A stretch of DNA of 64,000 nucleotides, from contig JBHGNT010000003.1 in the NCBI GenBank assembly GCA_043228905.1, positions 3,720,001-3,784,000 of the forward strand, in the 5' to 3' direction. How positions within the stretch are numbered: position 1 is the stretch's first letter; each line of letters starts with the position of its first letter. Positions 1 through 64,000 of this stretch are shown here, piece by piece. The position numbers were made by a program, and so were the translations under genes. Origin of the DNA: Azolla caroliniana. Its lineage: Eukaryota > Plantae > Polypodiophyta. The notes under the pieces are model-generated. The model did not search any database and was not told the DNA's origin. It worked only from the letters and a program-made list of their open reading frames with translations.

Positions 1-1343
1 CAATATATTGACATGAAGTTTGAACAATAAAAATAAAATAAGCACTAGGATTGCCAGTGATACTGTGGTTGATAAGTGTAGTAAAAATTGATACCCACTC
101 CAACCACAAAAGACAAGTCTATTTATAAGTTCTTGTAAATGTGCACATTGCATATCTTTGCATATGCCATGTACGTTCATGAATTATAGCGTAAGAAATG
201 GGGCTTGATCTTTATCGAAAACAATGATTGACCAAGAACTCCAAATCTTGGTGAAGATGCAAAAACAAGGCCACAAATGAAGCCACATGGGGTAGCAAGA
301 TTAGATTTATAGTAGCGAGAAACTAGATGAATAAGACAAGTGTAGGATGGGTACAAAGACAATTGATTTATATCATCATTCAAAGTATGCCATAAATGTC
401 ACTATCTTTAGTGTTGGGCCCCATTAACGAAAAGGGCCTACCCTTCTCCTTCTAACCCCTTTACTCATGGTATGTTGGAGATATGTTTTGTCTTCTTCCC
501 TTTTATGTATTCCAAGGTTCTTTTTCGTCATGTTTAATAAATCTATCATCCCTACCAAGAACTTAATTGGGATGTTTCCAAACTCTTAAGCTACTTTCTA
601 CATGACAATGAAGACCGGATATTTCTATGAGGCTACTTATCTATACTCGACATTTGCGCCCTTTTTGATATTTTGAAGAGAGGAAGATATATTGTCTTCA
701 CTTTATGGAATGTGCATTGACCTATGGGCACGTAATTAGAATATTGTGAGTATAAAATCGATGTAAAATAAATCAAAGATAACAACAACAATGAGGATCG
801 TTCTTTTGAAATATGTGAAGGAAAGCTAGATAAATCATCGATCATAGTGCTTATAATGTAACAAGTAAAGAGGATTTACTGTAAATCCTCTATATAACAT
901 CTTCTAGCCTTAGAATTCTCTTAGAATTTGCACGCGCACTTAAATTCACTAATTTCTAGAATGCACACACTTCAATAAAGTCGTAAGCATAAGCATAATA
1001 GTGCGATATTGTAAATATGATAATAGAAACTCTTTCAACAATATGAATGACTCCATTATCATAGAGACAATGCTAATACAAGTCATTCAATTTTAGTTTT
1101 TATTAAAAATGAAGATAGACACCCTTCTAATCATATATGCATGTGATGCTAGAGCTTTCTCGTAAGGGGCATGAGGCTTTTCTTTTAGGACCAAGTATGT
1201 AGCATTACTTCCTACACTTAATGAAACTAATTTTTACAATCTATTGACACGTTAACATATTTGAAGGCTAAAGAGAAAATAAAACTTAATGAGCAAGTTA
1301 TGTAGAATCTCTCAATCATATAACATAGTTGTCATAAAAATAA

Positions 1344-1656
1344 GGGAAAAGTACCAAGATGCCCTTGGAAGTTCGTCTATTTACTAGAATGCCCCTAGAA
1401 GTTCCAAATTTACCAAACTACCCCTATGTCCAAAAAAATACACTTTATAAAGTAATTATACACTCAAATCTACAAGCCATATTTACCAAAATATCCTTAA
1501 ATCACAAATTTCTTTACTTAAGAGATTCTTTGGGTCCTTTGTACTTACTTTATAAAGTGTATTTTTTTGGACATAGGGGTAGTTTGGTAAATTTGGAATT
1601 TCCAGGGGCATTCTGGTAAATAGACAAACTTCCAGGGGTATCTTGGTACTTTTCCC
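1344..1656. mobile_element. Foldback MITE, Mutator-like, with ~110-bp terminal inverted repeats
   Basis: 1344-1453 (GGGAAAAGTACCAAGATGCCC...ACTTTATAAAGTA) is the near-perfect reverse complement of 1546-1656, around a ~90-bp spacer. Flanks TAAAAATAA / TAAAAAATAA resemble a 9-bp TSD differing by one A. Confidence 0.85.
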
Positions 1657-2916
1657 TAAAAAATAATTGATTTCAATCAATTTCTCTATCAAACGAGCAA
1701 ATAAATATTTATAGGCTATTATAGCCCAAACCACATATGCCACCTTCACAAGATTCCAAGTCAACTATAATGTAATTTGAGGCCAATCTAATGTTCCTGA
1801 AGATTGAGAGTGCACACATACAAAGATCATGCTCTAATTAGTCGCTCTAGCAAGATATCACGACTAGTTTCTAGATCCTCCCATGTAATGAAGATACTCG
1901 TTCATTCATCATGCATTATCAAGTTGTTTCTTATCAAGCATTTTTTCAAATTAACTTTTACAATGTTAGTAATATACATTCTAAACTCTTTCTCGAGTTA
2001 TCATCACTCATGATTCACTAGACAAGCACTCTAAAATATGGTCAACTCAAAGGAATAGGTGCTAAATAAAGCATAACAAAAACAACTAAATATGCTGCAT
2101 GCTCTTTAGTTGATATTACATTGCAGCTAACACATGTACATGCTTCTAATTTATCATCTCAAGCTCACAACACCAGAACCTTCCAACATCACAAAGTATT
2201 ATGTCATCTATGATTATAATCTATGCTACCATGTCTTTCTTTCACCTAAATGAGCGTAGCGTCTAAACATAGTACAACACATTATGAGATACAATACACG
2301 ACACATTGACCTGGAAAAGAAGTGGCATGCATTGATCATTTGTCACACCTCGTTTTGACAAAAACTGTTTACAACAGAATTTTGTACTCCCCAAGTCCCC
2401 GCAAGGTGCAACCTTTTTTTAAATTGCCCATTGAGTGCCAGTGCCTGCCTTTATTGAGGTTAAACTTGATGAAAGTAACAAGAAAGATGAAACAAAAAAA
2501 GAATATTATTTAGCAATAGAAATATGGTGTCAAATGCACCTCTAAGAATCAGAACAAACACGTCACCAAATTCACATGTCATCATCCGCATAACTAGAAA
2601 GGATGTTGAATAAAGAAGCATAATCGATTGATTATGAACCCATTAAAAGTTTAATGATTCCCGCTAGGAAATTAATGGCTGGTTTAAATCAATTATTTCA
2701 CTGAAACTTTTGAAAGTATTTCTACTGATGCAAGGCTTGCCAATGTATGGAATCAATTGATCCCTGGATTGATTATATACAACATTCTTTTAGCTTGTTC
2801 TCAATAACGACCATGAACCATGCAAAGCCTAAACATATTATCAAACCTTGAATTGGTTTAAATAGGCTTTTTCTATGGATTCCTATCTTGTCCTCGTGTT
2901 GTCAAGTTATATTTCC

Positions 2917-5900
2917 TCAGTAAACAGTACTTAATATTGGTTCACCTGACGCAGCAGAAGGAATTGTTGACCTTCGTGTTACTGTCATATTCAAGCCGGC
3001 TGTCGTGTGTATTGTGGCACCTGTTGTCATGCCCACCTGCCACACCATGCTCATTATATCGTTATTATTAAACTTCAATCTAAGACCTCATTGTAATGTA
3101 CTAAAGAATATGGTCATTATATATATTAGACTTCTATTTTCAACTCAATTGACGATCACATTAATGTGCAAATGATGATTTTTACTTGAACTCCAAGCCA
3201 GATCTTTCATTCAATATCCCACGGATTCATGCCTAATCTACTATTAAGACTTCTATCCCAATCAAAAGTGCAAAGGCAATATCTTGAATTATTAACCAAA
3301 GAAAATAAATTGCCATTGTATAGTTATTAGACTTCCAGTTGGACACAATGCAAAAATCTCATTAACATACTAACACATCCACATCCTTGATTAGAATTAG
3401 ACATTTATTAGTTCTATTTAATTGTATTAATGTACTAAGAATGTGACCATTCTCACATTTTTCTTTTCTTTTTGTTAATCCCTTACCGGTGGTGCTCCTG
3501 CTGTTAATTTAAAGTCGAACCGCCGGACAAGAATGGCTATAGATGAAATATTCTGAATGGCACTCATAGAGCACCGTGCAATTAATAATATCACATTAGC
3601 GTTAGTATTTTGATATATTGATCTTTTTTAACGCATTTAAAATCTTCTAGAAATTTTGCATATTATTACCTCAAAGGTAGCAAACATATCTCCAATACAT
3701 TTTCGAGCTCCTCCCCCAAATGGTAAGTATCTAGGGATCCAAGCAAACATAAAAAATGGATGGATACGTTATAGTTGGCTCTTGCGAAACTATGATCAGT
3801 ATTGAACTACTAAAACATGATAGATATAAATTGTGGATAGGTGGAGTTCGCATGCATGTCCACAAGAAACTTATAATTGTATAGCAATTAAGGTTGTGGA
3901 TTCAAGTGTATTCTGATGGTAACCTTAGGTTTAACTTTAAGCCCATTCTTTTTTTTTGGATCATGTTTTTATACTTGTTCATTTAAAACTAAAGTCTGAA
4001 GCAATAATGGATCTTAAAGTAATTTTAAAAAGGATTCACTGTTTTTTAGTCCAACATTCTGTTTAGACACTTCTAGAAAAATGGCTTTAAATTTTCGAAA
4101 ATTCACAACTCAAATATTGAGAATGATGAGAAATATGTAAAACTTACTTGAAGTTTTCTGTCACTTCATTTGGATCAGGACTATCAAGTGGCCATCTTTC
4201 CGGCTTAAATTCTTCAGCATCCTCCCATAAGCTTGGAGATCGGTGAAGATTCCACAATGAAATAAATATATCCTCACCTCTGATATATAATATATATATA
4301 TTTTCCGTGAAAAAGAAATCATGAATGTAACTTAACTGAAAGTTTGAATAAAGAAACAGAATAAGATGCTTACTTGGATATTTCATATTCTCCAAGAACA
4401 TCGTTTTCAAGGGAGCGTCTGATTAAGACTGGAGGTTGCGGATAAAGTCTTAACGTCTGCAAGATCAGGATTTTTGTTTCCTTTGAGATCAATACATAAG
4501 CTCCATATAGATCCTTATAAGTTAACAGTACTACCTCATTAATGACACGTGTTGTGTACTTGAGATTTTTCATATCCTCAATCCCTGGCATTCTGTCCCC
4601 AAGCACATCATCAACCTTCACAAACACGCCATTCAAATGAATCATTCAATCACCCATTTTGACGAGATTCAATAACCTCCTAAGGTTTCAGGAACCCTCA
4701 CTAGAAATTTTGGCATACCTCTTGTTGAACTTTCACCATGATAGTAGGATTCTATAGAAATAACACATACGAAAGAATCAACGTTATTACGCTAGCAATT
4801 AAGGATCAAGTGTTATTAAATTGGCAAAATGTTAACAAAGAGTTAGTGAAAACTCGCTTGGCTCTCCTACCTTTGCCAATAGATAGAAAGCCCATGTCAG
4901 AACTGCCGCTGAGGTCTCGTGGCCAGCAATAAGAAGTGTCATTAGATCATCGCGAAGTTGTTTACTTGTTACCTTCACCATCAAAGTGCACATAAAATTA
5001 TATATGGAAAAACAAACAAAAAAACCATGATGTTGACTTTGTAAGTTTGAGATACGTCACCAACTCACATCATCCCCAGAAGCTAAAAGAAAATGCAAGA
5101 TACTTGGGTCCCTCTCATTCATGTACTCTTCACTGAAGTTCACATTTTCCTCATCAATCATTTTCTGCAATTGAAGTATATCATAAGAGCTGAAGACAGA
5201 TGGGATGTTCATGATAAAAAGAAACTTATGAGAATGACAAAAAAAAAATGATAATATACAAAAACTTATAATACCAAGGGTATACCAGGTTTTCCTGATA
5301 TCAAAGTTAACTTAACCTAGATACATTTCGGCTCTTGACCCAGATTTAGATTTAAAAGTCAGTATATTGGAAAAATGTGGTTTACTTTTCAGACAATAAC
5401 AATTCACTCTTGTAATAACATCTTGAACAGTACCTTACAGATAGCTATGAGATCATCCAATGTCTTATTGATCAGATTAAGAGAAATTGCCACTTCCTGC
5501 TGCCTTGGATAAATGTCTTTGATAATAGGTATTTTCCAATATGGTATAACTGATACACTCCGTTCTTCTGCCTCCCGTAAAACCACATAAACTGCCTGGA
5601 AAAGGTGGGTGGCCAAATTTAGAAGTACATTTAAGGCAGGCCACCAGGGAAATAGGAATAGAAACAAATACAGCACCCAGATACTCACCTCTACAATACC
5701 TGTATCATGAGATAATGAATCAAAATCATAGTTGAAAACTGCTTTTCCAATTATGTCTAGAGTCAAGCGAGAAAACATTGATTCCATCTCTACATTTTCA
5801 CCATTGCTAGCAGCAGAGTCAAGCTTCTCACAAAGGTTCATGGCTGCTCTGCCAAATAATCCAACCATCTCTGCAACATACTGCAGTTTTTGAAATATCA

Positions 5901-7739
5901 CAGTACTTGTCATCATACATTTCTACTCATCAACTGGCATGAAAAACTCTCAAATTTCAAAGCAGATCACAGGATGTATCTTAACAAACATGTTTAGGTA
6001 TCATAGTCGAATACCCTCCCCTTTAACATAAAGAAAGAAAACAAGCACCTTTTTATGTAAAGCAGGGACAATTATACGTCTTCGAACACGCCATATTTCC
6101 TCCTCTGCTGGTATCAGCCCTTTTCCCATTACAAAATCCAATACCTCTGCAAGGATGCCCTGTTAAATGAAGCTCTAAAAAGAACCTGTTAGCAACCCAT
6201 AGCTTTTTAAAGAATCAACTAAGAACAACAGCATAAAAATAATGGCATCTATTTGTTGTGCTTCTTACCTTAGAATAAGCCTTCGTATTGTCTCTCAAAA
6301 GCCGCTTTGCCATCACAGGATCGGAAACAATTAGAAACGACTGTGGACAAGAGCATACACATTTGCATTGGTATAGCACACAACTGCACAAAATTCAGAG
6401 ATAATCTTCTGTGGAACTTCTATTACTTCTCTTTAGAAAAGGAAGCAATTTACCTTTGGTCCAAATGTTAGCCTGAAGATGCCACCATAGGTCAAATAGA
6501 GATCAAACAAAGGTAAAAAGAAAGGTTCTCCTGCGATAGCTCGCACATTGCCTTGTGCTTCTGGAATCCTCTTTGCCTTCTCAAGAAGATAATTTTTCTC
6601 AATTTTTTCAAGAAACTGCACAAGCATACGCCCCGGTTGCCCAAAGGTTTGCAAGAATTCACGTAATTTCCCAAGATTTCCCCTGCATTTCGAATTCTCT
6701 AATTATTTGAGTCACAACTGATATAGGACAAACACTTATCCAGAAAAGAAGCATGTTACTTTGGGCCACCAACTGTGAACTCGCCCGACAATATTCGATC
6801 TTTAAGATCATATTCATATTTTGACACCTTTTCCAATCTTTCCTCGGTGACATCATCCGGAGATCCATTTTCCTTTGAGGATGCATGTGTCACAGTGGAA
6901 TATGATAAGGTACCTGTTAGAAGAAGTGGCATACATAATGCCAATATTGTCTCAGCACACATGATTAGTGGCAGATAAAGAAAATGGCAGTGGTCATCTC
7001 TATACAGGCAAGGTAAAATGAAACAACATCAAACATGAGACATGAAAGGTATGTGGATGCATAAAATACATTCTGTTAATATATACCCAACATATTTATA
7101 CCACATTTAGTGACTAGAAAAGAATGAATGGTAATTCACATACATGGAAGAAACAATGGAAAACAAGAGCAAGATGTTTGAACATATAGCATGTCAATGT
7201 TTACTTAATTCTTATCTCGTTGCACATTAGGAAGGCAACAAAAAATATGAGAAACAGCAATTCAATGCATGCAAAAGGTAATTGAAAACACAAACAAATA
7301 TCAAATACGATGACATAGACTGTATAACCAATAAAAAACTCTCTTTTCTTATCATCGTACATGCAAATAGCGATGGAAAACATGTTGAAATACTATAGAG
7401 AACGTATGTTAATAAACAACTTTATATTCCTATCTCAAAGCATACTATTAACAGTTAAAAACTGAAAGAAAATAAACTGTACATGCAGAAGTTAATGGAA
7501 AGGAAACCGAATATCGCATCATAAGAAATAAGCAAAACAATTTGCATACCCGAAGAATTGTAGGGACCATGGGAGAAGCCGCTAGATGAGCCCCTGATGT
7601 AAATATTTCTTTTTACAGTAAAAGGTAATGGGGAAAAAGAAGAATGACAATGATGCTGCTGTTGATGATGATGAAGGTAATGTTTGCTCTGAGGTCGACA
7701 TGGATGAAGAAGAACCCCTGTCTGCAATGTATTAGCCAT
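2917..7739 (-). CDS. CYP97A: Cytochrome P450 CYP97A (LUT5-like carotenoid beta-ring hydroxylase), 16 exons, ~627 aa
   Basis: Exons 7739-7550, 6913-6760, 6682-6454, 6340-6269, 6159-6049, 5880-5689, 5595-5434, 5164-5069, 4972-4871, 4751-4719, 4615-4535, 4456-4374, 4279-4148, 3730-3670, 3552-3487, 3036-2917 all have GT-AG ends and join in frame (1884 nt). Motifs: RILSGEFTV (CYP97A-type N-region), [21 protein letters not shown]-helix AGHETSA, ETLR, PERW, heme [19 protein letters not shown]. The N-terminus looks like a transit peptide. Confidence 0.95.
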
Positions 7740-8064
7740 GGAAGAGCAAATGGGTCAAATTTGGTATGACCCACAAATGCGAGGGCACATATAGATGGGT
7801 AGAGATATAGCTTGGGTACTCAGGAGTGCTCCATCGCCATTTGTGGGCGACTTTGTGTGTGGGTGTGTGATTCGTGTGATTCAGGGCCTCTTCTTTCTTA
7901 TTGGAATGGGCAGGATCCCATCTTCTTCTTCTTCTTTGAGGATATGAAATGATTTATATGCATATGTTTGAGATTGGTTTTACTTCATTTGCCTTCTCAA
8001 GCCAAGGTTTTACTGGCTAGTGGCCACTACATATGTCTCTAATGATTCTTGACATTATTCTTAT

Positions 8065-8515
8065 ATAGAAGAGTTTTGGATGTTCTCAACATAGTGATCT
8101 CGTCGGGGGAAACGAATCTTGTTACTATAGACGGGATTCTAATGATGGGATAATGGTTTTGTGTGATGTTCTTTAGCCAGAGGAGGGGATAGAGTTTTGG
8201 ATGTTCTCCACCTAATATTTGTCATGATCTCATTGGAAAACAATGGTAGATTGAGAAATTAAAACGCAAGAAATGAATCTTGTTACTATAGTCGAGATTC
8301 TAATGATGTGATGATGGATTCGTGTGGTGTTCTGTGTAGCCAGAGGAGGGGATAGAGTTTTGGATGTTCTCCACATAATATCTTTCGTGATCTCATCAAA
8401 AAACAATGGTAGATTGAGAAACGAAAACGTGGGAAATGAATATTGTTACTATAGACGAGAGTCTAATGATGGGATGATGGTTTTGTGTGGTGTTCTATAG
8501 TTGGAGGAGGGGTAG
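8065..8515. repeat. Three diverged tandem units (~160 bp) in the CYP97A / S-acyltransferase divergent intergenic region
   Basis: AGAGTTTTGGATGTTCTC recurs near 8070, 8191 and 8354; TTGTTACTATAG recurs near 8119, 8280 and 8443. Confidence 0.8.
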
Positions 8516-9388
8516 AGAAACAATGGATTTTTTGGGGAGGTGAGTGGTTGTCCATAAGATGTCAGAGGCCTTTGTTGGCATACATGTGGTATAAAGAGTG
8601 ATTCAAGAGGTGATTGAAGAAGGATTCCCCCCGTGTTTTGTGTACAGGTGTCGTGACTTTGTCCTTCGCCTACACAATTTTACTACCATATGTCTGTAAA
8701 TGGTTCTCGACACTATGATTGTATTTGGAGTCTTGGATGTCAAGGATATGAAACTATCTCATCCATTCTACCATTCATGAGCAAAGTTGAGAAACTAAAA
8801 TGAAGGTTCAACGAGTCTCATTATTATAGACAATAAGTATGAGGGTTACGAGACTGATGTCGTACCAAAATTGTTTGGCAGCACTGAGATGCTCCCCAAT
8901 GATGGGATGATGATAGGCATGTTGTTGTGTAGCCATGTTTGATAGTTAGACCGCCATGTTAAATCTTGGTCAATTGCTTTGAGATGCCTTCATGGACAAT
9001 TTGTAGTCTCTTGATCCTACTAGTACATCCACTATTTTTTATTATTGGCGAAGATAGAGTCTTGGCTATAAGCCAAATCTCTAGTTTCTCGTTCCTACTA
9101 GTATATCCAATATTTTTTGTTATTGGAGAGTAGAGTCTTGGCAATAAGTCAAATCTAGTAAGTTTTCATCCATTTTTATGAATATTTGTAATATGAAACC
9201 CTCTGGTATTATCACCTATTAATATTACAGGAGTATTATTGAAACTATCTTGAATGTGAATGATTCCTTAAAAGGTTTAATTTTGGTATGAAAACTTGGG
9301 CTTTGGGGTTTTGATAGTGTTGGAGATATCAAGCTTAATTATCCGAACTGTGCGTGATCCCACGTGTAGCCATATTTTGGAAGATAGA

Positions 9389-9463
9389 AAAAATACAAGG
9401 GGCATTTCGGGAAATAGAGAAAATACAAGGGGCATTTCGGGAAATAACGAAAATACAGGGGCC
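9389..9463 (+). repeat. 30-bp tandem repeat (2.5 copies) just upstream of the S-acyltransferase start
   Basis: AAAATACAAGGGGCATTTCGGGAAATA twice, followed by a partial AAAATACAGGGGC. Confidence 0.85.
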
Positions 9464-9532
9464 AGTTCTGAGGGAGTGCGCGATGTGCTTTGCTTGCCTC
9501 TTTTTGACTTCGAAGAAATGAAAGCGCTGGCG

Positions 9533-16333
<6,801 letters not shown>

Positions 16334-17455
16334 CTTGTGCACTTGAAAGTGTATAAGATTATGAAGATATTTTCATCAATTTCAGTGTATTGGTGCTGAA
16401 TGAGAGTATAATATGTACATTAACTTTCTTTCTCGATATTTGTATAATAGCAGATGGAAGTGAGTAAGGTCTTTGACTGGAAACTGGCACTTGAATCACC
16501 CACTAAACAAATTCATTTGGCATTCATTTTTGAGCTTTTGTTTTGTTTCATATTTTTATGAGTGTGGGGATTAAATATTTTAAACTTGTTATCGAAGGTA
16601 AAATTGGGCACTGCCTACTGAAATCAATTTTCCTGCTTAACTGATCGAAGTAAAAGGTTTTGTGAGATATTCCCTCGTATTTTTGATGGTCTGAAATAGT
16701 GATGTTCCAACAGAAAAGACTTATTTACTGTAGATAGAAAGAGATTCTGTTTTGTACTTATTTGTTGGCTTCTAGAAACATTGGGCAACGATGATTGCTT
16801 GATGCTTGAATCTTAAACGAATCCATTAAGTGCATATTCACAATAAGCACCATATGTGTAATTTTGCAAAAGTTGGCCAAGGTTGTATGCAAATAGCCAT
16901 TTATGTGGCATTATAATGCACTCATGCCCTATAATGTTGGATTTCGGCTCAACATTTGTCTCATCTCAAGTGGTAGGAGTCATTGTTTGGTTCCCAAATT
17001 TAGGTGATTGTATGACATACACATAGTTGAGCCCTTTTCTCAACAATAAATTTGCTTGATTTGTTCACATTTTCAACATATCTAGGAATTTTCTTTGACC
17101 ACATCCATCACATGAAATTGGTTGCAACGGTGTTAAAAATATGACCATGCGTAATTGATAAGCTATTCTATTGGAGAAAAAATAAGCTCAAAATCCAATA
17201 AAATGCTTCAAGATGGGACGACTGATGAAGGAACCGTGCAAGTGATCCACCTGAACAATGCAAATCGGATATCAAAACCAAACATGTATTGAGGAACAAT
17301 CTTTGTTTGTAAAGAGAAAGGGTGCATAATGTCAAGATTCCAAAGGAACATGGTACCTTCTAGGTCATCTTCGAATTCACAATTATTATTGAACTCTCGT
17401 TTGGTCAGTTAAACCTTGGACCCCTAGCTCTCTGGCAAAAGCATATGAAGCTTTG

Positions 17456-17519
17456 AAACCCTAGCTTTGGGCGCATAATTTGTAATGGACATAAACTATC
17501 CGAAGCCATTTGAAGCCCA
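17456..17519 (+). promoter_or_regulatory. Telo-box (AAACCCTA) and site II-like (AGCCCA) motifs upstream of COX6a
   Basis: AAACCCTA at 17456-17463 and AGCCCA (reverse of TGGGCT) at 17514-17519, 240-300 bp upstream of the ATG. This pairing is known from angiosperm ribosomal-protein and respiratory-chain promoters. Confidence 0.45.
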
Positions 17520-17586
17520 TTCGAGCCACCTGCTCGTTTGCACCACCATCTCACCACACTTATAATTCTCGGGCTTTTTGTGAAAG

Positions 17587-17617
<31 letters not shown>

Positions 17618-17754
17618 GGTGTAGCATTCCTTTCATTCACCCAAATATAACACACACTCACACGCACAGAGAAAGCTGTCAACAATTAGGGCAAATTTGG
17701 TGGCCTGATTTACACAGGGTAAACACACAGACAGACAGACAGACGAGGACAACG

Positions 17755-20342
<2,588 letters not shown>

Positions 20343-20841
20343 GTTGTGTTCAGGTGCTTGTGTATTGAAGAAGGGTATATTGTGACAATTATGCTAGAGG
20401 GCAGAAAGGCCAGTTTTAATTCTGATTTACTTTTCATGTCCAGGTGGAAATTATTTGAGCACATGTGGATTTCACGAATGGCAAACATATTGAGTAGCCC
20501 GATTTGTGATTCTAAGAATAACCATAATGGGCAGAACAGCAAACTCTTTGTGTGGTTTATTGAACTTCAAAAGGAATAATATGGGGTGTTCGTTTTGTGC
20601 CGAGATTAATTGCTATTTATTATTAATCTCATTGATACCCTTGTCATTTATTAAGATGAAATGGTTTGCGAATGTTGAGTATTGATATGTATGTGTTTCC
20701 ACTCTTCTACGTAAAATTGGTGCCTGGTTTACTCTCTTATAAGCTCAGGATTGTTTTTGGACATGGATATGATGGGTTTATAAAGGGTTTGATGATGCAC
20801 GACTCCAGTCACTGTGGGAAACATTTTTCATAGAATAAGCA

Positions 20842-21345
20842 GGGAATTGAAACTATTCAGAACAACAATGTATTACGTGGTTGTCTATTATGAGCAGTCT
20901 TTAGAATAAAGAGTTGGAGTTTTTAGAACCTTTGGAATAGCAAGGAGATAAAAAGCAAAGCATCAGTTATTTTTGGTCAGTAAAATTATGCAGCATGTAT
21001 GAGATTGTCGGGAATTGAAACTATTCAGAACAACAATGTATTACGTGGTTGTCTATTATGAGCAGTCTTTAGAATAAAGAGTTGGAGTTTTTAGAACCTT
21101 TGGAATAGCAAGGAGATAAAAAGCAAAGCATCAGTTATTTTTGGTCAGTAAAATTATGCAGCATGTATGACATTGTCGGGAATTGAAACTATTCAGAACA
21201 ACAATGTATTACGTGGTTGTCTATTATGAGCAGTCTTTAGAATAAAGAGTTGGAGTTTTTAGAACCTTTGGAATCGCAAGGAGATAAAAAGCAAAGCATC
21301 AGTTATTTTTGGTCAGTAAAATTATGCAGCATGTATGACATTGTC
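20842..21345. repeat. Three nearly identical 168-bp tandem repeats downstream of COX6a
   Basis: GGGAATTGAAACTATTCAGAACAAC starts at 20842, 21010 and 21178; I see only about two substitutions among the copies. Confidence 0.97.
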
Positions 21346-21759
21346 TAGTACTTTGTGTTGAACCTTACTGACCTAAAAGAAGTGTATGTATGGCATGACC
21401 ATTTGAGATGATCAACCATAGTAGTTATGTCATGTACCAAACCAATGGTGTACATATACTTATTTGAGACATTTGTAGCAAAATTTTCCACTTGGCAAAA
21501 TAATATAATGTTGGTTGTTTATCGTGTAGGCATTGCAATTGTGTACATTTTGACTATTAATGGACATGTTTATGCCTTGCTTTTAACTAATAACATATAG
21601 ATGGAAGAATTAGCAGCATATTTTACATCAAAAGATGTTGGGACATTTGGGGAAAGGGATTTAGAGTTACCTTAGAATTTAAAAAGTCTAAGCCAATCAT
21701 GAATCTTACTAACAAAAATATAATATGTATATAATATATATTTCATCTATGGAGTGATA

Positions 21760-22560
21760 AATTAGAACACATGATTGCCAAGTTTGTAAAGGAAGAAAAC
21801 ATTGAAGTTGTCATTGGGAATGTAGTCATCATGCTATTGTTGGATGTAGTTATCATTGAATGCATTGAAAGAGTTTTGGATTCATACTAAGTTCAATGTC
21901 AATAGCTTTAGAAGAAAGATTATGCTTTTAAAGAGCTAAAATAAGGATAAACCATGCATTATGTATGATAATGAGCCACTTGAAATTGTGGAAAGATTTA
22001 AATATTTTGGCCTTGAAGTTCCTTCAAATTATACATAGGTTGAATATGATGTCAATTGCTTAAAGGCGGGAAAGAGAACATATGCAATCACAGAGAAATC
22101 AAGTATTTAATCCTCAAGAAATATATTTTCAACACTTTGGTGACATTGGTGCTTATTTATGGGGTGGAAGTATGGGGTGGTTGCATCCCTAAGTCTGTTT
22201 GGAAAGAGTCTAAAAATATCCAAAAGCATTTTCTTACAAAGTTTCTCCAAGTCAAGAAACAAATGCCATACACCCTCCTACTTCTTGAGACAAGATTACT
22301 TCCCATGGTGGAATATATGCTTAAGGTTCAAAACTTCAAAAAAGTCACTCCCATCAACCTTCTAGAATCACATGGGAAGCAAGCAAAAAGATCCAAAATA
22401 CATATAAACACAAAATTTTGTGTTCCGGTTTGATGCAAGATATAGAAAAAAATGGTTTGGAAGATGGGATGCAACACACTTGCTTCATGATGCATCAATA
22501 GATTTCTATGTAACCGAGGCTTTTCTACAATGCCAATGTATCATGACATGGGAAAAATGA
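21760..22560 (+). mobile_element. Decayed non-LTR retrotransposon (LINE) reverse-transcriptase C-terminal fragment
   Basis: Frameshifted peptides EPLEIVERFKYFG and FNTLVTLVLIYGVEVWG...IQKHFLTKFLQVKKQ, typical of the LINE RT thumb region. Confidence 0.75.
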
Positions 22561-22649
22561 GGAGGCTCACGCACCTAACTATAAAATCATGCTCTTCGTC
22601 GAATGGGGAAACCACTCACATCAATACATGTCGTAGCACATCTTGTTGT

Positions 22650-22930
22650 CGTCCATTCGAACCATTGCTTCCACGCAACTTAGCTCACACTCACTATAAT
22701 GAGAGTAATCGACTATGCACACTTAGCCTAAACAAGTTTGGGAGTATGACAAAGGGATGGACTCTAACATCAATACATGTAAGAACCTATCCCCTTTATT
22801 GCCCATTTGAACCATTGCTCCTATGCAATTTAACTCACACTCATTATGATGTGAGACACAGTGTTGGGGCACAAGTGATGAGAGTAATTGACTATGCACA
22901 CTTTTCAATAAACAATTTCAGGAGTATGAG
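22650..22930. repeat. Diverged tandem duplication
   Basis: CCATT(C/T)GAACCATTGCT...CTCACACTCA...GAGAGTAAT...GACTATGCACAC occurs at ~22653 and ~22803. Confidence 0.7.
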
Positions 22931-24129
22931 TATCACACTTTGATATAATGCTTTGTTGTTGATCACCTTCGCGTGGTGTTCATTGTTCATTTCCTAGAAA
23001 TTTGAATGGAGTATGAAGATTCAATGATGTTTTTCAATGTCTATATTTTTAAGTCAAATGTAAATTGAGCCCTAAACTACTAATATGTAGAGTTTGCTTG
23101 ATTAAGAATCTTTATTGTACAATGCAATTTGTTAAAGATCTAACCATGAAATCTTTTTGAAGTACGAAGGTACCATAAGAAAATGTGATTCCTTTGGCCA
23201 CAATTTTAGGTGATATTCATGCATCAATGGTGTTGGATTGTCATGGGAACATAAAAATAACATGAATATATTTCTTAGGAAGTTCAAAGAGTATTATTTG
23301 GAGATGGTGTACACAATAGGGAGCCATGGATTTTTACAACAAAATCAAAAAGTGCATGATATCTTCATATTTAGTACTAGGCTAACAACATTATATGATT
23401 GTGTTTTTTCCCTCTTAAGATGCATAATACTATTCTTCATGTCTTACATGCAAGAAGCACCACTCCCCCTTGCACTTGTAAGCATAGGAAAACTTTGAAA
23501 ATGAGGACTCACATAAAGGGAACCAAAGGGGAGATCCATTCTCATGAAACAACAACACACATGAAGAAAGCATAACCTCAATCAAATATAGTTTTGACAA
23601 GTCGAAATACGACGCAATCTATGAACTTTTTGCACTATAATATTAACTCATTGGTAAGTGATAGGTTTCTGATTGTATTAAGCTTTCTCTTCTAGCTCTC
23701 CATCTTTACCATTCCTTGGATGGCCTTATGCTTCCACCATTCTAGCAACCATCATGTATATGATGTGTTTATCCACACTAGGTTAGCCTATTAAGCAACG
23801 ATACTAGATACATTTACACATACTCCAAACTTCATGTAGCTTGCCCCAACAAACTTCACACAATTCAACACACCACAACTTTACTCAAGCAAATCATTGT
23901 TATAGCCAAAATGTGCGACACTTTATCCACTATACTAAAACACATTTTCCAAAGCACTTTGTCATGAGATATTACAGATTCCAAGCTTGTTGTGACTAAA
24001 ACAGACAAATTTGAATTAATTATTTCTCTCAAAGGTGTACATCATGAAGAAAGGATTGACATCTCATTCAAAACCATGAATAAGCAGATGTTACCTTGAT
24101 GTAAGGTAGACCAACATTGCTCTTAACAC

Positions 24130-24492
24130 CTACACACAAACTATCACAGAACCAACAATGGAGATAACACCATGAACTAGACCTTCACGGTAGATGTTGA
24201 TCGTTCCAGCTACATGACCGTTCACAGCTACGACGGTTGTGCTGTCTTCAAATCTAATAGGTGCACTAGTGACGCCATTGCCGAGATTCTTTACAGTAAC
24301 ATATAGATATGCGGGTGGCAACTCCACCACAACACCCACCTTGACAATTATGTTAACATCGACATGGTTTCGAGGGATAATGACAATATCATGGCTCGCA
24401 TTATTCTTTACCTTGCAAGTAGCTTCAACATTGTGCATCAGGAGGGCCACCATGAGAATGATACACATGAATTTCTTGCTTATGTATGCCAT
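24130..24492 (-). CDS. Intronless small secreted Val/Ile-rich protein, copy A (120 aa, family not recognised)
   Basis: Signal-peptide-like N-terminus ending VEA-T; TATAAAA ~120 bp upstream; ORF conserved without indels in the inverted paralog (111/120 aa identical) although the flanks carry indels. Confidence 0.85.
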   Translation of the reverse strand: MAYISKKFMCIILMVALLMHNVEATCKVKNNASHDIVIIPRNHVDVNIIVKVGVVVELPPAYLYVTVKNLGNGVTSAPIRFEDSTTVVAVNGHVAGTINIYREGLVHGVISIVGSVIVCV

Positions 24493-24512
24493 CTTTCTAT
24501 GACAAAATACAA

Positions 24513-24546
<34 letters not shown>

Positions 24547-24608
24547 AATGTACTCTAGTAATGGAAATATGCAAGAGGCTTTGTTAGAATAGTAAGGTTT
24601 TGGCAGCC

Positions 24609-24615
24609 TTTTATA
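24609..24615 (-). promoter_or_regulatory. TATA box of copy A
   Basis: CCTATAAAAGG on the - strand, conserved in copy B. Confidence 0.7.
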
Positions 24616-25402
24616 GGAATTGTGATTGTTGCAAGTGATTAATAAATAAAATGCTTTTGGATTATCATAATGCTATGAAGCTCTTAAAAGTTAATGAGTG
24701 CATGTTATGGGATCTATGCCTCATCATTCTATGGTTGGAAAGGCTTGTACTTAATTGTTATTATTTTGGGTTCAGGCAGCCTTATGGTTATAAGCTTAGA
24801 GAATCAATCAAATGTTGGTTGTTCATATGTGAGTGACATGTTATTTTGATGTTAAAAGTTTTGATGATGCCTCTTTGTTAGGTAGCCATTATGCCTTATC
24901 AACGTGGAAACATTACCTTTCTAATTTAAGTTCCCTTTTAACATCTTGGGGTGGTAAAATATTTTCTACAATTAGCATACATTTGTTCTTCAAGTCTCAT
25001 AGCCACAACAGTATGGGACATTGCCACAATAGTAGAATGGTTAGTTTCTAACAATATTATCGATATTTTTATTCTAGAGATAAAGAAAAAGTAAAAAATA
25101 CTTTCTTTTATCATAAGAGTTGCAAATGTGTTAGTAAAAACGCTAGCTATATAGGCATACTTCAATGCCAAAATGTTAGGCACTTTTGAATTACCGAAAT
25201 ATCTCTTTTAGAGTTTATAAGTATCTCCTTGCTTTCTAGTATTCATTTTGTTTCCACTCATCACTTAGTTCGCCATACATTTCTAGTTGAGACTGATCTT
25301 CTTAGAGTACCCAAAATTTCTAGGGCATTTGTTTTTCCACACTATAAGCATTGATCGTGTACATGTATCATATTATTAGTCACGATTTCTACCCTACATA
25401 TG

Positions 25403-26109
25403 TGTTGAGAATATGTCCCTCTGGTGGGAGGAAGAACCGACTGATCGAAAAGCCGACAGTCGATGACAGGGAAGATCTGACTGTTTGGAAAGCCGACAGT
25501 TGAAGAGTCGAAAACAATGAGTCGACTGTTTGAAGATTCGACTATTATTATTATAGTAATAATAATAATGATGATGTGTGGAAACAAGTCCCTCTAGATG
25601 GGAAAGAGAGAGGAGCCGAGTTGATGAGTGACTCGGCCTCGGCCGAAACCAGAAACGTGTATATAGCCAACTCGGGAGACTATAATTGTAAATAGTCTAA
25701 GTGTGCACCCCATGAGGGCTACGTATGTAAATGGTCGGAAAGTTGTGTAAGTATATATACAACTAGGGCAAACTTTATGCGTTGTGCAAAGGTTGTTGTA
25801 CAAAGATTGTAAAACGCTAGGGAGCGTGAGAGAGAGAAGGGAGAGCCGCGCCATAGCTGTGTGTGTAACAGTGGACGCGAAGAGCCCTATGCGGCTGATA
25901 CACTCGACAGAGTGTTGTAATCATCTCTGTATTGTATATCCACTATACTATAGTGAAGAATTTGTTCACCCGTTGTTTTTCTACGTTTTAGGGTTTCCAC
26001 GTAAATATTTGTGCATTGTTGTGTGTCTTGTTTTTTCTGGCATTTCTGTGATTCGTATTTCAGCACATAGTTCGTTTATTGTGATCTATTCCGCGTCGAT
26101 TTCTCAACA
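25403..26109. mobile_element. Solo LTR (707 bp)
   Basis: TGTTGAGAA...TTCTCAACA termini (perfect 9-bp inverted repeat, TG..CA), exact 5-bp TSD ATATG on both sides, CpG-rich relative to the flanks, no internal coding region. Confidence 0.9.
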
Positions 26110-26699
26110 ATATGCAAGGGGAAAGTGATGCTTCTTGCATTCAAGTGATATAAAATAGGAGCATTATGTATCATGAGAGCAAATATGCACAAATCATACC
26201 GAATATGAAAATATAATGTATTTGGTGATTTTGTTAGCATATCTATAGGCTATGACTTGTGGAAGGTTCAAAAAAGCCATGTTTCCTTACATGTACAATT
26301 TGTATCTCTACATAATACTCTCCAAGTTGAGAAAGCCTATGGCTACCTAACATTTTTTTCCAAAACAAATTATCCTTCCATTAGTTATAAAGAAAGGTCA
26401 TAACGATTATATCATACAAAGTTTTTTTTCCCAAGCTCGTCTTGTGTAGACAACGGTTAAGGAAACAAATCTATGTACTCCAACATAGAGAAAACAGTCC
26501 AGCAATAACAATCTATTCCCTAGATACATTGCAAGGCAACAACGAAAGTAGCTCTATTCGGAAACAAACCCTCTGAGGTCATAGTTATGAGCCATTCAAT
26601 ACTTCTTCAACATGTACATCTCGGTTTTGAGGGCGATCAACTACGTTCTTTGGTTTTTCAAGAGACCATTTTCCACGTTCGTGGTTGTAAAGTCAACAA

Positions 26700-27326
26700 C
26701 TATGCTTCCTCTTTCCCCATCAACCATCTTGTTGGTTTACCACCAAATTCCCCTATACATACAACAACAAATTAAGTCAAGTTTCCTCCTCTCCTCATGA
26801 GCATATTCTTTGCCCCCCACACGATCATCACTCTTCCTTATAAAAAAAACATAAAAACTAATTCGTTAAGTCCTCATCAACCATCTCGCCAAATACACCA
26901 AAATCCTGCACATAAACAATAAAATGTGTCTAAATTCCTCATCTCCTCATGTGAATGTGCTTCGATCTCCACACCATCTTCACTCATCCTTATCCAAAAC
27001 ATAAATTTTACGTCATTAAGTTCACATCATCCATCTCGCCGAATACCATCAAAATCCTGCACATACATGAGTCTTTTTTCCTCATACCCTCATGAGAGTA
27101 TGTTTCGTCCCCCACGGCCTCATCACTCATCCTTATCCAAAAACATACATTGTGCTTCATCAAGTCCACATCAACTTCTCACATATTACTGCCAAAACTT
27201 GTACATACAAACAACTAAATGAGTCTAGTCTTCTGAATAGATTCTACTTCAAACCCCACACCACCAACACTCATCCTTATCAAAAACACACATTTTGCTT
27301 CCTCAAGTCCACATCAAACTTCTCGT
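26700..27326. repeat. Degenerate tandem array, ~145-bp unit, 4-5 copies, directly upstream of copy B
   Basis: AAGTCC(T/A)CATCAAC..TCTC variants at ~26868, 27018, 27162 and 27305, each preceded by CACTC(A/T)TCCTTAT. Confidence 0.75.
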
Positions 27327-27601
27327 ATGGCTACCTAACATTTAGAGTAGCATCATAACTTTTAACATTAAAATCATATGTCGTTTACATATGAACAACC
27401 AACATTTGATTGATTCTCTAAGCTTACAACCATAAGGCTGCCCGAACCCAAAATAATAACAATTAAGTACAAGCCTTTCCAACCATAGAATGATGAGGCA
27501 TAGATCCCATAACATGCACTCATTAACTTTTAAGAACTCCATAGCATTATGATAATCCAAAAGCATTTTATTTATTAATCACTTACAACAACCACAATTC
27601 C

Positions 27602-27608
27602 TATAAAA
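27602..27608 (+). promoter_or_regulatory. TATA box of copy B
   Basis: CCTATAAAAGG ~120 bp upstream of the ATG at 27721. Confidence 0.7.
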
Positions 27609-27720
27609 GGCTGCCAAAACCTTACTATTCCAACAAAGCCTCTTGCATATTTCCATTACAAGAGTACATTGAGTGAGAGAGAGAGAGAAAGAGAGAGAGT
27701 TTGTATTTTGTCATAGAAAG

Positions 27721-28083
27721 ATGGCATACGTAAGCAAGAAATTCATGTGTACCATTTTCATGGTGGCCCTCCTCATGCACAATGCTGAAGCTACTTGCAA
27801 GATAAAGAATAATGCGAGCCATGACATTGTCATTATCCCTCGAAACCATGCCGATGTTAACATAATTGTCAAGGTGGGTGTTGTGGTGGAGTTGCCACCT
27901 GCATATCTGTATGTTACTATAAAGAATCTCGGCAATGGCATCACTAGTGCACCTATTAGATTTGAAGACAGCACAACCGTCGTGGCTGTGAACGGTCATG
28001 TAGCTGGAACGATCAACATCTATCGTGAAGTTCTAGTTCATGGTGTTATCTCCATTGTTGGTTCCGTGATAGTTTGTGTGTAG
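27721..28083 (+). CDS. Intronless small secreted Val/Ile-rich protein, copy B (120 aa)
   Basis: ATG at 27721 matches copy A; signal-peptide-like N-terminus ending AEA-T; 9 mostly conservative substitutions relative to copy A. Confidence 0.85.
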   Translation: MAYVSKKFMCTIFMVALLMHNAEATCKIKNNASHDIVIIPRNHADVNIIVKVGVVVELPPAYLYVTIKNLGNGITSAPIRFEDSTTVVAVNGHVAGTINIYREVLVHGVISIVGSVIVCV

Positions 28084-29699
28084 GTGTTAGGAGCAACGTT
28101 GGTCTACCTTACATCAAGGCAACATCTGCTTATTCATGGGTTTGAATGAGATGCAAATCCTTTCTTCATGATGTACACCTTTGAGAGAAATAATTGATTC
28201 AAATTTGTTTGTTTAGTCACAAAGTGTTGGAAATATGTTAAATATTTCTCATGACAAAGTGTTTTGGAAAATGTGTTCTATTAGTGTCTATAATAATGAT
28301 GTGTTTGAGTAAAGTTGAGGTTTGTAAGTTTGTTCGTAAGCTAATGATTTATTACCATTTTTAGGGAAGTTTGTAATATATGTGTAAATGTATCTAGTAT
28401 TGTTGCTTAATAGGCTAACCTAGTGTGGATAAACAAATCAGAGACATGGTGGTTGCTAGAATTATGGAAGCATTAGTCCATCCAGGGAGCATTGAAGATG
28501 AAGAGCTAGAAGAGAAAGCTTGATACAACCAAAAACCTATCACTTACCGATGAGTTATTATCATAGTGCAAAAATATCATAGATTGCATCAAATTTCCAC
28601 TTGTCAAAACTATCTTTCATTGAGGTTATACTTTCTTTATGTGTGTTTTTTGTTTCTTCGGAACCATTGTCTTCTTTGTTCTCTTTATATGAAACATTGT
28701 TTGAAATGTAGCAATGATGAATGTTGTGATGCCATACATGGAGGCACTAGGGTACTCAACAAGTTAGACTACTCATGATTGTAATCACAATTAAATTATG
28801 AGTAGAAAGTGACTTATCTTATTCCTATTGAAGTGCCATGCATTCATTAAGTGATTAATAACTTTGTAGCCTAGTAAAAATCTTGTTTACAAGTGTTTGA
28901 TTTATTTATGATGGGGACTTATGAAAACTACATATGAGTATGCATGTACGTATGATGAATGCAAAATATATATTTGCATTGAAGTAACACTATGTAAAAA
29001 TAAACTTGCATGCCCTAGATTGTCATGGTCATTGTTCTAATGTGTGTGTTGAATTTTTTCATATAAGAAGATTGGAAAAGTGTTAGTTGTGTGATATTCT
29101 AATGCTAGACTTGCAATTTATCAAAATGTAAAAGTTGATGGTCATGTAATGGTGTCTGATTTGACATGTGACTCATAAGATTGTATTATGTAATATTATG
29201 GTAGGCTTCTCATACACATGCTTAATTACACAAACTTGAATGTTCTAGATGGTAACCATGCATTTCCAATGACAAATGTTTTGACATGTCTCCTAGTCTT
29301 CGGAGAAGGAAATGCATTCGATTATATATTAGTAAAAGAATTTGATGCATCCATTGGGAATACATTCATAATTGGCCCATTGTCACTAGACTTGAACTAG
29401 AATCTCTTATACGTGCACATTGACAAATGCATTAGGTTACAAACGAAAGAGGCACATTATGCCATCCTGCCATCTAAAAGTTCATCTATACGCAAATGAG
29501 GTTTATAGTCATGTCATGAACCTCTCCCCTAGTAAAGATGTGAAAACCAATGGGAGCAATTGAAGGATTTCATTCTCAAGGTAGGGTATCAATATTTTAG
29601 TGCACTTATAAGTGGACAACGAATGCTTGGTTTAATGAAGAACACAAAGGTCATCACAAAATGTTCAAGCTCACAAAAGATAAGAATAAAAAAGGCCTA

Positions 29700-30420
29700 A
29701 CATTGTATCGACATGGAAGAATCTTGAGGAGATAGAAAAGGCAATATTATCAAATGCAAGAAAGAAAGAAAATATAAATGTTTAAACGCCAACCAAAGTT
29801 AGCATGGAGACAACTCAAAGGGCAAAAAAGAAGATATAATGGGTGAATTCATTGATGAAGAGATAGAACAATATGTACATATTTTTTATATGCCCGTTGT
29901 AATTATGCTTATGGTATTTAGTATGGAGACGACATATAATACATGTGTGTCTATGAAAGTTGCTAATAGAGATGCAAAAAATGTGTCTAATGGCAAAACG
30001 CCATATACAACATTAATGACAACCGAGTTCTTGAAATGGACAAGACGACAAAATTGTCAATGGGCGACAACAATCACAAAAGATTTTTCGGAAGGTTGGC
30101 TCATGAATTGGATTAAACCAATCCATAAAGGTGGAAAATAAAAATTTGGTATCGAATTAACATGGTTTGTTGGATTATGACGAAGTTATATAACACTATC
30201 ATGGAACAAAAGATTAGCTCATGGGCTAAAACATGATCACAAATGAGCACTTGGTCAACGAGGTTTTAGACCAAAGCAATTCCACCATTAATCATGTTCT
30301 TGACTGTTATGGGCATAACCATAACTTCTCTTGTGGTAGTTTGTACCATAGTTTTCCACACACAAGGATAAAAATGTGAGGGTTAATCGAGAATGTAAAG
30401 AAGGGAGACCAATGGCCAAT
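29700..30420 (+). mobile_element. Decayed LINE reverse-transcriptase N-terminal fragment
   Basis: WLMNWIKPIHKGG, then frameshifted KLYNTIMEQKISSWA and GQRGFRPK, which are LINE RT early-domain motifs. Confidence 0.7.
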
Positions 30421-30449
30421 TCATTCTGAAATAATATCCGACATAATGT

Positions 30450-33400
30450 ATAAAGGAATTCACATACCTTATACTTAATAGTGTTTTTCCATTATCTTGT
30501 ATCGACATTCATTTTTCCCACTAATCATTCATTTTTTCCTCTAATCATGTGTAATGAGATTGGAAGGCTGTCCATTACTTTTGCATTTGTTGAGATGTCC
30601 ATGCACTGATATAATATGTAATGAGAAAAGAACAAAGTTTATATTGATTGACATAATGTCTTAGGAATTCACATACCTTCTGTGCTAAATATTGAATCTT
30701 GGTTTTCATTTTACCTTGCACATATAGAGATGATCATTCAGCTAATCATATGTAATGTAAACAGTAATATTATGGAGAAAGTAAGTAACATGCTACTTTT
30801 ATGCATAAGTATTTGCTCTGTATCAGTTGTGAATCAGATAATTAGAGGATTTGAAATGCAGGCGAAGTCTAGGGAAATTAGGAGGACTCTTGCAGACCTT
30901 TTGGGCAATAGGGAGGGGTGTTGGCGTGCACAGTTTCTTGAAAAACTCTGAGAAAAACTATCTTCACAAGAAGAAAAACAGGATTCCAGAAGCATGAGGA
31001 AACTCGCGAGCTATCTCAGGAGAACCTTTCCTTATACCTTTGTATGAAGCCTGAAGTTTGATGGTAAATTGATTTCTCTATAAAAATGAAATAGAATCAT
31101 TGTAACACATTATCTGAATTTTTGTGCAGTTGTATGCTATAAGCCTATACCAATGTGTATGTGTGTATTCTTGTCCACAGTCAGTTCTAGTTGTTTCTGA
31201 TCCTATGATGGAGAAGCAGATTTTGAGCGACAATACAAAGTTATATTCTAAGGTAAGAAGCATGAGAAATGGCAGCCATTTTTTTTTCTGTTTTTCTTAG
31301 TTGATTCATTACAAAACGATGATTCGCTGACAGGTTCTTTGAAGCCCCATTTAACAGGGGATCCTTGCAGAGGCATTGGATTTTGTAATGGAAAAAGTGC
31401 TTACACCAGCACAGGACGGACTGCGGCAGATTCGGAGGTGGATAATCGTCCCTGCTTTGCATAAAAAGGTGTTCGTTTGGATTCTTAATGTTAAAGGGAA
31501 GGATATTCGATTAGGACACTATTCTTAACTTAAGAATGTTCAGTTTTGAGTAGCAATTTATGATAACAAATACTGTGATATTTTAAAAATCTCAGTATGT
31601 TGCAGAGATGGTTGGATTTTTTGGGAGGGCAGCCCTGAACCTTTGTGAGAAGCCTTTGAAGTTGCTGCTAGCAATGGCAAAAATGTAGAGATGGAATAGA
31701 TGTTTTCTCGCTTGATTCTAGACATAATTGGAAAAGCTGTTTTCAACTGTGATTTTGATTCATTATCTCATGATACAGGTATTGTAGAGGTGAGTATCAC
31801 TGTTCTGTATTCGTTTCTCTTCCTGTTTCCCAGGTTTGGCCTCTCTTAAATGTACTTAAATTTGGTCACCCACCTTTTCCAGGCAGTTTATGTGGACTTA
31901 CGTGAGGTGGAAGACCGATGTCTACCAGTTATACCATACTGCAAATTTCCTATCATCAAGAACCTTTATCCAAGGCAGCAGAAAGTGGCAATTTCTCTTA
32001 ATCTGATGAGTAAGATCTTGGATGATCTCATAGATAACTCAAAGGTATTATAAACGATGTTATCACAAGAGCTAATTGTCTTCTCTGAAAAGTAAATCAC
32101 ATTTTTTTGATATACTGATTTCGGAAAGTACATATTGTGACATGAGCCAAAATGCATATCTAGATTAAGTTAACTTTGATGTCAGGAAAACCTGGCATGC
32201 CCTTGGTTTAGAAATAATGGCCTATAATAAAAACACTACTATTAATCCTCTTTTGAATGCCAAAGATCCCAGTGATGTATCTTTATTTCTCTTAATTCGC
32301 TGCAACACATTCATTTCCTATTCATATGGGTATCCGTTAATTTGTGAATTGTTAACATAAATGTGACGATTACGTTATGGAATCCTAAACATAAATATGA
32401 ACATGTGTGCTCTTGGATTGTGATGAGCTGAGTATGTATGTATTGTGTTTTCTGGTATGCATAATATTGCTGATTATGTTGCCTTTTCCTACTAGGGGTG
32501 TGAAGATTGTATACAATTGACCATTGCTGTCATTCTCATAATTTTCTTTTTATCATGAATATCTTATCTGTATTCAGCAGAAAATGGTTGATGAGGAAAA
32601 TGTGAACTTCAGTGAAGAGTACATGAATGAGAACTAAAAGAACTAAAGAGGATATATATTGACGGAAAAATAATTAATACATATCGGTGAAGATATCTTT
32701 ATTTCATCGTGGAATCGTCACCAATCACTGAGCTTAGGGAGGATGATAAAGAATTTAAGCCTGAAAAATGGCGTCTTGATGGTCCTGATCCAAATGAAAT
32801 AAAGCTAAGATGATACAGGGCGGTGTTCTGTAATCACTGTTCAGAATATTTGGGTATATCCATTATTATCCGGCAGTTTGGCTTTGATTTAACAAGAATC
32901 TTAGTATATTAGTGCAGTCACTTAAAAATAACGAATGTCTGACAAAGGGCATGGGTGGATCCTTGGTACATTAATGAGATCTTTGCATTGTGTCCAACTA
33001 GAATCATAATAATAATAGTATAGCAATGTATTTTTTAGTGAATAATGCAAAATATGACCTTAATAATAGAATATGTATGGATCCTAGGAGACTGAGGGAA
33101 AGATCTTGCATGGGGTTCAAATAGAAGTCTAATATTTCAATGGGTTTGGATTGCTCACACATTAGTAAGATCTTTCTGTTGAGTTTAAAATTGAAGTCTA
33201 ATAAATATAATGAGCATAGGTGTGTAGTACATTAAAATGAAATCTTGGACTGAAGTCTAATAATAACAATACAATGGGCATGGTGTGGCAGGTATGCATG
33301 ATAACAGGTGCCACAATACATATGAGAGCCGGCTTGAATATGTCCATAACACGAAGGGTAAAGATTCCCAGGTGAACCAATGTCAACTACTGTTTAGTGG

Positions 33401-33950
33401 GGAAATGTAGTATGAGAACACAAGGACAAGTCAGGAATCCATAAAAAAAGTTCTTTAAACCATTTCAAGAATGCCAATGGTTCATGGTCCTCATTGAGGG
33501 CAAGATAGAGAGTCTTATATAATCAATCCACGGTTCAATTGATTCCAAAGATTGGCAAACCTCACATCCATGGAAATACTTTCAGAATTTTTAGCAAATG
33601 GATTTCTTTTAACCTGGCCATAAAATTTCTGGTGGAAACCATTAAGCTTATAATGTGCTAATAATAGCTTATGCTTCTTTAGTGACATCAATTCTTGTTT
33701 AACATTGGAATGTGTTAATAACAGCTTATGCTTCTTTAGTGACATCACTTCTGGTTTCACTGGTGATGACAGGTGAATTTCATGGCTGATTTGCCCTGAT
33801 TCTTACAGGTGCATTTCACATCATATTACTATGACTAAATAATTGTCTTTTTGTGTTATCATCTTTCTTGTTACGTTCATCAAGTTTAACCTCAATAGAG
33901 GTGGAAAGGTTGTTCCTTGCACAAAAAATTTCTGTAAATTTCCCTTAAAA
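30450..33950 (+). pseudogene. Inverted, intron-retaining CYP97A pseudogene
   Basis: Collinear with the reverse complement of ~7130-2360: exon 3 (~30862), 4 (31181-31252), 5 (~31358-31468), 6 (~31596-31788), 7 (31883-32044), part of 8 (32581), 13 (~32680-32800), 15 remnant (~32846), 16 (33292) and 3' flank. Frameshifts and stops are present; exons 1-2, 9-12 and 14 were not found. Confidence 0.93.
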
Positions 33951-34399
33951 ACATATGGTTTGTGTCAATGCACCTCATTTTGACAAAGCTCTATGTTCAG
34001 TTACTCAACTTAGTCAGGTGAAAGAAACACATGAAGAAGATATTATGATCATAATTGTAGTAATAAATGACATTGTTACTTGATGGGATTGGAGCATTGG
34101 TGGTGTGAGCACATTTATGCCTAAGCACAATTGGATTAACTTCTATTTGGAAGCTTTTGATACCTAGGAGGATTGACAATCCTTTCTGACATTGATATTA
34201 ATATAAACTCAATAGCACATGAAACATCTGTTTGTTTTTCTTTTGTTTTAGATAACATCTATTCCGGTGATTGAATGTACTTGTCTTTCTTTTGCTAGTG
34301 AATTATGACCTCTAATAACCGCAGAAAGAGTTTAGACTGTATATTATGAAGCATTGTGTAAGTTAATTTGGTATAATGCTTGATACAAAACAATACTTC

Positions 34400-36000
34400 A
34401 ATTATCTTGAATGTGGAATGATGCTTCAGCAACTGATGAACATCCTTTTCCGTAGTAGTTTTCACAGTGCTAGTCAGGAACTTATAATCCATTTGTAGCA
34501 TGTGGATCTCTTTACATCAAGGGCCAAATGTATCCATCTAATCGTACTAGGCTCTCAGCATTTCCATCAGCCCATACCAAGGCCTCCACCACCCGTAAGG
34601 AATATGTTCATCCACTGAATAGATGTGGATTGGTGGTATGGAACTGACACTGATATTTGGAGTTGAGCTTAGCAAGTGCTTGTGTTGCTAGTTGCAGGCA
34701 CCGAGATCTCGTATAGGCTCCAATGGATGGGAGATTATGGCTCTGCCATTATATTGTGGATTTGAACATCAAAGTGGAACATCATTTGACCAACTTTGGT
34801 TCAGCTAGTCAGAACTTTAAGGATTCTTATGATTGAGGGTCATATTCATTTTATTCTAGGTGGATTTTTCATGACCTATCTAGGTGGATTTTCTTACTTG
34901 GTGATGGCCACAGAGACTGTTTTATATTAAAGTTTGGCCTCTCTCAGGAACCCGAATTTGGTGTTGCCTTGGCACCATCCTTGGATTCAAGTAAGTTACT
35001 TTGAGATATGCTACACAACATGTAATGTACCTTAAGGTAAGTGATGATTCCAATGTCATGGGCCCACAGTAGCATCTCTTCAATTTATTCCCTTTAACAA
35101 AGTTCAGGATTTCTGCACCATCAAGGTTTTAAAGCTTACATGCCCATATTTTCGCAATATGGAGGACAAAGAATGGGCATTTTCTATGTATTTTAAGTTT
35201 CTTTGGATTGATCATAACTGTGAAATCATCGGGAAAAGCTTGCATCAATGGAATGTATGGCTCAAAGCTTTTAACTATGATATGTTGGAAGGTTTCAGCA
35301 TAGACTTAAGGCAAAACCTTGTAGCTACCAGGACAAGCACACTCCATCTTGTAACTAATTCATTTTTCTCCTTATCTTATAGGGGCATATTTATCTAATT
35401 GTACTCATTAAAGCTGTTGAATAAGCTATTGGTTTTGTACTCCTTGACAATGTCTAGATGCTGTCAGTAAATGACAAAGTAAAGCATCACAAACAGTTGC
35501 TGCATTTAGTTTCCGATTATGAACACAACCATATTTTGCTGCTCTATTTTTGGGTCCACAACTATTAGACTTAACCATGTGGCCTTTTCTCACCAGTTGG
35601 ATGAAGCTTATGCGAAGTGGTTTGTCAATTTCCTTTTGATGAATCATGTGTAGTTTGGGTTCATCTACTACAAGTGTTGGGCTTTTATTGAGTCGCCCTT
35701 CAAGTGGATTATATGTTGATCAAACTTGGGGTGAAAATGCCACATATATATCCTTAGGACCAAGATAATGTGGCCTTTTCACCACCCACTAGATGGATTA
35801 GCTCTTAGAAAGAAGGGAACTATAAGCCCTTAGCAATTTTGATTGGTTGCGGCACAACATTTGTCTCAAGATTCTCTTAGTGAAATGTGATCACACTCCA
35901 CTACGAATTTTGCTTAATGTGGAGCATATGCAATCAAGGTTTGTTAAAAGCATTGGGTAAGTCCACTAATGGTGAGTGATGCATCATAGAGGAGATATAT
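34400..36000 (-). mobile_element. Highly decayed Ty3/gypsy pol remnant (tentative)
   Basis: Broken minus-strand peptides resembling gypsy RNase H (..DKE.., IVKSFE, FTV..LKYIEN) around 35150-35420. Boundaries are uncertain. Confidence 0.35.
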
Positions 36001-36519
36001 GATGGTTAACCTCATGTGTCATTGGGAATATACTTAGTCAATTTGGTGGGAGGGGGGCAGAATTTGCCATTCAAAACCAAATGGGTGGTTTTCCCCAATG
36101 GTGATGTTTATGTTTGAGTTGTCATGATGACAACATCTAAGATGTCATTCATGTTTATTTGCCAATTAATGTGCATCCACGATTGTACTACTAGAGGGGT
36201 TGATGAAACTAGCCAATGAAGTGGCAACTAGTACCCATGGTTCCTCCACCTATGCTAGTCCATGGAGAATGTTGTTGAGCATATCATTGAGGCGCAATAA
36301 CAAATATAAGAGTTGTTTCAGCAAAATGAATACCTAAAATTATGCGAGGGCTAGCTACATTGCATCGAGATTTGCCATCCAGTCTTGTAGACAGGTCATG
36401 TCAACTAGGCTCATTGCTTCGATGATAGATAGTTGGCACCCCTTGTAATGTCCACAACTAATTTGCCTTCTCCCTCTAGCGAGTACTCATGTTGTTAAAC
36501 ATTTGACTCATTTGCATAC

Positions 36520-36820
36520 AGTTCATGTGTAAGGCGCAATCAACCAATACTCCAAAGGTGGTGTTGAGAAGTTGAGGATACCAAATTTTGTCTACATGGA
36601 TTATTGAAGTGCCAATAGAAATGTTCCTTAGGTTTGTTCTCATGGGGTCAATGTGACAGCTTAGAAAGGACTTATATTTGTTATTGCCTTCTCCCCCTAG
36701 TGAGTAGTCATAATGTTGAACATTAGACTCATCTACATACAATTCATGTGTAAGGCACAATCAACCAATACTTCAAAGATGGTGTGGGAAGTTGAGGATA
36801 CCAAAAGTTGTCTACAAAGG
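36520..36820. repeat. ~75-bp direct duplication
   Basis: TTCATGTGTAAGGC(G/A)CAATCAACCAATACT...GTTGAGGATACCAAAA at ~36522 and ~36743. Confidence 0.75.
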
Positions 36821-36858
36821 GAGAAGGCAACAAACTTGTCAACCAACAATAGATGTTT

Positions 36859-36899
<41 letters not shown>

Positions 36900-36924
36900 T
36901 GTGTGTGTGTAGAGTTTTGGATGC

Positions 36925-37450
36925 AGGATGGTAGTCTCATCTTCCGTTCCGTGCTAAGGTGTTTCTTTGGCGTGTGATTGTTGGTGGGTTGCCTTTGGCG
37001 ATGGCTTTAAAACGTCGAAATATTTCAAATGGGACATGTTCTTTTTGCGGTGGTTGAGGAAGATGCCAGACACAGGTTCATTACATGTCCGGTTGCTAAA
37101 GCCATTTGGGTTGTTATATCACAAATTTGGGCATCGATAACATGCAATATTTTGTCACCTTTTAACTGGGTTTTTATTGATGACGATAAAGGCATGCCTG
37201 CACTATCATAAAAGGTCGTGTTTGACTACCTTAGGTATTGGGGGATGTGGTTTAATTGGACCATGAGAAATGGGTTCTTGTTTCATGGACTTCATGTGGG
37301 TAACACAACAACTCCGTAGGATGAAAGGGAAATTAATGTGGCAATTTTCACAACTATGTTGTTTGGGAACGTTGTCCCGAGAGGAGATAGAGGTATGCCA
37401 TCTAGTTTTGCAACACTTGAGAGGGTTTCCCATGCATTATCACTGCCCAT
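36925..37450 (+). mobile_element. L1-type LINE 3' fragment (zf-RVT zinc-binding region) between compound microsatellites
   Basis: CFLWRVIVGGLPL...GTCSFC / EEDARHRFITCPVAKAIW (CxxC..H..C, frameshifted); (GA)n(GT)n tracts at ~36860-36910 and ~37519-37560. Confidence 0.75.
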
Positions 37451-40400
37451 GATGTAGTGAAGATAGCAAGGGTTGTATTATCATCTTGTTTTAATAACAA
37501 AACATTGATTTACGAAAAGAGAGAGAGAGTGTGTGTGTGTGTGTGCATATGTGTGTGCGCGCGCGAGCGGGCACGTGCCTGTGCGTGTGTGATTTTGCAT
37601 GTTTGTGTAAATGTATGAATGTGTGCAAGTATGTGTAAATTTGCATTTGAACATTCAAGCGTGCAAGTGTTCTTGTGTGTTGAAAAATGTGTGCAAGTGT
37701 ACATGAACATTTTGTGTATATGTTTTTGTTTACATATATCATTATATGTGGATGTAAATGTGTGCTAATGTATTTCATGTGTATATATGTGTACATGTAA
37801 ATTTGGGCATATGTGTAAGTGTGTGTATTCAGATTGGAAAGAGAAAAGGAAAACAATTAGTGTGAAACTTAGGTTAAAGGTCAGAGAGTTGGTTCAACAA
37901 ATCTAGGTTTGGTGAGAACTCAATGTCAGGACCATAAGTTGCCAATGCTTGGGCAATGTCGTTGCCCTTGTGTAGGAGCATTGCATGAGCAAAGAACGTT
38001 CAAACTCTGTTGAGTTCTCTTAGCATAATTCCACACAAGAGAATAAACAAGTTCTCTCATTTTGGAGTCTCCACGAGTCTCATCTAGGTCATACACAAAG
38101 TGAGTTCTCTCATGCACGTTTGACGCAATAGATTAAGTTTTCGTGTGGAATTTGACACCTAATCAAATTGTTTGTTCACACAATGGTTGCCTTCTTGCCA
38201 TTTCTCATCAATTCCCTTCCTAGTAGTTTTGTGTTGCCTGGAAGTTGGTGTAGCTCCATGCAAGAGCACTAAATTACCAATTCAAAGGTGTAGGTGAATT
38301 TTGATATAAGCCCAAAATTGTAAAATGTTCAAGGTAAAAATTTAACCGAGTTAATTCAACAAGTTATTTTTGACACTTCTTCCTTTAGACAAAAAAATCT
38401 CATGCTTCATTTTTTCTATGGGTTTATTTTGCATGTAGATATCAATTGTAACTCAATCCTAGTTTTTGGTTGGCATTTTCTTTCATGGGCACTTGATGAG
38501 CAAATTCTCCAATGGACTTTCAAAGAAAATTGCTCTTTGTTATGACATGTCCCAAATTTAAATAAGCATTTTTGCAATGCAAATAATCAAATAATGACAA
38601 TGGATATAATTCCCTATAATTACATAGATACAAGTAGGTAGGTTCAAGTAATAGCAAATTTTACAACAAATTATATTGAATACATAGGAAGTATAACAAA
38701 AGATATAGAAAGTAGGGGGATATCCTTGATTTAGGGTGGTAACTTTGTTATCGATGGAATAGATAGATGCCTTGGTCATTGTGAGCCTTCCATGCACCAT
38801 CTTCTCTCTTGTCACAAAACTATCTTATTCAAGTACACAACCTTCACCGAAGATTCAACCCTTACATTGTCTCATGTGTTGAGTGGTGATTCACGTGTCA
38901 TGGAGTGAGGAAAGTGCGGGCTTGTGGTAGGGAAAAATATGGAGAGAGGGTATGAGGGAATTTAGCAATGATGTAACCACTTCACTTCAGATAGAATGTG
39001 TGGTATGGGGCCTATATAGACTTCTAAAAGCACAAAACCCAATGATGGGATGGTGAGGGAGGTGGTTGCATGGGTGTCATTCAAACAGTGAGTGATAGGT
39101 GGGTGAAGGCAACCATCAGAGGAAGGAACTTGTGATGTGGTGGTTCTAACATGGTGGCGTAGTTGAAGAGGTTGTAAAGGAATGTGTGATTAATGGCAAC
39201 ATGTTGAAGACATTGAATGTTTGTTGGTGTTGAGGGTATATGTTATATCGATAATGTTGGCATGGTAAATTTTGTTTGACACAATGTACTAATGCGTAGC
39301 GTGTAGGGTTATTTTTAGGTACATCAACTTGGTATCTACTATGTTGTCAACCACATTGATGTATTGAGGGGAATGAAACAAGGATAGTTGTACTTTACAT
39401 TGATGTATTGTTAACTGGGATAGTTGTATTTTACTAAATGTATGGGCTCTAACACGATTGTTCAGAGAAGTGAAAAAATGTTGAAAACTAACTTAGATGT
39501 CGAAGTCAAGTATGCACATTGTTAGGTGTCAATGAATGGGCAATGACTTCGATAATCTCAACCACATTAGTTTATTGATGAGGTGTGATTGGAGGATGCG
39601 GAAATGTTGGCTCTTTTAACAATCTTGTGGCAATGTGTGTGGTGGGGTTTGTGGACATGGTTAAGCATCATCATGACCTCCATCAATACTATTGTCATGA
39701 TTGGTATGTCAAATGTCATTATCAAAGTAATTGTTATGGTGATTTGGCATGCCCATGCATATAAGTGTCTTGTAAACTAGGGAACTTTGATGGATCCTAT
39801 AGGTTTAACTTTTAAGACATTTGCTCGTTATTAGAGACCGGTAGTGTGTCAATGTGGGTTCTTCATTGGAGCATGTAGGTGTTGTCAAGTAAAGTTTTCT
39901 TTGTTAGAGCATATGAGGTGTTAAATGGTTGAATGGAATTTGTATGCATCTTTCCTTTGCTAGAACATGTGTATTTGAGGCGAACACATACTCTATGCTA
40001 GAGTACACATGTGATTGGTAAGCTTAAGCTCTTTGTTAGAGGATGTGGGTGGTGTTCAGTGGCAACACATTCTTTGAGAATGTGTGTATGTTGTAATGTG
40101 GGCACATACCTCTCTCCTAGGCTACATGGATTGGTGAGAGTGACATATGTTCTTTCCTAGAGCATGGTGTTCTCTTTTCAATACATTTATCCTATATATA
40201 AGAATGGGTTGGTTTTTGTTTGTTCCTTATTTTTGTTATCCAATAAATAGCACATTCCTCATGTGGCCAAAGCTCTTCTTTTACATAACGTAGATGCAAG
40301 GCCCTTTTAGAATAGTGTTGGTGTTCTTGTGTCCTTTGTTTCGTTTACATAATGTGGATGCAAGGCCCTTTTCTTGGTATCTAAATGTTCTACATTTTTT

Positions 40401-42259
40401 CTCTTTCTCTTCTCATGCCAATATCAATGAAGCATGCATCATGTACTTAACATACAATTTGCTAGGGCTTTAATTGGATAATTGACACCTTATTTGTTGG
40501 AAATCAGTTGAATATCTATAATATATATTGTGCATTTGTTTGCACTTTTGCACATTATTGTAACCTGAAAAATATATGCAAATTTTCAAACTTGGGTATC
40601 CTAAAAGAAAAAACAACCTTATCACACCATGGTTTCAATCTTAGTTAAGATACAAAAGGTTGTTGGTTTTTACAATTAGTGCCAAAGACAATGCTCCTAC
40701 ATGTAGTGCCGAGCTCAAATAGAGAACATTTCTTGCCTTGCTCACTATATATGTATTCATGCTTGTGTTTGTTAACATTGGTGTGTATATATTTGTCTAT
40801 GGACAATGTAGGTTGGTGTACTTGTGTACTATAGTTGACAATGATATCAATTCACCTCACAAAACATGCCCAATGTCATGACTCAAAGCATAAATTGGCA
40901 AAGTTCAATGCATTTTTCCCGTGATTTTATTGTTAAACTATTAAGATCCTAAAATAAATTGCTTTCACAATGCAATAGTCATACATCTTTTTCTAAAGAG
41001 TGTGGTCTAAATGTACGACATACTAACTAAAAACCATATGTAAATACATAATCATAATGCAACATGTTAACATCTTTTTCGAAAGAGCGTAGTTTGAATG
41101 TGCGACTATCCTAACCAAGAACAATTTGTAAATTTAAAATCATAAAATAGATCAAGCATATAATTAAACTATGTGTAAATTTATAGCAATATAATGGATC
41201 AAGGGTATCTTTTGTTCATCGTCAAGAATAGCCTAGTCATTTCCGATGAACAGAGATATGAATAGAAGACATCTCCGAGGGAAACCTCACAACCTAGTAG
41301 TCAACGTGGCGATAATGACATTTATCAATATGCCACTGATTACTTACTGGGATCGTCATAGATGATTAATGTGTGCATTCCATGATCTCTAGAAGACTCT
41401 CCCGTAGCACGACCAGGATGTAGTGCCGGGAATTACAGGAGAGCAGAATCTTTCATTACCCTTTCTAAATGTTTGAATAAACCTTCAAATTGAGATGTGC
41501 AATTGCACAATGCAAGAACTTTGCTTGAATATTATGTTGATAAACATTTCATGCATATGTTGTCTTGCAAGTTGCTCTTCCAAATTCAATGTTTTTTGCT
41601 CAACTAATGCATTATGAATATGCAACCATCGTAGATCAACTATCTCTAGTCAAAGATTTTGGTTTATGACAACAAAAAACATGCCAACAATATTTTGTAT
41701 TATGGATGGGAATTCCAAGGTGTTCTCTCCAAGAGCATTGATGTGGATTGATGGCAATTGTTAACGACCTAAAGTTACTCCTATCCATATGCAATAGTCA
41801 TACATCTTGGCTTGAGGGGATGTAGTTTTAAAGTGATGCCTTCATGTCCAATTGGTAGATAATAGATGCATAACCAGATGATGTATCAATGTGTTCTCTC
41901 TCAAAAAGAGATAAATAGTTGGGATGGCAAACCTAGTGGACTTCTCTTGCCACTATTTTTAAATGGTTCTATAAACCTTTGAGTGGAGACATGCACATGG
42001 TGAGGACTTTGTACATTCAATGTGACATGTTACTTTGCAAGTTGTGCATTACCACTCATATTTTTCCTACAACCTATCCTTTAGTTGTATGGAGCGCTAT
42101 TAATGTGGAAAGTTGGGCAATTGTTAAGAACCGAAAGTGCATGGCTCCACTATGCAACCCTCATATATATTTATATACGTGTGTGTGTGGTTTAAAACTT
42201 ACATGTTATTGGCCAAAAATAAATAAATTTCTAACCATACAATGTTTCTTCTCATAAAT

Positions 42260-43050
42260 GGCCAAAATACTTAAGACAATGGATATCTCTTCCAAATGTT
42301 TATACATACCTTTAAATGGGCATACACCATGGCAAGTACTTTTCCAAATGCAGGAGATTCCTATAACCTTTCAAGGACATGTTGTTGTAAATGATGTTCC
42401 TTCCCTTATCAAAGATACCAACTTACGTAAGTCATTATTAATGTTGGTCTCGTTTAGACCTGTGTTGTTGTTAGCTAGAAGGGAGATTAATACGTAACCA
42501 TGCAACATATAGCCATTTCTTCCTCTTGTAGGATTCTCCAAATTTGTGTAAAAAACTTTACGCGGAGACACCATGGCTAGCACTTTCACCAATGCATGAC
42601 ATTCCTATAACCTGTGAAGGACATTTTGTCATGCAAGTTGTTCTTCCCAAACTCCCAGTACTTTAGTCACAACCTATCCATCAACTATATGCCAAAAAAG
42701 AAACAAACTTACCTTCAGTTATCAAGGATGCCAACTCACAAAGAGAATTACTGATGTGGAGGCTTGGGCTATTGTTATGTACGTAAATAAATGTGTATCC
42801 ATCATGTAATAGCCATGTATAGAACAATATTTAAATTTTCTCATGTTACCATATAAAAGGTAGGCAATTACCTAACCCTCAACATATGAACATTTTTGCT
42901 TCTTGGGGAGAGCCAACATAATCAAAACAATGGATGTTTCTTGTTGCATATTCTAAATAGTTGTACAAGCCTTTAAATTTGCACACACCCATGGCAAATA
43001 TTTTCACGCAACGTGACATTCCTATAAACTTTCAAGGACATGTTGCCTTA
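42260..43050. repeat. Three diverged copies of a local repeat
   Basis: CCATGGC...ATTCCTATAA(C/A)CT...AAGGACAT at ~42328, 42571 and 42989. Confidence 0.7.
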
Positions 43051-44887
43051 CAATATGCTTTCCCAAAAATTCAACATTTTTCTCAGAACATGTCCATTAG
43101 CTATATTCCAAAAAAGGGACAAAGATGAAACAAGGCATTGCGAATAAAATGCAATGTGAAGTATGCCTTTATACAATTTAATTTGAATAGACCCACTAGG
43201 TAACTTTTTGGTGAGAAATGTTTTTAGTGAACTTGGAAGAGCAAGCTTCGTCCAAAACAATACGAAAACGAACCAATCTCAACATAAATGATGCCACAAG
43301 ATAGGTATAAAACAATGTCTATAATAAGGTTTTTAAACAAATTTACCATATAGTTTTCATGATCATGAGTGTAGTGATAGGCATCAAGTCTCAAAGCAGT
43401 CATTTCACGTTTGGCACCCTCTATATAGGCTCTTCATTTTTGAAGATGCCTTTCATATTGTTTGAACGGTAAATACAGTTCAATTGATCACTTTTCCCTT
43501 TACCACATTCATAGTTATCGGTTGTGTTTTATCAAGGATACAAACTTATACCATGCATCAAGTAATTCATGTTGTCTAAAATTAAAATAAACACACATCA
43601 ATCCCTTTTAACCATTGACCGAAATTACATTGGCTTCTTCCCTATTTGAACATTTTTTGTAGATCTTACACATTGACAATATGAATTTAACATTACACAA
43701 AATATTGTAGTTTCAAAAATCGAAAGCCTTATTAAAGCTTATAAAAGAAGATAAATCATTTTGATTCAAAGGTAAGGACATTAATCACTTCTACCTTGCA
43801 TGGGCATGTTCATGTCATTGCTATGCCTAGTTCAAAAAAGTACTTGAATGGAGCATGTACTTGAGTTGAGTGTTAGTGGTTGATTGACATTCGAGATGAC
43901 CATTACTTTTGATATAAAAACCAGGTAATGTCCGACAAGAGTCCTCATAAACCCACAAATTAGACACTCTCAATGTCTTGACAACCAACTCCTCTTAACA
44001 AAAAATAATCATTCCTAGGCAACTCTTCCAACAATTTTAATATTAAAGTTTTCGATCCGATGCATTAGAGCAAGCACCATGCCACCACATGTAGGGAATC
44101 GAGAAGAAAAATATAGGGGAGAAAAAAGGGAAGAATTACGTCGTGTACATTAATAAAGTGTTTCTAAATAAAGTGTTTTTTTACATATATCCAACTACTT
44201 TTATACATAAGCTAGGTGTTGATAGATCTTTCGAGGAAGGAGAGAGATTCATTCCAATTTATATCAACTAAATAAAGGGCAAGTCCTCGAGTGACTAGAG
44301 GCATCGGCAAGAGTGGGTGTCCACAAAATGTTTATCTCAAGTTCAAGTACCCCCCAAAGTTGTCCACCCATATTCAAATCTCTATTGGACTCTAGAATGA
44401 ATCAACCCGGGCTCGAGATTTACAAGTTGTGTTCAATTCGGAGACTACCATCCAAAAATGACACCCAAATCAAATCCAAGAGTGCTTATGATGGTATCCA
44501 ATGGCACCCAAAATGAATCCAATCATGGAGCCATCGAAAATTATGCCTGAATCAATCATTTGAGAGTGTAATTTGAATCGAGCCATGCCTTGCTCCAATC
44601 GTAGCCGAATCATTCAAAGAGCACCAAAACGCGATCAAATCCGAGAGTCCCCAAATGGAATATTCGATCGCACCCAAGTCAAAATCCAACCGAAAGTGGA
44701 TTTGAACATCGAAGGCTTCTCAAAATGGGATCTAAAGGTGCCCAAATCCATCAAAGTGGCCAAAAATGGACCAATAGGACCACCCAATAGGACCATTATG
44801 CCACCAAGCAGGAATCTATCCTAGACCTCCTAAAATGGGAATCCAAAGACAGCCCAAATAGAGGAGTTCAGCTCAAAATGGAAAATG

Positions 44888-47800
44888 TCAGATGGAGATG
44901 AGGTCAGGAGGAGAATCAATACACATCTTCTTAGAAAATGATGATGATAATGATGATGATGATGAAGGGGAAGAAGAATTGGTGAGCATTTGAAGCACTT
45001 CACGCATAGTGGGTCTCTGCATAGGTAGCTCAGCAAGGCAATGAAGTGCTACTTTAAGGACAAGCATTATCTGAGTCATGATAACATTAGGTTCTCGGTT
45101 CGAATCGGGCTTGATGCGAGGGTCGATGACTTCCATTAATCCTTCTTTGCTCTGTAACTTCATCCGGACCCATTGAGCAATGTCTATGGCTTCTCCGAAC
45201 TCGGGTTCGAAGGGCCGCCGCCCCGTGACGAGCTCTAATAACACTACTCCGAAGCTATATATGTCACTCTTCTCGTCCACTTTCAATGTGTATACATACT
45301 CTGCAAATCATCAAAAAAACAAATATTTTTCTGTTATGTTTGGGTTTAGGGTTAAAAGAACATGTTATGTTAGGGTTTATGTCATCTACTGTTAAAAAGA
45401 ACCTTAGTATAAACCCACATTATGTGTTTGTAACTAATCTTACCATATCTCTATATATAGCCGTTGACATCTATAGTAGAACCTTCGTAACATATACAGT
45501 CATTGACATCTATAGTAGAATCTTTACAAAAATAAGCAAGAAGACTTACCAGGAGCAATGTAACCATAAGATCCTGCTACCGAGGACATAGATTCGTGGA
45601 AATGAAGCACTTTCGCGAGCCCAAAATCCGCAACATGGGCTTCATATTTCGAGTCCAGGAGGATGTTATTCGATTTAACGTCCCGGTGAACAATGATAGG
45701 AGAGCAATCATGGTGTAGGTAATGAAGACCTTGGGCGGCTTCAGTAGCAATCTTATATCTTTTCAACCAATCTAAGGAACCACCCCTAGGGCCATGTAAC
45801 AACTCACCTAAGCTCCCATTAGGCATATATTCATATACCAATAGGTTAGTATCTCTACTAGAACAGCAACCCAAGAGCCTAACTATATTCCTGTGCCTTA
45901 TCTTCCCTAGGGTTTGAATTTCAGCTGAAAACCCATGATCATCTAGTGTGTGGTGGTGGTGGTGTTCACCCACTTTATTGTTGTATGTAGGTAGTTTCTT
46001 CACAGCTACATATCCAGAAGGGGTTGAGCACCTATACACTATGCCCGACCCACCTTTCCCTATGATATTGTCATCGGATAGACACGCCAACACATGGTCC
46101 GCGGTGAAATCGAGCTTTTGGTAGGCTGTAAGCTTCCATGGCTCGAGTGTGAAACCGTCTCCATGTCCGAGCAACGAGAAGAAAGCATGCCGATTGTATA
46201 CGATTCCGGCAATGAACACCGTGACCGTTAGAGACGATATCGATCCAACGATTATCCAATATATAGTTTCAGGCTGGGGCTTCCCACCTCTTCTTGTGGA
46301 GTCATTATTCCTCACCATGTCTGATTGGCAAGGTGTTTCAATTTGATCCCCACATAGCCCATCATTGCCCACAAATGAGCTTGCATTGAATGTAGCAAAT
46401 TGCCCAAGATTTGGAATAACTCCCGATAAGTTGTTATACGAGAAATCGACCGATGTGAGGGTCTGCATTTTCTGGAAAGATGGAGGTATGGCACCATACA
46501 ATCGGTTCCTCGACAAGTTTAGGTAATCTAACACACCCAAGTTTTGAAGACTAGGCGGTATCTCGCCATCAAGCTTATTCTTGCTCAAGTCCAAATAGGT
46601 TAGATCCTCACATTGCCCCAATGTAGATGGAATGGACCCATCTAGTTGGTTCCCGCTCAAATCGAGCTTTGAAATCTGCTTCAAAGAGCTTATTTCCAAT
46701 GGAATGGGTCCAATGAGCATGTTATCTGGCAAGAGCAAAGCTTGAAGGGAAGATAGGCTGCTAAGGCTGGATGGGATGGAACCGGTAAGCGAGTTCCGAG
46801 ATAAATCTAGTCGGCCCATCTTAGTGTCGACGAGAGATATGTTAGGTGAAGGTATGCTCCCACTAAGCTGGTTATTGGGAGCTTCTAGAATCTGTAATGA
46901 AGGGAGTGAGATGAGTCCATCTGGGATGGAGCCATTGACAAAATTGTGCCCAAATCTCAACCTTGTGAGGCTAACGCATTGCCCTAACCCTAGTGGGATA
47001 GGACCAGAGAACATGTTGTTGAAGAGGATGAGCCTCTCTAGTCTACCCATAGCACAGAGTGAAGGTGGGATAGAACCATGGAAGGAGTTGGAGGAGAGGT
47101 CTAGGGTTAGGAGGCCTTGGTGTGAGCCTAGGGTTTGCGGGACCATCCCGGACATGTTATTCTCCCATAGGGACAAAACTTGTAGGGAAGGTAGGCTGGG
47201 GATGAACCCCGGGATTAGGCCCTGTACCCTGTTCCGGAAGAGGTTTAGAAGCTCCAATCGTCCGAGGCCCGAGAAAGTGTCCGGGATGTGTCCCGAGAGG
47301 AGATTGTTAGAGAGGTCGAGGGACCGCAAGCCCCCGAGCTGGCCGAGCTCCTCGGGTATCGGACCCGAGAGAGAATTGATCTGTAGGAAGAGTGAATCAA
47401 GATTGGTGAGGTTCCCAAGGTGCGGTGGGATGTTTCCGGACAGTCCACAATCGGCCAAGTCGAGGCGGACCAATCGGGTAAGCCGTCCCAATGCGGAAGG
47501 GATACCGGCATCAAATTGGTTGTAGTAACCCAAGTAGAGGTCCTCAAGGAGGGCCAAATTGCCGATCTCCACGGGAATTCTTCCAGTTAGAGAGTTTCCG
47601 GAAAGCGCAAGGTAGGAGAGGTTCATGAGGGAGCCATATTGAGGCGGGATCGGGCCTTCGAAGTAGTTACCACCGAGGTGGAGATGGTGGAGAGAATTGA
47701 GCTTGCTTATCTCTAAGGGTAATGGGCCAGTGAAGTTGTTATTGTAGGCATCAAGGACATGGAGGGAGGCCAGATTGGTCAGGTTTTGGGCTAGAAAGGG

Positions 47801-48361
47801 GCCATTGAAGAGATTGTTGGATATGTTTAGGGACCTTAGGGTAGGGCCAATGTCACAAACACTTGGGGGCAGGGGTCCACTGAGATTGTTGGAGGCTATG
47901 GTGAGATTGACTAGGTTGTGGAGGAGGCCAATTGAGGAGGAAAGGGAGCCAGAGAGGCTCATGTTGGAGAGGTCTAAGGACTCCACAACTAGCAGACCAT
48001 TGCTACTGCCATGGTTTCTCCTTGAAGAGCATTTCACTCCATTCCAGCTACATGGGCTCATTGCATAGTCTATAGACCCAGCATTATCATCATCACCATC
48101 ACCATCCCCTTGCTCTTGGAGATGGATTACCCAGCTGTTTAAGTGGCCCTCTGTATCTATAAGACTATGCTTTATGTCTAGTAATGCATTCATCTCACCA
48201 TCAATGGGAGCTCCAATGGCATAGTTATTGTTAGTGGTAGTGGCAGTGGCAGTGGTGGTGGTGGTGGTGGTGGTGGTGGTAGAAGGAGTAGCACTAATAG
48301 TATTAAGCTTAGAAACAACGAAGAAGAAGGCTATGAAGAGGAAGAAAGGTTGGATAGCCAT
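44888..48361 (-). CDS. LRR receptor-like kinase, subfamily XI, BAM/CLV1 clade, 2 exons, ~1074 aa
   Basis: Exons 48361-45550 and 45300-44888 with the intron at the conserved GYIAP^EY site. Signal peptide, CSWNGVKC cap, ~21 LRRs including LYLGYYN, TM helix, WKLTAYQKLDFT, IIGKGGSGIVY, DHGFSAEIQTLGKIRHRNIVRLLG, HRDVKSNN, DFG, C-terminal PPDLISI. Confidence 0.95.
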
Positions 48362-48431
48362 AGCTGGAGGAAGAAAGAAGCAGAAGAAGACACCAGGAAG
48401 AAAATCAGTGGTGAGTAGATGTATGTATATA

Positions 48432-48570
48432 TATACTCTGTTTCTGTAACACAAACACAAAAATATACTCTGTTTTTTTAACACACACACACACACACAA
48501 AATACTCTGTTTTTTAACACACATACATATATGTACATATTATATATGTAATACTCTGCTTTTTAACTAG
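48432..48570. repeat. Four ATACTCTG(T/C)TT..AAC units with CA/TA spacers upstream of the receptor kinase ATG
   Basis: Units at ~48433, 48465, 48502 and 48551. Confidence 0.8.
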
Positions 48571-48689
48571 GCTCTCTCTCTCTCTCTCTCTAGTCTCTCT
48601 TTCACTCTCTAGATCCCTATCTAGATCCTCCCTCTATGACCTTCCTTCTCCCTCATCATAGCTATCTATATCTATGCTATTGAGTCATA

Positions 48690-48770
48690 CTCATGCTCAT
48701 GCTCATGCTCATGCCAATGCTAACCCTAGTGTTCATGCTCATGCTCATGCTCATGCTAACCCTAGTGTTC
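48690..48770. repeat. (CTCATG)n hexamer blocks, duplicated together with CTAACCCTAGTGTTCA
   Basis: Directly visible. Confidence 0.85.
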
Positions 48771-49008
48771 AAAAGAAATGAAATGAACTCTCCTTCTCTC
48801 TCTCTCAAAATGGAGACACCCCATGGGCTCGAAAACAACTCATTTGATTTCGAGAGAGCTACCAGAGTTCAAAAACCAACCATTTGAGTATGAGAGAGAC
48901 ACTGGAGTTCAAAACCCACCCCTCTATTTCACGGTTTCTTTGCTACATGACCTTTAATGAGTGGGTGGATGGGTATGGGTTGAATACATGATTTTCTTGG
49001 CTTCTTTG

Positions 49009-49428
49009 ATATACATGGCATTACGTCACTTCATGAGACTTCAGATTTCTAAGGTTCAACGCATGAACTTCTTGTCTCCTCCGAGCAATCTTACCATTTG
49101 ACATACAAACCGCTCTCTCTCTCTCGTAGTCAACTTACATTGATGATAAGTCATTAGATTATCAACGCAACACCTTGGGTTGAAAACCCCGACATTCACA
49201 CATCATTCTTTGAACCATATACATGGCATTACTTCACTAGGTGAGACTTTAGATTCTAGGGTTCAACGCATGAACTTCTGGTCTCCTCCGAGCAATCTTA
49301 CCATTTGACATACAAACCGCTCTCTCTTTCTCTCTTTCTCTTTCTCATAGTCAACTTACACTAGTGATTAGTCTTTAAATTATCAGTGCAACACCTCGGG
49401 TTGAAAACCCCGACATTCACATATCATT
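49009..49428. repeat. ~210-bp direct tandem duplication in the receptor kinase promoter
   Basis: ATATACATGGCATTAC...GAAAACCCCGACATTCACAT at 49009-49205 and 49218-49425. Confidence 0.9.
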
Positions 49429-52400
49429 GTCACATGATATATTTTTTCTCAATTTACTAGATGCCACTACAGAATGTACCAAACTTCATGGGGTTGTATT
49501 TGTTTGTCAATCCTCAAAATCACGAGTAGCATGTAAGCATCTATGTACTTGCACATCATACATAGATACATATATACATAACCAACATATTTAAATGGAG
49601 TTGACGACATTCATAGAATGAGGAGCACGTCAATGGTGTGTACACAAACACGTCATGTAAATTGAGTCAAGGCCAACTTATTGTGGTGCCCTTTGGAGCC
49701 TTGCAATATAAAAACAACATGGCTCATAGATGTATAGATCTTTGCAGCGAGCATTTTTTTAACAATAATTTTATCCACTCACTTGTCAATTTGTAACACC
49801 CAGATAGGTAGCACATTCTAGGAAAAAGTGTAGGCAAAGTTGGATGTTCCCCACCAATATATGAGGCATAAAAAGTACGTGCATTTCTAAATCCAAGAGA
49901 TCTTGGGCTTTGAAATAATTCTCCTTGCAAAATGCACAACACATAGTTTATTCAATAACAACTTGTTGCCATTACAATACAAAGTTTATTCAATAAGAAG
50001 TTACGACTGTTACATCTTTAAGTTTACTCTATAAGAAACCTCATTCCTCTAGTGGGCATATAGGTTTAGATAACAAAGTATGTATCCTCTTCCGTGATCT
50101 CCAAATCTTCTTTTGACACACATAACTATGTATGTCACTTTCTCTATTGATTCATAAGTAGCCATTAATCGCATAATCTATCATGGCATTAGAAATGTTG
50201 AATTTCAAAACATGACTTAATATTATAATATTGCGAATTTTGTGACTCAAACTATATTATTTTTTATTTTCATTATAACTATAAGTGTATCCCTTCTTCT
50301 GCATGTAAATATAGTCATGGTGGCATGTGCTTCCTAGGGTTTGTTTCCCAGTGGAAACCCACGTGCTTGAATGCTTGCACATAGGATTATTGGTGATCAT
50401 TCTGATTAGTGCAAGCTCATAAATCAGTTCTCCATGATTTTCAAGGTCTGTATTTTTGTTTTAGATTACTTTATGATAGTGTTTGCAATTAGCAAACATA
50501 TGTAATGTTGTTGTTGAAGATGAGCTCACAAGAGGAGGGGTTTTGAGCTCATTTTGTATGTGCGTGATGCTGTAATTAAAAAGAGTTTAAATCAATTGTG
50601 ATTTTCTTCATACATCTTGGACGATTGTGATATAAGAGATATGAATACAATGTAGCATTATGTGTACCAAGGCTGTATGGTTTAAATGTATGAATGATGA
50701 TTAGGGAGGCTTAAAGTTAATGGCTTGTAATAAATTATCTAACTCAATGACTCTACCTCGGCAATTGAGAACACAAACCTTATGGGGGATAGTGGAGAAA
50801 GTAATACATACATAGTACATACAATCCTCAACATGATGTATTGGGGAGTCTTAAAGCTAATAACATCTATAAGACCTTGGACATTGACTTTTGTTATTTC
50901 AAGGAGATATATTTCTTCTGTTATTTCCGAAACATCAGAACACGTTGAGACACGTAGACACATCACAACTTGTTGATACATGATCTATTAAAGGATAGTA
51001 ACCCTTTCAAGTAGGATTCTTTAGATCCTTTATCCATAAAAAAGGTGCATAATCTAACTATTTGGGGATTTTGTCTTGTCATTATATATAGATATAGTAT
51101 GACAATTATGAGTTTAGATGGAAAATGAACTTTACAAATTCCATCAAGCAAAGATGCATGATAAGCTTGATATCAACATGTTTATGTTTCTTGTTATAAA
51201 GCCATCTACAACTATGTCTGTTTTTACTCAATGTTGTGATCAAATTTTATACATAGCACATCATTTTTTCTATAACAAGTGGAAGCCAAGCATCATAATA
51301 GGGCATGTTTCAACTTAGATAATTCGATTCTCATAGGTTAATGCCACCTTTAATGTTGAAAGAATATTTCCATATTCTTCATTTAGAGAATAATCGAAAC
51401 GTGATCCACTCAAATAATCCATACATCGTCCTCCTCAAATTATATACCTTTGTAAGAAATTAACGAAAACTTAAGTTTTGACTTAATGTTAAATCAAGTG
51501 AGAACACAGGTCATGTTTATGCATATATGTGTACAATCTTCGGAAGGGTACATCCGACATTCAAGTGGATGGAAAATTCACAAGGAAGTTTACAAACAAC
51601 ACATTTCATGCAAAGGTAGTGCGCAACTTTGTAGAGTTCCATTCTTAGCATTCCCATATGTATAAATGCATGCTTAAGCATTACTCTCCATGTACATTCC
51701 TCTATATTTTGATAAACCGAAACACGCTTGATGTACCACAATCTCCTTCAAGTAGCACTTGGTTTGACCATAGTTGACACGAAATACATTTGCTAACCTT
51801 GTTGATTGAAAATATTTAATGTGTTTTCTTTATTTAAGGAAGCATCTTTTTCCTAGTTCACCTTGACTACAACCGACAACAACACTACTTTATTGCAATG
51901 TATTTCAAAGTCCCCTTCCCCCAAAATAATATGACAAAGAATTCTATTAACATTTATGTGTTTATGAGCCATGTACGATGTCTTGTAGATTCATAAGGTG
52001 TAGCATGAATACACCATGAAAAGACAAGGACTTGTGATCAAGACTTGCAATGCGCACTCGTGTTGGGGATATCAAATTTGTGCCTCGTAGTTTGGAAAAA
52101 TATCACTATATACCCCTGGTCAATGTGTACATAATACCTTTGGCATATGTGCAAAAGTAGAATAAAACTCTCACAAGGAAGCAAAATCCGTCTAAGAAAG
52201 TGGCCATTTTCACTTAATAGTAGGCATGAAGCCGATGGACATTAATATTTTCTGTGTGAGCAATGAATAACCCTTAGAGAATATCCATTGACCAAAGGGT
52301 AATGTAAATTGGACATTTATGTGGCAAAGAGACAAAGACCATTGCGAATATCAATTATCCTCTATTCCATACAAATTGTTGCCACATCCATTGCCTAGTG

Positions 52401-53911
52401 ATGAGACAATTTAATTCTTTCACATCGGTCCCCCAGTTAAAAAACATATGAAATCCTTTGTTATCATACCAATGTCGTTTGATAAAAAAGAACAAAAAAA
52501 TCTCTCATTAGTGTCTCGCCCCCCCCAAAAGAAAAAATCATAAGCTATTAACAATCAAATTAGATGGAACTCAATGAGACAATGTTTCCTAGCTCAAAAT
52601 ATTCAAATGTATGGAGAATGCATATATATATATTGTAGTTTAGAGTTTTGGTGTCATGGAGGTTATCCCATCTACAACTCTCTCTTCATTTCTTCATTAT
52701 TGTTTGGACTATTGCTAACCCCATGGTATTGAGTCCAATAACTTAAACTCGATTTTTAATAGCTAATTGACCCCCTATCTCATATATGATGCTTGATGAG
52801 GAACCATTTTATTATAAAGGAAATCCATTTATAGGGATCGTTGGTAAGCCAATAGCAACGTGCAAGAGACAATTGTCATCCACATATTGGATGCAAGTTC
52901 ACACTTGAGTTTATAGATATACTATATTCGCTCCATATTAATTAATCAAATCCCTAAAATTTAAAGTGGTGGGAAGGCAATGAGAGTGCACATTAATGGG
53001 CTACACATTATTACATTCAATCATCAAAATGTGCCCTTAGGAAAAGGAAATGGGGGTGATTAACAAGCGATTCAAGCCTAACCATGTCATAATCCATCAC
53101 TTGAGAATGTGTATTATTATATGTTGTGTGGTGAAAATGGAGAAAATAAAATTTGAAGGTTAAATTGCAATCTCTAAAGTATGTTTTGTGTGAAAATGGA
53201 GGATTGACTTTGTTTATTACATAAACAAGAAGCACATGATACATAATTATATTGAGGAATGTGGCATTAAATTTCTTAATCGAGGCATGAAAGGATCTAG
53301 AGGTCCTTTCTTTTGTCATTTGAGTTGAGCGTGGACATCTTAGGGCGCGATTCACATAAACATATTACATTTGTAACTTGAAAGGTGTCTTTTTTTTGTG
53401 CACAACTAGGAGGGAATTTTAAAGAGGTGTTGCTTTAATGATGTTATCCAATGACAATTCGATGTCGGGGTGGATGTAGATATGCATAACATATATACTT
53501 TACATCTAAAGACGGAGATGTCCATGTGGGGTTCCACGGTAAAGTTGTCCGGAAGAAAGGAAAAATGAAAAAAAGAGTAGAGTTACAAGGATACAACCTC
53601 TTATGTGGATGTTGACTTTACGCCGAATCTGTTTTCAGTTACGAAGGGTAACAAATTACAATGATGGATTTTTTGGACAATTGGAAACCTCTATATGTTG
53701 TTGAAGAAAGAATAAATCTCATTATGAATTGAATTGGGTAATCATATAATATGACGGGAAAAGTGTTGAAAAGAAAGTCAAGCCTTTAGGAGTAATAATG
53801 AAAGAGCACTATTTTGATTCTTGAAAGGTTAGGTGGGGTATTGTGCACTAAGTTTGGCACATGGGGAAAGTGACCCACTTGGTAATCAAATATATCATCT
53901 TACACTACATG

Positions 53912-53946
<35 letters not shown>

Positions 53947-56900
53947 TATCGTTACTAACTATCATGTGAGATTGTTGAATAATGAGAAACAAAGTACTAA
54001 GAAAACAATTTTTCCCTACATAAATCCTCGCTTGTGGTCACCTAGAGTAGAGGAGAGCACGGCATGACAAACATGGGATAAGGTATCGATGATCTCACCA
54101 AATTTTCAGCTTATGATGACGAATTTGATTTTGCAAACAAGGCATGGCGGCATGGTTGACATATGTGTATATGCTTGTGATGGGAGGGGGAAGCAAATAA
54201 TATGTAACACACACTCATGAAAAATCAAGGGTGTAATCTATTTCTTATTCCAAAATCCTTTCCTTAGACAAAATTGCATAATCTTATATGGTTCTTTACA
54301 ACGATACAATCTGGATGAGGCATCATGTGGGGCTTTGATATAGATTACCACGATCAATCTTACTATCTTCTCTGTTTTTATCTCGATCTAATGTTCTATA
54401 CATTCCATTCTTGAACAAGCTATATGTATATACGTTTTTTTTGTATCACGAGGCATATCGACCTCTATAACCATTGACAAAGATCATGATTGACACGTAT
54501 TTCAATCAGTTGAAAAAAAAGTGGGTTGCATGTACGTTGTGAGCGATTTGGATCAAGATTGTAGGGTAGTGATATTGAGCATTTACAAATCAAGCATGTC
54601 ATAAGAGTTGTCTAGAGAATTTCGGGTCGGCATGGTATAACGCATGGACATCATCACCGAGTAGTGATCTTGAGCATCGTAGGTGAGAGTCATGAGTCAA
54701 GACTATACTATGGAGGGGCAAAAAGAAACATTACATGTCATCAAAGGAAAATGGAGGAACTTGTCTTAGGGAGGAATTTTTAGTTTGTCTTTCTTTCTTT
54801 CTGGTTTTTTTTTTATAAACCTTTGTTTTTTTGAACTGCTTTCATTATTACATTCTTATTTGTTTTTTCTTTCATGTGCGTGTGTGTGTGAAATTTGAGT
54901 TAATGATAAATTATCCTTAGGGGAAAAAACAATATAAATAACTAATTAAAAACAATAAGGAGTATAGTTTTTTATTTTTATTAAATCTATTTTTGAGCAT
55001 CATTTTAAAGAGAGGGGCCTTTGAATTGACCTAATAAATAAATTAATAAACTAAGATTTTATAACACTATTTTATTTGGTATTTTTTCTCCCCTTCCTCG
55101 TATTAAAAATGTAACGTTGGCTTCTTCATTTTCCTCTCTCTGGATTTCAAACTAGACAAATTACAAATTTTAAAATTTAAATTTTTACCATGAAAACCAA
55201 TTGGTTTTCAAAGGTTTTTTAGTTATATCCTAGCTCTCCTGAGTCCTGGCCCTACCTACTCTCGCTGCTTTGGGTCCCTCCATGTGCTTAAGTGCAACTA
55301 CATTCGTTATATCTTCTTGCGGCCATACACATGTTTGTATACCAGTTGGCACCACTAAATTATTGGCCACCGTCTCTTGTTCACCGTCTTGACCTCGCCG
55401 TGCTTCGATCAAGTATAAACATACAAAATTGAGAGATAAGATGTGTGTCATGTCTATATTAACATATTGTATAAAGAGTTGTATGGGCTCCAAGACACGA
55501 CATGATAATAATATCACTATCCTATTGTAGCGTGTCAATTCAAGAGTTGTAGATAGACATATGTATGCTAGTTCTGGTATTGTTTGTTATTACGTAGAAT
55601 TGACGTGGTTGGATTCGAAACTTGGAAGTATTAAGAAATGCAACAAGGTTAACTTTTCTACTCATTTTAATGAATGGGATATACAATCATACTCGCCAAA
55701 AAAATAAATCTATCTCTAGGGATTCCCTATTTGCATTGCAAACAACATTTCTTACCACTACTGGCAGACGAGTAGAGCACTGTAATTGTTTGGACATTTC
55801 CACAGTCATCATTGGAAATTTTGAGCAATGTATGTTTTATGATTGTGGCTCTTTCTAGATATGACTCATAGTAGCTATCATTAAAAAGGAGAAGGTTTGG
55901 ACATCGAATATGAAACCTTGACGAGCTCTAAAAGGAAAAACAATAAATAAATCGTGTAATGACCTATCTACATAAGTCTTCCAATGATGAAGTTTTATTT
56001 CAGTGAGTAGACATATTTTACTCATTTCTGGACTACTAAGTACGATGCAGTAAGGTTAAAGGGACACTTGAAAGCATCTTTTTATGGTTTCCTTCTCGAG
56101 AAGTTTGTTAATATAGTACAAATCAATATTCTTGCATATATCCAAAAATGTGAAAGCCAAAGTCGTATAAGATCGGAAGTGGTCTTGTTATTTTTCCGAA
56201 AGATGATGTTTAATTGTTTTAATTTTTCGTACGGATGTGAGCCCGAAGATTAATTGAGATCAAACAAATTATGAGGTTATATAATCATGTTCACATGGAG
56301 CAATGTCAGTGTGATAGGAAAGTTTTCGGTAGAAAAACAACAAGGTGAATCTCAATGGCAGGAATGCTTGGGGTCAATCTTTCTCCCAATGTTTTCTCAG
56401 CCTTCGAATTTCCCTCGAGGCATTGCATGGGTGGTTGGAACTTGCTAGCTCTATAGCTAAGCTAGAAAATTTAGCAAACATTAATGTACGAGATTATAAA
56501 AGATGATGTCGCAACACCACAAAATTTGCAATATATATTCAATTGCTTCATACATGATCCATGCCATTCACTTGTGAAATGAGCTTAGTGTATCAAAGCT
56601 CTAATCTCTTTTGTCGAGACTCGATATTGGACATTTAGTGCTAGCAATGAGCGTAAACTCCTTTTCGTAACTAGAACTCTTATCTACATTCCATCATGAC
56701 ACTATTACCACTCATTACTTCTTTTGATTCGACCACTTTCTTGGCGTTTGATTTTGCACATTCCCCAAGCATGTAGATGTACTTCTAAAAAAACATTGCG
56801 TCTTTTGCTAATCATGTATCATAACACCCTCTTTGCTATTCATGAATGTATTTCTCATGAGTAGATGACATTGTTGATGTTTTGAAAGGCATGCCAATGA

Positions 56901-58237
56901 TATATAAGTTAGGTTGTTTGTATCAAAATCATATAATACTTGTGAATGCAAACTTTCATGTACTTCCTATTGCCTCATGTTTTTTCACCCTCGTTGTCCT
57001 TTTTCTATGCCCTTCAAAATTATGATGAGATTTTGACATCCACTATCATTTTATAGAAATCACAAGGGAGCTTGTGCTAGAGCACATTGAGAAATTCATC
57101 ATGTCAAAGCTTTTTTGGGGTCCTCAAATGATGGTTCGCTATTATTATTTGATGGAACCAAGGAGTCGAGTGAGTACAACTTCAAAATGTTGAACCTTAG
57201 GGGAATGATACAATGTTTGTTGATGGCATTGTGATTAACAACCTCCAAAATTGTGACATATGTATGCTTAATCATCCATGTAAACAAATACTTTCACTTT
57301 TTTTTTTGGCATTATTGCCTTTTGCTTACAAACCAATATAAGATGGTGAAAAGGAGTTGAAATGTCAATGTAAGCCATCTAAAGGGATTGTGAACTTCCA
57401 ATTTTGTGGCATGAGAAACATAGGATATGATTAAATATAGTATTTGCACTACAATCCCAACAAGGTATGTGTTGCTAGCTACAACATTCAAACTTGAGAG
57501 ACCAATCTTCAAGTTTTCCCTCCCTCATGAAATAGACTTGAGATTAATCATGAATCTTGAAATCCTTACAAGGCTAACAACCTTAAGCCTTTAGGTACAA
57601 TACTCACTCTAGAAATACAATTTGAAATGAAGCACTATATATATATAGAGAGAGAGGTTATTATGTTCCAACACTTGTGGCACCAACATGAATCATTCTC
57701 ACATTATGTAGTGACTTGATGATTTAGATTTTTGCATCTAAATGTTGCAATTGAGAGTGCTCATTGCATTGTAGTAGAGTATTCGACGTTTTGCCTCAAA
57801 TAAGTTGATCGGGGGTAAACTAAGCATAGTTTAGAGGGCCGTCTGTTCGAGTGCAATGCATAAGCCTCAATCTCCTCTACGCTTACTCTCTTAATTCATA
57901 GACCAAGTTAATTTTGTATAAAGTAACAAAAAAAGAAAGGTTTATGAAATCATAGTCATATATTATATATCGGTTGGAAAAAAGTTGTAAGTATTAAGTT
58001 TTTAGTTAAGATCCTTTGCATATGTATTGACGATTGTGTTCACGTGTCCTTAGATAGAAATCTACGTGTTCACTCTCTTTGATGAGGCGTATTTTGGGAA
58101 CTTGGAGGGGGGTACTTTGGGAGTTCATCAACATGAGGGGTAGTTTAGGAATTCCACAAAACATAAAGATATTTTATGGAAAGATGACATGAAGATCAAT
58201 GGAAGACCTATGCATCATGGAAATGATATTGGGAATC

Positions 58238-58840
58238 TTTAAGTACTTGTTGTACGTGGCATGCCCGTGAAGACATCAATATTGGTTTTGGCACTAAAGA
58301 CTAAAGGCAAGACCAAGAAAAAAGGGATTGATCAAAGTTGGCTATAGAGCCTTAGGCATAAATCCCTACTCCAATGGAGAGGGGGAAATCTCTTTGTAGC
58401 AATAAATGTCAATTCTACGACTGTTAAACTCTTCTTTGTGAACCTTTAATTTCCCCCCCCTTCGTAACTTAAGCTAGAGCTCTCTCTCTTTCCCCCTCAT
58501 ATTTGTGAATGATTAATGTTAGAGGTTTAAAGCCAAACATTAATCACTCTCCTCATTATATGTGTTGTCGTGACCTAATAACAATGGTGTGCTTAGCATG
58601 GTTCTATTGACATTTGCTTACTTGTCTTAATGTAGTTAACACTTAATTCTTTAAAAGGCATTTGTTAACTTCTCACTAGTATCATCTTGGTGATAGAAGT
58701 CAGTGAGACTTCGCAAAATTTGGGTAGATGAAGTTAATGGCTTAAGGGTGCTTGATGACCACACTTGCTTGAACCCCTCGGCACACAACTTTAGCAAGGA
58801 GAGAGAACTCCCACTAAAATGAGGAAGTGCACTCAGTGTG
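58238..58840. repeat. Diverged ~600-bp repeat, inverted partner of 63080-63690
   Basis: GGCACTAAAGACTAA..AAGACCAAGAAAA and TTAGCAAGGAGAGAGAACTC..GTGCACTCAGTG appear as reverse complements, in mirrored order, at 63080-63690. Confidence 0.8.
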
Positions 58841-59389
58841 TCACAACTTAAGATTATATATTTTTTGAAATTGTTGTCAGGGAATCATTATCCTTGTTTT
58901 TTTAGCCTTTGTGCATATAAGACTCTAAATTACCATTAAGCAAAAATAAAGAAAACAGGGCGCTAGACCACATGAACACTGCCTTGTGAAGGTGAAAGAT
59001 TGATCATAGTCCCCCATCAATGTTCCATACCATAGAGTTCAGACATGGATCTTATCTTGGGTATGAAGGAGGCACACGTGTATGAGGCTAGAGCTTTTCC
59101 ACATAGTTAAGAGACTTTATCAAAATTAATAAAGATGATGATCCCCTTCATGAAGGTAGCTAGCCTTCTTATATAGGATAGGTCTCTTTGTGTTTCACAC
59201 TTGGCTACTTTATTAGACGCGATTAAGTGATGAAACACTATAAATTTTTTCCCATCATAGGATTGAGAATACCTCAATCCTGACCCTTTATTCCCTATGA
59301 ATTAATCCATGCCTTAACCCTAAAGTTAGAGAACTATGGTTATGATTATGCGTTCCTATTAAACTGATAAGAACATATACTACGCTCCT

Positions 59390-60900
59390 GATGATCTAGG
59401 AGCAATTAACTATTTTGATCAAATGCTACTTGAGGGTGTTCCTCCCGATGCTATTACATCCACATCTGGTCTTAAGATATATAGTAGAATTAGAAATGGA
59501 GAGAGAGGAAAAGAATTACATATCCAAATCATAAAGAAGGGGTTGTTGGAGAAAGATCGGGTTATTATTGGGTTCTTTCATAGATTCTCAAGAAGTCTTC
59601 GACGTGATTCCACAAAAGAATGTAGGCTTGTAGAGTAATCTCATTGCATTTTACATGAAATATGAGCATTATGAAAGGGCATTGGAATTTTTAAAATAAA
59701 TGTAGCATGTAGCTTGAAGTCTTGAAGCAACATTAGCGCCATTCAAAAGGGTAGAGAAATGCATTATGTGATCGAAAAGGCATCATTTGTAGACAAACAC
59801 TCAGTTATTGGCAATGTATTGGTTGATATGTATGCAAAAAAATGGTTTCTTAACACAATCACAAGAACTGTTTGACAAGCATCCAATCCAAAGTGTAGGT
59901 TTGAGGATTGTATATATCTGGATATGTTGAACATGAATATGATGAGGAAGATTGATTTGCTTCGAGCATATGCAAATTCATGGTATTTCTCCAGATGCTA
60001 TAACTTCTTGTGGGCAAATTTATCTCGGAGATAGTGAGTTTGGCCCTCAAATGGAAAGCTCACCCATGGATTTAGGTCAGCTTCTTGGTCTCTCTGGGAC
60101 AAGATTATATGCATTTTGTAAGCTTAAAGGAAAGTGAATAAGATATAAAGGTACTAATTGATTATAGAAGTGAGGAATGGAAATTTAGTCTTTTGACAAC
60201 CTGCCAGTCAAAGATGTGATCCTATGGACTGCACTAATCATTGCTTATGCAGAACATGAGCATGGTGAGGAAGTATTAAACCTCATGAAGGAGATGTAAA
60301 TACATAATTATATCTCGTCAAATACATTTGCACTTGTTTCTCGCTTGAAAGTTTGTGGTGATACCAAAGACATCAATCAAGGTAGTGTTAATATATGACG
60401 ATATTGTGAAGAACGCGTTACAAACTGAGACCTTCATTGCCAATACCTTAATGGATATGCATGCCAAATGTGGTTTCCTCTCAACAACACATGCAATTTT
60501 CGATGATCTTCCTATGAAAGATGCAATTTTATGGAATATATTGACTGCAGGATATGTGGAACATGGATATCTCTCCCTCTTTGAGCAAATTCAAAGACTA
60601 GGCATCCCTCCAAATACTGTTACACACTTGTTTGCTGCTTGAAAGCATGTGGTAACATTGGAGCTACATTAGCAGGCAATGAAATTCACAGGGAAAGTAT
60701 ACAAAAAGCTGTTGAAAGAGATTATTTCATTGGGAATATGTTAGTAGATATGTATGCTACGGGTCACTTGCCGAAGGACACATAGTATTTAACAGGCTTT
60801 CAGTCTAGGAATAGGTCTTTTGGATTGCACTAATTGTAGGATATGTTGAGAATGGGAAATTTTAGGAAGTGCTCAATCAAATCTATCAAACAAAGGATTC
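59390..60900 (+). pseudogene. Decayed PLS-class pentatricopeptide repeat (PPR) gene fragment
   Basis: Broken PPR motifs: MLLEGVPPDAIT, GKELHIQIIKKGL, GNVLVDMYAK, DVILWTALI, ANTLMDMHAKCG..FDDLPMKDAILWNIL; many stops and frameshifts. Confidence 0.88.
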
Positions 60901-61009
60901 ATGGGCAGCCATTGTCTTACACAAGATGAGCTTGGTAAGGATAGTCACTTCCTTTCCATCTATTTTAAAACTAATGGAAGGATATGTTCTTTTGAAGAAA
61001 AAGAAAAAC

Positions 61010-61505
61010 AATGTGCTCCTATTGTGCCATGGGTTCGTGTCTTCTTATCATGTGTTGTGTTCGCAAAAAGACTTTGTGATATGTGTTTGTATGAAGGGCT
61101 TCATGTGAATATCATAGGACTAAAAATAACTCAGTCCTTACCCATATTCCTTATGAATTTAGCACACCTAATCCAAATGTTAGAGAACTACGGTTATGAT
61201 TATGCTAGTATTAGTGTGTTCCTATTGTGTGATGGGTTCATGTGTTCTTATCATGTGTTGTGTTCGCAAAAAGGCTTAATGAAATGTAATTCTATGAAGG
61301 GTTTCATATCGATATCATAGGGTTGAGAATAGTTCAATCATTACCCTTCATTCCTTATGAATTAGCTCACACCTAATCCTAAGGTTAGAGATTATGCTCA
61401 TAACAATGTGTTTCTATTGTGCGATACATTTGTGTGTTCTCATCTTGTGTTGTGTTCATGAAAAGGCATTGTGAGATGTTTTGGTATAACGAATTTCGTG
61501 TGAAG
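61010..61505. repeat. ~205-bp tandem units (2.5 copies), with a further copy at ~59250-59362
   Basis: CCTATTGTG...GTGTTGTGTTC...TCATAGG...ATTCCTTATGAATT...GTTAGAGA recurs. Confidence 0.8.
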
Positions 61506-61511
61506 CCGTTG

Positions 61512-62980
61512 TGTTAAGAGTCTATTACTAATCAATAGACCAAAGTAAAGTAAAAGAAGGAAAATAGAATGGATAGAAGAACCCGTTCCACCCGACCACC
61601 CCCGAGCTATGATCTAGACATAGCCAACCTACCACCGACGTCCCATACCGCCGGATATTAGGATGACTAATACCTTGGAAGAGATAAACACAATCGTCAA
61701 GACGAAAGCCTAGCCCGCACCACCGGTGTCTAAGACAACAACCTTCCGACGTAATCTCCTTATGAGGGTAGCTAAGCCTCATATTAAAACCTTTTCCTAG
61801 GCCCCTTGAATAGATGTGCCTTTCTAAAAGGCTCTCCATTCATTGGTTTTCCAAATCATGATAGTGCATGCACCTATCATTCCTTCTATCCAATCATTAG
61901 TCCCCTTTTTAACAATAGTGAACTTACCCTTCACTAATGTAAATATTAGTGACCTACCCTCACCAACGTTATGTGTACATAACATACTCCCCTACTTCAA
62001 AAGATTTCACTCTTGCAATATAAAGTGAGGAAATTGTGCCTTAAGAGTATGCTCGTGTTCCCATGTGGCATCATCAATAGGTTTATCCATCTATTTGATC
62101 TTGAAAAGCCGAATCTCTTTAGAACGTAAACGTTTAGTACGAGAATCAAGAATTCGTTCAAGAACATGAGGTTTGTAAGAAAAATCCTCTAATGTTACAA
62201 GATCTTGGATTGAGATGGTGTTATCACCAAAGCCTAAAGAAAGTTTTAGACAACTGACATGAAAAACAGGATGAATACCAACGTTACGGGGTAAGCTAAG
62301 GTGATAAGCAGATGACCCAACCCGCTTAAGGATTTCAAATGGGCCACGATATCGTGGGGCTAACTTAGGGCACTTGCCCGTAGACAATGACGTAGAGTTA
62401 GTAGGGACACGCAAAAAAACTTTTTGGCCAATAGTAAATGCACGAGGACGTCTATCCTGATCAGCATAGACGTCAACATCGCTCACACGCAAAAAAAATC
62501 AAATTTTTTTTTTTATAGTAAATGCTCTTATACCACTGTTAAGAATCTATTACTAATCAATAGACCAAAGTAAAGTAAAAGAAGGAAAATAGATTGGATA
62601 GAAGAACCCGTTCCACCCGACCACTCCTGAGCTATGATCTAGACACAACCAACCTACCACCGACGTCCCATACCGCCATATATTAGGATGACTAATACCT
62701 TGGAAGAGATAAACACGATCATCGAGACGAAAGCCTAGCCCGCACCACCGGTGTCTAAGACAGTAGCCTTCCGACGTAATGTCCTTATGAGGGTAGCTAA
62801 GCCTCATATTTATACCTTTTTCCTAGGCCCCTTGAATAGATGTGCCTTTCTAAAAGGCTCTCCATTCATTGTTTGTCCAAATCATGATAGTGCATGCATT
62901 TATCATTCCTTCTATCCAATCATTAGTCCCCTTTTTAACATTAGTGAACATACCCTCACCAACGTTATGTGTACATAACA
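61512..62980 (-). mobile_element. Internally deleted (TRIM-sized) Ty3/gypsy chromovirus, 1469 bp
   Basis: LTRs 61512-61984 and 62537-62980 (TGTTA..TAACA); exact TSD CGTTG; PBS TGGTATAAGAGC (tRNA-iMet type) next to 62537; PPT AGTAGGGGGAGTA next to 61984. The 552-bp interior encodes integrase GPF/HPVFHVS and a chromodomain (ERILDSR...DATWE) with a stop. Confidence 0.95.
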
Positions 62981-63079
62981 CGTTGTTGCGTAAAAACATG
63001 CGTTTGAGCTAACAATAACATTAAGCATTAGCATTGAGCTCCCTAACAACAATAAAAGATGTGTCTTCTCGAGGTAGAT

Positions 63080-63690
63080 TGCACTGAGTGCACATTTTTG
63101 TTTTGGTGAGAGTTCTCTCTCCTTGCTAAAATAGTATTTTTTAAGGGGTTCATACCACCATATGTCATGTTGGTGGCAAACTAGACAAGAGTGTTCATCA
63201 AGCACTCTCAACTTTCAAGTCGCTAACCTTGTCTACTCTAACTTCAATAACTCTCAGTCACAAAGTCAACAATATTAAAAAGTTAACTAATTCCTTCTAA
63301 GGGCTTAATTGTTCATAACAAATAGAAATATGTTACCACATCTCAATTGTTATGCCACGAGAACATATACAATGAGAAGGGTGATTAGTGTTTGTCTTAG
63401 AAGTTCTTAATACTAACTACTCAAAAATATAAGGATAAGAGAGAAAGATGTATTGCTTAATTAAAAAGGGAGAGAAAACTAAAGTTTCAAGAAAAAGAGC
63501 AAAAAAGTCAGAAAACGACTTTTATAGCTCCTTTACCAAGAAATTATTTGCTTTCACATTACGGCTACCATTAGGCCCAAAGCTCTAGAGCCAACTTTAT
63601 TTCATCATTGTTTTCTTGGTCTTTCCCTTAGTCTTTAGTGCCACAATGCCGATATCTTTATGGTTCCTACTATATACAACATGTACTTAA
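63080..63690. repeat. Diverged ~600-bp repeat, inverted partner of 58238-58840
   Basis: See partner entry. Confidence 0.8.
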
Positions 63691-64000
63691 CAAAGAACAA
63701 AAGAGAAGATGACAACACATATACCAAGTCCATCAATGGTTATGCTTGGATTGATAAGTGGATAAAACCATATGGCGGATTGTGCAATCAATGTGGGTAT
63801 GGTGAGAAAATGGGGATCATGGATTTGTAAGATAAATGATAATGGTTTCATAGAATTGGGCAAATATATGGTTGACCATGTAACAAGATAGGGTGGAAAT
63901 AAGGGAAAAGCGGTCAACCCAAAGAAAGATGACCCTCTTCAAGACAATTGCATCTCCCTCGAACAACATGATTTAACCCTGCATTTCCAAATTTTGCTGA

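What the first reader, a model, noticed from the sequence alone, without database searches (positions are those of the whole stretch)
24130..28083. Head-to-head pair of genes for an unrecognised secreted, ultra-Val/Ile-rich two-cysteine protein
Seen: two intronless 120-aa ORFs, each with a TATA box and signal-peptide-like leader, 111/120 identical. The 9 differences are mostly V/I/A swaps, with no indels although the flanks have them. The predicted 96-aa mature chain of copy A is 34% Val+Ile (22 V, 11 I), has no W/M/Q, one N-A-S sequon and only two Cys, at mature position 2 and the penultimate residue. Inference: an end-to-end disulfide closing a compact hydrophobic all-beta fold. It could be a lineage-specific defence, surface-active or wall protein, or a signalling ligand. 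It matches no family I recognise (not CLE, LTP, defensin, RALF); there is only a faint N-terminal echo of S-protein-homologue/thaumatin first strands.
Basis: partly seen in the sequence, partly recalled or inferred. Interest (0 to 1): 0.8.

Follow-up and report, generated by a model that had tools for sequence, protein, structure and literature searches.

The report
Fern secreted protein with sticky tail
Two near-identical, transcribed fern genes encode members of an undescribed family, found so far only in ferns, of small, likely secreted proteins with a predicted compact beta-sheet body and a greasy tail that likely lets them stick to each other in the wall or surface of maturing leaves, a role not yet tested.

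Summary
In detail: two divergent intronless 120-codon ORFs, 111/120 identical, 34% Val+Ile, Cys only at mature positions 2 and 95. Both copies occur in spliced-RNA runs, and dN/dS against relatives is 0.16-0.28 (mature part), so the genes are real. They belong to an unnamed family of 23-50% identical 'hypothetical' proteins of Ceratopteris and Adiantum; no Pfam, NCBIfam or PDB sequence match. AlphaFold2 gives a confident transthyretin-like beta-sandwich for residues 1-80 (best VIA Z 8.2, generic) and leaves the hydrophobic, family-wide 16-19-residue tail unplaced. The 'end-to-end disulfide' is not a family trait: 10 of 15 distant members pair Cys2 with Cys41, three lack Cys2, and Cys95 is confined to this clade. 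The twin genes are not a young duplication: coding regions group by lineage, flanks by position, which indicates gene conversion. Ceratopteris members at all five loci rise during frond maturation. Best reading (0.4): a non-enzymatic apoplastic protein that self-associates through its tail. Rivals: SPH-like ligand, membrane-active defence protein, membrane-anchored ectodomain. A genuine new family, but a common fold and no function yet; unannotated fern-specific families are numerous.

The parts
24130..24492 (-). Gene copy A, intronless ORF, 120 aa
   Evidence: A-type contigs in spliced-RNA runs X1 and X9
27721..28083 (+). Gene copy B, intronless ORF, 120 aa
   Evidence: zero-mismatch contigs in runs X1, X2, X9
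24421..24492 (-). Predicted signal peptide of A (codons 1-24)
   Evidence: hydrophobic core mean Kyte-Doolittle 3.1, small residue before the cleavage site in 15 of 15 distant members with an N-terminus; no SignalP run
27721..27792 (+). Predicted signal peptide of B (codons 1-24)
24181..24420 (-). Predicted transthyretin-like beta-sandwich, mature residues 1-80 of A
   Evidence: AlphaFold2 block pLDDT 74-93; fold matches
27793..28032 (+). Same domain in B
   Evidence: 95% identical to the modelled A chain
24133..24180 (-). Hydrophobic C-terminal tail of A (mature 81-96) with conserved Gly84 and clade-specific Cys95
   Evidence: pLDDT < 50 for 82-96; tail present in all full-length members, mean KD 1.3-2.6
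28033..28080 (+). Hydrophobic C-terminal tail of B
24608..24615 (-). TATA box of A
   Evidence: conserved in L001-L005
27602..27609 (+). TATA box of B
23509..24889 (-). Left arm of the inverted duplication
   Evidence: blastn self-match, 87.9% over 1395 columns
27327..28692 (+). Right arm; 27351-28214 is the about 95% identical, probably gene-converted tract
27709..28195 (+). Span covered by RNA-run contigs (the 5' edge is cut at the GA repeat, so it is not the transcription start)
25403..26109 (.). Solo LTR (TGTTGAG...CTCAACA) with ATATG target-site duplication in the spacer; absent from L002 and L003

Best explanation
The two genes are transcribed, selectively constrained members of a fern family of likely secreted, likely non-enzymatic proteins whose predicted transthyretin-like beta-sandwich carries an exposed hydrophobic tail that would drive self-association, probably into disulfide-linked oligomers, in the wall or surface layer of expanding fronds. 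Shown: ORFs, transcription, purifying selection, family membership, gene conversion between the two copies. Predicted: signal peptide, fold of residues 1-80. Inferred: no catalytic role (invariant residues are Asn, Pro and Gly at turns); the tail folds as a hairpin strand turning at Gly84 and needs a partner; spare cysteines (65, 77, 93/95 in different subfamilies) cross-link chains; the frond timing is taken from Ceratopteris homologues. The two head-to-head copies are likely one functional unit held alike by conversion, giving extra dose rather than two specificities.
For: Transcription: runs X1, X2, X9, X3 splice GT..AG introns of the neighbouring COX6A gene and hold contigs over 27709-28195; B-exact and A-type contigs both occur. 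Selection: A or B against L002-L005, mature dN/dS 0.16-0.28, 8 of 8 comparisons Fisher p <= 0.005. Family: 12 of 13 phmmer hits are homologues, more by profile; every one with an organism name is Ceratopteris or Adiantum. Fold: pLDDT about 90 for 1-60, 74-82 for 61-80; nearest folds are non-catalytic transthyretin-like domains (PepT2 ECD Z 8.2, rmsd 3.0, 83 aligned; HGSNAT luminal domain Z 7.5; AlgF Z 7.2). Invariant among 16 distant members: P16, N45, G49, P54; N6 15 of 15; G84 14 of 14 that reach it. Tail kept in length and hydrophobicity, alternating beta pattern clearest in P0029, P0032, P0039 (moment at 170 degrees 0.31-0.36). Odd cysteine counts in 8 of the 22 aligned proteins. Ceratopteris genes at 5 of 5 loci (7 of 9 genes looked up) are in the list that rises with frond development; three peak in expanding sporophylls (PMC13434465 supplements).
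Against: No direct evidence of oligomers, wall location or abundance. The fold matches are generic (tool note: best Z of 7-8 is typical without a true relative) and show no function. In the window clade the tail's hydrophobic moment fits a helix (0.26-0.39 at 100 degrees) better than a strand (0.17-0.24), and the two closest fold matches are ectodomains of membrane proteins, so a membrane anchor is not excluded. Three members have no cysteine, so disulfide cross-linking cannot be essential family-wide. Expression evidence comes from homologues only 23-43% identical. Gene conversion can follow from inverted-repeat geometry alone and need not mean selection for dose.
Confidence: 0.4

Rival explanations
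1. An SPH-like extracellular signalling ligand: a small stable beta-sandwich recognised by a cell-surface receptor.
For: Small, likely secreted, multi-gene, developmentally regulated; SPH15 appears among fold matches (Z 5.1, rmsd 3.5, 80 aligned); SPH/PrsS proteins are ligands with an 8-9-strand sandwich (PMC13033167, passages).
Against: No Pfam SPH match for any of 22 members at E <= 1; four conserved cysteines of PrsS absent; a very hydrophobic tail is unusual for a diffusible ligand (own knowledge); copies are homogenised, not diversified.
Confidence: 0.2
2. A membrane-active defence protein: the sandwich binds microbial or insect membrane lipids and the hydrophobic tail inserts into the bilayer.
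For: Membrane-binding sandwiches appear among fold matches (aegerolysins OlyA Z 5.7 and RahU Z 5.4, pneumolysin domain 4 Z 5.7); tail amphipathic as a helix in this clade; ferns expand defence genes by tandem duplication (PMC9477723, passages).
Against: Those Z values are background level; no aegerolysin or toxin Pfam match; dN/dS well below 1 with no sign of diversifying selection in pairwise tests; net charge varies from -7 to +6 across members, and there is no Trp in the window proteins.
Confidence: 0.2
3. A membrane-tethered ectodomain: the tail is a C-terminal transmembrane helix or GPI-addition signal that holds the sandwich on the cell surface.
For: Tail mean KD 2.3-2.6 in the window pair; best 19-residue windows 1.6-2.6 in many members; tail unplaced in the model; UniRef names one Adiantum member 'Transmembrane protein'; the two closest folds are ectodomains of membrane proteins.
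Against: Lysines lie inside the tail of P0029, P0032, P0039; a GPI cleavage at normal spacing would remove strand 74-78 of the confident fold (spacing rule recalled); no cytosolic basic residues follow the tail.
Confidence: 0.12
4. A compact monomer closed by an intrachain Cys2-Cys95 bond, acting as a carrier of a hydrophobic ligand.
For: Cys2 and Cys95 are the only cysteines of the window pair, and Cys95 is kept in 21 of 21 close relatives; wherever Cys2 is kept without Cys41 another Cys is present (65 or 95).
Against: Tail unplaced; by the inferred topology a hairpin or helix tail would end at the opposite pole from Cys2 (inference, no coordinates available); not family-wide.
Confidence: 0.08

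Closest known systems
SPH / PrsS (S-protein homologue) family, e.g. SPH15, PDB 6g7g
   Same: Small plant proteins with a signal peptide and an 8-9-strand beta-sandwich; multigene family (PMC13033167, passages); structural overlap Z 5.1, rmsd 3.5 over 80 residues.
   Different: No sequence or profile match; four conserved cysteines absent; extra hydrophobic C-terminal tail; found only in ferns here; frond rather than pistil expression.
Transthyretin-like (prealbumin-fold) non-catalytic domains: PepT1/2 extracellular domain, HGSNAT luminal domain, AlgF, VHL beta domain
   Same: Best structural matches, Z 6.6-8.2.
   Different: 5-10% identity; these are parts of larger proteins or unrelated adaptors; Foldseek found nothing at E <= 0.001; common fold, no shared function shown.
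Aegerolysins (OlyA, RahU) and cholesterol-dependent cytolysin domain 4
   Same: Small beta-sandwich; Z 5.3-5.7.
   Different: Background-level scores over about 67-77 residues; no Pfam match; the window proteins have a signal-peptide-like leader, which terrelysin lacks (PMC9505663, passages).
Uncharacterised fern proteins: Ceratopteris KP509_12G055300, 26G049700, 14G019800/900, 17G081600/700, 22G075400/500/600; Adiantum GOP47_0024193, GOP47_0010078, L7F22_066596
   Same: True homologues (E 1e-24 to 4e-4 by phmmer; 1e-24 or better by profile): leader, N6/P16/N45/G49/P54/G84, tail; several are also in local pairs or triplets.
   Different: All annotated 'hypothetical'; different cysteine patterns; 23-50% identity.

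Membership tests
SPH / PrsS (S-protein homologue) | Small secreted protein of about 15 kDa or less | tested here: met
   120 aa with hydrophobic leader; leader judged without SignalP
SPH / PrsS (S-protein homologue) | 8-9-strand beta-sandwich of SPH15 topology | tested here: inconclusive
   Z 5.1, rmsd 3.5, 80 aligned, rank 38; background level
SPH / PrsS (S-protein homologue) | Four conserved cysteines (PMC13033167, passage on PrsS) | tested here: not met
   Two Cys in the window pair; 0-4 across the family, none invariant
SPH / PrsS (S-protein homologue) | Match to the Pfam family profile | tested here: not met
   0 of 22 members at E <= 1; profile-profile comparison could not be run
Transthyretin / HIU hydrolase | Prealbumin-type sandwich | tested here: inconclusive
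   HIUases Z 5.0-5.1; better scores to other transthyretin-like domains
Transthyretin / HIU hydrolase | Pfam match and C-terminal catalytic tetrapeptide of HIUases (motif recalled) | tested here: not met
   No Pfam match; chain ends in a hydrophobic tail
Aegerolysin | Pfam match | tested here: not met
   0 of 22 members
Aegerolysin | Lipid binding, pore formation with a partner | not testable with these tools
   needs liposome assays; no partner-like ORF among the 19 long ORFs of the window
Cysteine-rich peptides (nsLTP, defensin, RALF) and thaumatin-like proteins | Fixed patterns of 4 to 16 cysteines (recalled) and Pfam match | tested here: not met
   2 Cys; no Pfam match; Foldseek to osmotin and NP24 only E 0.5-0.7
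DUF7748 (PF24928) | Pfam match | tested here: inconclusive
   Atlas lead at score 0.81, rank 30, chance level; no Pfam hit, but I did not verify that this model is in the library copy
GPI-anchored proteins | Omega site, polar spacer, uncharged hydrophobic C-terminus | tested here: inconclusive
   Hydrophobic end present, but the spacer is a predicted core strand and some members have Lys in the tail; no GPI predictor available

The most novel reading that the evidence does not exclude
A fern-specific 'plant pilin': secreted transthyretin-fold subunits that polymerise by lending their hydrophobic C-terminal strand to the next subunit, locked by interchain disulfides, forming a protein fibre or film in the wall or cuticle of maturing fronds. 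No such protein polymer is known to me in plant walls (own knowledge; not searched exhaustively).
Probability: 0.1. Interest if true: 0.8.

Novelty: new variant of a known kind. Interest (0 to 1): 0.4.

Why it matters
It defines an unnamed secreted-protein family shared by distant ferns (Pteridaceae and the window's lineage), with a model, conserved positions, Ceratopteris gene ids and an expression window, so it is directly testable by gene editing in Ceratopteris. If the tail builds polymers or attacks membranes, it would be a new class of plant wall or defence protein. [quoted passage not shown] The locus is also a clean small example of concerted evolution in an inverted gene pair.

Tried and rejected
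No own genome is held, so copy number beyond the window is unknown; within the window only the two copies match. Pfam, NCBIfam and PDB sequence searches gave no hit at a curated cut-off; best stray hit SlpA_C for one member (E 1.4e-4, below cut-off). P0030 (481 aa, acidic repeats) was dropped as a spurious phmmer hit. First AlphaFold2 run on close relatives only was poor (pLDDT 46.9). Foldseek against PDB and BFVD: nothing at E <= 0.001. ESM Atlas: best score 0.88, chance level, for P0004; no usable hit for P0029. Homodimer prediction: no verdict, score 0.00, alignment not used; neither support nor evidence against. The run search listed no holder on record as RNA; the RNA nature was shown afterwards by splicing. 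Lack of contig cover on the flanks is not used as evidence. A versus B alone is not significant over the whole ORF (dN/dS 0.38, p 0.07; mature part 0.26, p 0.03). The two profile searches scored only about 8,000 candidates and missed known members, and the full-library search used a single sequence, so absence from mosses, lycophytes, seed plants and microbes is not proven. Literature: no main text names six of the Ceratopteris/Adiantum locus tags or six Ceric ids; topic searches (listings only) showed no description of the family. Supplements of PMC9477723 (one scanned file unread), PMC10626718 and PMC11449451 held none of the ids. The SPH15 structure paper was not held. Rejected: pseudogene or chance ORF (selection, transcription); transposon gene (no such domain, dN/dS and family context); recent one-off duplication; enzyme (no invariant catalytic-type residue).
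Full report
1. Observation. The window holds two intronless 120-codon ORFs, A at 24130-24492 (-) and B at 27721-28083 (+), pointing away from each other. They differ at 9 residues and 16 nucleotides, 7 of them synonymous. The predicted 96-residue mature chain of A has 22 Val, 11 Ile, two Cys (positions 2 and 95) and no Trp, Met or Gln. Each has TATAAAAG about 110 bases upstream. They lie in an inverted duplication, 23509-24889 against 27327-28692. No third copy is in the window. Neighbouring ORFs match a P450, ankyrin repeats, COX6A and an LRR receptor kinase, so this is plant nuclear DNA; all homologues that carry an organism name are ferns, so I take it as a fern. The genus was not established.

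2. The genes are real. Four runs were laid. All four join GT..AG introns of the neighbouring COX6A gene, so they are spliced RNA. Runs X1, X2 and X9 hold contigs identical to copy B; X9 record 23 and X1 records 3 and 8 carry the nucleotide states of copy A; X3 holds a 90-95% relative. Five related loci were fetched (5 of 80 candidate stretches); all keep the frame without indels and keep the TATA box. For A or B against L002-L005, mature-part dN/dS is 0.16-0.28, with Fisher p of 0.005 or less in 8 of 8 comparisons; L001 is nearly identical to A and uninformative; A against B is 0.38 (p 0.07) over the whole ORF.

3. The pair evolves in concert. L002 and L003 overlap in reverse over the spacer at 94.8% and represent the two halves of the same head-to-head locus in a relative; L003 continues into A's flank and L002 into B's. 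The CDS tree groups winA with winB and L001 (100/99), L002 with L003 (100/99) and L004 with L005 (86/85). The 3' flank tree (L004 left out because its flank breaks off) groups winA, L001, L003 against winB, L002, L005 (100/100). So the duplication predates these lineages, and the promoter-plus-CDS tract has been homogenised within each, most simply by gene conversion. The loci come from different assemblies, so pairing them by lineage is an inference. The spacer of the window also holds a solo LTR, 25403-26109, with an ATATG target-site duplication, absent from L002 and L003.

4. Family. A word search found 5 clusters with 21 close proteins, 83-99% identical, unnamed. phmmer over 1.84 billion representatives gave 13 hits at E <= 0.001; one (P0030) is an acidic repeat protein and was dropped; the others are homologues at 27-47% or the close cluster. 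Profile searches added five more. Named members are 'hypothetical proteins' of Ceratopteris richardii (nine genes at five loci, several in local pairs or a triplet), Adiantum capillus-veneris and A. nelumboides. Pfam, NCBIfam and PDB sequence searches found no family. Among 16 distant members P16, N45, G49 and P54 are invariant, N6 is in 15 of 15 and G84 in 14 of 14 that cover them: turn-type residues, no catalytic set. Val+Ile runs from 17 to 35%. An Asn-x-Ser at position 6 is present in 14 of 15 distant members and shifted by one residue in the window pair; it may be structural rather than a glycosylation site.

5. Cysteines. Of 15 distant members with an N-terminus, 10 have Cys2 with Cys41, two have Cys2 with Cys65 and no Cys41, and three lack both Cys2 and Cys41, two of them with Ser at both places. 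This points to Cys2-Cys41 as the usual bond. Cys95 is in the window pair and 21 of 21 close relatives, but only 1 of 16 distant members. Eight of the 22 aligned proteins have an odd number of cysteines.

6. Structure. With the diverse alignment, AlphaFold2 gives mean pLDDT 78.5 and pTM 0.71: residues 1-80 form a beta-sandwich (strands 2-6, 12-16, 24-26, 31-34, 40-45, 62-67, 74-78), while 82-96 are below 50. Foldseek finds nothing at E <= 0.001. VIA-align places it among transthyretin-like domains: PepT2 ectodomain Z 8.2 (rmsd 3.0, 83 aligned), HGSNAT luminal domain 7.5, AlgF 7.2, VHL 6.7; aegerolysins 5.4-5.7, pneumolysin domain 4 5.7, Bacteroides adhesins/pilins 5.2-5.3, SPH15 5.1. The tool warns that such scores are common without kinship. 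The tail is kept in all full-length members, 16-19 residues, mean hydropathy 1.3-2.6, starting at a conserved Gly84 after Asn, Leu, Asp, Ser, Gly or His; it alternates like a strand in P0029, P0032 and P0039 (with internal Lys) and looks more helical in the window clade. I had no coordinates, so Cys distances were not measured.

7. Expression of homologues. In PMC13434465 (passages and supplement rows read), 7 of 9 Ceratopteris genes looked up, covering 5 of 5 loci, are in 'Frond_CoR', the genes that rise from earlier to later frond stages in both vegetative and fertile fronds; 14G019800 and 22G075600 are not. That list has at most 7,817 genes of 36,857 (PMC9477723, passage); five of five loci has p about 4e-4 at that rate and 0.01 if the true base rate were 0.4. 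Ceric.12G055300, the nearest Ceratopteris homologue, and 17G081600/700 are 'sporophyll-enriched', cluster 4, which peaks in expanding fronds. In the three annotation rows shown, the domain and Arabidopsis, Physcomitrium, Marchantia, Selaginella and rice columns are empty. Equating KP509 tags with Ceric ids rests on equal numbers and matching isoform counts.

8. How it most likely works. Shown: expressed, constrained genes of a fern family. Predicted: secretion, an 80-residue sandwich. Inferred: no enzyme activity; an exposed hydrophobic tail that needs a partner; spare cysteines that could cross-link. I commit to a non-enzymatic apoplastic protein that self-associates through the tail in the wall or surface of maturing fronds (0.4). 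Rivals: SPH-like ligand (0.2), membrane-active defence protein (0.2), membrane-tethered ectodomain (0.12), disulfide-closed monomeric carrier (0.08).

9. Comparison and novelty. It resembles SPH proteins in kind (small, secreted, beta-sandwich; PMC13033167, passages) but fails their cysteine and profile tests; it is not an aegerolysin, transthyretin, thaumatin or cysteine-rich peptide by the tests run. Searches for the locus tags and gene ids in main texts found no paper, and topic searches listed no description. It is an undescribed family on a common fold. [quoted passage not shown] Verdict: real, new variant of a known kind, interest 0.4; boldest open reading, a strand-lending protein polymer of fern walls, probability 0.1, interest 0.8.

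Noticed in passing
window 25403-26109: Solo LTR with TG...CA ends and ATATG target-site duplication, inserted in the spacer between the two genes; absent from related loci L002 and L003.
   Followed up: yes
window 26714-27325: Four degenerate tandem units of 143-152 bases (62-75% alike) just upstream of the right arm; not seen on the A side.
   Followed up: no
window 27792-27999 (runs X1, X2, X9): A third transcript type about 90% identical to copy B occurs beside A- and B-type contigs; COX6A also shows two variants at similar depth, so these samples may be hybrid or hold a further paralogue.
   Followed up: no
window 20351-20440: A 90-base GT..AG intron in the 3' untranslated region of COX6A is spliced in 3 of 4 runs.
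   Followed up: partly
window 1924-6761 and 30783-34393: A second, older inverted duplication (69-82% identity in pieces) including P450 exons; the 30783-32207 copy may be a P450 paralogue or fragment.
   Followed up: no
window 20842-21345: Three 168-base tandem copies, 99% identical, downstream of COX6A.
   Followed up: no
window 44888-48562 (-): LRR receptor-like kinase of the CLV1/BAM type (type recalled, Pfam LRR and kinase matches), about 17 kb from the pair; no link shown.
   Followed up: no
window 1343-1657: A 315-base self-palindromic stretch (81% identity to its own reverse complement), MITE- or hairpin-like.
   Followed up: no
L001:179-538: Copy with A-type flanks (98.8%) but the B-type residue at codon 104, consistent with recent exchange between the copies.
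   Followed up: partly
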